DNA of 63,847 nucleotides, counting the filler, from Deltaproteobacteria bacterium (lineage in GTDB: Bacteria > JACQOV01): NCBI GenBank assembly GCA_016202395.1. It is 4 parts of 4 records of this genome, joined end to end, with 100 filler letters (N's around TTAATTAATTAA, not from the genome) between each part and the next. Parts side by side here need not be neighbours in the genome. Positions count along the whole stretch, not along the records: positions 1 to 29,234 come from JACQOV010000096.1; 3 more parts are not named here. One strand, written 5' to 3'. The notes beneath the pieces were generated by a model. It saw only the letters and a program-made list of their open reading frames with translations, was not told the origin of the DNA and searched no databases. The translations under genes and the position numbers were made by a program. Positions 1 through 63,847 of this stretch are shown here, piece by piece (positions within the stretch are counted from its first letter, which is position 1; the number at the start of each line of letters is the position of its first letter).

Positions 1-148
1 AAAAACAGGATCTGAGCCGAGACAAGGAAGATGAACAAAAAGCCCGCAAACGTAGCCAAAGTGCTACGTTGAGGACTTTTTGTGAAATCTGACGCAGTCG
101 CAGGCCAGAGCCTGTTTTTACAGTAGAAGATAGTTTTTAGAGGTGCCC
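1..148. repeat. Palindromic miniature repeat (MITE-like), left end cut by window edge
   Basis: Nested inverted repeats AAAAACAGG/CCTGTTTTT, ACAAAAAG/CTTTTTGT and AACGTAGC/GCTACGTT; ends in TTTTTAGAGGTGCCC; intergenic. Confidence 0.65.
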
Positions 149-163
149 TATAGTTCACGAAGG

Positions 164-1507
164 TTAAAACTGCATCGTGAGGCCGGCCCCACCTGCAAAG
201 GTTTGGCCGTCGTAATCGTAATCGCCGATGGGATCGTTTTCTTCTTTCAACGCTACACGCGAAGGGAGATAAACGTATTGCGCAAAGAGATCGAAGCTTA
301 AAGGATGCAGAATCGTTTGGCTAAAATTCTCAAAAGTAAAACCGGCCCCTAATGAAAAAATATGCTTGTCATTATCGAGATAATTGAGTTCTGCAGAAGT
401 GGGATCGGGGGCAGGGCTCGGATGAAAGGCGTAACCGCCACGAAGAGCGATTTTCGCTTTGGGCCCATCCACCCCAATGTACTCCACCCCAAGTTTGGGA
501 TTCAAAGTGTCACTAAAATTGGGATCCACAAACGGGGGAAGATTCGTTTCTCCCGAAGTTCCACCAAACAAAGAAACGTTATCAACCCCTTGCAAAGCCT
601 GGTTGGGGAACTCCGACCATTGGCGCCAAACGAGCCCTCCGAGCAAAAGCCATCGATCGCTCCAAGGATAAGCCGCGCCGAGAGCCACCTCCCGTGGAAC
701 CCAAAAGATGGAGGCCTCCGTGAGTGAATCGGCATTGAAGAACGATTGGGTGGTTTGCTCACCGGTGTCGGGATCGGTGGTGGTGCTCTGGATATTGATA
801 TCGCCAGGGACTGCAAAGGTCACACTCAACGATTCACGGTACAAAAAACCGATCCGAACATCGGGGAGAGAATCATCGAGCTTGGCCATTTCAAAAAGGA
901 GTCCTAAGGCTGGGGCCGCTTGATTCTGGCTCTCGAGATCAAACGCCACATCGGCCCTCTGTTCTTCGATGTCAGCCTCGATGAACTGCCCCTCTCCTTC
1001 ATTCGTCGCCAGTAATCCGACCGTGATCCCCAGCGCTAAGTAACGAGTGACATCGACAGAAAATGCGGGGAAGACGCTAACCTGATGAAAATCGGTATGG
1101 TAGATCACGAATCGGGGCTCGGTCACAGGAAGAATGCGAACACGGCTTAAGGTTTGATCCGGAATAAAAGCTCCCACTCCCACAGTCCACTTCCTCCCCA
1201 AAAAGTGGAAGGGGAAGGCAAGAGCCCCTTGGATCCCCCTTAAATTTTCTGTATCGACGGAAGCTCCATTAAATTCGAGATCGGCAGTAAGATAAAGATA
1301 AGAGGCGCTCAGAGTGACCTCCGAAAAATGATTCGCCCCCGCAGGATTGTACCAAAGGGTGGAGGCATCCTCGGGAGAGGCTTCTACGGCCCCAGCCAAT
1401 GCCGTCGAGCGCGGCCCAAAACCAACGGTGTAGAGGGTTTGAAACGCACTCACCCCTGTTGGCATGAAAAAAAGGATGAGCAAAATTTGAGCCAATTTCT
1501 TCATCAA
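164..1507 (-). CDS. FadL/OmpP1-family outer membrane transporter (hydrophobic compounds)
   Basis: Signal peptide, hatch motif GPRSTALAGA...DASTLWYNPAG, LRGGY..P.P.P, D.D near the C-terminus, C-terminal Phe. Confidence 0.85.
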   Translation of the reverse strand: MMKKLAQILLILFFMPTGVSAFQTLYTVGFGPRSTALAGAVEASPEDASTLWYNPAGANHFSEVTLSASYLYLTADLEFNGASVDTENLRGIQGALAFPFHFLGRKWTVGVGAFIPDQTLSRVRILPVTEPRFVIYHTDFHQVSVFPAFSVDVTRYLALGITVGLLATNEGEGQFIEADIEEQRADVAFDLESQNQAAPALGLLFEMAKLDDSLPDVRIGFLYRESLSVTFAVPGDINIQSTTTDPDTGEQTTQSFFNADSLTEASIFWVPREVALGAAYPWSDRWLLLGGLVWRQWSEFPNQALQGVDNVSLFGGTSGETNLPPFVDPNFSDTLNPKLGVEYIGVDGPKAKIALRGGYAFHPSPAPDPTSAELNYLDNDKHIFSLGAGFTFENFSQTILHPLSFDLFAQYVYLPSRVALKEENDPIGDYDYDGQTFAGGAGLTMQF

Positions 1508-2799
1508 ATTCGAATCACAAAACTAATTCCAAACGAATAAAAATTTCCCTCAGATTCGATTCCAGCTGCCCCTGGATTGGCAACGGAGACTGTGGAGTCC
1601 TTGCTTGTCGTCACAGAATCCAATAAGTGGTACTGAAAAAAAAGATCCATTGACAAAGGGTTCTCGCCGATCGCTTCTAAAAATTTAAAACCAAAGCCAC
1701 TGGCAAAGATCTGCCGATCTCCGTCTAAAAGATTGGTCTCCCCAGTCTGCGGTGGCACTGGGGAAGGATCAAAGGCATAGCCCCCTCGCAATGTAAAATG
1801 GACATCCCCCGATTGAAGGAGTGGATATTCTAAACCGATGCGCCCTACGATCTTGTCGTCAAACTCTGGCGTTTGTGGGACCACCACCTCAATCCCTTCA
1901 AAGGTGAGCGAGAGAGCATCCGAAGGGAAGTCAGACCAGAAAACGTAGTCGGCCTGAGTGGCAATGGTTAAACGGTCTAGCAAACGATACGAAACCCCCA
2001 ACGCCGCCCGAGCCGGCTCAAAGAAGGTAATGCCTCGAATATCCACATCGAGAAGCGCCCCCGCGAAATCGGCCTGAAAGGGGATGGCGGTCTCCATCTC
2101 AGAGGCATCGCGATAACTCGCCCCAACACGCCATCGTCGCCACTTCGGAAAACTCTCCCCTGGATTAAAGAGGACTCCAGCAATGGGGGCCACCTCCGCA
2201 GGGGTGTCATTCACAACGCGTCGATCCACAGCCCCTTGCAATGGACTCGTTTCAATGGTGGTGGTCGCTAGATAATTAATGAAAAAATTCGCCCCCGCAG
2301 CGAGTGAAAAAAACGGGACCGGTTTGTAAGCGAGGGCAAAATCGAACGAAAACTTTTGCCCCGCATTCTGAAACCGAACAAAATGGGGCTCGGTTTGCGG
2401 ATAGAAAGTGGCATTAAAAAAATGCTGGGTCGGGACAAAAACCCCTAGTCCAACGAAAAGTTTATCCTCTAACGGAGGCCCCATCGGAATAGCTCCGACG
2501 GCGCCGATATTGAGCCCACTAATATTTTCGGCATCGACCTCTTCTCCATTGAACTTGAGGTTAAAGGGAGAGAAAACGTAGCCCACAGCCACTTTGGCAT
2601 CCGGCCCCGCCGTGAGACCGGCCGCATTGTAGTAGATGGCTCCGCTGTCATCGGCCAGCCCCGCCATCGCCCCCGCCATCGCGGATCCGCGCGAACCAAA
2701 CCCGACCATCTCCCATGTGCCTGCGTAAAGCTGAATTGGGATCGTAATAGAGAAGAAGGCAATTCTCACCCCTAATTTTTTTCCTAGCATGATCCTCAA
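1504..2799 (-). CDS. FadL/OmpP1-family outer membrane transporter (paralog)
   Basis: GSRGSAMAGA...DDSGAIYYNAAG, LRGGYAFDPSPVP, LDGDR; 4-nt overlap with the next gene. Confidence 0.85.
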   Translation of the reverse strand: MRIMLGKKLGVRIAFFSITIPIQLYAGTWEMVGFGSRGSAMAGAMAGLADDSGAIYYNAAGLTAGPDAKVAVGYVFSPFNLKFNGEEVDAENISGLNIGAVGAIPMGPPLEDKLFVGLGVFVPTQHFFNATFYPQTEPHFVRFQNAGQKFSFDFALAYKPVPFFSLAAGANFFINYLATTTIETSPLQGAVDRRVVNDTPAEVAPIAGVLFNPGESFPKWRRWRVGASYRDASEMETAIPFQADFAGALLDVDIRGITFFEPARAALGVSYRLLDRLTIATQADYVFWSDFPSDALSLTFEGIEVVVPQTPEFDDKIVGRIGLEYPLLQSGDVHFTLRGGYAFDPSPVPPQTGETNLLDGDRQIFASGFGFKFLEAIGENPLSMDLFFQYHLLDSVTTSKDSTVSVANPGAAGIESEGNFYSFGISFVIRI

Positions 2800-2803
2800 T
2801 CCC

Positions 2804-3940
2804 TCAATCCAACGTTGAGCTTATGGTCAAATTCACTAAATCCACGACCGAGACCGTATCTGACTGCGAATTCGTCACATACGCCAGCAACGCATCCGAA
2901 GAGAAAACGACCTCCTCCGGAAAAAGCCCAATCGTGATCCCATCCACTTCCGTGGTGGAGGTGTCCGCATCCACCAGAGCCAAAGTATCGGCATTAAATA
3001 AAAAGAGCTTCCCTTCACGATCCACAATCACACCGGGCGTAAAAGCCCCTTCTCCACGATCCAGCGTTGTGGCGCCTACGACCACAGCGCGGGGGAGTCC
3101 TCCGGGATTCAAGGGAGGGAGCGCCGTTTCATCGACCGCAAAGGCAGCAACATCGATGATCGTGACATTGCCTGACGCGGGGTCTGGGATAAAAGCCCGA
3201 TTAGTGGTCGTTTGCAAGGTAACCGAAAATCCTCCTCGAGGAAGAGCCAGCGCGGTGAGAGCCTCCACCCCATTCTCATCTCGAGTGATCCGAACAAGCG
3301 AACTCGTCCCATGATCCATGATATACACGGGAAAGGCCCCATCGGTTAATGTGAAGCCGGTTGGGGCCTCTCCGGTGGCATCGGCCCGATCCAAAGAGAT
3401 CGTTTCTTGAATGGAAAAAGAGGTTAAGTCGATTTCAAGCAGAGCGAGGGAATCAGAGAGAAGGATATAGGCCAACAGTCCATCGGCCGAGACCACCATC
3501 TGTTCCGGAGTCCCACCGAGATTGAGTTCACTCACAGAGCTATCGAGGGCAATCGACGTCGAGGTGATCTGAACCGCGCGAAGATAACCGACATTGTCTT
3601 GAACCATCACCGTAAAAAGTCGAGCGCCGTCCGAAGAGAGGACCAGATCGCGAATGCGAGGAGTGGTGGTGGAGGTCGAGAGGGTTAAGGAGAGGGGGTT
3701 CCCTGTGAGACTCAGCGGTTCTCCCGTAGAGAGATCCACGACACTCACGGTGCCAGTGTCACTGTTGGCCAGGTACAAAACCTGTCCACTCCCACTGGTG
3801 AGATTCGCCCCGATCGCAATTTCTGTAGGCCCCGAGTAATTCCCAGTAGTTTCGGAGGTGGTGGAGCCATCACCGCACCCACACGTTACAAGAAGCAGGA
3901 CGGCCATCTTTTCAGCCATTTTCACAACAAATCTCCTCAT
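2804..3940 (-). CDS. YVTN/YncE-like beta-propeller lipoprotein
   Basis: Lipobox-like Cys (LLVTCGC); repeats LYLANSDTGTVSVVDL and AYVTNSQSDTVSVVDL. Confidence 0.8.
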   Translation of the reverse strand: MRRFVVKMAEKMAVLLLVTCGCGDGSTTSETTGNYSGPTEIAIGANLTSGSGQVLYLANSDTGTVSVVDLSTGEPLSLTGNPLSLTLSTSTTTPRIRDLVLSSDGARLFTVMVQDNVGYLRAVQITSTSIALDSSVSELNLGGTPEQMVVSADGLLAYILLSDSLALLEIDLTSFSIQETISLDRADATGEAPTGFTLTDGAFPVYIMDHGTSSLVRITRDENGVEALTALALPRGGFSVTLQTTTNRAFIPDPASGNVTIIDVAAFAVDETALPPLNPGGLPRAVVVGATTLDRGEGAFTPGVIVDREGKLFLFNADTLALVDADTSTTEVDGITIGLFPEEVVFSSDALLAYVTNSQSDTVSVVDLVNLTISSTLD

Positions 3941-5058
3941 GGAATCGTAGCAATGACCGTAAAACGCGTACCGCTCGCTGGATCGTTATCGATCACAGAG
4001 ATTGAATCGTCATTCAAATTCCCCACATAAACCCTCTGCCCGTTGGGCGAGATCGCCATCGCCTGAGGATTATCCCCAACCGTGATCTCGCGTTCCAACT
4101 CTCGAGTGGCGCGATCCAAAACAGCCACCTCATCCGTCTCTGAACAGGCAACGAAAATCTCTCCGCTCGCCACAGCCACAATCCCATCCGGATTGTCACA
4201 GCTTGAGGGAAGAGCGATGAGATCCACCACGCGGAGATTCGCCGTGTCGATCACCACAACACTATCGGGATCTCGGTTGCCGAGGTAAGCCTCATTCACT
4301 CCATCGATGGGGCTCACCGCGATTCCACGAGAATTGATAGCTGTAGAGCCGGTCTCGATTTCGATCGGATTGGTTCCATCGGCAGAGGCATCGGTATCGA
4401 CCTCCGTCAGAGAATTGAGATCGATCACATGAATAAAATTGGAAAGCTGATCGGTCACAAAGGCTCGCGCTCCATCTCTGGAGAGAGCAATCCCTGCAGG
4501 GCGCGAGCCGAGTTCTCCTTCCACCAAAGTAATAGTGGCAACGACGGAAAGGCTCGAGGCATCGACGATGCTGATACTTCCAGAACCAAGGTTGCTGACC
4601 AACACGTGGGTGGTTGCTGCGTTGAAAGCCACCGCAAAGGGATCCTCCTCTAGAGCGATCTCGGTCTGAATCGATCCCGAGGCAAGATCGATCACTAAAA
4701 GACGGTCCGCGGTCCTCTCGGTCACAAAAGCACGGGTCCCATCGGCATTGGTCGCGATCTCTCCTAAAAGGTGTCGGCGTCCTGAAGTTTCATCCCCGAG
4801 TCGGGTCTCAATGCGGCTCGCGACGGCATTGGAAGTAGCATCGACCGTAACCACTTGCCCCCCACAATACTGCACGGCGAGGTCCCCACTGGAAACCAAC
4901 AGATTCCCATTCGTGGGAAGGGTTGCCATCCCCACCGGATCCTGAACATTTTGCGGAACGGTGTCACACTCCGGCGTGAAGGTACACCCCAAAAGAGGGG
5001 CGAACAGGATCCCCACCAGTCCTAACCCTAAGGTTTTAATAGATTTCGGCTGTCTCAT
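3937..5058 (-). CDS. YVTN/YncE-like beta-propeller lipoprotein
   Basis: Lipobox LLGC; multiple YVTN-type repeats (VYVGNLNDDSISVID). Start placed at ATG 5058; ORF is open to 5106. Confidence 0.8.
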   Translation of the reverse strand: MRQPKSIKTLGLGLVGILFAPLLGCTFTPECDTVPQNVQDPVGMATLPTNGNLLVSSGDLAVQYCGGQVVTVDATSNAVASRIETRLGDETSGRRHLLGEIATNADGTRAFVTERTADRLLVIDLASGSIQTEIALEEDPFAVAFNAATTHVLVSNLGSGSISIVDASSLSVVATITLVEGELGSRPAGIALSRDGARAFVTDQLSNFIHVIDLNSLTEVDTDASADGTNPIEIETGSTAINSRGIAVSPIDGVNEAYLGNRDPDSVVVIDTANLRVVDLIALPSSCDNPDGIVAVASGEIFVACSETDEVAVLDRATRELEREITVGDNPQAMAISPNGQRVYVGNLNDDSISVIDNDPASGTRFTVIATIP

Positions 5059-5159
5059 AAACCTCAAAACCAAGGATATATAGCACATCCTCTTTTGGAA
5101 CTCCAAGCATACTTTTGGGTTGAAATCCCACTCAATAGCAGCTAAATTGTCATGGAAAC

Positions 5160-6224
5160 ATGCCGAAGAAGACGTTAAAAAGCTTCGCGGTGGAGTGGCT
5201 TCAGGTTTTGGATGAACAGGGGAACTGCGATGAAATGCTTCGCCCCGCGCTTTCCGATGCCCAACTCCAAAAGCTTTACGAATGGATGATTTTAATCCGC
5301 ACTTTCGATGAAAAAGCCTTCAATCTCCAGCGCCAAGGGCGTCTGGGAACCTATGCTCCAGTCCATGGGCACGAGGCAACCCAAGTGGGAAGCGCCTTTG
5401 CCCTGCAACCCTCGGACTGGGTCTTTGCCTCTTACCGAGATGGCGCTGTGTATGGGGTTCGAGGCCTGCCTCTAGCGATGATCTTCCAATACTGGGCTGG
5501 AGACGAACGGGGGATGCAGATTCCCAAAGGAGAAAACGATTTTCCGATGACCATCCAGGTGGGAACTCAAATCCCGCTAGCCGTTGGCGCCGCCTACGCG
5601 GCTAAACTTCGAAAAGAGGCCATCGCTGTTGCCGTTTATTTCGGGGATGGGGCCACCTCAAAGGGGGATTTCCATGAAGGGCTCAATTTTGCCGGCGTTC
5701 ACCGGCTTCCGATCGTTTTCATCTGCGAGAACAATCACTACGCGATCTCTGTCCCTTTGAAATACCAAACCGGATCGGACACACTCGCCCAAAAAGCGAT
5801 CGCCTACGGTTTTACAGGGATTCAGGTGGACGGAAATGATGCATTGGGGGTCTACCGTGCGACCTTGGAGGCGCTAGAGAAAGCGCGAAAAGGGGAGGGA
5901 CCTACCCTCATTGAATGTTTTACGTACCGGATGGGAGACCATACCACCGCTGATGACGCGAGCCGCTATCGGTCTGCAGAAGAGGTTCAAATTTGGCAAA
6001 AAAAGGATCCGGTCGAACGATTCGAAAAATATCTGGAATCCAAAGGGATCTGGAATAAAAGCTACGAAGAAAAGGTTCGCTCGAAGGCCCAAGAGGAGGT
6101 AGCTCAAGTCGTTCGGGAATTTGAGTCCTTGCCGCCACCCGATCCGGAAGATATGATTCGATATACCTTTGACACGTTGCCACCGGACCTCGCAAAACAG
6201 ATGGAAAACTTAAAGTCATCCTGA
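5160..6224 (+). CDS. pdhA: Pyruvate/2-oxoacid dehydrogenase E1 alpha
   Basis: LQRQGRLGTY, TPP motif GDGATS...NN.YAIS, YRMGDHTTADD. Confidence 0.92.
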   Translation: MPKKTLKSFAVEWLQVLDEQGNCDEMLRPALSDAQLQKLYEWMILIRTFDEKAFNLQRQGRLGTYAPVHGHEATQVGSAFALQPSDWVFASYRDGAVYGVRGLPLAMIFQYWAGDERGMQIPKGENDFPMTIQVGTQIPLAVGAAYAAKLRKEAIAVAVYFGDGATSKGDFHEGLNFAGVHRLPIVFICENNHYAISVPLKYQTGSDTLAQKAIAYGFTGIQVDGNDALGVYRATLEALEKARKGEGPTLIECFTYRMGDHTTADDASRYRSAEEVQIWQKKDPVERFEKYLESKGIWNKSYEEKVRSKAQEEVAQVVREFESLPPPDPEDMIRYTFDTLPPDLAKQMENLKSS

Positions 6225-7201
6225 TGGCGATACTGAATCTTGTACAATCGATTAATTTAGCGCTCCGACAGGAGATGGAACGAGACCCTCGAGTCGTGCT
6301 TCTGGGAGAAGATATTGGGAAAAATGGCGGCGTCTTTCGTGTCACGGAAGGACTCCAACAGAAATTCGGAGAAGCGCGTGTTATCGATTCCCCACTCTCC
6401 GAATCAGGGATCGTCGGATTCTCCATAGGCATGTCGGTCTACGGACTGGTCCCGGTGGCGGAGATCCAGTTTATGGGGTTCCTCTACGGAGCGATGGAAC
6501 AGATTCTCTCCCACGCAAGCCGGATCCGGATGCGATCCCGCGGAAGATTCCATTGCCCACTCGTGATCCGAACCCCTTACGGAGGCGGGATCCATGCCCC
6601 AGAGCTCCACTCGGAGAGCACCGAGGCCTTTTTTGTTCATGCTCCTGGAATTAAAGTGGTAGTCCCCTCCACACCATATCAGGCTAAAGGACTCTTGATC
6701 TCTGCCATTCGAGATCCCGATCCCGTACTTTTCTTGGAGCCTTCCAGGGTGTACCGTTCCATCAAAGAAGAGGTCCCCGAAGAGGAGTACACCCTCCCTT
6801 TAGGAGAGGCGCGGATCGTCATGGAAGGGGAGGATGTGACGCTCGTCAGTTGGGGGGCGATGCTGCTGACAACCCTGAATGCCGCCAAGCAGGCTCAAGA
6901 AAAAGGGGTGCACGCGGAGGTGATCGATCTGCGAACGCTTTATCCACTCGATACTAAAACGGTTGTGGAATCGGTGAAAAAAACAAAAAGGGCGGTCATT
7001 GTTCATGAGGCCCCCAAAACGGGTGGCTTGGGAGCCGAGATTATCGCTCGAATTAATGAAGAGGCTCTGCTACACTTAGAGGCGCCAGTGGAACGGGTCA
7101 CCGGTTACGACACTGCCATTCCACTTTCCCAACTGGAGTCCTATTATCTGCCGAGTGTGAACCGCATCATTCATGCTATAGAGAAGGTGAGGAGCTTTTG
7201 A
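6224..7201 (+). CDS. pdhB: Pyruvate/2-oxoacid dehydrogenase E1 beta
   Basis: GEDIGKNGGVFRVT, DSPLSESGIVG, AEIQF, ELHSES, EVIDLRTL. Confidence 0.92.
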   Translation: MAILNLVQSINLALRQEMERDPRVVLLGEDIGKNGGVFRVTEGLQQKFGEARVIDSPLSESGIVGFSIGMSVYGLVPVAEIQFMGFLYGAMEQILSHASRIRMRSRGRFHCPLVIRTPYGGGIHAPELHSESTEAFFVHAPGIKVVVPSTPYQAKGLLISAIRDPDPVLFLEPSRVYRSIKEEVPEEEYTLPLGEARIVMEGEDVTLVSWGAMLLTTLNAAKQAQEKGVHAEVIDLRTLYPLDTKTVVESVKKTKRAVIVHEAPKTGGLGAEIIARINEEALLHLEAPVERVTGYDTAIPLSQLESYYLPSVNRIIHAIEKVRSF

Positions 7202-7204
7202 TCT

Positions 7205-8356
7205 ATGATTCAAGAATTTAAATTTCCGGATGTGGGGGAGGGGATTGCGGAAGGAGAGATCGTAAAATGGCTTGTCAAAGAAGGGGACACGGTTAAAGAG
7301 GATCAAGAACTGGTTGAGATCGAGACCGACAAAGCCCTTGTGACGATGCCGTCCCCTTACGCAGGAAAAGTTGTGCAACTCTTTGGGAAGCCCGGCACGA
7401 TCATTAAAGTCGGCGACGTCCTGGCTACCCTCGACCCCCTCGCAACTCCTCCAGCCACAAAATCCACAGAAAAAAGGAAGGATGCTGGAACCGTGGTGGG
7501 GAACCTGGAGGGGGAAGAGATCCTCCTTACCCCGGAGATTCAAGCCACACCGGCCGTCCGAGCGCTGGCCAAGGAGCTCGGTGTTGATCTCTCCCTATTG
7601 AAAGGATCCGGGCCGGGGGGACGCATTGAACGTGAAGATGTGGAAAAAGCGGCAACGCAAGGGACCGATCCAGGGAAAGACGCGTTTGGCCCCGTAGAGA
7701 AAATGCCGTTCCGGGGGGTGCGACGAACCATCGCAAAAAATGTGATGGAAACGGTTCGGCATGTGGCCGCTGTCACTTTCATGCAAGAAGCGGACATCAC
7801 AGAACTGGGGAAAGAACGGGCTAAAGGAAAGAAGGAGAGGCTCACCTATCTCCCTTTTATGATCCAAGCCGTCATCCCAGCGCTCAAGGCCCATCCCAAA
7901 TTCAACGCTTCGCTCAATGAGGAATTGGGAATCCTCTCCCTCAAGAAATACTACCACATCGGCATCGCCGTCGACACCCCAGAAGGACTCATGGTTTTTC
8001 CTATCAAAGAGGCCGATAAAAAGTCCCTCTCCGATCTGGCTCAAGAGCTGGAGGTTCTAGCGGAAAAGGCAAGATCCCGAACCATCGATCTAGCGGAGCT
8101 CAAAGGAAGCACCTTCACCATCACCAATTACGGCGCCATCGGTGGCAGCTACGGCACACCGATTATTCATTATCCCGAGGTAGCGATTCTGGGAATGGGG
8201 AAAATTGAAGATAAACCGGCTGTTCGCGAGGGCCAGATCGTCATCCGAAAAATCCTCCCTCTCTCTTTAACCTTCGATCACCGTGTCGTCGACGGGGCCG
8301 AATCCGCCCGTTTTCTGAATGACGTTATTCAGCGCCTTTTGATTTCCTCCCAATAA
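7205..8356 (+). CDS. pdhC: Dihydrolipoamide acyltransferase E2
   Basis: Lipoyl domain ETDKA, E3-binding PAVRALAKELGVDL..GSGPGGRI, catalytic DHRVVDG; no E3 gene in the cluster. Confidence 0.9.
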   Translation: MIQEFKFPDVGEGIAEGEIVKWLVKEGDTVKEDQELVEIETDKALVTMPSPYAGKVVQLFGKPGTIIKVGDVLATLDPLATPPATKSTEKRKDAGTVVGNLEGEEILLTPEIQATPAVRALAKELGVDLSLLKGSGPGGRIEREDVEKAATQGTDPGKDAFGPVEKMPFRGVRRTIAKNVMETVRHVAAVTFMQEADITELGKERAKGKKERLTYLPFMIQAVIPALKAHPKFNASLNEELGILSLKKYYHIGIAVDTPEGLMVFPIKEADKKSLSDLAQELEVLAEKARSRTIDLAELKGSTFTITNYGAIGGSYGTPIIHYPEVAILGMGKIEDKPAVREGQIVIRKILPLSLTFDHRVVDGAESARFLNDVIQRLLISSQ

Positions 8357-9965
8357 AGCGGTCGGTGGCGACCTGCTGGGTGATGGAGAGAACGTTGTTC
8401 ACAAGCCAGTAGATGACCAATCCGGAAGGAAATCCCCAAAAGAGGAAGGTAAAGATGATCGGCATAAAAAGCATCATCTGAGCCTGACGGGGATCGAGGC
8501 TGGTGGGGGAGAGCCTCTGCTGCAACCACATCGTTCCCCCCATGATGAGAGGGAGGAGACGGATCGGAATCGTCCAGCCAAAGAGACTCAACGACCAAAG
8601 ATTTTCTGGGGAAGAAAGATCGTTAATCCACGCCACAAACGGGGCATGGCGAAGCTCAATCGATTCTAGCAACACACGGTAAAGCGCAAAAAAGACCGGG
8701 ATCTGCAATAAAATCGGGAGACATCCGCCAAAGGGGTTCACCCGATGGCGCTTGTAGAGATCCATCATCTCTTGATTCAACCGCATCCGATCTTTCCCAT
8801 ACTTCTCCTTGATCCGATCCATCTCCGGCTTGAGCATCTGAAGCTTTTTCATCGATTGGGTGCTCTTATGGGTCAAAGGGGCAAAGAGGATCTTGATTAA
8901 GATTGTGAGCAAGATGATGATAACGCCATAATTTCCAATCAGATGATCATGGCTCCAGATCATGAAGAGGGCGAGCGGCTTCGCCAGAAATCCAAACCAT
9001 CCGAAATCGATCGCTCTCTCCAGATCGAAACCAAATCGGCCGAGCTCGCGCAACCCTTTCGGCCCCAGATAGAGCTTCCACTGCTGCATTAAAGCCCCTT
9101 CGACCCCCACCGATGGGCCGAATGAGGTCGATGTCACCCCCACGACCGTCTGATGCGTCCCTGGGTTGAAGTACTCTCGATTCATTCGAAGCGCGCCGTT
9201 CTCTTTCGTCACCGGGATGAAGGCGGAGAGAAAATACCGATCGACATAACCGATCCAATGGATCTCCCCTTTCAGTTCCTTGGAAACTTTAAGCTTTTCT
9301 CCTCTCTCATGGAGCACCTCTCTTCCAATCATCGCAGTCGCTCCGCTAAAACCAGAGCGCTGATCTTGCTTGCCGTTGCTCCCCCCATACCACATCAAGG
9401 AGACATCCCCAGCGAGCGCCCCTTTCGTGGGGTGCGCTTCCACCGTCAAATCGATGCCGTAACTTCCCCCATGAAAAACCCAGCGCTTCTCCACTTTCCC
9501 TTGAAGCCCCTCCCAATAAAACGATAAAACCTGCTCCTCCCCTTCGGAAACGGTTAACGCCTTCACTGAAGGACGATAAAAAGCGAATCGGGCCTCCTCC
9601 AATCCTCCCACCATCACCTCTGCGGGCAAAAAAGATTCCTGCAGAGCGAGCGAGCTCACCAAATCGACCGGGGGAGCATCCTCCTCAACAGAGGTCCGGT
9701 ACCTTTTAAGTTCAAAAGAGATGAGTCGAGCCCCGGAGGTAATAAAAACAGCTCGATACAACGGGGTATCGACCACGACCTCTTCCGCTTCTTCCCATCT
9801 CGCAGAGGGGCGAGAGAGCTCCTTTATCTCCTCGATCCGAGGTTCAGAAACCGTGGAGGAGGGGGAAATGGGAGGAGGAGCAGGAGGACGTGGAGACAAG
9901 AAATACTGGTAGATCACCAAGACCAAAATCGAGAGAACTGCGGCTAGAAGAGCTCTTTTTTCCAT
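8325..9965 (-). CDS. yidC: Membrane protein insertase YidC
   Basis: LYLGPK, IDFGWF, NPFGGCLPILLQIPVFFALY, GLVIYWLVNN; canonical synteny. Confidence 0.97.
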   Translation of the reverse strand: MEKRALLAAVLSILVLVIYQYFLSPRPPAPPPISPSSTVSEPRIEEIKELSRPSARWEEAEEVVVDTPLYRAVFITSGARLISFELKRYRTSVEEDAPPVDLVSSLALQESFLPAEVMVGGLEEARFAFYRPSVKALTVSEGEEQVLSFYWEGLQGKVEKRWVFHGGSYGIDLTVEAHPTKGALAGDVSLMWYGGSNGKQDQRSGFSGATAMIGREVLHERGEKLKVSKELKGEIHWIGYVDRYFLSAFIPVTKENGALRMNREYFNPGTHQTVVGVTSTSFGPSVGVEGALMQQWKLYLGPKGLRELGRFGFDLERAIDFGWFGFLAKPLALFMIWSHDHLIGNYGVIIILLTILIKILFAPLTHKSTQSMKKLQMLKPEMDRIKEKYGKDRMRLNQEMMDLYKRHRVNPFGGCLPILLQIPVFFALYRVLLESIELRHAPFVAWINDLSSPENLWSLSLFGWTIPIRLLPLIMGGTMWLQQRLSPTSLDPRQAQMMLFMPIIFTFLFWGFPSGLVIYWLVNNVLSITQQVATDRFIGRKSKGAE

Positions 9966-9967
9966 GC

Positions 9968-10174
9968 TTATCCCTTATGAGGCACGGGGTCATATCCTCC
10001 AGGGTTCCAAGGATGGCATCGAAGGATGCGCCTGAAGCCTAAAAGAATCCCCCAAAAGAGCCCATGCCGTTGAATGGTCTCTTCCATGTAGTGAGAGCAA
10101 GAAGGGAAAAATCGGCAACCCCCTCCCCACCATGGAGAGAGGAACCATCGATAAAATCGAATAAAAAGAATCAA
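9968..10174 (-). CDS. yidD: Membrane protein insertion efficiency factor YidD
   Basis: [10 protein letters not shown]...[20 protein letters not shown] start. Confidence 0.95.
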
Positions 10175-10183
10175 TGGACCCCC

Positions 10184-10534
10184 TCAATTCTTAATCTCAA
10201 ATGCCTTGTCGAGTTCGTCACGAATCTCTAGATACGATCCTTCCGCAGCCCCTGAACGACACCGAATCACAAGATCAAAGTGTTTTGCCACAGAGCCGCC
10301 ACCAGAGCCACAACGATGCCGAAACCACTCTCGAATCCGGCGCTTCACACGGTTCCTTTGAACCGCCCCGCCTATAGGTTTCGAAACAGCAATCCCCAGG
10401 CGATGGAATTTTCTAGAAGTTTCAAGCCGATAGAGAATAAAATGAGGGACAACCCGTCTCTCCCCCTGACGCAGAACCGCTGCAAAATCGGACTGAAGCG
10501 AAAGGCGATGTCCTCTTGTGAACCGAAGCGACAT
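10184..10534 (-). CDS. rnpA: Ribonuclease P protein component
   Basis: RLGIAVSK..GGAVQRNRVKRRIRE (RNR motif); synteny. Confidence 0.95.
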   Translation of the reverse strand: MSLRFTRGHRLSLQSDFAAVLRQGERRVVPHFILYRLETSRKFHRLGIAVSKPIGGAVQRNRVKRRIREWFRHRCGSGGGSVAKHFDLVIRCRSGAAEGSYLEIRDELDKAFEIKN

Positions 10535-10543
10535 GGATGCGAG

Positions 10544-10693
10544 TCACTTGTGGCTCACGACCACCACAAGTCGCTTGCGTCCTTTAGCTCGACGTCGTTT
10601 TAAAACCTTGCGTCCTCCAGGAGTTCGCATGCGCCGGCGAAACCCATGGACTTTCTTCCTTCTTCTTTTATGTGGTTGAAAAGTTCGTTTCAT
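10544..10693 (-). CDS. rpmH: 50S ribosomal protein L34 (49 aa, absent from ORF track)
   Basis: Translated by hand: [49 protein letters not shown]. Confidence 0.97.
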
Positions 10694-10707
10694 TTTACCG
10701 AGGCGCG

Positions 10708-10736
10708 ATCATAACAACTGATCTGCAAAGCGTCAA
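10708..10736 (-). promoter_or_regulatory. Sigma70-type promoter of the rpmH operon
   Basis: TTGACG-17 nt-TATGAT on the minus strand just upstream of the rpmH ATG. Confidence 0.7.
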
Positions 10737-11162
10737 GGAACCTTCTGCTTACAGTCTTGCAACACAACAAACACAAGGGTCTCCAAAAAATATCCCCATC
10801 AAAAGCGAGGTGCCACCCACATTCCACGAATTCGAAGTGATTGGAAATCAATAGGGCCAAATGTTTGAACGCGACGAGTAATTTTTTTTCTTAACGTCGT
10901 TAAAAAAACAAAAATATCTCTTGCTCTAGATCTGGTCAACGGCTTCGGAATTCAACGCAAGATATAGCTCCATTCTGAATTTCTACGGAATAGGGAAATG
11001 ATCTTCTTGCATCGCACCTCTAAAATCCGCTACATTGTCTCTAAAGGGGGTGGATTTATGGCTGGAGTTTGTGAGTGTCGAGGATGGTTTTTCCCCTCCC
11101 CCTGTCTTGTGACATTTCTTGGAAAATATTTCATAACAGTTTGAATAAAAATGGCTTTTTGT

Positions 11163-11193
11163 TTGTCCACAGCTGTGGATAGCTTGTGGGTAG
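11163..11193. promoter_or_regulatory. DnaA-box cluster upstream of dnaA (oriC part 1 / autoregulation)
   Basis: TTGTCCACA (11163-71), TGTGGATAG (11174-82), TGTGGGTAG (11185-93): 1-2 mismatches to TTATCCACA. Confidence 0.8.
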
Positions 11194-11217
11194 ATTTGCT
11201 GTTTAAAGGAAACCGTT

Positions 11218-12546
11218 GTGTCGAATGATGTTTGGCTTAGCTCATTAGATCATCTGCGTGAACAACTCCCGATTCAAGTCTTTGATACCTGGCTCAAACC
11301 GATCCATCTTATCTCAGCGAATGTGAATCATATCGAGTTGGAAGTCCCTAATAAATTTTTCCGAGACTGGGTGAATGAAAACTATCTTACCGCCATCCAT
11401 GATGCCCTCTTTGAGGTGTCCCAAAAGGAATTTATTATTGAGTTCCGCGTTAGCCAGTCGACGGAACCTCCCCTGCGAAGAGAGCTTCCTGAAATCCGCA
11501 AAGAGAAATTCGAGCAGCATCGCCTAATGCAACACAACCTGGTTGCAAAATACACCTTTGAAACCTTCTTGGTGGGATCGAGTAATCAGTTCGCGCATGC
11601 GGCCGCATTAGCGGTGGCCAATATGCCTGGCAAAACTTACAACCCCCTTTTTATTTATGGGGGGGTGGGGCTGGGGAAAACACACCTTTTGAATGCGATC
11701 GGCCATAAAATATTGCAGCAAAAACCGACGAGTCGCCTCTGTCTAGTTTCTTCTGAGCGATTTACCAATGAGCTGATTAACTCGATCCGATATGAAAAAG
11801 CTGCGGACTTCCGAGAGAAGTATCGAACCTCTTGCGATGTCCTGTTAATCGATGATATCCAATTCATCTCCGGAAAAGAGCGGACTCAAGAGGAGTTTTT
11901 CCACACTTTCAACACACTCTACGAATCTCATAAACAGATTGTGATTATGGGCGATAAACTCCCTAAAGATATGCCAGGGTTTGAAGAACGGCTTCGTTCT
12001 CGATTTGAGTGGGGCCTGGTGGCCGATGTGCAACCTCCAGAGATGGAAACGAAGGTTGCGATTCTAAAAAAGAAAGCAGAAGATGAGGGGATCCCTCTTC
12101 CCAATGACGTCGCCATTTATCTTGCTTCCCATGTGGAAACCAACGTTCGAGAATTGGAGGGATCCTTAATCCGGATCGGGGCCTTTGCCTCTTTAACAGG
12201 CCGGGAGATTAATCTGGATCTTGCTAAGGAGACGCTACAAAATATCCTACGCACTCAACCGCAACCCTTTACTGTGGAAAAGATACAACGCCAAGTGGCT
12301 CATTTTTTTAATATTAGCGTGAACGACCTCAAATCAGACCGGAAGATCCGTTTTATAACAAAACCTCGCCAGATTGCGATGTATCTCTGTAGAACCTTAA
12401 CTCCAGCCTCATTCCCGGAGATTGGGGAGAAATTTGGCGGAAAAGATCATTCTACAGTGATCCATGCGGTGCGAAAGGTGGAACAAGAGGTCAAAGGGGA
12501 CCTGCAATTAAAAACAGATATTGAAGCCATTCAGAAAACCATCTAA
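11218..12546 (+). CDS. dnaA: Chromosomal replication initiator DnaA
   Basis: YNPLFIYGGVGLGKTHL, LLIDDIQF, RLRSRFEWGL, FGGKDHSTVIHA. Confidence 0.99.
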   Translation: MSNDVWLSSLDHLREQLPIQVFDTWLKPIHLISANVNHIELEVPNKFFRDWVNENYLTAIHDALFEVSQKEFIIEFRVSQSTEPPLRRELPEIRKEKFEQHRLMQHNLVAKYTFETFLVGSSNQFAHAAALAVANMPGKTYNPLFIYGGVGLGKTHLLNAIGHKILQQKPTSRLCLVSSERFTNELINSIRYEKAADFREKYRTSCDVLLIDDIQFISGKERTQEEFFHTFNTLYESHKQIVIMGDKLPKDMPGFEERLRSRFEWGLVADVQPPEMETKVAILKKKAEDEGIPLPNDVAIYLASHVETNVRELEGSLIRIGAFASLTGREINLDLAKETLQNILRTQPQPFTVEKIQRQVAHFFNISVNDLKSDRKIRFITKPRQIAMYLCRTLTPASFPEIGEKFGGKDHSTVIHAVRKVEQEVKGDLQLKTDIEAIQKTI

Positions 12547-12750
12547 TATAAACAGCTCCTGTGGAAGAAGGGTGTGGATGTTTTGTTGAATTTGGGTCAT
12601 TGCAAGAAGCCTGGGGATAGATTAAAAATAGATGCACAAGATGAATAATTTAAAAAACAACGCTTTAGATCTTTTATCCACTAATTCACAGAAACTACTA
12701 CTAATGTATTTCTTATTATATCAACAAGAAGAACATAGAAGGAGGGGATT
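12547..12750. other. oriC (dnaA-dnaN intergenic) with basal unwinding element
   Basis: Degenerate DnaA boxes; tandem TTATCCACT/TAATTCACA (12674-12690), then CTA-CTA-CTA trios (12695-12703) and an AT-rich tract. Confidence 0.8.
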
Positions 12751-13869
12751 ATGGAATGTATTTTTAATAAAGGGACGCTAATCCAAGGGCTCCAATTAAC
12801 TCAAAATATTGCGGACAAAAAGAATACCATGCCTATTTTGGGCAATGTAATGATAAAATCACACAAGGAGGAGGTAGAGATCTTCGCAACGAACTTAGAA
12901 GTGAGTATTCGAACTAGGATTCCAGCTCAAATTCAACAAGAAGGGGTTCTTTCTCTACAAGCCCAAAAAACTTATGAGGTGGTTCGTGAACTTCCTGGTA
13001 GTGAGGTTCATTTAAAAGGAAAGGAGAATTTTTGGGGAGAGATTGAGTCTGGGAAAAGTTTTTTTACTTTAGCGGGATTAGATCCAAAGGACTTTCCTAA
13101 GTTGGAGGTTGAACAAAGCGATATCCTTTTTCAAATAGAGGCCTCTTCTCTAAAACATCTTATTGATAAAACAACCTATGCCACCTCTACCGATGAGGCG
13201 CGTTATCACTTAAATGGGGTCTTTGTGGAGTTGGATTACAGTAAGAAAAAAGGGATGATTAAAGGGGTGGCCACCGATGGGCATCGGTTGGCTTTGGTGG
13301 AGGAGGAGATTGCTTCTGAGGGGCCTTTGCATCTAGAGAAAGGGGTTCTGTTGCCTCGAAAGGGGTTAATGGAGGTAAAAAAGGCCTTTACCGAAAGTGA
13401 GGGGAAAATAGAGGTTGGGATTTCTAAGAAGATGGTTTTCTTGCGTCGCGATGGGATGTCGATCTCGATGCGTTTGATTAGCGGGGAGTTTCCTGATTAT
13501 CGGCAGGTGATTCCTAAAGGTGGAAACCGATTTTTAGTGCTTAAAAAAGAGCCTTTAATCGGGGCCTTAAGGAGAATCTTACTCCTCTCTTCCGACCGCT
13601 ACCGAGGGGTTCGCCTTAATCTTACGAAACAGGAGGCCATTCTTTCTCTCCATAACCCCGATATTGGGGAGGCTCGGGAGAATTTACCGGCAGAATATAC
13701 CGGAGATCCTTTGGAAATGGGGTTTAACACCCGTTATCTTTTAGAGGCGGTCTTGGCTTGTGACGAAGAGAATGTCCAGTTCGATTTTAAGGACGAGTTA
13801 AGCCCCGTTTTAGTACAAGGGCCCGAGCATAAAAAATCACTCGCTGTCATTATGCCCATGCGGTTCTAA
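12751..13869 (+). CDS. dnaN: DNA polymerase III beta clamp
   Basis: ATDGHRL, RLISGEFPDY, GFNTRYL, C-terminal VIMPMR. Confidence 0.98.
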   Translation: MECIFNKGTLIQGLQLTQNIADKKNTMPILGNVMIKSHKEEVEIFATNLEVSIRTRIPAQIQQEGVLSLQAQKTYEVVRELPGSEVHLKGKENFWGEIESGKSFFTLAGLDPKDFPKLEVEQSDILFQIEASSLKHLIDKTTYATSTDEARYHLNGVFVELDYSKKKGMIKGVATDGHRLALVEEEIASEGPLHLEKGVLLPRKGLMEVKKAFTESEGKIEVGISKKMVFLRRDGMSISMRLISGEFPDYRQVIPKGGNRFLVLKKEPLIGALRRILLLSSDRYRGVRLNLTKQEAILSLHNPDIGEARENLPAEYTGDPLEMGFNTRYLLEAVLACDEENVQFDFKDELSPVLVQGPEHKKSLAVIMPMRF

Positions 13870-13881
13870 ATGAAGGAGTAA

Positions 13882-18629
<4,748 letters not shown>

Positions 18630-18686
18630 AAACCCAGGTCCTTTCTACCACGCACGCTTCCCAAAAGCAACCGATTTTATGCACTG

Positions 18687-18803
18687 TCATCTAAGAATTA
18701 AATTTGAAGTTGTCATTATGGGGGCTCCAAAAGTGGCCACAATCGTTATGGCGACTGTCCCCAGAATTCCGGCAAGAACTGCTTTTTTACTATTAATCTT
18801 CAT
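18687..18803 (-). pseudogene. Truncated small membrane-protein gene (38 aa)
   Basis: Strong RBS (GAGGAG) before MKINSKKAVLAGILGTVAITIVATFGAPIM, one TM helix, then an abrupt stop; resembles the N-terminus of a longer membrane protein. Confidence 0.4.
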
Positions 18804-18932
18804 AACTCCTCTTTTCCTTTGTTTTTTTGCCTCTACTTGTGTATGATGCTGCGGTAGGGTGCGTAACAAAATGATCTCCTATTGCAGATTCGCCCTATCC
18901 GTTGATAAGAATAAGGGTGGCATCTTTCATCT

Positions 18933-21692
18933 ATGCCTACCACTCTAAAAAAAATCGCCCAATCGCTTTTTGAGGTTCGGCGCGAAGATTGGGGAAAGAC
19001 GTTATGGATGTTCTCCTATATCTTCCTTCTTATCGCGGCCTACGTCATGCTCAAGTCGGTGCGGGACTCGCTTTTTCTGTATGAGCTCGGCCCCGAGAAA
19101 TTGCCTTATGTTTATATCCTAATTGCGCTGATGGCCGGTTCCATTGCGACCGTTTTCTCTCGCCTATTGGCGACAGCAAAAATCCACCGATTGATCTTCG
19201 GAACGAGTCTGTTCCTCATTTCTAACCTGTTCGTTTTCTGGTGGCTACTTCGGTTCGAAGGCGCGTGGCTATTCTACTCGCTCTATGTGTGGGTCAGCAT
19301 CTTTGGCATTATCACGACCTCTCAATTTTGGTTACTTGCCAATCATCTGTTTAATCCACGAGAGGCCAAAAGAACTTTTGGCATCATCGGAACCGGAGCC
19401 ACCCTGGGAGGGATCGTTGGAGGGTTCTTAACAAAAACCTTCGTTGAGATAGCCGGAACGACAAATCTTCTTCTCATCGGTGTTGGATTGTTCGCGGCTA
19501 CACTGGGGTTGCTGTTACCGATCTGGCGTTTGGCGGCAAAAGACTCTACTCAAGCAACACCTCGTTCGGTAGAGAGAGATCATCAAGGGACTCCAGGGTT
19601 GATTTCTTCAATTGTTCAATCGAAATACTTAATACTCATAGTCGCCCTTGTAGGACTGACCGCCTTCATTTCCAATCTGATTGACTTCGAATTCAAATCG
19701 GTTGTTTCGAATTCTCTTAAGTCTAAAGATCAAATCACCGCATTTTTTGGTGTCTTCTTTGGCTGGCTCGGTATTGCGTCGGTGATTGTCCAGTTTTTCT
19801 TTACAGGAAAGATTTTAAAGATTTTGGGGACGACATCGGCAATCCTGTTTCTACCCCTTGCTCTTTTCTTCGGCTCGTTCCTCCTTGCGTTATTCCCGCT
19901 CATCTGGGCGGCCTCTTTCTTAAAAGGAAGCGATGGAAGCCTTCGGTACTCCCTCCATAAATCGGGTACAGAGCTTCTGATTCTTCCGATCCCGCTGGCT
20001 CTAAAAAAACGGACCAAGATTTTCGTCGATATGTTTGTTGATCGCTTCGCCGATGGATTGAGTGGAGTGCTCCTGCTTCTGCTGGTCTCAGCCTTTGCGC
20101 TCACTGTGCAACAGATTAGTTTCATCTTACTGCCCATTATCGGAATCTGGATCTGTCTCAGTTTCATCATAAGAAAACAGTACGTTGGCACTCTTCGAGA
20201 AGCGATCCGAAAGAAACAGATCGATACGAAAGCCCTTCACTTCAAAATCTCCGATCAAGCCGCGATCGAATGTATCCTCGACACACTCAATCACCCTGAC
20301 GAATCTCACGTGCTTTATGGGCTGGAGTTTCTCGAGTCGGTGCAGCTTTCGATTGTGCCGCTGAATCTGAGAAAACTTCTCAAACATCCCTCCGAAGAGA
20401 TTCGAGTCCACGCGATGCGGCTGCTCATTGCTTCTAAAGATCAAACCCTTTTGCCAGAGATTGAAGGGATGCTTCAAGACGAAAGCAGTGTCGTCAAAAC
20501 AGAGGCTCTTCAAGGGATCCATGCCTTAAAAAAAGAAGGGGCGATCGATCTCATGAAGTCTTACTTAAAAGATCCCGACCCCAAGATGAAGGTAGCGGCG
20601 ATTGCTTGCATCGCCCAATGCGGCAGGGAAAGTGAGAAAGAGATCGCTCGAAATGAATGGAAGCAGATGGTGTCGAACCCGGAAGATCATCCTGCTCGTC
20701 AGGAAGCCGCAAAAGTGATTGGCCACATTACCGATTGTTCTTTTCACAAGCTGCTTCTGGATCTGTTCAATGAAACCGATAAAAAGGTATTGCTCTTTGC
20801 GATCGATAGTGCGGGTCGTACCGGCTGTAAGATATTTGTAAAATCACTCCTACCGTTCCTTAAAGTGCGACCGTTGCGAAAACAGGCACAAGAAGCTTTG
20901 GCATCGTGCGCGCGAACCATTCCAGGAACCCTCCATGATGCGATACAAGATCAAAACCTCGATCGTGAAATACGACAACGGATCCCTCAGATTCTTGCCC
21001 TGAATCCCTCTCAGTGGACAATCGATCTATTGTTGCACAGTTTATCCCAGAAAGACCGACATCTCTCGTTTATGATCTTGAAGGCTCTCAACAGAATCCG
21101 GATGTCGAACCTCTCTTTTCGATTCGATCCAGACAAAGTAAAATCGCGTATCTGCCAAGAAACTCATCACTACTTTGCATTACTGAATACGAAACGCTCT
21201 CTCTTATCCTCACCCACAGCGCTCGATAAAGCCGATCCCCTAATCCAGGCTTTAAATGATCACACCGTTTGGTCTGTCGAAAGAATCTTCCGTTTACTTC
21301 GACTGATTTATCCAGACGAAGGAATTTTTCATGCCTATCTCCAAATTGTTAGCAACAGCGCTTGGAATCGTGCCACCGCCTTGGAGTATCTCGAAAACAT
21401 TTTAGACAAAAAGATACGAACGGAAATACTCCACGTTGTCGATGACATCCCCGAAAATGAGAAATTGCAAAAAGCGGCGTCTATCTATAGAATCGAAGGA
21501 AAATCCTTTGATGATTCTGTGAAAGAGCTGATTTTTTCTGAAGATTCACACCTTTCAGCTCTCGCTATTTATGGAATAGGGAAGACTTTGCCAGAGGGTT
21601 TTTTGTCCGAAGCAGAAAATTTAGTAAACAGTCCTGATCTGCTTGTTCGAGAAACGGCTGTTCACGTAACGAACCGATTAAGAGGGAGCTGA
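18933..21692 (+). CDS. Npt1/Npt2 (TLC/NTT) nucleotide-translocase-like MFS domain fused to HEAT repeats
   Basis: YVMLKSVRDSLFL, SQFWLLANHLFNPREAKRTFGII..GATLGGI, K.FVD.FVDR..D; helical HEAT-like repeats over the C-terminal ~500 aa. Confidence 0.88.
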   Translation: MPTTLKKIAQSLFEVRREDWGKTLWMFSYIFLLIAAYVMLKSVRDSLFLYELGPEKLPYVYILIALMAGSIATVFSRLLATAKIHRLIFGTSLFLISNLFVFWWLLRFEGAWLFYSLYVWVSIFGIITTSQFWLLANHLFNPREAKRTFGIIGTGATLGGIVGGFLTKTFVEIAGTTNLLLIGVGLFAATLGLLLPIWRLAAKDSTQATPRSVERDHQGTPGLISSIVQSKYLILIVALVGLTAFISNLIDFEFKSVVSNSLKSKDQITAFFGVFFGWLGIASVIVQFFFTGKILKILGTTSAILFLPLALFFGSFLLALFPLIWAASFLKGSDGSLRYSLHKSGTELLILPIPLALKKRTKIFVDMFVDRFADGLSGVLLLLLVSAFALTVQQISFILLPIIGIWICLSFIIRKQYVGTLREAIRKKQIDTKALHFKISDQAAIECILDTLNHPDESHVLYGLEFLESVQLSIVPLNLRKLLKHPSEEIRVHAMRLLIASKDQTLLPEIEGMLQDESSVVKTEALQGIHALKKEGAIDLMKSYLKDPDPKMKVAAIACIAQCGRESEKEIARNEWKQMVSNPEDHPARQEAAKVIGHITDCSFHKLLLDLFNETDKKVLLFAIDSAGRTGCKIFVKSLLPFLKVRPLRKQAQEALASCARTIPGTLHDAIQDQNLDREIRQRIPQILALNPSQWTIDLLLHSLSQKDRHLSFMILKALNRIRMSNLSFRFDPDKVKSRICQETHHYFALLNTKRSLLSSPTALDKADPLIQALNDHTVWSVERIFRLLRLIYPDEGIFHAYLQIVSNSAWNRATALEYLENILDKKIRTEILHVVDDIPENEKLQKAASIYRIEGKSFDDSVKELIFSEDSHLSALAIYGIGKTLPEGFLSEAENLVNSPDLLVRETAVHVTNRLRGS

Positions 21693-21695
21693 CCG

Positions 21696-22118
21696 ATGCT
21701 AACAACCATGGAAAAAGTTTTCTTCCTGAAAGAGATCGAGATGTTCAAAAACGTCAAAATCTCAGAATTGACCCACATCGCTGAAATCATGCAAGAGGTC
21801 CATTTCAATAAGAACGAAACGATCTTTAAAGAAGAAGAGGTTGGAGATGCGATGTATTTCGTTGTTCAAGGAAAGGTACAGATCTTGAAAGAGGAAAAAC
21901 CGGTCGCCAGTATTATGAACAACGGAACATTTGGCGATTTTGCCATCCTCGACAACGCGCCTCGCTATTTTACGGCAACCGCGTTCACGGAAACCGATGC
22001 CCTTAAAATTGACGCCAGCGACTTCTTCTATCTGGTGGAGGATCATATTGAGATTGCCTTCGGAATCTTCAAGGTTTTGACACGACGGATTATGACAAAA
22101 AATATCTATGAGAAGTAA
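21696..22118 (+). CDS. Stand-alone cyclic nucleotide-binding domain protein
   Basis: EKVFFLK, IFKEEEVGDAMYFVVQGKV, FGDFAILDNAPR..TA; no HTH. Confidence 0.9.
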   Translation: MLTTMEKVFFLKEIEMFKNVKISELTHIAEIMQEVHFNKNETIFKEEEVGDAMYFVVQGKVQILKEEKPVASIMNNGTFGDFAILDNAPRYFTATAFTETDALKIDASDFFYLVEDHIEIAFGIFKVLTRRIMTKNIYEK

Positions 22119-23382
22119 GTGGAAAGTTGCCATTGCGATCCTGTGCTCCTTTGTAACGGCTATTTCTCCTTCGTACGCGAACGATGAAGAGGAAGAAAAA
22201 GTAGGCAAAAAGGCCACCGTTTGGGATGTTCTTGCCTTCCCCCGAAAGCTATTTGAACTCTCCTTTTATCCCGCCAAGAAGCTTGTGATTTTCTCCGAGC
22301 GTGTCGATCTACCCACTCGGATCACCGATTTCTTCTATAATGACGAAAGGACCGCGGCGTTCCTGCCCAACTTCTCCTTCGACGGAGAGTATGGAACCGG
22401 CGGTGGCCTCAGTGTTTTTCACAAAGATCTTTTTCGCCGCGGAAAGCAAGTGAACGCGTCATTTCTGATCGTCAGCGATGAAGATCGAGTGGTGGCATTC
22501 CTTTACGAAGACCCCTCGATTCTGCAAGGCCCTTTTCATTACGGAATGCGATTCCTCTTTGCCGAAGACAGCGATGAAGATTTCTTTGTCCGGCGTGAAG
22601 GGAGCCAATGGATTACAGGGAATAAAACACGCGAAGACGACGAAACCAGTTTTGAGCTCGATCGGATCGAACCGGGGTTTTTCTTAGGAATTTTTCCCTC
22701 CGAAACGATCCGAACCGATCTTTTTTTGACGGCATCGTTCGTTAAAGTCGAGGGAGGAACCGGCGAGGGTGGGCCGATCCCCACAGAGATCGATGGAGTC
22801 GGCGATGACAGCGATATTTTGGGAGAAGGGGTTCAACTGATATGGGATCGACGCAATAGTCCTTTTCGACCGACTCAAGGGACCTATTTGAACCTCAAAG
22901 GAGGAATTTTTGAGGGATTCCATGGAAAAACATCGAGTGGAAAAGACTACGGTTACACGCAATATCAGATCGATCTGCAGCAATTTATTCCTCTTTTCGC
23001 CCCACTTCGAACGCTGGCGATTCGAGGCTATTTAGAAAAGCTCGATCGGCTGAATGATGAAGCGATTCCATTCTATAAATTCCCAATCCTTGATAAAAAC
23101 CACGCTCTTAGAGGATTCGATCGAAGACGATTCGCTGACGAAGGAGCGCTTCTTTTTAATGTTGAATACCGCTACCCCGTTTGGGACACCTGGGAAGGAG
23201 TCATTTTTCTAGACGAAGGGCAGGTTTTTAAGAATTATCGTGACATCACATTGGGTGCATTTCATTACTCCGCCGGCACAGGAGTGAGAATCACAACTAA
23301 AGACAGGTTTCTTTTTAATTTGCAAACTGGATTCGGTGATGAAGGAGCCGAGTTTTTGTTACAGCTTGAACAGGAATTTTAA
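22108..23382 (+). CDS. Omp85 (BamA/TamA-family) outer-membrane beta-barrel, POTRA-less
   Basis: Signal peptide; WDRRNSPFRPTQG, LRGF..RRF, NVEYRYP, FLDEGQVF, SAGTGVR, C-terminal F. Confidence 0.85.
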   Translation: MRSKWKVAIAILCSFVTAISPSYANDEEEEKVGKKATVWDVLAFPRKLFELSFYPAKKLVIFSERVDLPTRITDFFYNDERTAAFLPNFSFDGEYGTGGGLSVFHKDLFRRGKQVNASFLIVSDEDRVVAFLYEDPSILQGPFHYGMRFLFAEDSDEDFFVRREGSQWITGNKTREDDETSFELDRIEPGFFLGIFPSETIRTDLFLTASFVKVEGGTGEGGPIPTEIDGVGDDSDILGEGVQLIWDRRNSPFRPTQGTYLNLKGGIFEGFHGKTSSGKDYGYTQYQIDLQQFIPLFAPLRTLAIRGYLEKLDRLNDEAIPFYKFPILDKNHALRGFDRRRFADEGALLFNVEYRYPVWDTWEGVIFLDEGQVFKNYRDITLGAFHYSAGTGVRITTKDRFLFNLQTGFGDEGAEFLLQLEQEF

Positions 23383-23383
23383 C

Positions 23384-24976
23384 ATGGAAACCAAAGCAAT
23401 CATCGTTGCCATTCTTCTCTGCTTCCTGGTGCAAGCCCCACTCGTCCGGGGTGAACAACCCGAGCCGGATGACGAAGGCGATTACCTCTGGTGGGATGGC
23501 GGTTATAACATGCTCGTTCGCCCTGTCGGAAAGCTGTTTGATCTGGGCAGACCCATCAAGACCGTAGGCCGATGGCTGCGCTTGAGAGGACGGGATGAAG
23601 CCCTGAACGTGAATGCGCTCGATGAGGTGGAAGATTCCAGCTGGTTTACGAATCGGCATGAAAAATACCGAATGTCGTTAAAAGAACTTCAACGAGGCGC
23701 AAATAGCGACTCCACAATCGACACACAAAACGTTTTGGAGATCGTTGCGGGCAAGTCGCTCGGAATCACACCGGGACTCATTGTTAAAGATTCCAAGGGA
23801 GATCGTTACCTCTTAAAGTTTGATCCACCCGACTATCCTGGAATGGCGACTTCCGCGGAGATGGTCTCCTCCAGGTTTATGCACGCGGCGGGATACCCTA
23901 TCCCTGAATACGCGATTGCGACCATCGATCCCACGAGGCTCACAATTAAAGAAGGGGCAAAAATAAAAGGGAGATACAACGTGCCCCGCCCAATGGTTCA
24001 GAGCGACGTCGAGGATATCCTTAAGCGAGTCTACGTTCGTAAAGATGGGAAAATACGAGCCTCGGCAAGCAAGTTTTTGGATGGAATTCCCATGGGATCT
24101 CCGACTCTTGTGGGAGTCCGCAAAGACGATCCGGACGATACAATCCCTCATCAACATTTGAGAGAATTGAGGGGCTTAAGAATTGTTTCGTCGTTTCTTA
24201 ATAACACCGACTGCCGTCGTGGAAATTACCTTGATATGTACGTGAACGAAGGGGAACAGTGGCACATCAAGCATTACATTCTCGATCTTTCCTCCACGGT
24301 CGGCTCCGGCAATACCGAGCCGAAATCGGCCAAATACGGAAACGAATATGTTGTGGATCCACCCAAAATCTCTCTTTCCTACATCACGCTTGGGTTCTGG
24401 ATCAAGCCTTGGGAAAATGGGATCGAGGTGCGCTATCCTGAAACAGGAACGTTCGAATCCGAAATATTCCATCCGAAGCGTTGGGTTACTTCGTATCCGA
24501 ATGCGGGTTTTGTAGAGATGACACCCCGAGATGCGTTCTGGGGAGCCAAGATCGTGACGGCATTTACCGATAACGACATCCGAGCGATCGTCGAAACGGG
24601 TCAGTTTTCTAATCCGGAAGCGGAAGAATACGTTGTAAAAACATTTATTGAAAGAAGAGATAAGATTGGGCGCTATTGGTTTGACACCCAACGGATGAAC
24701 CCCTTGAGCGAGTTTCGAGTGATCCAACAAAAAGGGTCTTCGATGCTTCAATTTAATGACATCGCTATCGATCGAGACATTGCCACATCGATGGAAACTC
24801 GTTACCGCTATCAAATCGACAAAGAATCCAAAGTGGTAACGGTAGGACGGTCGATCCCGATCGGATCCGGTGATCCTGAGATCCGAATCTGGACGAGCCG
24901 TGATTCGGGAGAGCATTGGGGGAAAAAGATGACAATACGGATAGAAAACGGCTCTGTTGTATCCATCGAACGATAG
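23384..24976 (+). CDS. Exported hypothetical protein with atypical kinase-like motifs
   Basis: Signal peptide (METKAIIVAILLCFLVQAPLVRG); Gly loop GKSLGITP, YLLKFD, AE helix, NNTDCRRGN, YILD. Start at ATG 23384. Confidence 0.6.
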   Translation: METKAIIVAILLCFLVQAPLVRGEQPEPDDEGDYLWWDGGYNMLVRPVGKLFDLGRPIKTVGRWLRLRGRDEALNVNALDEVEDSSWFTNRHEKYRMSLKELQRGANSDSTIDTQNVLEIVAGKSLGITPGLIVKDSKGDRYLLKFDPPDYPGMATSAEMVSSRFMHAAGYPIPEYAIATIDPTRLTIKEGAKIKGRYNVPRPMVQSDVEDILKRVYVRKDGKIRASASKFLDGIPMGSPTLVGVRKDDPDDTIPHQHLRELRGLRIVSSFLNNTDCRRGNYLDMYVNEGEQWHIKHYILDLSSTVGSGNTEPKSAKYGNEYVVDPPKISLSYITLGFWIKPWENGIEVRYPETGTFESEIFHPKRWVTSYPNAGFVEMTPRDAFWGAKIVTAFTDNDIRAIVETGQFSNPEAEEYVVKTFIERRDKIGRYWFDTQRMNPLSEFRVIQQKGSSMLQFNDIAIDRDIATSMETRYRYQIDKESKVVTVGRSIPIGSGDPEIRIWTSRDSGEHWGKKMTIRIENGSVVSIER

Positions 24977-25024
24977 AAAACCATGCCTTTTTAACTATGG
25001 GTGGGGAGAGCATCACTTAGAAAC

Positions 25025-25168
25025 TGATTCTGCTGAAAAACCCTCGTTTGTCATCGCGAGGAGGCCGAAGGCCGACGTGGCGATCCCATGAAATCAAAGG
25101 GTTACGAGGAGATTGTTTCGCCCCTTTGAGGCTCGCAATGACAAAAAAGGACTTTTTCAGCAGAATCA
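25025..25168. repeat. MITE-like element with 16-bp terminal inverted repeats and internal REP-like palindrome
   Basis: TGATTCTGCTGAAAAA ... TTTTTCAGCAGAATCA; internal GTCATCGCGAG...CTCGCAATGAC and GGCCGAAGGCC hairpin. Confidence 0.8.
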
Positions 25169-25173
25169 AAAAC

Positions 25174-25428
25174 TTAAAACTGACCCCAAATCTTCAACAT
25201 TCGGATGATTTTGACAATCTTTTCCTTTTCGAGAACCTGATAAACCAAGCGGTGTTGGATGTTAATTCTTCGGGAATAGGCTCCCGCCAAGTCCCCAACC
25301 AGTTTTTCATAAGGGGGAGGATTTTGAAAAGGATTTTCTTTCAAAATCTCCATCAGCTTTTCGGTTTTAGGTTTTAGGCCAGATTGAGAGATTTTCTTCG
25401 CATCTTTTAAGGCTGGCTTCGTATAGAT
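25174..25428 (-). pseudogene. yoeB: Txe/YoeB-family toxin pseudogene (absent from ORF track)
   Basis: Hand translation IYTKPALKDAKKISQSGLKPKTEKLMEILKENPFQNPPPYEKLVGDLAGAYSRRINIQHRLVYQVLEKEKIVKIIRM; no start codon before the upstream in-frame TAA; no antitoxin. Confidence 0.85.
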
Positions 25429-25501
25429 CCGCTTACTGACATTTTCACGTTGCTGTTACACTGACATTTTCATGAGGCGATCACACCGGAGGCATTGTCT
25501 C

Positions 25502-25531
25502 TTGACAAACATAGAGCCAGCAGAATAGATT
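25502..25531 (+). promoter_or_regulatory. Putative sigma70 promoter of the btu operon
   Basis: TTGACA-18 nt-TAGATT directly upstream of the riboswitch. Confidence 0.55.
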
Positions 25532-25544
25532 GATGGCGGAAAAG

Positions 25545-25715
25545 AACGATTCAGGCGGTAGAGGACCTTAATAGGGAATGGGGTGAGAGTCCCCAACGGT
25601 CCCGCCACTGTGATGAGGTTGCGCTCGCAAGCGCACTCTTTCTCCGATCCACTGGCTTTCTTCATCGGAGCTGGGAAGGGGAGAACGAGGAGCCTCTAAG
25701 TCAGGAGACCTACCT
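25545..25715 (+). ncRNA. Cobalamin riboswitch
   Basis: AATAGGGAATGGGGTGAGAGTCCCCAACGGTCCCGCCACTGT, CCACTGG...CTGGGAAGG, B12 box AAGTCAGGAGACCT; upstream of a TonB receptor. Confidence 0.95.
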
Positions 25716-25765
25716 GGATCTTTGGATGCTAATAAAACGCCTCTTCGAAGGAAAGGGGGTCTGTA

Positions 25766-27781
25766 GTGGGTCTTTTTTTATGCCCTTTCCTCTTTTTTGG
25801 GAGGAAAGGGTTTTTTATTTATATCTTCTGCTTTTGGCTCCATCAGGGGATGGCCGCGGATTTGGGGGAGATTCGGCGCGATGTGGAGGAGCGGCCTGTG
25901 GAAAAGGCGGCTGAAGAGAATGCCGGTTTTGTTACCGTCATTGAGGTCGAGGAGGCCACCGAGCGAGTCGAGACGGTTCCAGACCTTCTCGCGGAATCGG
26001 TGGGGGTCCAAATCCATCGCACGAGCGCCTTTGGAGGGTTTAGCACGCTGTCCATCCGAGGCTCGGCGAGCAATCAAGTTGCAATCTATCTGGATGGAGT
26101 GCTTCTGAATCCCTCCCACATCGGTATTGTGAATCTGACCGCTTTGCCTTTAGAGAGTTTGGATCGCATTGAGGTTTATCGAGGGTTTAGCCCTGTTTAT
26201 TTGGGGAGCTCTGCGATTGGAGGAGTGGTGAATCTGGTTACGCGAGAACCGAAACCTGGCGATCTTTCCAATGGGTTGGCCAACGGGTTGGCCAACCAGT
26301 TGGGACTGACGTACGGCTCCTTTGAAACGCTGGAGGTCAACGCGGTTCGCTCCAAAGCCAATCTCGCCTGGCAATATCTCGTAGGCGCTCATCACACTCA
26401 GAGCCAAGGGGATTTTTCTTTTCTTGATGACAACGGCACCCTCTTTACCACCGAGGATGATCAGGAAGTCATGCGGGACAACAACGACTTTGGGGATTGG
26501 GGGATCACTTTGAAGGGGGGATACGATATCGCGCGGGAGAGGAAAATGACGATTCTGAACGACACCTTTTATCGCGATGAAGGGGTTCCTGGGAATGGCT
26601 TTGGGGGATCCTTTGAATCCACGCGCCTGCGAACCTTTCGAAATATCACTCATCTCCTTTGGGAAGAGAGAGGGCTGGGGGATACTCCTCTCGATCTGAA
26701 AGGGGGGGCTTACTATCTTTTTTATAACGAGCGATTTCTGGATCGAGAGGGGGAGATCGCTTTTGTTCCCCAAGAGACCGACAACCGGATCCAATCGATC
26801 GGTGGCAACCTGTTATTTCACTCTCCTATCGGTGAACATCAGGAGGGTTATCTTTTTCTCGAGTTTCGACAGGAGGCATTTAAACCTTTTGACGAGTTTG
26901 CCACGCCACAAGCAGGGCCGGAGAGCTCGCGCCATAGCGGGGTCGTGGCCGCCCAAGAGGATCTCTATCTCTTTCGGGATCGGCTCACCCTTTCGCCCGC
27001 GATCCGTTATGAACCACTCCGGAGCGATTTTGACTCGGCGGATTCCAAAACAGAGGATTTTATCATCCCTTATATTGGCGCGAAGTTTCGTTGGATAGAG
27101 GGGTTGGATCTTCGCGGAAACATCGGCCGTTATTTCCGAGTCCCGACTTTTATTGAGCTCTTTGGCAACTCCGGCGCCATCTTAGGGAACGATCAACTTC
27201 GCCCTGAAGAAGGGATCAATCGAGATGTCGGTTTCCGTTGGGATCGCCCCTGGGGCCCTTTTGATTCTTTTGCGTTTGAATACGCCTATTTCGAAAACGA
27301 CATTGAGGATCTCATCGCTTTTATCCAAAACTCTCAGCAGACTTTGATTGCGATTAACATCGGTTCCGCCGATCTTCAGGGGCACGAATTGTCGCTTCTT
27401 TGGGGCCTTTGGAATTTATTCAAATTTTCATTGAATTATACCCGTCAAGAGGCCGTCAATACGAGCTCCTCTTTTTTGAGTGGCAATCGTTTGCCAGGGC
27501 GCGCACAGGATGAATTCTATTTTCACGCGGAGGCAAAGTTTCGATACGTGAAGCCGTTCTATGAATTCAATTTTATTGGATCGAATTATTTAGACGAGGG
27601 CAATTTGGTTTTGTTAAAGCGCCGATTCATTCACAATATGGGGATTACTTTTTATCCCAAAATTCGTGAGCTCTCTATGACGGCAGAGGTAAAAAATGTG
27701 AACGATGAACAGATTGCAGATGTTTTAGGGTTTCCACTGCCCGGGAGAAGTTACTACGGAACGGCACAGTATAAATTTTAA
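25766..27781 (+). CDS. TonB-dependent receptor, BtuB-like (corrinoid uptake)
   Basis: Plug motifs SIRGS..NQV.IYLDGV and DRIEVYRG; FRVPTFIELFG, GN..LRPE, PLPGRSYY...F; riboswitch upstream; start uncertain. Confidence 0.9.
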   Translation: MGLFLCPFLFFGRKGFFIYIFCFWLHQGMAADLGEIRRDVEERPVEKAAEENAGFVTVIEVEEATERVETVPDLLAESVGVQIHRTSAFGGFSTLSIRGSASNQVAIYLDGVLLNPSHIGIVNLTALPLESLDRIEVYRGFSPVYLGSSAIGGVVNLVTREPKPGDLSNGLANGLANQLGLTYGSFETLEVNAVRSKANLAWQYLVGAHHTQSQGDFSFLDDNGTLFTTEDDQEVMRDNNDFGDWGITLKGGYDIARERKMTILNDTFYRDEGVPGNGFGGSFESTRLRTFRNITHLLWEERGLGDTPLDLKGGAYYLFYNERFLDREGEIAFVPQETDNRIQSIGGNLLFHSPIGEHQEGYLFLEFRQEAFKPFDEFATPQAGPESSRHSGVVAAQEDLYLFRDRLTLSPAIRYEPLRSDFDSADSKTEDFIIPYIGAKFRWIEGLDLRGNIGRYFRVPTFIELFGNSGAILGNDQLRPEEGINRDVGFRWDRPWGPFDSFAFEYAYFENDIEDLIAFIQNSQQTLIAINIGSADLQGHELSLLWGLWNLFKFSLNYTRQEAVNTSSSFLSGNRLPGRAQDEFYFHAEAKFRYVKPFYEFNFIGSNYLDEGNLVLLKRRFIHNMGITFYPKIRELSMTAEVKNVNDEQIADVLGFPLPGRSYYGTAQYKF

Positions 27782-27785
27782 GTAA

Positions 27786-27819
27786 CCCCCTCTATCTCCC
27801 CCTTATTTTAAGGGGGAGA
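27786..27819. repeat. Short intergenic hairpin repeat
   Basis: TCTCCCCCTTA-TTT-TAAGGGGGAGA perfect stem. Confidence 0.55.
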
Positions 27820-27835
27820 AGAAAAGGAGAAAAGA

Positions 27836-28978
27836 ATGAGATTATTCTCGATTTTTATTTGTGGCCTTTTGCTCACACTTTATAACTGCGGTGGAGAGGT
27901 CCAAATAGGCGATCCCAATCCGGCCCCTCAGATCGTGGAGCCGATTGCCTTGGTTGTTACCAACGATGGTGGTTTTAAGGTGGCCTCGTTTGCATGGATT
28001 GATTTAGGCACACGACAACCGTTTGTGACGGAAGAGGTTTTGAGCACTAGCAGTGGAGATATTTTAGCTCGAGTTCATAATCAGACCGTTTATTTCCTTC
28101 ATCGCTGTGACAATGTGATTACGATTATCGATTTTGACAATATCGCAGAACCGACGCAATGGTCTTATCCCAAAACAGGGAGTTGTGCTCCTGATTTGGT
28201 GGATCTTGTGTTTACTTCGGGTGGGAAAGCTTATGCAAGCTATTTCGCCTCCTCTCCTCAGGAAAGTTTAGCCATTATCGATCTTGAAACGGGGGATCGT
28301 ACGGGATTCATCGATCTCTCCAGTGTTGTAGATCCGAAGGATACGGATGGTCGTCCGGAGGCGGATCAGATGAGCGTGGTGGGGAATAAGTTATTCCTGA
28401 CATTACAAGAGTTGGATATTTCCGATCTTCCTAAACCCGTTCGTCCCGGAAAAATCGTTGTCATTGATACGTTGAGTGACACGATTGAAACGGTGATCGA
28501 GCTTCAAGGGATGAATCCTTTTAATGAGTTGATTTACGATTCCACAACCGATCGGATCTATGTGAGTGAAGTGGGTGTATGGGGCGTACTCGATGGTGGC
28601 ATTGAAATTATTAACCCCGATACTTTGGAATCAGAAGGGTTTTGGGTTACGGAAGAGGATCTTGGAGGGGACCTCACCGATTTTGCCGTCGTCTCTTCTT
28701 CTAAAGGCTATGCTTTGATCCAAGACATGAACCTCAACACAAAAGTGGTCCCCTTTTCGGATAGTGCCGCACAGGCACCCATCCTGGAGGTTCGTTCGGG
28801 TGAGGGTAATTACTTGAGCGTGATTGAACTTAATTCCTTGGGGGAGCTCTATGTAGGGGATCGATCGGTCCGTCACGCAGGAGTTTGGGTGATCAACACA
28901 GTAGATGACACTTTTTTGACGGATGAGCCAATCGATGTGGGTTTGCTCCCGGTCGATATTGTTTTTGTGGAGCCGTAG
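27836..28978 (+). CDS. Beta-propeller lipoprotein (BtuG/YncE-like, putative B12 capture)
   Basis: Lipobox-like LYNC; repeated VIDT..D.I blades; located in a cobalamin-regulated operon. Confidence 0.65.
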   Translation: MRLFSIFICGLLLTLYNCGGEVQIGDPNPAPQIVEPIALVVTNDGGFKVASFAWIDLGTRQPFVTEEVLSTSSGDILARVHNQTVYFLHRCDNVITIIDFDNIAEPTQWSYPKTGSCAPDLVDLVFTSGGKAYASYFASSPQESLAIIDLETGDRTGFIDLSSVVDPKDTDGRPEADQMSVVGNKLFLTLQELDISDLPKPVRPGKIVVIDTLSDTIETVIELQGMNPFNELIYDSTTDRIYVSEVGVWGVLDGGIEIINPDTLESEGFWVTEEDLGGDLTDFAVVSSSKGYALIQDMNLNTKVVPFSDSAAQAPILEVRSGEGNYLSVIELNSLGELYVGDRSVRHAGVWVINTVDDTFLTDEPIDVGLLPVDIVFVEP

Positions 28979-29002
28979 CCTGGGTTCCGCTCCAAAGGAA
29001 AC

Positions 29003-29234
29003 ATGAGGAATTTGAGCATGAAAGTAATCCGTACTATCTCCATCAGGTTGTGGAAAAATTCTTCTCGACGTCATCCCCGCGGAAGCGGGGATCCAGTTTT
29101 TTCGATAAATTGGATTCCCACTTCAATGGGAATGAGATGGATTCCCGTTTTTACGGGGATGACGCTCTGGATTACCGCTTCCGCTGTGTGGGGGATCACG
29201 GACGAGATGGGACGCGATGTTGCGGTCCCTTCGA
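29003..29234 (+). CDS. BtuF-like periplasmic binding protein, 5' fragment (cut by gap)
   Basis: ITDEMGRDVAVP matches the N-terminus of helical-backbone ABC binding proteins; operon context. Confidence 0.6.
29069..29164. repeat. REP/RPE-like palindromic element inserted in frame in the btuF-like gene
   Basis: CGTCATCCCCG...CGGGGATGACG termini, CCCCGCGGAAGCGGGG hairpin, two TGGATTCCC modules; 96 bp. Confidence 0.8.
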
Positions 29235-29334
29235 NNNNNNNNNNNNNNNNNNNNNNNNNNNNNNNNNNNNNNNNNNNNTTAATTAATTAANNNNNNNNNN
29301 NNNNNNNNNNNNNNNNNNNNNNNNNNNNNNNNNN
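29235..29334. other. Assembly spacer (artificial contig join)
   Basis: N runs with central TTAATTAATTAA six-frame stop linker. Confidence 0.98.
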
Positions 29335-29916
29335 AGTGGAGCAATGGGAGAAGGATGGTCGGACTGGTTTGCAGCGAGCCTTTATGACGATCCTATCATT
29401 GGAGAGTACGTCTCGGGAAATAGCTCCAAAGGAATTCGAAGATACGCTTTGGATCGGAATCCTTTGACGTATGGGGATTTATGCCAGGGTCCCAACGGAT
29501 GTGAAGTGCATGATGATGGGGAGATCTGGTCTGGGATTCTGTGGGATCTACGAGAAAAATTCATTGAGAAGTACGATTATGAGGAAGGGAAAGCTCAAGT
29601 GGAGCAATTGGTGATCGATGGGATGAAATTTACCCTTATCAATCCCTCCATGCTTGATGGGAGGGATGCAATTTTAGCGGCAGATGTGGCCGATGGAGGA
29701 GAGAGTCAGGATTTGATATGGAAAGCTTTTGCCTGTAAAGGAATGGGAGTTTCCGCTTCTACGCTGGATCATAATGATTCCAGTCCACAGGAGGCTTTTG
29801 ATCTTCCTGACGGTACGGATTGTCGAGGCCGAGTGGAATTGCCATGGATCGACGAGCTACGAGAGATCTTCGGTTCTATTTTCCGGGATATTATAAAAAT
29901 AATTCGTCCGGTTTAA
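29335..29916 (+). CDS. M36 (fungalysin) metallopeptidase, 3' fragment
   Basis: GAMGEGWSDWFA, GIRRY, NPLTY, EVHDDGEIWS..LW, P.MLDGRDAIL.AD, IWKAFA..GMG. Confidence 0.85.
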   Translation, partial: SGAMGEGWSDWFAASLYDDPIIGEYVSGNSSKGIRRYALDRNPLTYGDLCQGPNGCEVHDDGEIWSGILWDLREKFIEKYDYEEGKAQVEQLVIDGMKFTLINPSMLDGRDAILAADVADGGESQDLIWKAFACKGMGVSASTLDHNDSSPQEAFDLPDGTDCRGRVELPWIDELREIFGSIFRDIIKIIRPV

Positions 29917-30200
29917 TCCAAGGATGACATACGAATTTCTTGAACCGCCCGTTGATGGCCTGTTATGGCTTCATCCCAAGTCTCCCATTTTTGGGATTGT
30001 AGAGTTAAGTTTCCATCAAAGACCGTGGTTTCAAAGAGGAGGGGGGTTTCCTCTTGCGAGATCCCAACGAAGACCGTAGAGATCAGCGTGTTCCCGATCT
30101 TGGTTTTTTGAAGATGCCTCTCAGAACCTAGAAACTCCAGCCACTGTGAAAGATTTTGACAGGGTTTTACCTTTTTCCCTTTAAGAACATATCGCTTCAT
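29913..30200 (-). CDS. Phage-type hypothetical protein
   Basis: Strong RBS; ISTVFVGI...PLLFETTVF.G......W.TW.EA..GH pattern typical of small phage proteins. Confidence 0.65.
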   Translation of the reverse strand: MKRYVLKGKKVKPCQNLSQWLEFLGSERHLQKTKIGNTLISTVFVGISQEETPLLFETTVFDGNLTLQSQKWETWDEAITGHQRAVQEIRMSSLD

Positions 30201-30413
30201 GTTTTCTCCTTCCCTTGGGATAGTTTCCTTCTCTCTTTTTCTTTATGAGACACCGGACCTTTCAAAAAGGTTCATTATCTCTATCGATGTTTCCAGCCCA
30301 TTTGTTGCTACCTGGAAAGAAATTTCCTTTCGGGAGGTAAAGATTTTTACGCTCTTGGACATCCTCTGTCCTGTTCTGACGGGTTCTGACGCCCTCTGTC
30401 GCTCACTGTCATG

Positions 30414-30442
30414 TTGAAATGGTGTTTTGGAGGGTTCACAAT
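30414..30442 (+). promoter_or_regulatory. Putative sigma70 promoter of the structural operon
   Basis: TTGAAA-17 nt-CACAAT, followed by AAGGAG RBS and ATG 30458. Confidence 0.5.
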
Positions 30443-30457
30443 GAGGAAAGGAGAGAG

Positions 30458-32461
30458 ATGAGAACCGTTCGCACCGAGCCTTTTTATCGGATAGCCGAGA
30501 TTGTGCCGGAGACCTTTGATGAGAAGAGCCGCACCTTTGAGGTGGTCTTTTCAACCGGGGCCCGAGTTTTGAGAAAGCCCTTTTTTGAGGAGCCTTTTAT
30601 TGAAGAGTTGAGCCTCGATCCTGAGCATGTCCGACTGGAGAGGTTAAACAACGGGGCTGCATTTCTCGATAGTCATGGGGAGAGAAAAAGGGGACTCTCT
30701 GACGTCTTAGGCAAGGTGGTTCGAGGGACCGCCAAGGTTGACGGTCAGAAAGGGATGGCCCAGATTCGGCTCTCCAAAAGGGCCGAGGTGGAACCGATTG
30801 CTCAGGACATTCTCGATGGGATTATTTCCAAAGTGAGCATGGGGTATCAGATTTACAAGCTGGAAGAGGTAGGCCGGCAAGGGGAATTAAAGACATTTCG
30901 AGCGATCGATTGGGAGCCGTTTGAGATTTCAGCCGTTCCGGTGGCGGCCGATGATGGGGCCGAGATTCGGGCTCCTGTCCCTGATCATAACCGACCCGAA
31001 TATGACTGTGTGTTGTATGAGGCGAGTCGTTCTCAGACTCTATCTGAAATAGAGAAGAAAGAAGAGGAGGAAAGAATGGAAGGAGTTTCAGGGGTTGATC
31101 TTCATAAAGAGAGTTCAAGGCAGGATCCCGAGCCCCAGAAAGAGGAGATGAAGGTCGATGAGAAGAGGGATGAGAAAAAGGATTTGGCTGTTTCAGAAAG
31201 AAATCGAGCCCTAGAGATATTGCGTAGTGTTCGAGCCGCCCAGTTATCCGATACCTTTGCCGAGGAGTGGATCCAATCCAATTTAACGCTGGATCAGGTG
31301 AGAGCCAAAGTGATCGACAGACTCGCTTTAGCTTCTGAAGAAGCTCCGACGCGGAGTCTTCGGGTGGAAGTGGGAGACGGCCCTCCCGATCATCTCCTTC
31401 GAGGAGCTGAGAACGCGCTGCTGCATCGATTTGACTCGGCTCGATATCCTCTGGAGGAGGAGGGGCGCCCCTATCGACATCGGAGGCTTTTGGATTTAGC
31501 CCAAGAATTTCTCCAGGTCTCTGGAGTTCGGACCCGTGGGATGAGTGCGAGCGAGATTGCGAGCCTGGCCTTAAAGAAGAGAGGGGGGATGCATACCACG
31601 AGCGACTTCCCGTTTCTCCTAGAAAACATCGCCAACAAAACCTTAAGAGATGCCTATGAAGAGGCCCCTCAAACGTTTGAGTCTTTTATTCGACGAGTGC
31701 CTGTCTCCGACTTTAAAGAGATCTCTCGGGTCTCTCTCGGGGATGCTCCGTCTTTAGAGAAAGTCAATGAAAAAGGGGAGATCCGATATGGGAGCCTCAG
31801 TGAAGCCGCAGAGAAGTATCATATTGAGACCTTTGCTAAAATTATCTCCATCACTCGGAAAACCATCGTGAATGACGATCTGGATGCCTTTACTCGGATC
31901 CCGTTTCTCTATGGGATTGCGGGGAGGGATTTGGAATCGGACCTCGTTTGGGACTTGATTACGAGTAATTCCCTGATGGGAGATGGGAAACCCTTGTTTC
32001 ATAGCAGTCACAAGAACTTAATCAGTCCGGGGACTCCTTTGGAGGTGGACTCTTTAGGAGCGGCGAGGAAGCTTTTGCGCCTTCAGACAGGGCTCGATGG
32101 GAGGAAGCTCAATTTGACTCCTTTCGCGGTGATGGTTCCGACCGAATTAGAGACCTTAGCCCAGAAGTTTTTGGTACAGACCACGGTTCCGACAAAATCG
32201 GAGGATGCCAATCCCTTTGAGGGGAGATTACAGGTGATTGCCGAGCCTCGGCTGGATGATCACTCCACCCAGGCTTGGTATGTGATTGCGAGTATTCGGC
32301 AGATTGACATTGTGGAGCTGGCGACTTTGGATGGGCAGAGGGGCCCCAAGCTCGAGAATGAGAGTGATTTTGATATTGAGGGGATTAAAATCAAGGCGGT
32401 CTATGACCTGGGGGCGAAGGTCATTGATTATCGGGGACTGGTCAAAAACGAGGGGGCCTAA
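30458..32461 (+). CDS. Prohead protease-major capsid protein fusion (HK97 fold, Mu gpT-like C-terminus)
   Basis: Protease motifs FLDSH, KVSMGY, WEPFEISAVPVAAD; scaffold-like charged linker; MCP motifs HTTSDFP.LL, VSDFK, VNDDLDAF, D.G...IDYRGL.KN.GA. Confidence 0.92.
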   Translation: MRTVRTEPFYRIAEIVPETFDEKSRTFEVVFSTGARVLRKPFFEEPFIEELSLDPEHVRLERLNNGAAFLDSHGERKRGLSDVLGKVVRGTAKVDGQKGMAQIRLSKRAEVEPIAQDILDGIISKVSMGYQIYKLEEVGRQGELKTFRAIDWEPFEISAVPVAADDGAEIRAPVPDHNRPEYDCVLYEASRSQTLSEIEKKEEEERMEGVSGVDLHKESSRQDPEPQKEEMKVDEKRDEKKDLAVSERNRALEILRSVRAAQLSDTFAEEWIQSNLTLDQVRAKVIDRLALASEEAPTRSLRVEVGDGPPDHLLRGAENALLHRFDSARYPLEEEGRPYRHRRLLDLAQEFLQVSGVRTRGMSASEIASLALKKRGGMHTTSDFPFLLENIANKTLRDAYEEAPQTFESFIRRVPVSDFKEISRVSLGDAPSLEKVNEKGEIRYGSLSEAAEKYHIETFAKIISITRKTIVNDDLDAFTRIPFLYGIAGRDLESDLVWDLITSNSLMGDGKPLFHSSHKNLISPGTPLEVDSLGAARKLLRLQTGLDGRKLNLTPFAVMVPTELETLAQKFLVQTTVPTKSEDANPFEGRLQVIAEPRLDDHSTQAWYVIASIRQIDIVELATLDGQRGPKLENESDFDIEGIKIKAVYDLGAKVIDYRGLVKNEGA

Positions 32462-32505
32462 GCCTTTCGGCCCCTGTTGAGGATACAAAAGAAGAGGAGA
32501 TTCAA

Positions 32506-32841
32506 ATGTCTAAGAGTTTTGTTCAAACAGGAGAAGTACTCGATTACGTGAACGTCACGGGGAGGGACCTAACCTCGGGAGAGGTGATCGTCGTAGGTTC
32601 TCGGATTGCGGTCGCGGCGGTGGATATTCCAAAAGACTCGGAAGGCTCGGCCGATCTGGTGGGGGTGTTTCGGTTAGCCAAGGAGGTCGCAGCCACGTTC
32701 AATCAAGGGGACAAACTTTTCTGGGATCCCGTGAATAATTATCTCACGAAGAACTCGGCCGGGAATATTCCTGCAGGGATGGTTTTTAAGGAGGCCCCCT
32801 CTGGAGAGGCGGAAGCCCTTTGTCGTTTAGAGTCCAGTTAA
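32506..32841 (+). CDS. DUF2190-family capsid cement/decoration protein
   Basis: FVQ.G..L, SG.V..VG, GVF.L.K, G.KL.WD; directly after MCP. Confidence 0.85.
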   Translation: MSKSFVQTGEVLDYVNVTGRDLTSGEVIVVGSRIAVAAVDIPKDSEGSADLVGVFRLAKEVAATFNQGDKLFWDPVNNYLTKNSAGNIPAGMVFKEAPSGEAEALCRLESS

Positions 32842-32860
32842 AGTTTAGGGGAGAGAGGGG

Positions 32861-33175
32861 TTGAGTTTTGAGGCACGAGTCGATCGATTACTTCAGAGCG
32901 CTCTTTTTCACCTTGGGCGATCTGTTTCGTATCAGCCTTTAACAGGAGGCATCTTTTTAATTCGAGCGATCTGGGATGAGAGTTTTGAGCAGGTGGATCC
33001 CGAGAGCGGAGCTGTGATTGCGAGCAACGCTCCTCGGATGGGAGTGAGATTAAAAGATTTACCTTTCACTCCACGGAAGGAGGACACGGTGGTCCGCGAA
33101 CAAACTCCTTACCGAGTGATCGATAGTCAAGAGGATGGGCAAGGGGGAGCGACCCTCCTTCTCCATCGGAAGTAG
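32861..33175 (+). CDS. Head-tail joining protein (lambda FII-like)
   Basis: LG..V.Y.P, P...D......Y.V.D...DG.G...L.L; position in cluster. Confidence 0.75.
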   Translation: MSFEARVDRLLQSALFHLGRSVSYQPLTGGIFLIRAIWDESFEQVDPESGAVIASNAPRMGVRLKDLPFTPRKEDTVVREQTPYRVIDSQEDGQGGATLLLHRK

Positions 33176-33194
33176 AGGCGAAGGCAAGAGGGAA

Positions 33195-33752
33195 ATGATG
33201 CCACACCAGAGGCAGTTGATCCGGAAGAAGGTGGTAGAGATTTTAAAGAATAGAACTCCTGCGGCCTCTCGAGTGGTCGGGAATCCTACAACCCCTCAAT
33301 GGGCCGATTCTTTGCCTGCGATCTTTGTTTTTCCCCTGTCGGAGTCGGTCGAGGAGTACACCCAAGCCCCTCGAGAGAACAAAAGGACTTTGCAATTAGC
33401 CATAGAAATGGTGGCTCGAGCGAATCAAGATGAGCTGCTTTCGGATCAGCTCGATGAGATGGCTCTTAAAGTGGAGGATCTGTTGGGAGTGGACGACACT
33501 TTAGGAGGGACGGCCGAGGATATTCTTCTTCGATCGGTCGAGATGAAGTATTTGGGGGAAGGAGACCGCCCCATTGGAGCCATCCGCAACATTTATGAGG
33601 TGATCTATTTAACCGCAGTTCCCAAAACAACGGAAGGACAGGATCGGATCACGGATCTCCAAGCGATTCAGACGCAATGGGATATACGGGAAGGAGAAAT
33701 TCCTTCCGATGGAGTCCTAGAAGCTGAAGACAAGATCATTGTTTCTCCATGA
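33195..33752 (+). CDS. Tail terminator/completion protein
   Basis: H.RQ.IR..V...L, LPAI.V....E, LD.....VE; position before sheath. Confidence 0.7.
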   Translation: MMPHQRQLIRKKVVEILKNRTPAASRVVGNPTTPQWADSLPAIFVFPLSESVEEYTQAPRENKRTLQLAIEMVARANQDELLSDQLDEMALKVEDLLGVDDTLGGTAEDILLRSVEMKYLGEGDRPIGAIRNIYEVIYLTAVPKTTEGQDRITDLQAIQTQWDIREGEIPSDGVLEAEDKIIVSP

Positions 33753-33764
33753 AACGAGGACAGA

Positions 33765-33995
33765 ATGGTAGAGATTTTTCTAAAACCACGCAGTGGCCTT
33801 AAAGTGAGGGATCCTAAGACCCATCGGCCTCTTCCTCCGGAAGGGATGAAGGTACGCAAGAGCGTCTATTGGATGAGGAGGCTTCGAGATCGGGATGTGG
33901 AGATTATCAAACCCATCCCTTTAAATCCCCATACAGAATCGGTGATTTCTCTCAAGAGATTGGAGAGGCCTTTGAAGAAAGAGAAGGAGAGTTAA
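33765..33995 (+). CDS. DUF2635 protein (Mu gp38-like)
   Basis: KP..GLKVRDP.T..PLP.EG..V....YW.RRL.D.DV. Confidence 0.9.
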   Translation: MVEIFLKPRSGLKVRDPKTHRPLPPEGMKVRKSVYWMRRLRDRDVEIIKPIPLNPHTESVISLKRLERPLKKEKES

Positions 33996-35467
33996 TGGCC
34001 ATTTCATTTAACGAGATACCCGGCAATATCCGGGTTCCGTTTGTTTTTATAGAGTTTGATACCTCGAAGGCCCAGCAAGGGCCCTCGATCCAGGAGTACA
34101 AGGTTTTAGCCATTGGGCAGAAACTTTCTTCAGGGACCAAGCCTCCGTTGCAGTTGGATCGGATCACCTCCGAGAGTCAGGCGAGAGAGTTTTATGGAGC
34201 AGGCTCTATTTTGGCCGGGATGATGGCTTCGTATCTTAAAAACAACAAAGTCACAGAGATAACGGCGATTGCCCAGGAGGATGATCCCGGGTCGGTGGCG
34301 GCCCAAGGGAATATCACTTTTACAGGAGCTGCCACAGAATCCGGGACCCTATTTTTCTATGCGGGAGGAAGGCGATACACGGTGGCTATTGACGAGGGGA
34401 ATCTTGCTTCGGAGGTCGCCAGCCTTCTGCAAGCCGAGATTCAAGAGGACGAGGATCGAAGGGTGGAGACCTCTATCGATCCGGGGACCCCTGAAAAGGT
34501 GGATTTTATCGCCCGAAATAAAGGAGCGTTAGGCAATGAAATCGATTTAAGAGTTAATTTCTACACGGGAGAAGAAGCCCCAGAGGGTCTTACGACTACA
34601 ATGACTCCCCTGTCCGGAGGGACGAGCAACCCGGATCTGTTTGAGGTGATCTCGGTTCTTCCCGAAACCCAGTACAACATTATCATCATGCCCTATAGCG
34701 ATGCGGCTAATCTCACGGTTTTAGAGACTGAGCTTAAAGATCGATTTGGCCCGATTCGACAGAATGATGGGGTGGCCTTTGTTGGCAAACGGGACACGAT
34801 GGGGGGGCTCACCACGTTAGGAGAGAGCCGCAATTCTCCGCATGTTTCCATTTTAGGAATCGCTGGGCCGAGTTCTCCTTGGGAGTGGGCAGGAGCGGTA
34901 GCGGGACAAGTCGCATTGTCGGCCCAGAACGATCCCGCACGACCTTTTCAGACTTTGGAATTGAGTGGGATTTTACCCCCCTCCGAGAAAGAGCAGCTTC
35001 TTTTAGAAGAGAGAAATATGCTTCTTTATGATGGGATCAGTACCTATCGGGTGGACTCGGGAGGGGTGGTTCGGATTGAGAGACTCATTACGACCTATAA
35101 GACCAATGCGCATGGAGCCTCCGATATCTCTCTACTCGATGTGAACAGTCTACTCACGTTATCGTACCTTCGATATGATCTGAGAACCCATCTTCTCAAT
35201 CGTTTCCCTAATTTTAAACTTGCCGATGATGGCACCCGGTTTGGACCGGGACAAGCCATCGTCACTCCTAAGATTGCCAAATCCGAGGTGATCGCGAAAG
35301 CCCGGCAGTGGGAGGAGAAGGGATTAGTAGAAAATATTGATCAACTGAAGAGGGATCTCGTTGTAGAGAGAGACGCTGCGAATCCTAATCAGCTCAACAT
35401 TCTGGTTTCACCCGATTTAATCAATCAATTGATGACCACAGGAGTTCAAATTGGCTTTTTATTGTAA
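33995..35467 (+). CDS. Contractile tail sheath (Mu gpL-like)
   Basis: MAISFNEIP.N.RVP...IEFD, DPARPFQTL.L, ERN.LL.DGIST, KLADDG, VERD..NPN. Confidence 0.95.
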   Translation: MAISFNEIPGNIRVPFVFIEFDTSKAQQGPSIQEYKVLAIGQKLSSGTKPPLQLDRITSESQAREFYGAGSILAGMMASYLKNNKVTEITAIAQEDDPGSVAAQGNITFTGAATESGTLFFYAGGRRYTVAIDEGNLASEVASLLQAEIQEDEDRRVETSIDPGTPEKVDFIARNKGALGNEIDLRVNFYTGEEAPEGLTTTMTPLSGGTSNPDLFEVISVLPETQYNIIIMPYSDAANLTVLETELKDRFGPIRQNDGVAFVGKRDTMGGLTTLGESRNSPHVSILGIAGPSSPWEWAGAVAGQVALSAQNDPARPFQTLELSGILPPSEKEQLLLEERNMLLYDGISTYRVDSGGVVRIERLITTYKTNAHGASDISLLDVNSLLTLSYLRYDLRTHLLNRFPNFKLADDGTRFGPGQAIVTPKIAKSEVIAKARQWEEKGLVENIDQLKRDLVVERDAANPNQLNILVSPDLINQLMTTGVQIGFLL

Positions 35468-35482
35468 TGGAGGAAGTCACTA

Positions 35483-35845
35483 ATGGGTCGAAGAATCGGA
35501 GGGATCTTATTCTTAAAGATCAATGGAGAAGGATTCCCCGCCAAAGGAAACTTTACCTATAACCTGGGGGCTCCCAAGAGGGAGGGGATTGTGGGGGCCG
35601 ATGGCTTCCATGGGTTTAAGGAGATGCCCCAGGTTCCTTTTATTGAAGGAGCCATTACCGATTCTGGAGACCTCAATGTTCAAACTTTACTCAATATTCA
35701 GGATGCCACAGCGACTTTAGAGTTAGCCAATGGGAAAGTGATCACATTAAGGGAAGCCTACTATGCGGGGGATGGGAATATCACGACCGAAGAGGGGGAG
35801 ATTGCCATCCGCTTGGAGGGGGCTTCCGCGGAGGAGATTCAATGA
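35483..35845 (+). CDS. Tail tube protein (Mu gpM-like)
   Basis: RE..VG.DG.HG.KE.P..PFIE, T.ELANGK, EGEI..R.EG. Confidence 0.92.
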   Translation: MGRRIGGILFLKINGEGFPAKGNFTYNLGAPKREGIVGADGFHGFKEMPQVPFIEGAITDSGDLNVQTLLNIQDATATLELANGKVITLREAYYAGDGNITTEEGEIAIRLEGASAEEIQ

Positions 35846-36192
35846 GTTCCATTCATACCGTTCGTGAGAGTCAGACTCAAAACCCGGAGAGTCTTTCTGA
35901 AAAAAATAGAGGCTCTGAAGATTCTCCCTATAAAGTGATTGAATTACAAAAGCCAATCTATTTTGGAGGAGAAAAAATATCCAAGATTGAGTTTATTCAG
36001 CCGAAGACCAAGCATTTGAAGGGGATTCCGATTGGATCTCCTACGTTTGGAGATTTGTTGGTGGTGGCGAGTCGGGTTTCGGGTCTCCCCCTACAGGTGT
36101 TTGAGGAGTTATCGATGCCGGATGGGGCCAAGGTGGTTCAGGTGGTCAACTCTTTTTTAGAGAAATCCCCTCCGACTGGAGAGAGTGTTTAG
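35842..36192 (+). CDS. Tail assembly chaperone
   Basis: I.L.KP...GG..I..I....P, L...D...V...V.SFL; between tube and TMP. Confidence 0.85.
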   Translation: MSSIHTVRESQTQNPESLSEKNRGSEDSPYKVIELQKPIYFGGEKISKIEFIQPKTKHLKGIPIGSPTFGDLLVVASRVSGLPLQVFEELSMPDGAKVVQVVNSFLEKSPPTGESV

Positions 36193-36308
36193 GGACATTA
36201 GCTTTTATATTTCATTTTCAGCCGAGTGAACTCTGGGAGATGGAAGCCGAGGATCTCCTCTTCTGGATGGAGAGAGCGAGAGAGCAGATCGAGGCTTTAA
36301 ACCCATGA
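36153..36308 (+). CDS. -1 frameshift extension of the chaperone (GpE'-like)
   Basis: Slippery T TTT TTA at 36153-36159; -1 frame reads REIPSDWRECLGTLAFIFHFQPSELWEMEAEDLLFWMERAREQIEALNP*. Confidence 0.85.
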   Translation, partial: FFREIPSDWRECLGTLAFIFHFQPSELWEMEAEDLLFWMERAREQIEALNP

Positions 36309-36342
36309 CCTCTTCTTAAGGGTTCATTCTAAAGGATAAATC

Positions 36343-38367
36343 ATGGCTCAAGGATTTGCTGTTCAATTACGATTAGAAGCGGTGGATCACCTGAGTCAAG
36401 TCTTGCAGTCGGTCTCCCAGAAGATCGATCCTGTCATTCAAAAGATTAAGACGGCCAATAACGCTTTTCATCTCACCCGAGAGAGTACCCAGAGTTTTAC
36501 AAAGAATCTCTCCGAAGTGGGCAAAAAGTTTCAGTCTTTTGGCAAATGGGCTACCGGTCTCATCACTCTGCCTGTGACCGCAGCTCTGACCGCCTCCTTT
36601 GTCTCTTTCACTCGTTATGAGGAGGCCTTAGTGGGAGTGGGGAAGACCACCAATCTCACCGGGGAAGCATTAAAATCCCTGGGCTCTCAGATCAGTCAGC
36701 TCTCCGAGAGAATCCCTTTGGGTACGAATAGTCTTTTAGGGATCGCCCAAGCGGCAGGGCAACTGGGAGTGAAGGGGGAGGAGAATCTTCTTAAATTTAC
36801 AGAGACCCTGGCCCAATTACAGCTTATCTCTGGGCTTTCAGGAGAAGAAGCTGCAACCTCCCTCACCCGGATTCTCAATATTACGGGAGAAGGGGTCCAG
36901 AGGATCGACACGTTAGCCTCCGTGGTTGTGGCCTTAAGCAATCAGTTTGCGGCCTCGGAACAAGAGATTGTGGAGATGGCCTCCGAGGTTTCCAAAGCGA
37001 CCGCCCTTTTTAGAGTTTCCTCTTCCGAGGCCGCCGCCCTCTCCGCCGCATTAAAATCGATTGGGATAGAGGCCGAGGGAGCCAATGCCCTTGGTAAAAC
37101 ATTTCGGAGCCTAGATGCTGCCATTCGAGGAGGAGGGGATCAACTCAAGATCCTCCAAAAGCTAACGGGGCTGACGGGTAAGGAATTAGAGAAGACATTT
37201 AAGGAAGATGCACTCCTAGTATTTCAGAAGTTTATCGAAGGATTGGATCACTTTACTCAAGCGGGTGGAAACTCTGCCAAGCTCCTATCGGCTCTTGGCT
37301 TAGGTGGAGACCGGGTCGTCAAGGTGCTTCCTTTAATTGCCCATGAAAGCTCTCGATTGGGGAAAGCTTTGAGCGTTGCATCGGAAGAGACTCAAGACGC
37401 AACGGCTCTCAACGAAGAGGCGGCCAAAACGTTTGCAACCACCTCTTCACAATTAACTCTCATGAGAAACACATTAACCAACGTAGGCAGAGAATTGGGA
37501 GAGCTACTCGCTCCTGCAGTCATCTTTGTAACGGAGAAGATTCGAGGATTGATTGGGTTTTTAAGGGAGCATCCGCTCCTTGCCAAAGTAGCCATCGGTT
37601 TTACGGGAATAGCGGCTGCAATAGGCCCTGTGATTGCAGGATTGGGAGTCTTTCTTACTTTGATTCCCTCTCTTATTGCAGGTTTGAGCGCGATCTCTGC
37701 GGCGGGGGGTGTTTTGGGTATTACCCTAGGGATTTTCACCAGCCCCATGACGTTAACGATTGCAGCTATCACGGCTTTAACGGTGGCAGGCGTTCTACTC
37801 GTAAAGAATTGGGACAAGATTCGTGAAGTCGGGGAATCCGTTGTCGATCATTTAGTCCAAGCCTGGGATCATTTTAAGGAGAGTTTTCAAGGAACATTGG
37901 AGTCCGTAAAGAATATGTTTGTGAACACCTGGCGGGGGATTGTTTCCTTTTTCAATAATATTTGGGACCCAGTCCTTGGAACTCTCATGGAGAAGTTTTC
38001 CTCTCTCAAAGCATTCTTTCAGGGTTTATGGGGATCTCTCTTGGAAGGGTTTGAGAAAGTCATGGGACCGATGGGGAAAGCTCTTTCCAAGATCGGGGAA
38101 TTTATTTTCCCTTCGATGGGGGAATCCGTAGGACCCAAAGAACAAGAAGGACTCGGAGAAAGAGGGAGTAGCCTGGGGGAGCGAGGAGTCTTTGGCCCCC
38201 GAATCGGCCCCTCCGACTTAAAAACAAAACTCGTTCAACGGACCACAGCCCAACAAGCCTCCGTTCTGGTGGATTTTAGGAATCTCCCTCGAGGGGTGCA
38301 GGTGACCCCCGGTTCTGGAGAAGTCCCCCTAAATCTATCCCTCGGTTTTGCGGGAGCTATCGAATGA
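36343..38367 (+). CDS. Tail tape measure protein
   Basis: TP901-type core (YEEAL..V.K, L..IA.AAGQLG, L.N.FAA.E.EI), hydrophobic segment, W/F-spaced repeats. Confidence 0.92.
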   Translation: MAQGFAVQLRLEAVDHLSQVLQSVSQKIDPVIQKIKTANNAFHLTRESTQSFTKNLSEVGKKFQSFGKWATGLITLPVTAALTASFVSFTRYEEALVGVGKTTNLTGEALKSLGSQISQLSERIPLGTNSLLGIAQAAGQLGVKGEENLLKFTETLAQLQLISGLSGEEAATSLTRILNITGEGVQRIDTLASVVVALSNQFAASEQEIVEMASEVSKATALFRVSSSEAAALSAALKSIGIEAEGANALGKTFRSLDAAIRGGGDQLKILQKLTGLTGKELEKTFKEDALLVFQKFIEGLDHFTQAGGNSAKLLSALGLGGDRVVKVLPLIAHESSRLGKALSVASEETQDATALNEEAAKTFATTSSQLTLMRNTLTNVGRELGELLAPAVIFVTEKIRGLIGFLREHPLLAKVAIGFTGIAAAIGPVIAGLGVFLTLIPSLIAGLSAISAAGGVLGITLGIFTSPMTLTIAAITALTVAGVLLVKNWDKIREVGESVVDHLVQAWDHFKESFQGTLESVKNMFVNTWRGIVSFFNNIWDPVLGTLMEKFSSLKAFFQGLWGSLLEGFEKVMGPMGKALSKIGEFIFPSMGESVGPKEQEGLGERGSSLGERGVFGPRIGPSDLKTKLVQRTTAQQASVLVDFRNLPRGVQVTPGSGEVPLNLSLGFAGAIE

Positions 38368-39578
38368 GTGATTGGGAAAAAAGATTCAGGAGAGCCTATT
38401 TTCGAGGGGTTCCCTTTTATGTAGAGACCTCGGAATTAACGACAGGACGTCGGGTCGTCCAACACGAGTTCCCCGATCAGGATATTCCCTATGCCGAGGA
38501 TTTGGGGAAGAAAGGCCAAGTCTTTCAGATCACCGGCTATGTCTTAGGAGAGGATTATTTTAATACCCGAGATGCTTTAATCCGAGCCTGTGAGAAAGAG
38601 GGGCCTGGGACTCTGATTCACCCCTATTTAGGAATTAAAAAAGTCCAATGTGAGAGCTTAAATCTCCGAGAGGATCGCAGGGAAGGGAGAATAGCTACTT
38701 TTCAGTTATCGTTCTTAGAGGCGGGAGAGAATCGTTTCCCCTCTGCGATCAAGAATATTTTTAGTGAGATTCTCGATCAGTTTAGAGAAGTCATCACCGA
38801 TGTGGAGGCTTTCTTTATCGATGGGCTTGATTTAGTGAATTTGCCTGCTTTTGTATTTGACTCGGCCAAGCAAACGGTGGATTCCATCACCACTCTTTTT
38901 GAGGAAGCCCTTCAAACGGTCAAAAGTCCTTCGGATAAAGATAAAGTGGCAGAAGTGACTTATAAATTGGAGCGGTTTAAGAGCCAAAGTGAGGGGATGT
39001 TGCAAGGTTCACCACAACTCTTTGAGAGCTTCTCCGAGGTGATTGAAGCTCTGGGGGATTTAAGCACCGAGAACACGGAATCTTTGGAGATGTATCTCAC
39101 TTTGGCTCAAGGAATAAATGAGGTTGAAGAGGAGTTACCCGAGATCTTTGAAAAAACCTCGACTCGATCCAAGGAGAAGAAGAATCGAGACATACTCCTC
39201 TCTACGGCTCGAGTTCTCTTTGCTGTGAATGCGGCCCAGAAGTTTATCGACTCCGATTTTAGGAGTTTAGAGGAGGCTCAAGAGAAAAGAGAGGAGATTC
39301 AATCGATCCTGATCGAGGAGGCCGAGGAATCAAAAAATGATTCCCTCTATCAGTCTCTTTCTCAACTCCATGCTTCCTTAACAGAGGTATTTCCACAAAC
39401 CTCTCAAGAGTTATCGCGGATCATCGAATATACGCCTCCCGTCACGATGCCCTCGTTGGTGATTATTTATGATCTGTTTCAGGATCCTGAATTAGAGCAG
39501 GATCTCCTTGATCGGAACAAGATCATTCATCCTGGGTTTATTCCGGGAGGAGAGTCTTTGGAGGTCCTGAATGGTTAG
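38364..39578 (+). CDS. Mu gpN-like DNA circularization protein
   Basis: W...R.A.FRGVPF.V, GRR.V.HEFP..D.PY.EDLG, GPGTLIHP.LG, RN.I.HPGF. Confidence 0.92.
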   Translation: MSDWEKRFRRAYFRGVPFYVETSELTTGRRVVQHEFPDQDIPYAEDLGKKGQVFQITGYVLGEDYFNTRDALIRACEKEGPGTLIHPYLGIKKVQCESLNLREDRREGRIATFQLSFLEAGENRFPSAIKNIFSEILDQFREVITDVEAFFIDGLDLVNLPAFVFDSAKQTVDSITTLFEEALQTVKSPSDKDKVAEVTYKLERFKSQSEGMLQGSPQLFESFSEVIEALGDLSTENTESLEMYLTLAQGINEVEEELPEIFEKTSTRSKEKKNRDILLSTARVLFAVNAAQKFIDSDFRSLEEAQEKREEIQSILIEEAEESKNDSLYQSLSQLHASLTEVFPQTSQELSRIIEYTPPVTMPSLVIIYDLFQDPELEQDLLDRNKIIHPGFIPGGESLEVLNG

Positions 39579-40698
39579 GATTCCCACTCTCACGATCTTT
39601 TCAGAGCCGGTTGAAGACTCGGTGACGTTATTGGTGGATGGGCAGCTCTATCAGGGATGGAAAGAGGTGGAGATCGCAAAGCACCTGACCTCTCTCTGTG
39701 GCTCCTTTTCTTTGTCGCTGACCGATTCCTGGAGCCAAGACGGTAGAGCCTGGCCTCTGAAAGTGGGAGACTTAGTAGAAGTCTACATGGAAGAGAAGAA
39801 GGTGATAACGGGTTCTATCGACCGATTCGAGATCGAGGTTGAAGCGAACCATCGAACCCTTACGATATCGGGGAGAGACAAAACGGGAGATCTGGTGGAT
39901 TGCTCGGAGACCACCGAGCCGGGGGAGTTTCGAGGACTCAATCTATTGCAGCTCGCTCAAAAGTTTTCTTCCCCTTTTGGGATGGAGGTTCGAGCCGAGA
40001 CAGAGGATTTAGGAGAGCCTTTTAATCCTTTTACGATTCGACAAGGGGAGACCGTCTTTGAGGCTTTAGAGCGAGGGGCCCGAAGGGGTGGGCTGCTTCT
40101 CATATCGGATGCGGAGGGGAATCTCGTCATCACTCGGAAGAACTCCAGGCGAGCCTCGACCGAATTAGTCCAAGGGGTGAATATTCTTTCCGCTCAGGCC
40201 ACTTTTGATCACACGGAGCGGTTCTCCGAATACACCGTCAAGGGGCAATCGGCAGGAACCGATGACTTTTATGGAGAGGAGATTTCGACCCCTTTAGGGA
40301 AAGCCGAAGACCGAGGGATTTTGCGTTTTCGCCCCCTCATTCTCATTGCGGAGGGGAGTGTGGATACCTCTCTGGCTCAGAAGCGGGCGGAATGGGAAGC
40401 TACGGTTCGAGCGGCGAGATCCGCTCGGGTCATGATTACCACTCCGGGATGGAAGCAGGTGGATGGGAGGTTTTGGGAAATCAATGAGACCACACCGATC
40501 CAATGTCCTTGGATAGGAATGGATCAAGAGATGCTCATTGTGTCTACAATTTTTCACAAGAGTCGTGAGAAAGGGACCACGACCACTTTAGAACTGGTGC
40601 GTCCCGATGCGTTTGAGCCGGAGCCGGTGATTGAGAAAAAGAGCGATCCTATGGAGAAACTGGGGATTGTTGAAGAGTTATTTCGAGAGGTGGCCTGA
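39571..40698 (+). CDS. Baseplate hub (Mu gp44-like)
   Basis: Y.GW, GRDKTGDLVDCS, GETVF..L.R, ERFSEY.VKGQ, R.RP, RAEWE. Confidence 0.92.
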   Translation: MVRIPTLTIFSEPVEDSVTLLVDGQLYQGWKEVEIAKHLTSLCGSFSLSLTDSWSQDGRAWPLKVGDLVEVYMEEKKVITGSIDRFEIEVEANHRTLTISGRDKTGDLVDCSETTEPGEFRGLNLLQLAQKFSSPFGMEVRAETEDLGEPFNPFTIRQGETVFEALERGARRGGLLLISDAEGNLVITRKNSRRASTELVQGVNILSAQATFDHTERFSEYTVKGQSAGTDDFYGEEISTPLGKAEDRGILRFRPLILIAEGSVDTSLAQKRAEWEATVRAARSARVMITTPGWKQVDGRFWEINETTPIQCPWIGMDQEMLIVSTIFHKSREKGTTTTLELVRPDAFEPEPVIEKKSDPMEKLGIVEELFREVA

Positions 40699-41373
40699 AT
40701 GGAATGGATCTCCCTATTTAATCGAGCGATCGCCCCCTTAAAAAGAAGAGTTTTATTATCGATCAGTCGGGGAATTGTAAAGGAAGTAGATGATAGCAAA
40801 AAAATCCAGCTTCTCACCCTTCGACTTTTAGCCAATGAACTCCACTCGAATGTGGAGCGGTTTCAGAATTATGGATTCACCTCGGTTCCCCTCAAAGACT
40901 CGGAGGTAGTCGCGGTTTTCCCAGGAGGGAACCGGGAGCATGGAATTGTTATTGCCGTAGAAGACCGAAGGTATCGATTGAAGGGATTGCAATCGGGCGA
41001 GGTGGCTCTTTATACCGACGAGGGGGATTCTCTGGTTCTCAAGAGAGACAATCAGATCGAATTAAAAACCAAGAAGTTTATCGTACAAGCTACCGATTCG
41101 ATGGAAGTGAACACCCAGGAAATAAAACTCAACGCGGCGGCTCAAATCACTTTGAATAGTCCCCTCACCCAAGTTACGGGGGCCCTTTCTTCTGGAATGG
41201 GAGTGGAAGGTGGAGCCAGCCAGGCTACCTTTGGAGGCAAAGTGATCGCTCAAGGGGATGTCGAATCTCAGGAAGCAGGGACCACACTAAAAGTGATCAA
41301 GAGCGCTTATAACATCCATACGCATCCCGGGGACAGTGGTGGGACGACAGGAGGGCCCAATCCTCCTGTTTAA
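40699..41373 (+). CDS. Baseplate spike (Mu gp45/P2 gpV-like)
   Basis: VERFQNYGFTSVP, GG.R.HG....V.D.RYR...L..GEVALY; C-terminal HTH metal-binding tip. Confidence 0.92.
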   Translation: MEWISLFNRAIAPLKRRVLLSISRGIVKEVDDSKKIQLLTLRLLANELHSNVERFQNYGFTSVPLKDSEVVAVFPGGNREHGIVIAVEDRRYRLKGLQSGEVALYTDEGDSLVLKRDNQIELKTKKFIVQATDSMEVNTQEIKLNAAAQITLNSPLTQVTGALSSGMGVEGGASQATFGGKVIAQGDVESQEAGTTLKVIKSAYNIHTHPGDSGGTTGGPNPPV

Positions 41374-41409
41374 GAGGGTCCCATGGAGTGAAATCGGAAG
41401 AGAGAAATT

Positions 41410-41874
41410 ATGGCCGACATCGGATTATTTTTGAAAGATAACACGATCGACATTGAGATTGAGAAGGAGGACATTCAGCGAGAGGAGGGGTTACGCACCT
41501 CTGTTCTCATCTCGCTCTTTACCGACCGTCGTGTGGAAGAGGAAGAGCTTCCTTTGGGACACACCCACAAGAGAGGCTGGTGGGGGGATATGTTCTCTGA
41601 AATTGACAAAGATGAAATCGGCTCGAAGCTTTGGTTACTGGAGAGAGGGAAACAAACCTTGGAGACCGAAAGTGATGCGGAAGAGTATGTGAAAGAATCC
41701 TTGCAATGGATGATCGAGGATGGTGTGGCTAGCAATATCTCCGTGGAAGCCGAGTTTATCGATCGAGGGGTTTTAGCCATTCGGATGGAGATCGAAAAGC
41801 CTCAAGGAGAATCCCAAAGATTTAGTCTTTTATGGGATCTAGAGGAGAATCGGATCGGAGAGGAGATCAATTAA
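41410..41874 (+). CDS. Mu gp46-like baseplate protein
   Basis: L.TSVLISLFTDRR, RGWWGD, IGSKLWLL.R.K, L.W...DGVA. Confidence 0.92.
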   Translation: MADIGLFLKDNTIDIEIEKEDIQREEGLRTSVLISLFTDRRVEEEELPLGHTHKRGWWGDMFSEIDKDEIGSKLWLLERGKQTLETESDAEEYVKESLQWMIEDGVASNISVEAEFIDRGVLAIRMEIEKPQGESQRFSLLWDLEENRIGEEIN

Positions 41875-41877
41875 TCC

Positions 41878-42966
41878 ATGCCATTAACCCGCCCCAGCAT
41901 TGGCGATCTCAAGACACGGATTCGATCGGATATCAAGAGTGCTTTGGGAGTCTCCACGGTTCTGCGGAGATCCCTGGTTGATGTTTTAAGCCAGGCCTTA
42001 GCGGGGGTGGCTCATACTCAATTGGGCTATATCGATTTTGTGGGGAAGCAGTTGTTTCTGGATCAAGCGGAAGAGGAGTTTTTAGAGCGCTGGGGGAGTA
42101 TCTATCGGGTGGAGAGGAAAGGGGCGACTTTTACTCAACTGAGCCTCCAATTCTTTGGAGAAAATGGATCGACTATTCCTAATGGCACCGAGCTTCAGAG
42201 GTCCGATGGAGTCCTCTACACCACCGATGCTGAAGGAACGATCGGTGCTACAGAGGAAGTTATTATTTCAGCCACGGCTCAAGAGCCTGGGGCTCATACC
42301 AATCTCGAAGACGGGGAGAGTTTATCTCTGATATCCCCGATGGTGGGGGTTCAATCCCAGGCCCTCGTAGACTCCACTCTCATCTCTGGGGAAGATGAAG
42401 AAAATGATGAAAGCTATCGAGAGAGGATTTTGGATCAGATTCGCAAGCCCCCCAATGGAGGGGATGCGGATGATTATATCCAATGGGCGAGAGCTATTTC
42501 GGGAGTGACCCGAGCCTGGGTATTCCCAGGGCATCTAGGATTAGGGACGGTAGGGGTCACTTTTGTTCAGGATGGAGAGGAAGATATTTTCCCGGAGGAG
42601 GCCAAAGTCCAGGAGGTCTCCGATTATATTGAAACGGTGCGACCGGTGACGGCGTCTATTTTTGTATTTTCTCCAGGCAAAGCCGTTTTGGATCTCACCC
42701 TAAAGCTCAAACCCAATACCGAATCGGTGCGAGAAGCGGTGCAAGCCGAGATCGAGGATTTTTTACTGCGAGAGGCGGCTCCCGGAGGCGCTTATCAAGG
42801 CCCCAAGGAGGTGCACACCGGGACTATCCTCTTAAGCCAACTGGATGAAGCCATCAGTGTGGCTGAAGGGGAGGAGGACCATCAGATCGTGAACCTGACC
42901 TCCGATTTTGTTGTTCCCACGGGGTATTTAGCTGTCTTAGGGACGATCACCTGGGAGGATTTGTAA
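41878..42966 (+). CDS. Baseplate J/Mu gp47-like wedge protein
   Basis: E.DE.YR.RI......PP.GG...DY..WA..I.GV.RAW, RPVTA. Confidence 0.92.
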   Translation: MPLTRPSIGDLKTRIRSDIKSALGVSTVLRRSLVDVLSQALAGVAHTQLGYIDFVGKQLFLDQAEEEFLERWGSIYRVERKGATFTQLSLQFFGENGSTIPNGTELQRSDGVLYTTDAEGTIGATEEVIISATAQEPGAHTNLEDGESLSLISPMVGVQSQALVDSTLISGEDEENDESYRERILDQIRKPPNGGDADDYIQWARAISGVTRAWVFPGHLGLGTVGVTFVQDGEEDIFPEEAKVQEVSDYIETVRPVTASIFVFSPGKAVLDLTLKLKPNTESVREAVQAEIEDFLLREAAPGGAYQGPKEVHTGTILLSQLDEAISVAEGEEDHQIVNLTSDFVVPTGYLAVLGTITWEDL

Positions 42967-42967
42967 C

Positions 42968-43525
42968 TTGGGAGATACGGAACAAGACAAATATCTGGGA
43001 TTATTAAAGCAGCTCTTTCCGATAGGGAAAGCATGGGATCTCAGTGAAAACTCTAATCTCACGAAACTCCTGGGAGCTTTTGCCCAAGAATTGGGTCGAG
43101 TGGATCAAAGAGTCTCCGATCTGATTCGAGAAACCGATCCTCAGAGGACAGAGGAATTGCTCCTCGATTGGGAGCATTTTTTAGGCATTCCCGATGACTG
43201 TAGTGAAGAAGAGATTGAAAGTCTCTCTCTAGAGCAGAGGCGACAGCAGATTGTTCAAAAGCTCACGTTTGTGGGAGGCCAAAATATTTCTTACTACATC
43301 GATATGGCCAAGGCCTTTGGGTTAGAGGAGGTTGAAATAAAAGAGTATCGCCCTTTTCGAGCAGGGATTAACAGAGCTGGAGATACACTCACGAACGGAG
43401 GCTGGGTTTTTACCTTTGAGATGCGGTCGCCTCAAATCCCTGAAACATCGACCTTGGAGTGTACGGTCTTGAAACTCAAACCCGCTCACACCCATGCGAT
43501 CTTCCATTGGGGAGTGGGAGGATGA
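42968..43525 (+). CDS. Mu gp48/YmfQ-like baseplate protein
   Basis: L..LFP.G.AW, E.DP....ELL.DWE..LG.PD.C, GGQ...YY, LEC.....KPAHT. Confidence 0.9.
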   Translation: MGDTEQDKYLGLLKQLFPIGKAWDLSENSNLTKLLGAFAQELGRVDQRVSDLIRETDPQRTEELLLDWEHFLGIPDDCSEEEIESLSLEQRRQQIVQKLTFVGGQNISYYIDMAKAFGLEEVEIKEYRPFRAGINRAGDTLTNGGWVFTFEMRSPQIPETSTLECTVLKLKPAHTHAIFHWGVGG

Positions 43526-43547
43526 AGCGAGATGAAAAGAGGAAGCG

Positions 43548-44453
43548 ATGAAACGCATTGACAGTGAAGGAGCCCTAGACCATCTCTTTACGGAGGGGGA
43601 TCCGATCCAAGGGAAACCTCCCACGGTCGTTTCTGCGGATTGGTTGAACCATGTTCAGGAGGAGATCGCCCGATTCATTGAGAGCCGAGGAATAGTATTA
43701 GACGGCTCTCGACAGGATCAACTCACTCAAGCCATTCTGGATGCCATTGAAGCCGAGCTGGTTCCTACCGAAAACCAATTGAATGCCCATATTCAGGATC
43801 AAAGCATTCATTATCCTCAAAGTGATATCGATCATCATAATATTCAGAACCGAGGGAGTAACAGCCATGCTCAGATCGATAGTCACCTCGCGGACGGCAA
43901 TGTTCATTACCCTCAGACCTCCATCGATCATAATAATCTTCAGAACAGGGGTGTTTATGCTCATAGCCAGATTGATTCTCATATCAACGATGGGAATATT
44001 CACTATCCTCCAAGCTCGATAGATCATGGGAATCTGGGAGGCTTGGAGGACGATGATCATCCTCTTTATCCCAATATTTATGAGAATGAGGATATTGAGG
44101 GGGAGTGGACCTTTCCCGGCTATGATCCACCGTTACCCAATGCCGCCAACAAGTATGGATTTGTGAAAGGATGGCTAACGGCGAGGTGGGATACGGCGGC
44201 TTATCAACCCGATGATTCCTATAACGTCTCGAGTCTCACGACCACGGCCAATTCCCAGTTTACGGTGAATTGGGATGTTCAATATGACTGGTTTGTCCAT
44301 CCGGTGGTGGCCGGTTGTGAGAGTTCGGGAGTGACCGCTCATGCCCAGCATAGCACCTCAGCCCGCACGGTAAACATTAAACTCTCTGCGACACCGGGTG
44401 GGGGTGCCTACGTATTTGTGGTTGCTTGTGGAAATCAGCAGTGGGATTCTTGA
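43548..44453 (+). CDS. Short tail fibre with His-rich repeats
   Basis: Mu-type N-terminus RID......FTEGDP....P.T.V.ADWLN.VQEE; three ~32-aa His repeats; C-terminal beta-rich tip (KGWL). Confidence 0.85.
   Translation: MKRIDSEGALDHLFTEGDPIQGKPPTVVSADWLNHVQEEIARFIESRGIVLDGSRQDQLTQAILDAIEAELVPTENQLNAHIQDQSIHYPQSDIDHHNIQNRGSNSHAQIDSHLADGNVHYPQTSIDHNNLQNRGVYAHSQIDSHINDGNIHYPPSSIDHGNLGGLEDDDHPLYPNIYENEDIEGEWTFPGYDPPLPNAANKYGFVKGWLTARWDTAAYQPDDSYNVSSLTTTANSQFTVNWDVQYDWFVHPVVAGCESSGVTAHAQHSTSARTVNIKLSATPGGGAYVFVVACGNQQWDS
43788..44069 (+). repeat. Three degenerate 96-bp tandem coding repeats
   Basis: Units start at 43788, 43884, 43980: H..D...HYP...IDH.N..NRG...H.QIDS. Confidence 0.85.
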
Positions 44454-44475
44454 TGAATAAAGGAGGCACAAGAAG

Positions 44476-45000
44476 ATGAAGATTCGAGTGTTTAGAAAAC
44501 TGGATGATACCGTGATTTATGATATTCCCACGGCTCGATATCAGAAAGAAGAGATGTGGAACAAATGCCCTGTACCGCCGGCCTTTGGATCTTTAGAGAG
44601 GATCGATTTGGAGGACACCGAGATCCCTCGGCCTCAACCCGATGAAGAGTATTATCACGAAATGGTTTATTTTGAGGGGCCGACCCAAAGAGGGAATCTC
44701 AAGATCGATAGAGTCTGGGAGAGGTGTTTGATGCCCTTGGTTTTGATCCAGCAGAAGCAGAGGGTTCGGTGGAATCAGGAGATCGATGGCGAACTCTCGA
44801 AGAAGGCCCCTAATACCCTCAAAATCCTAGAGCTTCAGAGGGAGAAGGAGAGGAGCCAGAGCTGGACTGAGCCCCAATGGTATGAGCAGGCTCTTCGCAA
44901 TCTCCATGAAGAAAATAAACTCAAGCCCATGATTCGCAAGAAGCTCCAAGAGAAAATAGAGGCCTTAAAAAAAGAGATTCGGAGAGATGAAAATGGATAA
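44476..45000 (+). CDS. Hypothetical protein (position of tail fibre assembly chaperone)
   Basis: Strong RBS AAGGAGG; directly after the fibre; C-terminal coiled coil. Confidence 0.55.
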   Translation: MKIRVFRKLDDTVIYDIPTARYQKEEMWNKCPVPPAFGSLERIDLEDTEIPRPQPDEEYYHEMVYFEGPTQRGNLKIDRVWERCLMPLVLIQQKQRVRWNQEIDGELSKKAPNTLKILELQREKERSQSWTEPQWYEQALRNLHEENKLKPMIRKKLQEKIEALKKEIRRDENG

Positions 45001-45256
45001 GCCCATGAATGGGCTTCTGCTCAAATGGGGGACGGCCCTCACCGGCATCTTATTCATTGGTGGCATCGTTGCGGCTCATTTTGCAGGGCTAGAGAAGAGT
45101 CGGGATTATACCGATGCTCAGATCCTCAAACTCGAAGAAAAGATCGATGCTCAGGGAGAAAACCTTGCTCGGTTAAGGGAAGATATCGCGGTAGTGAAAT
45201 CCCTGATCGAGGCCCAGTATGAAGGAGGATCGAGATCCAGACAACTACCCCGGTGA
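44987..45256 (+). CDS. Single-TM coiled-coil protein (holin/XhlA-like)
   Basis: N-terminal TM followed by a coiled coil; lysis-module position. Confidence 0.45.
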   Translation: MKMDKPMNGLLLKWGTALTGILFIGGIVAAHFAGLEKSRDYTDAQILKLEEKIDAQGENLARLREDIAVVKSLIEAQYEGGSRSRQLPR

Positions 45257-45259
45257 AGA

Positions 45260-45559
45260 GTGAGAACGAATAGGAGGGAACATCTTATGGAAGCACGACA
45301 GAGAATAAAAGAGACCTTAGACCCTATCGTCACCACAGTCCTCGAGGATATCCTTATCGTTCTGGTCAATAAACTCATCCCCTTTGGGCAAGGGTACCGG
45401 ACTGCCATCCTATTAACCTTGCTGCCTATTTTGGCTCTCCTCGATGCTTCTGGCGTGGGTCCCGGGGATCTCCTGAAGCGATTGGCCCCCTATGTCTTAG
45501 GCACTGCTATTCCCACAGCCCTGGCCCACCCAAGGAGGCCTCGATCTACTGGGAAATGA
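45260..45559 (+). CDS. Putative holin-like membrane protein
   Basis: GYRT then hydrophobic helices and a basic C-terminus; end of structural operon. Confidence 0.45.
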   Translation: MRTNRREHLMEARQRIKETLDPIVTTVLEDILIVLVNKLIPFGQGYRTAILLTLLPILALLDASGVGPGDLLKRLAPYVLGTAIPTALAHPRRPRSTGK

Positions 45560-45607
45560 GAGCCTCCTGACAAGGGCCCTTTATAGATTTATTTTGGAGG
45601 AGTTTTT

Positions 45608-45823
45608 TTAAGTGGGAGTCGAGGTCTTAAGGGGCTTAACCACAAGAGGGGCTCCCCCTGGAGGGGGAGGGAAGCCCTCTTCATTGTTGATATAGCACCG
45701 ATTGCAGACGTTAGCCGTGATTTGACGCGAGATCGGCACCTGGATATCCGCAGGTTCCTTTTCACAGAAGTCACAGAGAGGTCTGAGGTCCCTTTCTTGT
45801 CGTTTCCTTTTGTCCTTGCCCAT
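45608..45823 (-). CDS. Small CxxC...CxxC zinc-finger protein
   Basis: RBS AAGGAG; CDFC...CNRC; basic N-terminus, Pro-rich tail. Confidence 0.6.
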   Translation of the reverse strand: MGKDKRKRQERDLRPLCDFCEKEPADIQVPISRQITANVCNRCYINNEEGFPPPPGGAPLVVKPLKTSTPT

Positions 45824-45878
45824 AATAGCTTCTCCTTCCCTCGGAACGACTTCTTCATTAAAAAATCCTTAAAAACAG

Positions 45879-45906
45879 TTGACTTTTTTATCTGAACCTC
45901 TATACT
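45879..45906 (+). promoter_or_regulatory. Sigma70-type promoter of the RHH gene
   Basis: TTGACT-16 nt-TATACT. Confidence 0.6.
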
Positions 45907-45965
45907 ACACAAAGTAAGACTTGTATCATATAATGTCTAACAAAGTATAACAACTGGAATACGAT

Positions 45966-46175
45966 ATGTCAAGATCCAAGACGAAGGTTCCTCAAGGATT
46001 TCGGCTCGATCCCCAAGTCGTTGAAACTATAAGGAAAATGGCCGAGTCCGATCCCGTAACTTTCCAATCCTACTCAAAAGTAGTCGATGCGGCACTTTAT
46101 CATTTCACAGCTCTCTCTAGGTCTGATCAGAAGCGGGTCATGGTAGAGTATTTGACTAGAAACATCAAAAAGTAG
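45966..46175 (+). CDS. Ribbon-helix-helix-like DNA-binding protein
   Basis: KVPQGFRLDPQV...I...A........S.VV..AL..F pattern. Confidence 0.6.
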   Translation: MSRSKTKVPQGFRLDPQVVETIRKMAESDPVTFQSYSKVVDAALYHFTALSRSDQKRVMVEYLTRNIKK

Positions 46176-46408
46176 GGCTTAGAAGAAGGGGATATGTAAA
46201 ACCCGGACAATGGTTTGGCTTTTGTTTGGAAGGGTCTCTCCTTGAGATTTCTTCTGGGTGGCAGGGATAGCGTTCTTAAATCAATCACTTGCCATTTGTT
46301 GTGTGCTTTCGTAGAGTTAGCTTGCTAGGGCCGTATGACTTGGTCTTAGATGTTCATTTTGTGCTAGGATAATAGCAAATTCTATTGCAAAAACAGGATC
46401 TTAAATCA

Positions 46409-47953
46409 ATGAAGCCCAACCACCCCATCCAAAAAATTGCCCTCGTTTCTCCTAACCCCCGCATTCCTGATGTGTTGAATTCCGCGATTGGATGTGAAAA
46501 TGCTCTGGTATTAATTGGCACTGTCCTACGAGATCATGGATATGATGTAGAAGTATACGTCGAACGGATAGCTCCTATAGAATGGGAGCGCATTTTTGCA
46601 GCGGATCTTGTGGGTTTTTCAGCCGTATCATGCAGTGTAAACCGTGCTGCTGAAATGGCTGCTAAGATTAAAGAAGTTCGGAATGTCCCTACAATTCTTG
46701 GTGGACCTCACGCTTCATTGGTTCCTGATGATGCTGTGCAACATTTTGACTATGTTGTCAGAGATGAGGGAGAAGCAACAGTTATAGATTTGATTCATGC
46801 ATTAAATAGAGGTATGGATCTCAGCAAAGTAAAGGGCATCTCTTATTTCAAAAATGGGAAATCCTATCATAATCCCGCCAGAGAATATTTGCCCGAGTTT
46901 GGAACAATCGCTGATCTTTCTTTAATACAAGAGTATAACAAATTAAAACCTTGGAAGTTGTTTTTACAAGGTAAGTATCACATGCACTTTGTCGAGACTT
47001 CGAGGGGTTGTCCGTATCCCTGTAAGTTTTGTTGGAGAATTGGCATGAAGACGGTTCGGCATCGCTCTTTTATTAAAGTGGTTGAGGATTTAAAAACTAA
47101 GGCGCAATATGTCCGAGGGATACCCAATATTGTAACCGTAGTAGATAGTTATTTTGGCGTCGATAAAAGAAAAACCAAGGAGCTATTGAAAGAGATTATA
47201 GCCAGTGGTTTTAAAGGGGAGCTACATGTTTTCGCTAGGTGCGAGGTAGCGGGGGATATCGAATTGATACGTTTAATGAAGAAAGCAGGAGTGAAGTGGA
47301 TATTTATGGGTATCGAGTCGATAAATGATGAGAACCTGGAATACTTTGATAAAAGACAAACGGTGGACGATGTAACGAAGGCCCTAAAGATTATTCGGAA
47401 ACATGGTATTTATGTTACGGCAAGTATCATCTTAGGCTCCGATGTTGATACTCAAGATGCTTATATTCGTGCCATGGAATTTTGTAAAAAACACGATGTT
47501 ACTTGGATTATGTTTAATATTTTGACAGATCTCCCCTATGGTCAGGAAAGAACTATTCCTCAATGGCGCATTTTTCAGAGAAACTGGGATTATTATAATG
47601 GGATGTTCGTTAATCATTTTCCTAAAAATATTAGACCTAGCGAGCTTCAGCAACAGTTATATGACGGCTATCGGTCACACCATTCTTTGGCAAACATTTG
47701 GCGTAATTTATTTCGTGGCAAGATATCTACCACCTTCTATCTTATATTTCGTGGACTTACGATGAGGCCAATCTATGAGGAAATAAGATCCTATATTCCT
47801 CAACTTAAAAAGATAGAGCAGGGCTTATATGACGAGAATGGTTACTTGATTGAGGATAAGCTTGTATCGTTTCGAGAACCGGGGATCGTTCCTTCACCAG
47901 TGCCATTACATGGTGAACCTGTTATAGAACCCCTTGTCGGAGTAACAGTGTGA
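46409..47953 (+). CDS. B12-binding radical SAM enzyme (class B methylase-like)
   Basis: DLVGFS, ILGGPHAS, DYVVR.EGE, SRGCPYPCKFC, MGIES; start at ATG 46409 (ORF open from 46385). Confidence 0.9.
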   Translation: MKPNHPIQKIALVSPNPRIPDVLNSAIGCENALVLIGTVLRDHGYDVEVYVERIAPIEWERIFAADLVGFSAVSCSVNRAAEMAAKIKEVRNVPTILGGPHASLVPDDAVQHFDYVVRDEGEATVIDLIHALNRGMDLSKVKGISYFKNGKSYHNPAREYLPEFGTIADLSLIQEYNKLKPWKLFLQGKYHMHFVETSRGCPYPCKFCWRIGMKTVRHRSFIKVVEDLKTKAQYVRGIPNIVTVVDSYFGVDKRKTKELLKEIIASGFKGELHVFARCEVAGDIELIRLMKKAGVKWIFMGIESINDENLEYFDKRQTVDDVTKALKIIRKHGIYVTASIILGSDVDTQDAYIRAMEFCKKHDVTWIMFNILTDLPYGQERTIPQWRIFQRNWDYYNGMFVNHFPKNIRPSELQQQLYDGYRSHHSLANIWRNLFRGKISTTFYLIFRGLTMRPIYEEIRSYIPQLKKIEQGLYDENGYLIEDKLVSFREPGIVPSPVPLHGEPVIEPLVGVTV

Positions 47954-47960
47954 GGATTAT

Positions 47961-50327
47961 ATGGTTCGTTTTGTCCGTTGGATTTTAAATCACCCTATAT
48001 TCGCTCTAATTTTTCTACTCGTTCCCACTCTATATTTTGTAACCAAGATTTCCCATCTCGAAATAAATACTTCTCAAGAGGCTATGTTTGGCCCTGATGA
48101 TCCCGAGATGCAATATTATAAAGATTTCATTAAAGACTTTGGGAGCGATGAGGTCCTTTTTGTGTTTTTTGAGCAGCCCGATGTGTTCAATATCAATGTT
48201 CTCAAAACAATGGACCGGATGACGAAACGCTTTCAATCGATCCAGCATGTGGAGCAAGTCATCAGCCTCACTAATTTTAATATGGTTTATAACCAAGAGG
48301 ATACTTTAGTTGTTAGCTCCATTGAAGATGAACTTGCTTTACTTAAACAAGAGGACCTTTCAAAAATAAAACAAAGAGTTCTCGAGGATGGGATTTCTTA
48401 TAAAGTGCCTATTGTTTCTGAGGGGGGTCGCGGGAGTGGGCTTGCATTGCATTTGCAAAAAATAGAGGATCCCCATTATCGCAAAAAGATCGTTCAAGAA
48501 GTGCGTCAGATTGTCGCGGAGGAAGAAAAAGAAACAGGGATAAAATTTTATATTGGTGGGAACCCTTTTGCTCAAGTGTCCTTGGATGCGGCTTACTATC
48601 GGGACATGAATCTCATTGCCCCATTGATGTTTGTTATGGTTCTAATGGTGTTGTTGTTTATCTTTCGTCGCCCGGTTTATTCTTGTTTGCCACTTTTCAT
48701 AATTATTGTCAGCGCTATTTGGGCATTTGGATTTATCTCAGCGATGGGTTGGTATGTGACGCCTTTGAGTGAGATTGCTCTTCCCGTTTTGGTAATTTAT
48801 AGCGTGCTCAATGGAATTCATTTTTTGAATGCCTTTCGGAACCGATTTGCAGAGGAGCCTTCTCGTCGTTCTGCGCTTCTACGGACTGTTGAAAGGATTT
48901 GGAAACCTTGTTTTTATGCGAGCGCTACAACGGCGTTGGGGTTCTTATCATTAACGATAAGCTCCGTTGCGATGGTAAGAGATTTGGGTTTTTATTGTGC
49001 CTTTGGGATTATTGTGGCATGGACAATGACATTTTTTCTATTGCCCCTGTTTCTGGATAAAATCTCGTGGATGACGGTTCCTCCAAAGATTAAAAAGAGT
49101 TCCACCCTTTCGGGATTATTAAATGGAATGACTAAGTTTGCACAGGATCATCGTCCAACAATTTTTATTGCAGTATTGGGAGTTTTGGGATTATTTGCCT
49201 ATTGGTCGCGGTCAATCACCGTGGATACCAATAGCCTTAAACTTTTTAAAGACGATGCAGAGGTTGTTCAGAGTGAAGCTGCTGCGAGGCAAATTTTTGG
49301 TTTATGGTCTCCCATCGAGGTTTCAGTGAAGGTTAAAAATAGTTCCAATTTTTCGAATCCTCGTTTTTTACAGGAAATTGAGAAGTTACAGGTCTATTTG
49401 GAAAATCTGCCTTCGATTGAGAAGACAATATCTATTTTGGATATTATAAAGAAAGCAAACCAGGAACTACATAATGGGGAGTCCCTTTACTATTCCATTC
49501 CGGATTCTTCCCAAGAAATAGACCGATTGTTAGGATTTATAGATCTTGTGGGTGGACAAAAAGGATTAAGAGCGTACCTCACTGAAGATTATACCCGTAC
49601 AAGAATAACAGGTAGAACTGCCGTCATGCCTTCCCGGCAGTATGCGGCCCTTTCCGATCAGATTGATCAGTACGTTAAAAAGGAGATCTCCCCTAATCTC
49701 GAAGTTCGGCTGACCGGCGATACCGTTGTGAGCCAAGCGTTATTAGCGCGCATATTATTAACAGAGATTCAAAGCTTTGCTCTGGCTTTTGTTCTGATCT
49801 TTATTCTCATTGCGTTATCACTCAGGTCTTGGGGATTGGCACTGATTGCTATACCACCAAATATTTTCCCAGTGGTCATCATATCTGGAATAATGGGTAA
49901 ATTTAACATCGGTTTAGATGTTGGGACGTGCACGGTAGCAAGTATCGTTATTGCTATGGCCGTAGATGACACTATACATTTCCTGCATCGCTTTAAAGAG
50001 GAGCTAAAAATCAGTGGAGGATATACCTCAGCTGTTTGGACTACAATGGCAACAGTTGGACCTCCCATAGTTTACACTTCTCTTGTTCTTGCAGCTGGTT
50101 TCTGGGTGCTGATTTTCTCATCTTATGTTCCCGCCCTTAATTTTGGTTTTCTTTCGGGGGTTGCTGTTCTTGGCGCTTTGATTGGAGATATCATAATTCT
50201 CCCGGCATTGCTTTTGTTATTTCGACCTATAAAGGTAGAGCAGGCCGTTTCGGATGTTGAAACGAACCTGACTCCTAAAGTTTTAGATCTTACAAAGGAC
50301 TCATGTAATGGCGGAAGAGAGCTTTAG
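47961..50327 (+). CDS. MMPL/RND-family lipid exporter
   Basis: Two MMPL repeats; TTALGFLSL, IAMAVDDTIHF, FG.L......AL..D...LPALL. Confidence 0.9.
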   Translation: MVRFVRWILNHPIFALIFLLVPTLYFVTKISHLEINTSQEAMFGPDDPEMQYYKDFIKDFGSDEVLFVFFEQPDVFNINVLKTMDRMTKRFQSIQHVEQVISLTNFNMVYNQEDTLVVSSIEDELALLKQEDLSKIKQRVLEDGISYKVPIVSEGGRGSGLALHLQKIEDPHYRKKIVQEVRQIVAEEEKETGIKFYIGGNPFAQVSLDAAYYRDMNLIAPLMFVMVLMVLLFIFRRPVYSCLPLFIIIVSAIWAFGFISAMGWYVTPLSEIALPVLVIYSVLNGIHFLNAFRNRFAEEPSRRSALLRTVERIWKPCFYASATTALGFLSLTISSVAMVRDLGFYCAFGIIVAWTMTFFLLPLFLDKISWMTVPPKIKKSSTLSGLLNGMTKFAQDHRPTIFIAVLGVLGLFAYWSRSITVDTNSLKLFKDDAEVVQSEAAARQIFGLWSPIEVSVKVKNSSNFSNPRFLQEIEKLQVYLENLPSIEKTISILDIIKKANQELHNGESLYYSIPDSSQEIDRLLGFIDLVGGQKGLRAYLTEDYTRTRITGRTAVMPSRQYAALSDQIDQYVKKEISPNLEVRLTGDTVVSQALLARILLTEIQSFALAFVLIFILIALSLRSWGLALIAIPPNIFPVVIISGIMGKFNIGLDVGTCTVASIVIAMAVDDTIHFLHRFKEELKISGGYTSAVWTTMATVGPPIVYTSLVLAAGFWVLIFSSYVPALNFGFLSGVAVLGALIGDIIILPALLLLFRPIKVEQAVSDVETNLTPKVLDLTKDSCNGGREL

Positions 50328-50345
50328 GAATTGGGTGGAGGTTTT

Positions 50346-51653
50346 ATGGTCCGACAGATATCTTTGGTTATACAGAATTTTCTGGGCTACGGGCTTATCT
50401 TAGGTTTTATTCTCTTGTCCGTGATCACTTTTAGCGATGCATATCATCGGGAAGGGGAGAAATTTCCTGGTTTCTTGGTTTACTCTAATCTTATTGTTTC
50501 TCCCTTGAAACTTTCCTCTTGGAATGCTCAAGAAATCCACTATCCCATGAGAGTCACTTCCATCAATGACATACCAGTCAGCAATTATTCTGATTTGATG
50601 GATTTGACCATGACTTTACCCGCGGGACAAGAAGTTCCTTTTACTTTTGATGTTTCTGGAACGACCGTCTCATATCTTTCAAGGATCGCCCTATTTCAAA
50701 AGAGGGATCTACTGGCTTTATATGGAGTTTTTTTAGTTAGTGCCTTTGTTTTCTTCCTTTGCGGCTTGATCTTATGGTTTTCCAAGAGCCAGGATGAAAG
50801 TGCCAGGCTATTGTTTTTCTTTTGTTTATTAGCCGCATGCACGGTTTTACTTGTATTTGATATGAGTTCTACTCATCGATTTTGGCGCCTTCACCTGGGT
50901 TTAATACCGATCCTCTCCGCTTCTTTGGTCCATCTGAGTTTTTATTTTCCGACTCCCCGTTCATTTTTAAAGATGCATCCTTCGGCTCAATGGTATCCAT
51001 ATTTATTTTCGATCTTCATGATGTTACTTCTACAGAGTTTTTTTTATGAAGCTAGGGAATTCTGGCTTTTAGTGGATCAGTTTAACATGGCTCTACTCTT
51101 TTTGGCGGGCCTCATTTTTGTGTTGACGATGGGGGTTTTATATCGCGAATTGGAAACTGTTACTGGTAAATTACAAGCGAAGGCATTACTCATTGGGGGG
51201 AGCATGCCTTTTGGGATTCCGATCTTAGTTTGGATCTTAGGTAAGACGGGTGATCTCCATGCTTCTTTAAATCTTGCAATGCTCTCAATCGCGGCTTTCC
51301 CTATGTCGATTTTTTATACAATTGTAAAACATGACCTCTTTGGTTTGGGTGGAACGGTAAAAAAAATTGCGGCGTTAACTTTTTTGACTGTAGCTTTTTC
51401 TTTGGGATACCTTGCGATAGTGTTAATAACAGGGCAACGTCTGGGATTTTCAGAAGAGTTCCAGAATCCCTTGTTAATACTGATTCCTTTTGGGTTATTG
51501 GCGATTTTTGTGGGGTTGTTTTATGGATGGGAGACCAGTTTTTTCAAGCGAGCCCTTTTTAGCCGAAGTGAGAAGTATCGTTTATTAATTGAAGGATTGA
51601 GTTCTTTGTTATCACAATTTTTAGATAAAGAACAAATAATAAAAATTTTTCAA
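50346..51653 (+). CDS. Membrane sensor protein (PDZ-like plus multi-TM), 5' fragment
   Basis: FPGFLV, extracytoplasmic domain, multiple TMs, HL..YFP, Y.IVKHDLF; cut by gap before the output domain. Confidence 0.7.
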
Positions 51654-51753
51654 NNNNNNNNNNNNNNNNNNNNNNNNNNNNNNNNNNNNNNNNNNNNTTA
51701 ATTAATTAANNNNNNNNNNNNNNNNNNNNNNNNNNNNNNNNNNNNNNNNNNNN
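51654..51753. other. Assembly spacer (artificial contig join)
   Basis: N runs with TTAATTAATTAA. Confidence 0.98.
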
Positions 51754-51808
51754 CCCAGGCGCGCGGACTGTGGAGCACGCCTGGGGGAAGCCCCATGACA
51801 GGACCCGC
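51754..51808. repeat. Partial copy of the 54.4-kb palindromic element at contig end
   Basis: CCCAGGCGCGCGGACTGTGGAGCACGCCTGGGG...GACAGGACCC matches the reverse complement of ~54497-54549. Confidence 0.8.
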
Positions 51809-51882
51809 GAGGTCAAGCAGTACAGCTATCCAGAGCAAGGTTGATTCTGGATAGAGAGGTGTGTTAGGTTTGGGGCGTTTTT

Positions 51883-52452
51883 ATGCGGGTGATTGCGGGG
51901 AAGTACAAAGGTCGTCGTTTATATGCTCCTGCCTCGGCGGGGGTTCGGCCCGCTTTGGACAAGGTAAAGGGGGCCGTCTTTAATATTTTGGCTGGTTGTG
52001 TTGAAGGAGGAGCGGCTCTGGATCTTTTTGCGGGGACGGGGAGTGTCGGTTTGGAAGCCTTGAGTCGCGGCGCTCGGCATTGTGTTTTTGTGGAGAACCA
52101 TCGAGAGGTGGTCAAGGCTTTGCGGCGAAATATTGGATCTTGTGGGGCTCTATCGGAATCGGAGGTCCTTCCGATGCCTGTAGAGAGAGCTTTGCGTAAA
52201 CTCTCCCAAAGAGGGGAATATTACGATCTTATTTTTGTCGATCCTCCCTATGATCGATCTTGGATTGAAAAGACGCTCCCTTTATTAGGGGGAGGAGACT
52301 GGAGCCAGCAGGGGAGCACGATGATTGTGGAACACAGTCCACGAGAATCGGTTGCAGATCGTTACGGTTGTTGGGTGCTCATGGATAAAAGGGCTTATGG
52401 GCAAACACGGATTACTTTTTTTAAGCACCACGAAGAGGAGGGGAACCGATGA
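51883..52452 (+). CDS. rsmD: 16S rRNA m2G966 methyltransferase
   Basis: MRVIAGKYKGRRL, LDLFAGTGSVGLEALSRGA, DPPY, YG.T. Confidence 0.95.
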   Translation: MRVIAGKYKGRRLYAPASAGVRPALDKVKGAVFNILAGCVEGGAALDLFAGTGSVGLEALSRGARHCVFVENHREVVKALRRNIGSCGALSESEVLPMPVERALRKLSQRGEYYDLIFVDPPYDRSWIEKTLPLLGGGDWSQQGSTMIVEHSPRESVADRYGCWVLMDKRAYGQTRITFFKHHEEEGNR

Positions 52453-52940
52453 AAATAGCCGTTTACCCAGGATCTTTTGACCCGCCGACCTATGGTCATG
52501 TGAACATCGTCGAAAGAAGCATCCAAGTTTTTGATAAAGTGATTGTAGCGGTGGCTACAAACAGCAGCAAACAAACTACCTTTACCCCGCAGGAGCGGGT
52601 GGAGATCTTGCGAACCTTATTTGAGAAGGAGCCACGTGTGGAGGTGGATGGATTTGAAGGGTTGCTGGTGGACTATGTTAAAAAGAAGAAGGCTACAGCG
52701 ATTCTTCGGGGACTGCGAACCGTGTACGATTTTGAATTTGAATTCCAGATGGCATTGGCCAACAAAAAACTTGACGAGCGGATCGATACCGTCTTTATGA
52801 TGACCGATGCCAAATACGCTTTTTACAGCTCGAGCATTATCAAAGAGATCGTTCGTCTTGCAGGGGAGACGCGAGGAATGCTACCACCGATTGTGGAAGA
52901 ACGTTTAAAGAAAAAGATTTATTCTAAGAAAGGGAGATAA
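52449..52940 (+). CDS. coaD: Phosphopantetheine adenylyltransferase
   Basis: AVYPGSFDPPTYGH, RGLR...DFEFE.QMA, SSS..KE. Confidence 0.97.
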   Translation: MKIAVYPGSFDPPTYGHVNIVERSIQVFDKVIVAVATNSSKQTTFTPQERVEILRTLFEKEPRVEVDGFEGLLVDYVKKKKATAILRGLRTVYDFEFEFQMALANKKLDERIDTVFMMTDAKYAFYSSSIIKEIVRLAGETRGMLPPIVEERLKKKIYSKKGR

Positions 52941-54145
52941 TGGAATCCACTTCAATATTTTCAGAGCGAGTTCAAAAAATCCAACCTTCGGCGACTTTGG
53001 CCGTGGATGCTCGGGCTCGAGAGCTTAAGGCCAGAGGGGTGGATCTCATCTCTTTTGGGGCTGGAGAGCCGGATTTCGACACGCCGGACAACATTAAACA
53101 GGCAGCTATTGAAGCCATCCACCAGGGTTTTACCAAATACGCCGATGTGAGTGGAACCCAGGATCTCAAAGAGGCCATCCTCGCCAAGTTTCAAAGAGAC
53201 TATGGGATTTCTTATCAACCTCAGGAGATTATTGTTTCGTGTGGCGCAAAGCATTCGCTTTATAATATTTTTCAGGTTCTTCTCGACAAAGGGGATGAGG
53301 TTTTGCTCCCAGCTCCCTATTGGAGCTCCTATGCCGATATGATTTTGCTCACGGGGGCGAGGGTCAAAGTGATTAGAACCAAAGCCAAAGAGGGCTTTCG
53401 ACTCCATGGCGATGGTTTGAAGAAGGCTATCGGTACACGAACCAAAATGCTGATCCTAAACTCTCCATCGAATCCCACGGGGGCTTGTCTTCCGAAAGAA
53501 GATCTTCAGGAGATTGGGAAGATTGTTCAGGAAAAAGGGATTTGGGTGGTGACCGACGATATTTATGAAAAATTGATTTACGATCGTTTCGAGTGGAGAA
53601 GCATTGCTTCTGTTGCTCCGGAGATCCGGGACCATTGTTTGGTGGTGAATGGCGTTTCTAAGGCGTATGCCATGACCGGTTGGCGAATTGGATTCACTGC
53701 CGGTCCTGCAGAGGTAATCGGGCAGATGTCAAAGCTCCAGAGCCAGAGCACCTCCAATCCCAACTCCATTGCGATGAAAGCGGCCGTGGAAGCGCTCAAT
53801 GGCCCTCAAGAAAGTGTGGAGAAAATGCGTCAGGAATTTGAGAAGCGACGAAATTTTGTTGTGGATCGTTTGAGTGCAATTCCTCACATTCAGTGCTTTC
53901 GACCTCAAGGGGCTTTCTATGTGTTTCCCGATGTTTCGAAATGGTACGGCCGGGAATATCAAGGGAAAAAGATCGAAAACTCCTCCAGCTTCGCGGAATT
54001 TTTAATCGATGCCGTTCAGGTAGCCGTCGTTCCTGGCGTTGCTTTTGGCGAGGATCACTCAATTCGGCTCTCCTACGCTGCCTCCATGGAAAACATCCAA
54101 AAAGGGCTTACCCGCCTCCATGACGCCCTGTTAGCCCTCCGTTAG
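52940..54145 (+). CDS. aspC: PLP-dependent aspartate aminotransferase (class I)
   Basis: GEPDFDTP, NSPSNPTG, DDIYE, NGVSKAYAMTGWRIG, GAFY. Confidence 0.9.
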   Translation: MESTSIFSERVQKIQPSATLAVDARARELKARGVDLISFGAGEPDFDTPDNIKQAAIEAIHQGFTKYADVSGTQDLKEAILAKFQRDYGISYQPQEIIVSCGAKHSLYNIFQVLLDKGDEVLLPAPYWSSYADMILLTGARVKVIRTKAKEGFRLHGDGLKKAIGTRTKMLILNSPSNPTGACLPKEDLQEIGKIVQEKGIWVVTDDIYEKLIYDRFEWRSIASVAPEIRDHCLVVNGVSKAYAMTGWRIGFTAGPAEVIGQMSKLQSQSTSNPNSIAMKAAVEALNGPQESVEKMRQEFEKRRNFVVDRLSAIPHIQCFRPQGAFYVFPDVSKWYGREYQGKKIENSSSFAEFLIDAVQVAVVPGVAFGEDHSIRLSYAASMENIQKGLTRLHDALLALR

Positions 54146-54180
54146 AATAGTGGATACAGGTGTGCGGTTTTGACCTGCTC

Positions 54181-54293
54181 CGAAATAATTTCGTAAGGCC
54201 GAGCATCTCCTATTTCCGAAGAAATAAAAATAGTAAATAATTTCAAGTAGTTAGGCACACACTTTTCCATTAAAGTTTGGCACAAGAATTGCA
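54181..54293 (+). promoter_or_regulatory. Sigma54 promoter with IHF site and upstream palindrome
   Basis: TGGCAC-AAGAA-TTGCA (54278-54293); IHF-like TTTCAA-GTAG-TTA (54241-54253); palindrome CGAAAT-A-ATTTCG (54181-54193). Confidence 0.8.
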
Positions 54294-54303
54294 GGAGTAA
54301 TGG

Positions 54304-54385
54304 GTAGATCGGTGTGGAGATGGCATTTAATACGACTTCTTCATGCCATACTCCGCGGGGCGGTTCATTGGGAGCCGCCCTTTTT
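54304..54385 (+). ncRNA. Candidate sigma54-dependent small RNA
   Basis: ~80 nt between the sigma54 promoter and an intrinsic terminator; one long hairpin 54314-54356; no complete ORF with an RBS. Confidence 0.6.
54358..54385 (+). terminator. Rho-independent terminator
   Basis: GGGCGGTTC-ATTGG-GAGCCGCCC-TTTTT. Confidence 0.85.
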
Positions 54386-54395
54386 ATTTGGTGGG

Positions 54396-54707
54396 AGGAA
54401 TTTTAGCGATTTGTTGGAGTGTTTTTATGAGCGAACGTCGCGAGATTTTTGGGGGGACCCGCCTTGGCGAAAGGGAGCGTCCCTGGATGGATCTGTGGGT
54501 CCTGTCCTTCCGTTTCCCCCAGGCGTGCTCCACTGTCCGCGCGCCTGGGGGTCCCCCACGGAAGGCCACCCACAGATCCATCCAGGGCGGCTTGTGCTGT
54601 TTGAGCCCGAAGGGCGAGTTCACAAGCCGAGCGACCTGAGCCATAGACGGGTCAAAAATCTCGTGAGTGAAGCGATAAAAACATTCCAGCAAATCGCTAA
54701 AATTCCT
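54396..54707. repeat. 312-bp nested palindromic element (MITE-like)
   Basis: ~33-bp terminal IR AGGAATTTTAGCGATTTG.TGGA.TGTTTTTAT; perfect inner 20-bp IR at 54481-54500/54568-54587; related arms at 51754, 57200, 57384. Confidence 0.85.
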
Positions 54708-54713
54708 GTGAGG

Positions 54714-55466
54714 TTATTTGATGCCGAGGATTTTGTGAGCTTGGGGTTGGATGAGGACTCGAGAGAGATAGTTTTGGCAGAGTTTTTGCCAATGCTCCAG
54801 TTGATCCGATGTGGGAGCATGGGTAACCGTTCCAAAAGGGGTGACCGGTTGAAGGACAAAAGGGATTTTTGGATTGACCTTCTTTACCATCTGACAAGCC
54901 CTCTCCAGCTCTTCTATGGAAGTTTCAGCGCCGCAAACTACTTTTACAAATAGGTCTTTATCTTGAGCTATTTTCAAAAAGGCCTCCTGTTCTTCCCAGA
55001 AGGGACTTTCTCCTCCAACCGAAGAGAGTTTGATGTCCATGGCGATGGTATTCATCCAGAAGAGAATGGGAGCTAATCGTTCCGGTTGAGTTCCACTGGT
55101 CTCCAAATAGATTTGAAAGCGGCCATGGATTTGTGGAAGCCACTCTCTGAGAAAACTCGAATGGAGAAGAGGCTCTCCTCCCGTGAGCGACACAGATTGG
55201 TGAGAAGGGAATTTTTCGTAGATTCCTTCAACCCAGCTCGTGAGTTCCGGAATAGTGAAAGGATTGGAGCGGAGATCGAAAGTGGATCCATCGATCGAAT
55301 TAAAGATTTTGCAGGAGGATTGTTTGATGAGGCTTTGGGGCTCATCGCAATAAGCGCAGCGAAGATGACAGCCTCCAAAGCGGATGAAAAGTTGCGGGAT
55401 TCCAACGTAGGGGCCTTCTCCCTGAAAAGAAGGGAAGATTTCCGTAATGTTGGCTTGAGCGCTCAT
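54714..55466 (-). CDS. queE: 7-carboxy-7-deazaguanine synthase
   Basis: EIF.S.QGEG...G....FIRF.GC.LRC.YCD, SLTGGEPL, LET.G, QPVTP, Q.HK; start at ATG 55466. Confidence 0.93.
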   Translation of the reverse strand: MSAQANITEIFPSFQGEGPYVGIPQLFIRFGGCHLRCAYCDEPQSLIKQSSCKIFNSIDGSTFDLRSNPFTIPELTSWVEGIYEKFPSHQSVSLTGGEPLLHSSFLREWLPQIHGRFQIYLETSGTQPERLAPILFWMNTIAMDIKLSSVGGESPFWEEQEAFLKIAQDKDLFVKVVCGAETSIEELERACQMVKKVNPKIPFVLQPVTPFGTVTHAPTSDQLEHWQKLCQNYLSRVLIQPQAHKILGIK

Positions 55467-56029
55467 GGAACCGATCGAACTTTGCAAAGGTCGCGATAAA
55501 CCCCATCCATCTCTTGAGCAAATTGTTGGAGGGTTTCTTTGGCAAAAGAGACAGAGTCGATGTTGTAGTTACGAAGCCCCGCAGTAGCGACAGGAGTCCC
55601 TTGAGTTTCGATATTTACTCCAATGTGGAGCAGTGTTGATAGAGGGGTTGCTGTGGCAATCGATACATTTAATTTTTTACCTCCGTCGTAGAGGTCATTC
55701 CCTTTTCGTTGAAGTCGAAGTTTTGGGATGAGAGCTTCGCACCGTTCTTTTAAAATCGTCACAAACAATCGTTGGCGCCAGATCGCCCTTTCGAGATTAT
55801 CATTGAAAAATTCTCCTAAAAAGTGAAGCATGAGAGGGCTATAGATTACGGCATTGGTCTTCGCGTCTAATAAATCGACAAGGTGATTTTTGGGCACGTT
55901 GCACTCTCCGATGAAGGCAATGACGTTATCACCTTCAATGTCCCATTTTTCCAAAGCAAAATGAGAACGGAGCTCTAGCCCCGTGTAGGGGATTCGTTCT
56001 TCAATCCATTGTGTTTTGAGGCGATTCAT
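55463..56029 (-). CDS. DUF366-family protein (biotin/lipoate ligase-like fold)
   Basis: Y.G.EL..H, F.G.C.V....VD..D, I.S..MLHF..E, QRL, R.G.DLY....KL.VSIAT, H.G.N. Confidence 0.75.
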   Translation of the reverse strand: MNRLKTQWIEERIPYTGLELRSHFALEKWDIEGDNVIAFIGECNVPKNHLVDLLDAKTNAVIYSPLMLHFLGEFFNDNLERAIWRQRLFVTILKERCEALIPKLRLQRKGNDLYDGGKKLNVSIATATPLSTLLHIGVNIETQGTPVATAGLRNYNIDSVSFAKETLQQFAQEMDGVYRDLCKVRSVP

Positions 56030-56032
56030 CTT

Positions 56033-56743
56033 TTAAAGAGTTTGAAAATGGTTTTGGATAGAATGGAGATGCCCTGCTTGCAGAAAGGCCCGCTTGGCCC
56101 TTTGACAAGATTCGCAGAGCCCGCACATCTTTTCTCGTCCTTCGTAGCAACTCCAGATCAGATCCAGAGGCGCCTGAATCTGAATCCCAAGTTCCACAAT
56201 CTGCTTTTTCATAAGGTGTTGCGTGTAACTCAGCACCTGAACCTGGTTGGAGGTCGAATGGCGCAGGGCCTGTGTGATAGCTTTACAATACTCCTCAGTG
56301 TTATCTGGGAAGGTTGCTGCTTCTTCGGCGTTAAAACCAGTGACTACGCAATTGGCATGGAGCGATTCCGCGAAGGCTGCGGCAATCTCAATCAATACGC
56401 CATTTCGATTTGAAACCCAGACTTTCTTGGCGGTTTCTTGAGTGGTCTTCAAATGATTCAGCTCCTCGGGTTGAATTTGAGGCAGCGCTTCTTTAGAATT
56501 CACGAGGGCCCCCTTCCCAATTTCAGCAAGCCAAGGAAGCTCGATCGTTCGGTGAGGAACATTATACCTTTTGCAAACCTTTTGAGCGGACTCCACCTCT
56601 TTTGCGGCGCTTCGTTGATGGTAATCAAAAGTGAGTGCGAGTAAAATCTCCCCCTCATCGAGGGCTTTTTTAAAGGAAACCACGGAGTCAAGTCCTCCCG
56701 ATAAGAGAGCAACCGCTTTAGGCGATGTAAGTGGCTTGAGCAT
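56033..56743 (-). CDS. queC: 7-cyano-7-deazaguanine synthase
   Basis: LLSGGLDS, FDY.QR, V.NRN, FPD, WSCY......CG.CESC. Confidence 0.95.
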   Translation of the reverse strand: MLKPLTSPKAVALLSGGLDSVVSFKKALDEGEILLALTFDYHQRSAAKEVESAQKVCKRYNVPHRTIELPWLAEIGKGALVNSKEALPQIQPEELNHLKTTQETAKKVWVSNRNGVLIEIAAAFAESLHANCVVTGFNAEEAATFPDNTEEYCKAITQALRHSTSNQVQVLSYTQHLMKKQIVELGIQIQAPLDLIWSCYEGREKMCGLCESCQRAKRAFLQAGHLHSIQNHFQTL

Positions 56744-57086
56744 CTTCCGTCTCCCATACAGTCACTTTTTCGATCCGGACCGCCTCTTTTTTGAGCTCTC
56801 TGTGAAGTTCTTGATAGATATGGAAAGCCAGGTTTTCAGCCGATGGATTCACTTTATCAAAAGGGGGAACTTCATTAATGAAAGTGTAGTTTAAGCGCTG
56901 GATGATTCCTTGTGTGGTTTTTTTAAGTTCCTCAAAATCAATCACCAATCCTTGAGAGTCGAGGGATTCTTTTGAGACCTCGATTTTCACCTTCCAATTG
57001 TGGCCGTGCAGAGGTTCCATCTCACCATTGGCGAAGCGAAGCTGGTGAGCTGCAGAGAATGGAAGTTCAATCGCTATAGTATACAC
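56718..57086 (-). CDS. queD: 6-carboxytetrahydropterin synthase
   Basis: FSAAH, LHGHNWKV, IDF, NPSAENLA, V.VWET. Confidence 0.93.
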   Translation of the reverse strand: MYTIAIELPFSAAHQLRFANGEMEPLHGHNWKVKIEVSKESLDSQGLVIDFEELKKTTQGIIQRLNYTFINEVPPFDKVNPSAENLAFHIYQELHRELKKEAVRIEKVTVWETEDAQATYIA

Positions 57087-57199
57087 AGAGAATCCAGTAG
57101 CAAATTTTAACCCCTTTGGAAAGGCGAGGGACTATCTCGCCCACCCCCAGTTTCTAGGTTAGGATATTCCTTGAGCGGCTTCAAGAAATTTTGGGCTTA

Positions 57200-57258
57200 T
57201 CGGTGGGAAATGTTCACGGGAATGTCTTTTCTCGCTTCACTCGCAAGATTTTTGTCCC
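57200..57258. repeat. Left arm of palindromic element at contig end
   Basis: TCGGTGGGAAA.GTTCAC...TTCTCGCTTCACTCGCAAGATTTTTG; reverse complement of 57384-57443. Confidence 0.8.
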
Positions 57259-57283
57259 CTCTAACAGAAATCGGCCCTACGGG

Positions 57284-57383
57284 NNNNNNNNNNNNNNNNN
57301 NNNNNNNNNNNNNNNNNNNNNNNNNNNTTAATTAATTAANNNNNNNNNNNNNNNNNNNNNNNNNNNNNNNNNNNNNNNNNNNN
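57284..57383. other. Assembly spacer (artificial contig join)
   Basis: N runs with TTAATTAATTAA. Confidence 0.98.
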
Positions 57384-57443
57384 CGGGTCAAAAATCTTGC
57401 GAGTGAAGCGAGAAAAACCATCCCAGTGAACTTTTCCCACCGA
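57384..57443. repeat. Right arm of palindromic element at contig start
   Basis: CGGGTCAAAAATCTTGCGAGTGAAGCGA.AAAA also matches 54648-54681. Confidence 0.8.
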
Positions 57444-57448
57444 AATAA

Positions 57449-58354
57449 TTAATTCGTGATTTTTTCTTTTTCGCGGCTGTAGAGCCCTGCGGGAGGGAGG
57501 GAGAGCTGAAGACCGCTGCGGACCTTCTCCAAAACTGTGTGCGTCAGCTTCTTTTCCCGCTCCAACTCCTGAAGAATAATTCGAATCGTTTTGGCCGAAT
57601 CCAGAATAGGATGTCCTGTCGGATCCAACCTTCGACAGTAAGCCCGGTGCGGATCGGCAAGGAACCCTAAAACCGAATCCATCGCTAAAGTGAAGTATCG
57701 ATCCACAGCACCGCTGGAGACAGCCCAACGGGAACGCCTATCGATCCAAGCGGTGGTCTTTCTCCATCGTTTCAAACGCTGTGCCCAAAGGACCCCATGA
57801 AAAATCCTCCCATTCGTTCGGAACGAGAACAAAGTTTTCTGCAAAACAGCCGCTAAAAGCGCATCGTGATGACGGCACCGCTTGGCGATCTGGAAGGTGG
57901 GATCCCAAAGGTCTCTTGCTACGGCATGATCGAAACGGAGCTCCCAGTAGGAGTGTTGGAGACGGCGCGCCTTAAAATGAGTCACTGAAAGTTCAGGGAC
58001 AAAAAAGTTATGAGAAATGGTATCCGCCGCAAGATGAGTGAGATAACCATACGCAAAGGCCTTTTGCGCCGGAGTTTTCGCAACTTGCAAAACCTCAAAC
58101 CCGATCTCCCAACGGTGGCAATGCTTCTCGCTCTCTCGTACCATATCCTTGGCAATGATGAGATCGGCGCTGAGATTCCCATAAAGAAAATCGAGGGGAT
58201 GAAGACGCACAAACTCCTGGACGGCCGGGGCAAATAACGGCAAATACTGCAAGGCCTCAAGTCCGAATCGGACATGAGTCAAAGGCCCCCATGCAAAAGC
58301 CACATCGACCGAGAGAGAAAACAGAAGAATTAGGAAGGTAACTATGAAAAACAT
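57449..58354 (-). CDS. Zinc-dependent phospholipase C family protein
   Basis: Signal peptide then A|WGPLTH; G...AD, HCH.W, GYLTHLAADTISHN, HSYWE..FD. Confidence 0.88.
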   Translation of the reverse strand: MFFIVTFLILLFSLSVDVAFAWGPLTHVRFGLEALQYLPLFAPAVQEFVRLHPLDFLYGNLSADLIIAKDMVRESEKHCHRWEIGFEVLQVAKTPAQKAFAYGYLTHLAADTISHNFFVPELSVTHFKARRLQHSYWELRFDHAVARDLWDPTFQIAKRCRHHDALLAAVLQKTLFSFRTNGRIFHGVLWAQRLKRWRKTTAWIDRRSRWAVSSGAVDRYFTLAMDSVLGFLADPHRAYCRRLDPTGHPILDSAKTIRIILQELEREKKLTHTVLEKVRSGLQLSLPPAGLYSREKEKITN

Positions 58355-58423
58355 CTTCCAACCCCTTGCGAAACGGCTTCCCGTTTATTATTGTAGCAAA
58401 GCTTCCAATCCGTGTAAACAGAC

Positions 58424-59095
58424 ATGAATCCAGAGACTAAAAATTATCTTCGTTACCTTCAAACCATGGGAGTAGAAGAGCTCCCGATCCAAACTTCTTC
58501 TAAACCTTCTAAAAAGGCGCGGCCTCCTGAGAAAAGATTAACCCTGGAGCAGATTAGATCGCAACTTGGCGATGGCTGTGGCTCGGAGCTCTGTAAAACC
58601 CGAAGCAATCTGGTTTTTGGCGAAGGGGATTCCAAAGCGAACCTCGTTTTCGTGGGGGAAGGGCCTGGAGCGGATGAAGATGCGCAAGGGCGCCCTTTTG
58701 TGGGAAGAGCCGGCCAATTGCTCACACGCATCGTCGAAGCGATCGGGCTAAAGCGGGAACAGGTCTATATTTGCAACGTCATCAAATGTCGGCCACCCAA
58801 TAACCGCACCCCACTTCCCGAAGAGATTCGTCTTTGCTCTCCTTTTTTACAGATGCAACTCGAAGCGATTCGCCCAAAAGTGATCGTGACTCTGGGCAAT
58901 ATCGCAACTCAATTTTTACTCCAAACGACGGCTGGAATCAGCAAACTTCGCAATCAATTTCATGACTACCAAGGAATGGCTGTTATGCCGACCTACCATC
59001 CCGCCTATCTTCTGCGCAATCCGCCCGCTAAACGTCAGGTCTGGGAAGACATGCAAAAAGTCCGCGATTTCCTAGGACTTCCCAAAACACGATAG
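58424..59095 (+). CDS. Uracil-DNA glycosylase family 4
   Basis: FVGEGPGADED.QGRPFVGRAG, NVIKCRPP.NR.P, PTYHPAYLLR. Confidence 0.95.
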   Translation: MNPETKNYLRYLQTMGVEELPIQTSSKPSKKARPPEKRLTLEQIRSQLGDGCGSELCKTRSNLVFGEGDSKANLVFVGEGPGADEDAQGRPFVGRAGQLLTRIVEAIGLKREQVYICNVIKCRPPNNRTPLPEEIRLCSPFLQMQLEAIRPKVIVTLGNIATQFLLQTTAGISKLRNQFHDYQGMAVMPTYHPAYLLRNPPAKRQVWEDMQKVRDFLGLPKTR

Positions 59096-59138
59096 CGACT
59101 CTGGACTATTCGGGGTGGGTTGGGTATGATTCACGGCG

Positions 59139-60446
59139 ATGTATCCAACCTTTTTAAAAGGGATTTTAGTCACTCTACTCTTGACCTCGCCGATGATACA
59201 AGCAGAGGAAGGAGTTCCCTCTTCACGTATTCTTCAACTCACCGTAGACGGGACCATCAATCCGATTGTGGCGGATTACATTGAACAAGGGATTGAGCGA
59301 GGGGAAAAAGAGGGCTTTAGCGCTGTCGTCATTCAATTGGACACCCCAGGCGGACTTGACACCTCGATGCGCACCATTGTGAAGGCGATGGAGGAGAGTG
59401 GGGTTCTTGTGATTGTCTACGTCGCTCCGAGTGGGGCGCGGGCCGCCTCCGCGGGAGTTTTCATTATGTTAGCCAGTCACGTTGCCGCAATGTCGCCAGG
59501 AACCAATCTGGGAGCGGCTCATCCTGTAGCCATGGGGGGCGAAAAGATGGATGAGACGATGTCCAAAAAGGTCGAACACGATGCGGCCGCCTACATCCGA
59601 GGGATTGCTGAAAAACATGGGCGCAACGCCGAGTGGGCCGAAAAAGCGGTTCGCGAGTCGGTCTCGATCACTGCGGAAGAGGCGGTTAAAATAAATGTGA
59701 TCGATTACGTGGCCTCTTCGCTCCCGGAGCTTCTGGAAAAGATCGATCAGAAAGAGATTCCTTTAGGGAATCAAAAATCGATCCTGCAAACAAAAGGGGC
59801 CGAGATTGTTCTGCAGGAGATGGGATTGCGCCATCGGGTTTTAAACACTCTGAGCGATCCCAACATCGCCTATATTCTCATGATGATTGGGATGTGGGGA
59901 CTTTTCTTCGAGCTTTCCAATCCTGGAGCGATCTTCCCAGGAGTCATCGGCGGAATCTCTCTCATCCTTGGATTAGTGGCTCTGCAAACCCTCCCGATCA
60001 ACTATGCCGGAATCTTGCTCATTTTACTGGGGGTGATCCTCTTCATTGCGGAAATTAAAATTGTGAGCTACGGTTTTCTCACCATCGGCGGGATTATTTG
60101 CCTGACTCTGGGATCGCTTATGCTCTTTAACTCGGGGGTTCCTGGCTTCCAACTTTCGTTGAAAGTGGTAGCAGCGGTCGTTGGAGCCACCACCCTGGTG
60201 ATGGGAACAGGAATCTTCTTAGCGATCACTTCGCAACGACGCAGGGTCCGCACGGGAGTCGAGGGATTGATCGGTGAGAGAGGAACTGTTAGAGAGAAAC
60301 TGGATCTTCAGGGGAAGGTTTTTCTCCATGGAGAGCTCTGGAATGCTGTAAGTTCGGAGCCGATTGAACAAGGAGTTTCTGTTAAAGTGATTGCCGTTGA
60401 AGGAATGGTTTTACAAGTAGAACGCACCCAAGGAGGTCTAAAATGA
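59139..60446 (+). CDS. nfeD: NfeD membrane-bound ClpP-class serine protease
   Basis: LDTPGG, RAASAG, GAAHPV, HGRN..WA, C-terminal OB fold GELW.A. Confidence 0.93.
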
Positions 60447-61189
60447 TCACCGGTTTAATCCCTATTTTGGTTCTAATCCTGTTTCTTTTGTCAGGAATCA
60501 AGATCTTAAATGAATACGAGCGAGCGGTGGTTTTTCGGTTGGGGAGAATCCTGCAAAAGTCGAAAGGCCCCGGGATCATCTATGTGATCCCTTTCATCGA
60601 CAGAATGGTGCGGATGAGCCTCCGAACAATCGTGTTGGATGTCCCTCCACAAGACGTCATTACGAAAGATAACGTCTCCATCAAGGTGAACGCGGTCATT
60701 TATTTCCGTGTGATGAATCCAGAAAGAGCGGTGATTGAGGTTCACGATTACCTCTACGCAACGTCACAATTGGCCCAAACCACACTCCGCTCTGTCCTTG
60801 GAGAATCTGAGTTGGATGAATTGCTTGCAGCCCGGGAGAAAATCAATGCGCATCTACAAGAGATCCTCGATCAAAATACCGATCCATGGGGGATCAAGGT
60901 CTCTAACGTAGCGGTTAAACACATTGATCTCCCTCAGGAGATGCAACGGGCCATGGCAAAGCAGGCGGAGGCGGAGCGGGAACGGCGAGCCAAAGTGATC
61001 CATGCCGATGGAGAATTTCAAGCGTCCCAAAAACTGGCCGATGCTGCCAAAATTATGGGGAGTCAACCGCAAACTTTGCAGCTAAGGTATTTACAAACCT
61101 TGTCGGAGATTACTTCAGAAAAGAATTCAACCGTAGTCTTCCCCATTCCGATCGATTTGATCAAACCGTTTTTGGAGGCGAAGAAATAA
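60443..61189 (+). CDS. Slipin/stomatin (SPFH) protein
   Basis: [50 protein letters not shown]. Confidence 0.95.
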
Positions 61190-61661
61190 GACCAACAGGT
61201 TTCTCAGTTCTTTCAACCACAACCTCGACCTCCTCATGCTCCGGTTCTAAGGCGCGAGAAAAGAGGCTCGTTCGAGGGGCCATTGGTTTAGACTGTTCTT
61301 TTTCCTTGGAGGTGTAGGAAAGCCCCATATCGATCTCTCCGCGATAACGGGCCCCCTTTTCGATGATGAGAATGGGAGTATGGATGTTTCCAACGATCCT
61401 CGCTCCCGCTTTAAGAAAGATCTTTTCGGACGCCTCGAGGTCCCCTTCGACAATCCCTTCGACATGGATCACACGGGATGAGAAGTTCCCACGAACATGA
61501 GCTTTTCCGCCCACCAGCAGTTCTTCCCCCGCACGCACATTCCCTTCCACCCTGCCGTAGATATAGAGCCGCCCTTTCCCCTCGAGGTCCCCTCGAACAC
61601 CAATTCCTTCGTCAATCACGTGGATACTGTTCTTGTCCCGCCCGTTATTTTCCTGGCCCAT
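61161..61661 (-). CDS. Bactofilin (polymer-forming cytoskeletal protein)
   Basis: Beta-helical G-repeat pattern, IEKGA...G.I.M. Confidence 0.9.
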
Positions 61662-61673
61662 AACGAAAATCCC

Positions 61674-62021
61674 TTATTTCAACTCTTCCAAAGGAGGAAC
61701 CTCAAAATCCATCTCAACTCTCCCTTGGAATTGAGCCCCCTCTTCCATTAAAATCTCCGGCGCATGCAGATCGCCAATCACTCGACTCCCACGAACGAGC
61801 TGAATCTGTTCACTGGCCTCCACATCTCCCGCGATCTCTCCACGAATAAGAATCTCCCCACATTGAATCTGAGCTTTGACGGAACCGGTGGTCTCTACAA
61901 CGAGCGGGGCCTTCGATTGAAGTGTCCCTTCCACCTCACCGGCCACCACCATGGGCATCTCGCCGTAAACAGTTCCTTTGACGCGGATTTGCCGCCCTAT
62001 GACACACGCGGGTATAGACAT
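61674..62021 (-). CDS. Bactofilin (paralog)
   Basis: VIG....V.G, GD..AP....EEGA.F.G.V.M; RBS AGGAG. Confidence 0.9.
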   Translation of the reverse strand: MSIPACVIGRQIRVKGTVYGEMPMVVAGEVEGTLQSKAPLVVETTGSVKAQIQCGEILIRGEIAGDVEASEQIQLVRGSRVIGDLHAPEILMEEGAQFQGRVEMDFEVPPLEELK

Positions 62022-62098
62022 CAATTCTCCTTAAACCTTCCCGTTAATAGCAGCTTCCAAACCCAATGTCAACCAAAATTGACACAGCGCGCTATAAA

Positions 62099-63115
62099 TT
62101 AAATTTGGATAGGAACCTGAGGATAAGAGTTCCGCTCAACCAGCTCCCAGGCCGATGTCCCCTCCGCATGAAGAGAAGTTTCCGGCAAAAACTGTCCCCC
62201 CTTTCGACGAAGAACGGTTAATCGGAAGTCTGCGATCTTGGTGTTGTTACAATAGAGGGGATCTCCATCGGGATCTCGATACTCAACTCCCACACAACGA
62301 TCGGACGTGGTGCGGAACTCCCCTTTCAAGCGAAGATCCTTTGAAACGATGGCGGTAAAATCCCAATGGCCCAGCGAAAAATCGGTGGGATGAGACCATC
62401 CCTTCCAAAGTCGATTCACCAGATACTCTCCCCCTCGATATCGAAAATAAAAGACACTCAAAGGGGGTGTAATCCACGATCCAATGGGGATCTGCGCGGA
62501 GAGCCCCCAAAAAACGGCGCTCGGATCTTCTTTGAAAGTATTGCAGTGCCCCCAAACCCAACGCTGCGCATGCTTCACCCCCCAGATGTGAGTCTGCTCC
62601 CCAGGTTCTCCTTCACACACAAAAGTTTGATCCTGCGTGCGAAATGTTCCATGAAAACGGATGTCGATGTTGGGTGTAAGAACCTTCGTTTTTGGAAGCG
62701 GGGCTTTGTAGAGCCAGGCGTAGGGGAGATAGCAGATCGTATCAGGATTGGGATCCCATTGGAGATCCCATTCAAAAAACTTTCCGTTCTCTTCGATTCG
62801 ACCTTTCGCGGAGCGATCGGTCAAGACAGCCGTGTCGATCCAAAACGAGAATGGATTTTTTTTGGAAATCCAATCTTGGATGACAGAAGTGGACTTGAGA
62901 GCCTGATTCTTGGAAGGATCTTTGGCGTCAAAAAAAATCCCCCAGAGAGAGACGGTCGGCTCACCGCCTCCTGCAACCGGCACATGAAGGGTGTAGCGGA
63001 GCCACACCGCAGTTCGAGTTTTTAGATGATTCCACTTGAGATAGTAAACTTCGTAGTGGCCACGCCGTTTTCTATCCCAGACCGTCTCATTCGTTGAAGA
63101 ATCGAGAGAGTTCAC
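62099..63115 (-). CDS. Tocopherol-cyclase/AttH-like beta-barrel protein
   Basis: YEVYY, W.RYT, G.Q.H.WG..H...W.W.H.N.F, Y.DPDG...YC.N. Confidence 0.6.
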   Translation of the reverse strand: MNSLDSSTNETVWDRKRRGHYEVYYLKWNHLKTRTAVWLRYTLHVPVAGGGEPTVSLWGIFFDAKDPSKNQALKSTSVIQDWISKKNPFSFWIDTAVLTDRSAKGRIEENGKFFEWDLQWDPNPDTICYLPYAWLYKAPLPKTKVLTPNIDIRFHGTFRTQDQTFVCEGEPGEQTHIWGVKHAQRWVWGHCNTFKEDPSAVFWGLSAQIPIGSWITPPLSVFYFRYRGGEYLVNRLWKGWSHPTDFSLGHWDFTAIVSKDLRLKGEFRTTSDRCVGVEYRDPDGDPLYCNNTKIADFRLTVLRRKGGQFLPETSLHAEGTSAWELVERNSYPQVPIQI

Positions 63116-63167
63116 CCCTCTATCCTTACCACAACAGACCTCCTTGTCAACGCTTAAGTTGACAAAA

Positions 63168-63320
63168 TTAGACGCGAGCTTTGGTGCGACGAGCCTGTTC
63201 CATTTCAGTCTTCTCTAAGATCGACTCTAAGAGCGCGCAAAACCAATTGCGCACTACCCGAGCCCTCAGAAATCGCGCTTTCTCTTCGAAGATCTTGATC
63301 TCTTTTGCAATATTTCGCAT
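63168..63320 (-). CDS. Small hypothetical protein (50 aa, absent from ORF track)
   Basis: MRNIAKEIKIFEEKARFLRARVVRNWFCALLESILEKTEMEQARRTKARV; purine-rich leader (GAGGAG...GGGA). Confidence 0.5.
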   Translation of the reverse strand: MRNIAKEIKIFEEKARFLRARVVRNWFCALLESILEKTEMEQARRTKARV

Positions 63321-63406
63321 TTTGCTTCCCTTTTTTCCTTTCCTCTCCTCGTTTGATTACTCAAAACTACGTATTTAAATATTTCAATTGATGATCCCAA
63401 ATTTTT

Positions 63407-63697
63407 TTACGGCTTCTTAAATTTAGAGATCAGCCCCCCCATAAAATCCTTGATACAATCCTCTAATGACGGAAAATCGGCCGAGTACCAAACCTCTTTC
63501 CCCCTCTTAATCGCCCGAACCAACTGGGCATTCTTCAAAATTTTAAGATGATGAGAGATCGTGGGCTGAGACATCGGTTGAAACGCTTTCACGATCTGGC
63601 TCACATTCACTTCCCTCTCCGTCAGAAACTCCAGAAGCCTCTGCCGTGTCTCATCGGCTAGCGCCTTAAATAGGGCCACGGATCTCTCAAAAATCAT
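63407..63697 (-). CDS. ArsR/SmtB-family transcriptional regulator
   Basis: FKALADETR, V..I......SQPTISHHLK.L..A.LV...KRG..V.Y. Confidence 0.93.
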   Translation of the reverse strand: MIFERSVALFKALADETRQRLLEFLTEREVNVSQIVKAFQPMSQPTISHHLKILKNAQLVRAIKRGKEVWYSADFPSLEDCIKDFMGGLISKFKKP

Positions 63698-63711
63698 CCC
63701 TTCTCCTCGGC

Positions 63712-63834
63712 AGGCTGTTGAAAAAGTCCATCTGCTTCGTTGGCCTCCCTCGGCACTCGTTGCGGCGTACTAACCAAGTACGCCTCACTCGGCCTCGGTC
63801 GGCCGCCTCGCATCTGGAGCTTTTTGAACAGCCT
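63712..63834. repeat. MITE-like palindromic element
   Basis: Terminal IR AGGCTGTTGAAAAAG/CTTTTTGAACAGCCT; central GGCGTACT-AACCA-AGTACGCC hairpin. Confidence 0.8.
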
Positions 63835-63847
63835 ATCAAAACAAAGC

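Follow-up and report, generated by a model that had tools for sequence, protein, structure and literature searches.

A four-gene cluster joining an NTT-HEAT carrier and a cNMP-binding-fold protein to a POTRA-less Omp85 barrel and a predicted exported kinase-like protein

Introduction

Carriers with HEAT repeats fused C-terminally to an NTT domain, and with a cNBD adjacent or fused to them, have already been described by Major, Embley & Williams (2017, Genome Biol Evol, PMC5381601), and no function is given in the accessible part of that paper. According to the same text, NTT-HEAT proteins are found in cyanobacteria, chlamydiae and oomycetes, a substrate is known for no member of the clade, all characterised NTTs serve uptake, and the family also includes carriers of NAD and other nucleotides. 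The periplasm is stated to contain no ATP in the accessible part of a review (PMC7391070), and since it is held to be ATP-free, envelope processes have been explained through inner-membrane coupling.

Here, we analysed a gene cluster in a deltaproteobacterial window, i.e., the whole stretch of DNA under study (63,847 nt). Its first two genes, g1 and g2, have the architecture of the NTT-HEAT clade, with a PF00027 gene a few nucleotides downstream of the carrier. The cluster also encodes an Omp85 barrel (g3) and a predicted exported kinase-like protein (g4, here called KinL); neither these nor phosphatases are mentioned as neighbours in the accessible part of Major et al. (PMC5381601). No paper linking the NTT-HEAT/cNBD pair to a barrel-kinase pair was found. 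The first-pass annotation, which knew of no characterised system of this composition, needs correcting in one respect, as the NTT-HEAT/cNBD half was described in 2017.

Results

The cluster consists of four co-directional ORFs (Table 1). They had been described as tightly coupled, and our ORF calls reproduce all three spacings, i.e., a gap of 3 nt between g1 and g2, an overlap of 11 nt between g2 and g3, and a gap of 1 nt between g3 and g4. An alternative GTG start of g4 at 23336 adds 16 residues before the signal peptide. The families named for the first three genes were recovered as Pfam matches to TLC, HEAT_2, cNMP_binding, and Omp85, with none to POTRA. The grouping of g1 to g4 exceeds chance, because the same families gather round g4 relatives in other phyla, the very co-occurrence that the first-pass annotation had proposed as a test, while each of the six genes bordering the cluster in the window was seen in 0 or 1 of 79 related loci.

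Table 1. Coordinates of the cluster and its parts within the window
Feature	Nucleotides	Strand	Residues	Description
Cluster	18933-24976	+		four ORFs
g1	18933-21692	+	919 aa	inner-membrane NTT/TLC carrier with HEAT domain
g1, carrier	18933-20222	+	1 to ~430	NTT/TLC domain
g1, HEAT	20223-21689	+	~490 aa	C-terminal HEAT domain
g2	21696-22118	+	140 aa	stand-alone cNMP-binding-fold (CRP/PKG-type cNBD) protein, signal peptide absent
g3	22108-23382	+	424 aa	POTRA-less Omp85 outer-membrane barrel
g3, N-terminus			1-24	signal peptide
g3, helices	22219-22335	+	38-76	periplasmic helices
g3, barrel	22354-23373	+	83-422	barrel
g4 (KinL)	23384-24976	+	530 aa from ATG	exported atypical kinase-like protein (predicted)
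KinL, N-terminus			1-23	signal peptide
KinL, helices			34-64	N-terminal helices
KinL, core	23633-24715	+	~84-444	kinase core
KinL, C-terminus	24683-24973	+	434-530	FN3/Ig-like beta-sandwich, after kinase core

The single g1 ORF belongs to the TLC carrier family (PF03219, 63.4 bits, cut-off 21, 2.4e-17; matches within residues 101-317), with further matches to MFS_1 (5.7e-11) and HEAT_2 (70.8 bits, 1.2e-19; residues 479-559). Both features of the NTT-HEAT clade are present, as HEAT repeats (PF13646/PF02985) are fused C-terminal to the NTT domain and the PF00027 gene g2 begins 3 nt past the g1 stop. In a phmmer comparison, residues 111-430 matched the solved NTT carriers 9j3n (E 1e-9) and 9j3j (E 4e-9), and g1 remained below the cut-off of the NTP/NDP exchanger model TIGR00769 (48.7 bits versus 387.2). 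By a crude count, the protein has ~11-12 hydrophobic segments and a K/R-rich N-terminus; its HEAT domain is probably on the cytoplasmic side.

The canonical cNMP phosphate-binding cassette reads G-E ... R-[ST]-A. The g2 protein has the cNBD fold (PF00027, 64.2 bits, cut-off 27.5, 1.1e-17) and its profile matches are cNBD structures of PKG, PKA, and CRP. In an ungapped alignment of the cassettes of 10 g2-family members to those of PKG, the Gly and the Arg were kept, but the residues that follow them differ from the canonical ones: D (g2 of the window) or T, V, or S (other members) stands in place of the Glu, and Y (g2 of the window) or V, L, or A (other members) in place of the Ser/Thr. The cyclic-nucleotide sensor of the first-pass annotation is therefore a putative one. 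[quoted passage not shown] 2017 (PMC5381601), and through such fusions the two parts are physically linked.

The g3 protein is a member of the Omp85 superfamily (PF01103, 56.7 bits, cut-off 24, 3.8e-15) with an LRGF motif in its long loop. Its AF2 model (pLDDT 86.1, pTM 0.80) gave the BamA and TamA barrels as best Foldseek matches (E 1e-11), and its scores against the BamA and TamA NCBIfam models were far below the cut-offs. No POTRA family match was found in Pfam, and ahead of the barrel, the model shows the helices listed in Table 1 and no beta-alpha-alpha-beta-beta unit. By both Pfam and the AF2 model, g3 lacks the POTRA of the BamA, TamA, TpsB, and type Vd subfamilies.

For g4, there were no matches in Pfam (up to E 0.1) or NCBIfam, and profile membership in Fam20 (PF06702), CotH (PF08757), or HipA_C (PF07804) was not found with Pfam; Atlas feature scores were 0.79-0.81, which are leads only. 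One KinL homologue (P0047) has a precomputed PF07804 match. The kinase-like character claimed for this protein is borne out by structure and not by sequence. In VIA-align comparisons of its AF2 model (pLDDT 85.8, pTM 0.88), a bilobal kinase fold extends over the core, with the closest match being CtkA (Z 15.2, rmsd 4.4, 236 aligned), followed by Fam20 (13.8; Fam20C/A Z 13-14), PI4KII (12.9), CotH (12.6), a bacterial Ser/Thr kinase (12.0), and the HipA/HipT kinases (Z 10-12), and the C-terminal domain matched FN3 domains (Z ~8.5).

Four KinL residues, K145, D276, N281, and D301, are invariant in both alignments (A1, 27 sequences; A3, 32 sequences), a Glu occupies the E159 position in 23/27 and 27/32, respectively, and the family consensus at D301 is D-F-G. 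From their positions in the model, we take K145, E159, D276, N281, and D301 to be the catalytic Lys, helix-C Glu, catalytic Asp, Asn, and DFG-type Asp, so that the modelled active site appears intact and kinase-type. KinL is predicted to be exported by a Sec signal, and many relatives carry a putative lipoprotein signal; by a crude rule, the N-termini of 229 full-length relatives were lipobox-like (103), otherwise hydrophobic (112), or neither (14). Both the export signal and the fold claimed in the first-pass annotation, the latter posed there as a test, are thus present along with conserved catalytic residues. The family comprises ~2,000-2,600 sequence clusters.

Kinase folds also perform other reactions, and the Foldseek matches include the glutamylase SidJ. 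KinL could thus instead carry out AMPylation or glutamylation or act as a scaffold, or the carrier substrate could be a different nucleotide, a cofactor, or some anionic metabolite rather than ATP. The NAD and other nucleotide carriers of the NTT family (accessible part of Major et al. 2017, PMC5381601) and clusters with as many as two or three TLC paralogues, suggesting more than one substrate, speak for this. The Lys/Glu/Asp/Asn/DFG-Asp pattern, however, is the canonical phosphotransfer set, and the top structural matches are true kinases, which makes such other chemistry unlikely.

We surveyed 79 KinL-related loci, which represent at least 14 phylum-level groups. In 71 of them, the gene immediately upstream of KinL, in the same orientation, encodes an Omp85; where 1300 nt or more of upstream sequence are available, the count is 67 of 73. 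A natural fusion (P0270, 981 aa) contains KinL at 8-567 followed by Omp85 at 597-976. The modelling of barrel and kinase together, which had been suggested as a check, gave a score of 0.63 for KinL with g3 and 0.01 for the best of three controls; the mark for such scores is reached by 58/80 solved complexes and 2/110 mismatched pairs and is rough here, our own alignments having been used. The runs share at least 85% of contacts, with a partner pLDDT of at least 81, and KinL contacts the periplasmic turns and the N-terminal helices of the barrel, i.e., its periplasmic face. The POTRA-less Omp85 is thus the conserved partner of KinL, with predicted binding at these turns and helices.

The earlier proposal was that the kinase is associated with the Omp85 or secreted through it. 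The first part is supported by the adjacency, the fusion, and the complex model, whereas secretion appears less likely than docking, since the modelled contacts are periplasmic. In a secretion pair of two-partner or type V-like kind, the Omp85 would export KinL to the surface or medium, KinL would work outside the cell, and the link to the carrier would be indirect. This agrees with the order of the P0270 fusion (passenger, then barrel), with Metallophos-Omp85 fusions nearby, and with the nearest folds (CtkA, CotH, and Fam20) being extracytoplasmic kinases. POTRA domains are a feature of known Omp85 secretion systems, but g3 has none; moreover, a folded KinL is modelled against the periplasmic turns, and secretion gives no reason for the linkage to TLC carriers. 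We therefore consider secretion improbable.

A TLC gene is located within 8 kb of KinL in 38/79 loci, against a chance expectation of less than 1%, and in 20 of the 37 loci with full 8-kb flanks (ten whole genomes of 3.3-9.5 Mb hold ~1-3 TLC genes each). Gene order differs among phyla while the TLC-KinL association is retained, and all four families occur together in 12/79 loci. In 151 Acidobacteriota genomes, TLC was found in 24/29 KinL-positive and 31/122 KinL-negative genomes (Fisher p 1.6e-8, a statistic that ignores shared ancestry and MAG incompleteness). One or more NTT/TLC carriers are thus linked genomically and phyletically to the barrel-kinase pair, far above chance. The pair can exist without an adjacent carrier, as no TLC was found within 8 kb in 41/79 loci or anywhere in 5/29 KinL-positive Acidobacteriota genomes, and in two complete genomes the sole TLC is ~770 kb from KinL (G004) or a weak match (G005).

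Exported PAP2 or metallophosphatase (Metallophos) genes occur in 24/79 loci, and Metallophos-Omp85 fusions are found in the same neighbourhoods (L015:14448-17342). Cultured hosts of the module include Fodinibius roseus DSM 21986 (L007) and Aliifodinibius salipaludis (L009).

With the direction reversed, the carrier would import periplasmic nucleotides or organophosphate, like the NTTs of parasites, and the barrel, a nucleotide-binding KinL, and the phosphatases would capture nucleotides or phospho-compounds from outside and process them. Such scavenging fits the uptake role of all characterised NTTs (accessible part of Major et al. 2017, PMC5381601), the PAP2/Metallophos genes, which are typical scavenging hydrolases, and a TonB-dependent receptor gene downstream of the cluster in the window. 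Yet the receptor is found with the module in 1/79 loci, and scavenging needs no kinase, while the full catalytic set is invariant in KinL. Omp85 barrels are not known to serve as solute channels. Overall, only a small share of the probability falls to this explanation.

That the carrier-cNBD and barrel-kinase pairs are functionally unlinked two-gene units often lying side by side is favoured by the 41 TLC-free loci and by NTT-HEAT proteins in clades outside the KinL survey (accessible part of Major et al. 2017, PMC5381601), which indicate that the carrier is not specific to the KinL module, but is very improbable given an adjacency ~60-fold over chance expectation, an association that survives gene-order change from one phylum to another, and a phyletic co-occurrence that agrees with both.

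Discussion

In the reading we prefer, g1 to g4 make up a single operon-like unit for an envelope-spanning module. The NTT/TLC carrier would feed nucleotide to the periplasm, most simply ATP exchanged for ADP as in class I NTTs. With this nucleotide, KinL, docked on the barrel at the periplasmic side of the outer membrane, would phosphorylate some component of the envelope, whether protein, lipid, or glycan. Carrier activity would be tuned in response to a small ligand, not necessarily cAMP, by the HEAT arm in the cytoplasm together with the cNBD-fold protein. Exported PAP2/metallophosphatase lipoproteins, encoded in the clusters of other genomes, would undo the modification or recycle phosphate. 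Overall, we give this tentative reading, mechanism included, a probability of roughly 45%; against it stand the below-cut-off TIGR00769 score of g1, the loci that have no TLC near KinL, and the loss of free ATP that would occur via porins. The interpretation in the first-pass annotation is thus partly supported. A bolder version, that many diderms deliberately energise the periplasm with an ATP/ADP carrier under HEAT/cNBD control, a lipoprotein-type kinase bolted under a POTRA-less Omp85 barrel, and phosphatases closing the cycle, is possible but rather doubtful; it would make the module a prokaryotic equivalent of the secretory-pathway kinases that eukaryotes feed with ATP.

The combination of four families recurs over many bacterial phyla and hints at ATP-driven periplasmic chemistry. 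If the preferred reading is true, no dedicated system for ATP-dependent chemistry in the periplasm would have preceded this one. The NTT-HEAT carriers, widespread but uncharacterised, would gain a function, KinL and its relatives would count as a new kinase family, and a POTRA-less Omp85 would have a role other than assembly.

Each part of the module resembles known systems. The ATP/ADP translocases of chlamydiae, rickettsiae, and plastids (9j3n, 9j3j) share the TLC family with g1 (phmmer E ~1e-9), although g1 is only a distant relative (48.7 versus the TIGR00769 cut-off of 387). As the host is free-living, its carrier would have to run ATP outward, unlike those NTTs. With BamA/TamA, type Vd, and two-partner secretion barrels, g3 shares the Omp85 barrel and the (L)RGF loop motif. 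An enzyme paired with or fused to the barrel, a feature of enzyme-bearing type Vd and two-partner systems, also occurs here (P0270, Metallophos-Omp85). The g3 protein differs in having a helical N-terminal segment in place of POTRA and a partner predicted to be folded on its periplasmic face.

The HipA/HipT toxin kinases match the KinL fold, and the homologue P0047 has a PF07804 match, but these kinases are cytoplasmic toxins with antitoxins, whereas KinL is predicted to be exported, lacks a HipA Pfam match of its own, and has no antitoxin-like gene beside it. H. pylori CtkA (3akk) and Bacillus CotH (5jd9) are among the best structural matches of KinL and act outside the cytoplasm; they are 13-16% identical to it and lack the Omp85 partner, the carrier, and the FN3-like C-terminal domain. 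Fam20C, the Golgi casein kinase (4kqa, 5yh2), also matches in fold, and it differs in that KinL has no PF06702 match, is predicted to be anchored at an outer-membrane barrel, and is accompanied by a carrier of an unrelated family. Eukaryotic secretory-pathway kinases are served by a lumenal ATP importer, and by analogy, the module may follow the logic of Fam20C, in which the kinase works in a compartment that makes no ATP itself and is supplied by a dedicated nucleotide carrier.

Gene cluster and its surroundings

The four closely spaced genes described in the first-pass annotation were recovered as plus-strand ORFs of the window with the same spacing, namely a 3-nt gap between g1 and g2, an 11-nt overlap between g2 and g3, and a 1-nt gap between g3 and g4 (KinL). 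The tabulated ATG was taken as the g4 start because it opens a plausible Sec signal (short charged start, 12-residue hydrophobic run and small-residue cleavage site); the alternative start, a GTG at 23336, prefixes 16 extra residues to that signal. Scanning 18500-25900 for promoters and terminators found no excess of sites over shuffled sequence and is uninformative on operon boundaries. Neither a second gene of the TLC carrier family nor a homologue of the phosphatases associated with related loci was found anywhere in the 64-kb window, whose version of the module is minimal.

Features of the window, with positions along the whole stretch
Feature	Positions	Strand	Content
Replication-origin gene set	8325-13869	-/+	yidC (-), then dnaA and dnaN (+)
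gyrB	13888-17634	+	1248 aa, with intein
g1	18933-21692	+	ORF, NTT/TLC-HEAT carrier
g2	21696-22118	+	ORF, cNBD-fold protein
g3	22108-23382	+	ORF, Omp85 barrel
g4 (KinL)	23384-24976	+	ORF from ATG at 23384, kinase-like
190-aa ORF	29344-29916	+	Partial M36 peptidase match
Phage-related block	30419-45000	+	Mu-like prophage or tailocin
Low-GC region	46385-51701	+	Three gene types named in the text

The cluster is found a short way downstream of yidC, dnaA and dnaN, which mark the replication origin, and of the intein-bearing gyrB, approximately 5 kb from dnaN, with a divergent DctP-type binding-protein gene on one side and a TonB-dependent receptor gene on the other. GC content dips to 0.43-0.46 around 10-14 kb, at the origin gene set. 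GyrB owes its length to the intein, which separates the GyrB core from the Toprim domain (Pfam Intein_splicing, residues 475-871) and contains an HNH endonuclease domain (HNH_3, residues 590-612).

Elsewhere in the window, the 190-aa ORF covers no more than positions 213-368 of the profile for fungalysin M36 peptidases and looks like a truncated gene or fragment. The phage-related block encodes a capsid protein (Phage_capsid_4/gpT), tail sheath, tape-measure-like protein, DNA_circ_N, GpP/gp44 baseplate hub and Baseplate_J. The low-GC region (0.40 versus about 0.49 nearby) carries genes for a B12-binding radical SAM enzyme and an MMPL/RND-type transporter and a 456-aa ORF without a Pfam match, and may be an acquired island.

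KinL has a predicted kinase fold

KinL had no match in Pfam or NCBIfam, and searching the PDB with its sequence profile returned chance matches only, at E > 0.3. The family is large and annotated as hypothetical only; 1959 relatives at E <= 0.001 were counted in sequences clustered at 90% identity, and 2601 in representatives at 50% identity. An AF2 model based on alignment A1 (the query and 26 of 120 listed KinL matches) reached pLDDT 85.8 and pTM 0.88, and Foldseek ranked Fam20C/Fam20A and Helicobacter pylori CtkA at the top (E ~1e-4). Over model residues ~84-444, VIA-align gave Z scores of 15.2 for CtkA (rmsd 4.4, 236 aligned), 13.8 for Hydra Fam20, 13.4 for Golgi casein kinase, 12.9 for PI4KII, 12.6 for CotH, 12.0 for a bacterial Ser/Thr kinase, 11.8 for HipT and 10.3 for MavQ. 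Residues 434-522 resembled FN3/Ig-like sandwiches at Z ~8.5, which is near the VIA-align noise level for small domains.

Four residues, K145 (in YLLKFD), D276, N281 and D301, do not vary across the 27 sequences of A1 or the 32 of a second KinL alignment, A3. The helix after K145 carries E159, a Glu in 23/27 and 27/32 of these sequences, respectively, and the family consensus at D301 is D-F-G. We assign the usual kinase roles to these five residues, based on where they lie in the model and on the general organization of kinase active sites. The earlier description of the last protein as kinase-like is thus borne out by the model and by conservation of the catalytic residues: as modelled, KinL combines a kinase fold and a complete set of catalytic residues, and its activity is predicted.

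Judging from its N-termini, the KinL family is exported. Among 229 of 269 collected relatives (those of at least 520 aa and M-starting), a crude rule assigned a lipobox-like motif to 103, another hydrophobic N-terminus to 112 and neither to 14, several of which visibly have a signal-like segment. Seven relatives (P0271-P0277, 959-1151 aa) have a C-terminal extension of ~400 aa; five were scanned and had no Pfam match, and barrel resemblance was seen in 0/7.

KinL is paired with a POTRA-less Omp85 barrel

The g3 product matches the Omp85 barrel (56.7 bits, Pfam), and its nearest structures are the BamA and TamA barrels. In its model (pLDDT 86.1, pTM 0.80), a signal peptide and helices (residues 38-76) precede the barrel and there is no POTRA-type unit, in agreement with the POTRA-less architecture first assigned to it. 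A search for longer g3-type proteins returned one unrelated POTRA protein and is neutral on fusions.

Related loci (n = 79) were obtained from the best 80 stretches of 539 confirmed KinL relatives. They span at least 14 named phylum-level groups, all diderm, including Nitrospirota, Acidobacteriota, Latescibacterota, Gemmatimonadota, Bacteroidota/Balneolales, Zixibacteria, Calditrichota, Ignavibacteria, KSB1, Marinimicrobia and Elusimicrobia. Pairing was scored by tblastn with the window proteins, requiring a same-strand Omp85 match ending at most 700 nt upstream of KinL. Of the 73 loci whose upstream flank is 1300 nt or longer, 67 showed it, as did 71/79 overall. The six exceptions among the 73 were L008, in which a metallophosphatase gene lies between the two, L012 and L037, without an Omp85 match, and L028, L032 and L066, in which the match is farther off. 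One relative, P0270 (981 aa, 4 contigs), is a natural fusion of KinL (8-567) and Omp85 (597-976) with a terminal Phe. KinL is therefore near-obligately paired with a POTRA-less Omp85 and occasionally fused to it. Single Omp85-KinL ORFs in L042, L044, L045 and L062 were rejected as longest-ORF artefacts; none is included in the listed Omp85 HMM matches.

The first-pass annotation had the kinase either associated with the Omp85 or secreted through it. Modelling of Omp85 25-424 with KinL 24-530, using the window protein plus 31 of the 48 locus pairs, placed in the same order in both alignments (A2 for Omp85 and A3 for KinL), gave complex scores of 0.63, 0.61 and 0.63 in three runs versus 0.01 for the best of three controls. 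The 0.63 mark is reached by 58/80 solved complexes and 2/110 mismatched pairs, a calibration that is rough here since the alignments were custom-made. At least 85% of contacts were common to the runs, and partner pLDDT was at least 81. Confident contacts join Omp85 39-71, 298-301, 354-366 and 393 to KinL 34-58, 197-199 and 324-345. When the strands of the barrel model are numbered backwards from its C-terminal end, Omp85 residues 297-300, 358-361 and 397-400 are short periplasmic turns, which would place KinL on the periplasmic face of the barrel. Association is what the complex model supports, without demonstrating binding; that the barrel instead exports KinL to the cell surface we consider unlikely, given this periplasmic placement.

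KinL loci are linked to NTT carriers

All four families, for which a co-occurrence survey had been proposed, were found together in 12/79 neighborhoods of KinL relatives. A cNBD relative was present in 12/79 loci (9/37 with full 8-kb flanks), always accompanying TLC and HEAT. TLC relatives were present in 38/79 loci (20/37 with full flanks) and HEAT relatives in 26/79 (15/37). Ten locus-bearing whole genomes (3.3-9.5 Mb) have ~1-3 TLC genes each, so any given gene has a chance below 1% of having a TLC gene within 8 kb; a TLC gene lay at the KinL locus in 7/10, including both TLC genes of genome G003. In G004 and G005, the sole TLC match is distant or weak. As a control, the flanking genes of the window were sought in the 79 loci: the TonB receptor was found once, and DctP, the 109-aa ORF, the 380-aa ORF, gyrB and dnaN not at all.

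Gene order varies among lineages. The window has TLC-HEAT, cNBD, Omp85, KinL; L007, L009 and L024 have TLC-HEAT, Omp85, KinL; and L015 and L056 have Omp85, KinL, TLC (~445 aa), TLC-HEAT, cNBD. The fullest form among the loci seen is L033 (4878-15625), where genes for a TLC protein (452 aa), a lipoprotein metallophosphatase and a TLC-HEAT protein come after two tandem Omp85-KinL pairs, without large gaps.

Of 151 evenly sampled Acidobacteriota genomes, 29 had strong KinL (E < 1e-100; seven weak-KinL genomes were scored negative) and 55 a TLC match. TLC occurred in 24/29 KinL genomes versus 31/122 others (odds ratio 14, Fisher p 1.6e-8, ignoring shared ancestry and genome incompleteness), or in 23/28 when the unpublished genome G259 (KinL and TLC positive) is left out. 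KinL was found in 3/201 sampled Bacteroidota genomes, too few for a co-occurrence test. By position and phyletic pattern, the link between KinL and NTT carriers is strong yet non-obligate.

Other recurrent neighbors

Neighbor families were derived from all-against-all clustering of 869 called ORFs, with Pfam identity checked on representatives only. PAP2 phosphatases occur in 10 loci, directly upstream of Omp85 in several from Nitrospirota, and metallophosphatases, most of which begin with lipoprotein-type signals, form two groups of 10 and 5 loci. Combined, these phosphatases are found in 24/79 loci, 16 of which also have TLC. Histidine kinases and response regulators, which are commonplace genes, are also frequent (22 loci). 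In Nitrospirota loci L001, L002, L004 and L006, a lipoprotein-like ORF of 290-395 aa lies directly downstream of KinL; the one scanned (L001) had no Pfam match, and the ORF could be a lineage-specific partner or substrate.

Three long proteins (827-964 aa; L015:14448-17342, L021:11843-14557 and L069:15135-17618) cluster with short exported metallophosphatases from L009 and L024. Those of L021 and L069 end in an Omp85 barrel by local HMM, with Pfam just under cut-off, and begin with an N-terminal part without a Pfam match; a KinL-like N-terminus was rejected for both (hhalign probability < 1%). The 964-aa L015 protein, a member of the metallophosphatase cluster, probably also ends in an Omp85 barrel, as it clusters with Omp85-bearing proteins. 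These proteins suggest that POTRA-less Omp85 barrels bearing enzymes form a broader class.

Carrier, cNBD protein and proposed function

The g1 product matches TLC (63.4 bits, cut-off 21), MFS_1 and HEAT_2 (70.8 bits) in Pfam, and residues 111-430 align to the solved NTT carriers 9j3n and 9j3j (E ~1e-9). Its score against the NTP/NDP-exchanger model TIGR00769 (48.7) is far under the cut-off of 387, which marks it as a distant NTT family member. The g2 product is a 140-aa cNMP-binding-fold protein (64.2 bits, Pfam) without a signal peptide. Its family was compared with the canonical phosphate-binding cassette motif, in an ungapped alignment of 10 sequences against PKG cassettes: the Gly is kept and the Arg is kept in 9/10, T, D, V or S replaces the Glu that follows the Gly, and V, Y, L or A replaces the Ser/Thr that follows the Arg. 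The family thus appears atypical, and a cyclic nucleotide is just one candidate ligand.

Our best reading, to which we give a probability of about 45%, is carrier-fed phosphorylation by KinL at the inner face of the outer membrane, with phosphatase reversal and HEAT/cNBD control. The carrier would exchange cytoplasmic ATP for periplasmic ADP by a class I NTT mechanism, in the direction imposed by the gradients of a free-living cell, and obligate antiport would also curb adenylate loss via porins. KinL, lying beneath the outer membrane, would consume the exported ATP; its modification would be undone by PAP2 or metallophosphatases, and the HEAT arm and cNBD-fold protein would control the carrier from the cytoplasm. 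The modified substrate may be a protein, a glycan or a lipid: the nearest folds of KinL include protein kinases (CtkA, Fam20C and CotH), glycan kinases (Fam20, with the hydra entry solved with sugar) and lipid kinases (PI4KII and MavQ) within a Z spread of ~2.5. The first-pass proposal of ATP export feeding an envelope kinase is partly supported, namely in the kinase fold, export signal, barrel pairing and carrier linkage. Against this reading, NTT-HEAT proteins have no known substrate and also occur in clades outside the KinL survey, according to the available text of PMC5381601, and TLC is missing from the vicinity of KinL in about half of the loci and altogether from 5/29 KinL-positive Acidobacteriota genomes.

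The same architecture might serve another chemistry or another transported substrate; given the intact catalytic set, we regard this alternative as unlikely. Scavenging, with inward transport by the carrier, is likewise improbable, as it would have no need of a kinase with invariant catalytic residues. That the two gene pairs are functionally unlinked would suit the lack of a nearby TLC in about half of the loci, and is very hard to reconcile with the positional and phyletic association.

Comparison with known systems

ATP-fed phosphorylation by KinL would take place in a compartment that, according to a review (PMC7391070), contains no ATP. ATP-dependent enzymes in the periplasm are not without precedent, since a preprint abstract presents Lig E as a periplasm-targeted ATP-dependent ligase.

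The statement that no characterized system has this composition holds in part. In the literature searched, to the extent that full text was available, no paper ties NTT-HEAT carriers to Omp85 or to an exported kinase, and the barrel-kinase half and its carrier link are undescribed there. The carrier-cNBD half, in contrast, is an architecture already known, though uncharacterized. NTT-HEAT fusions form a monophyletic, widely distributed bacterial clade in which a cNBD gene is sometimes fused or located a few nucleotides downstream, with the function given as unknown and cAMP-tuned ATP uptake put forward as a suggestion (available text of Major, Embley and Williams 2017, PMC5381601). [quoted passage not shown]
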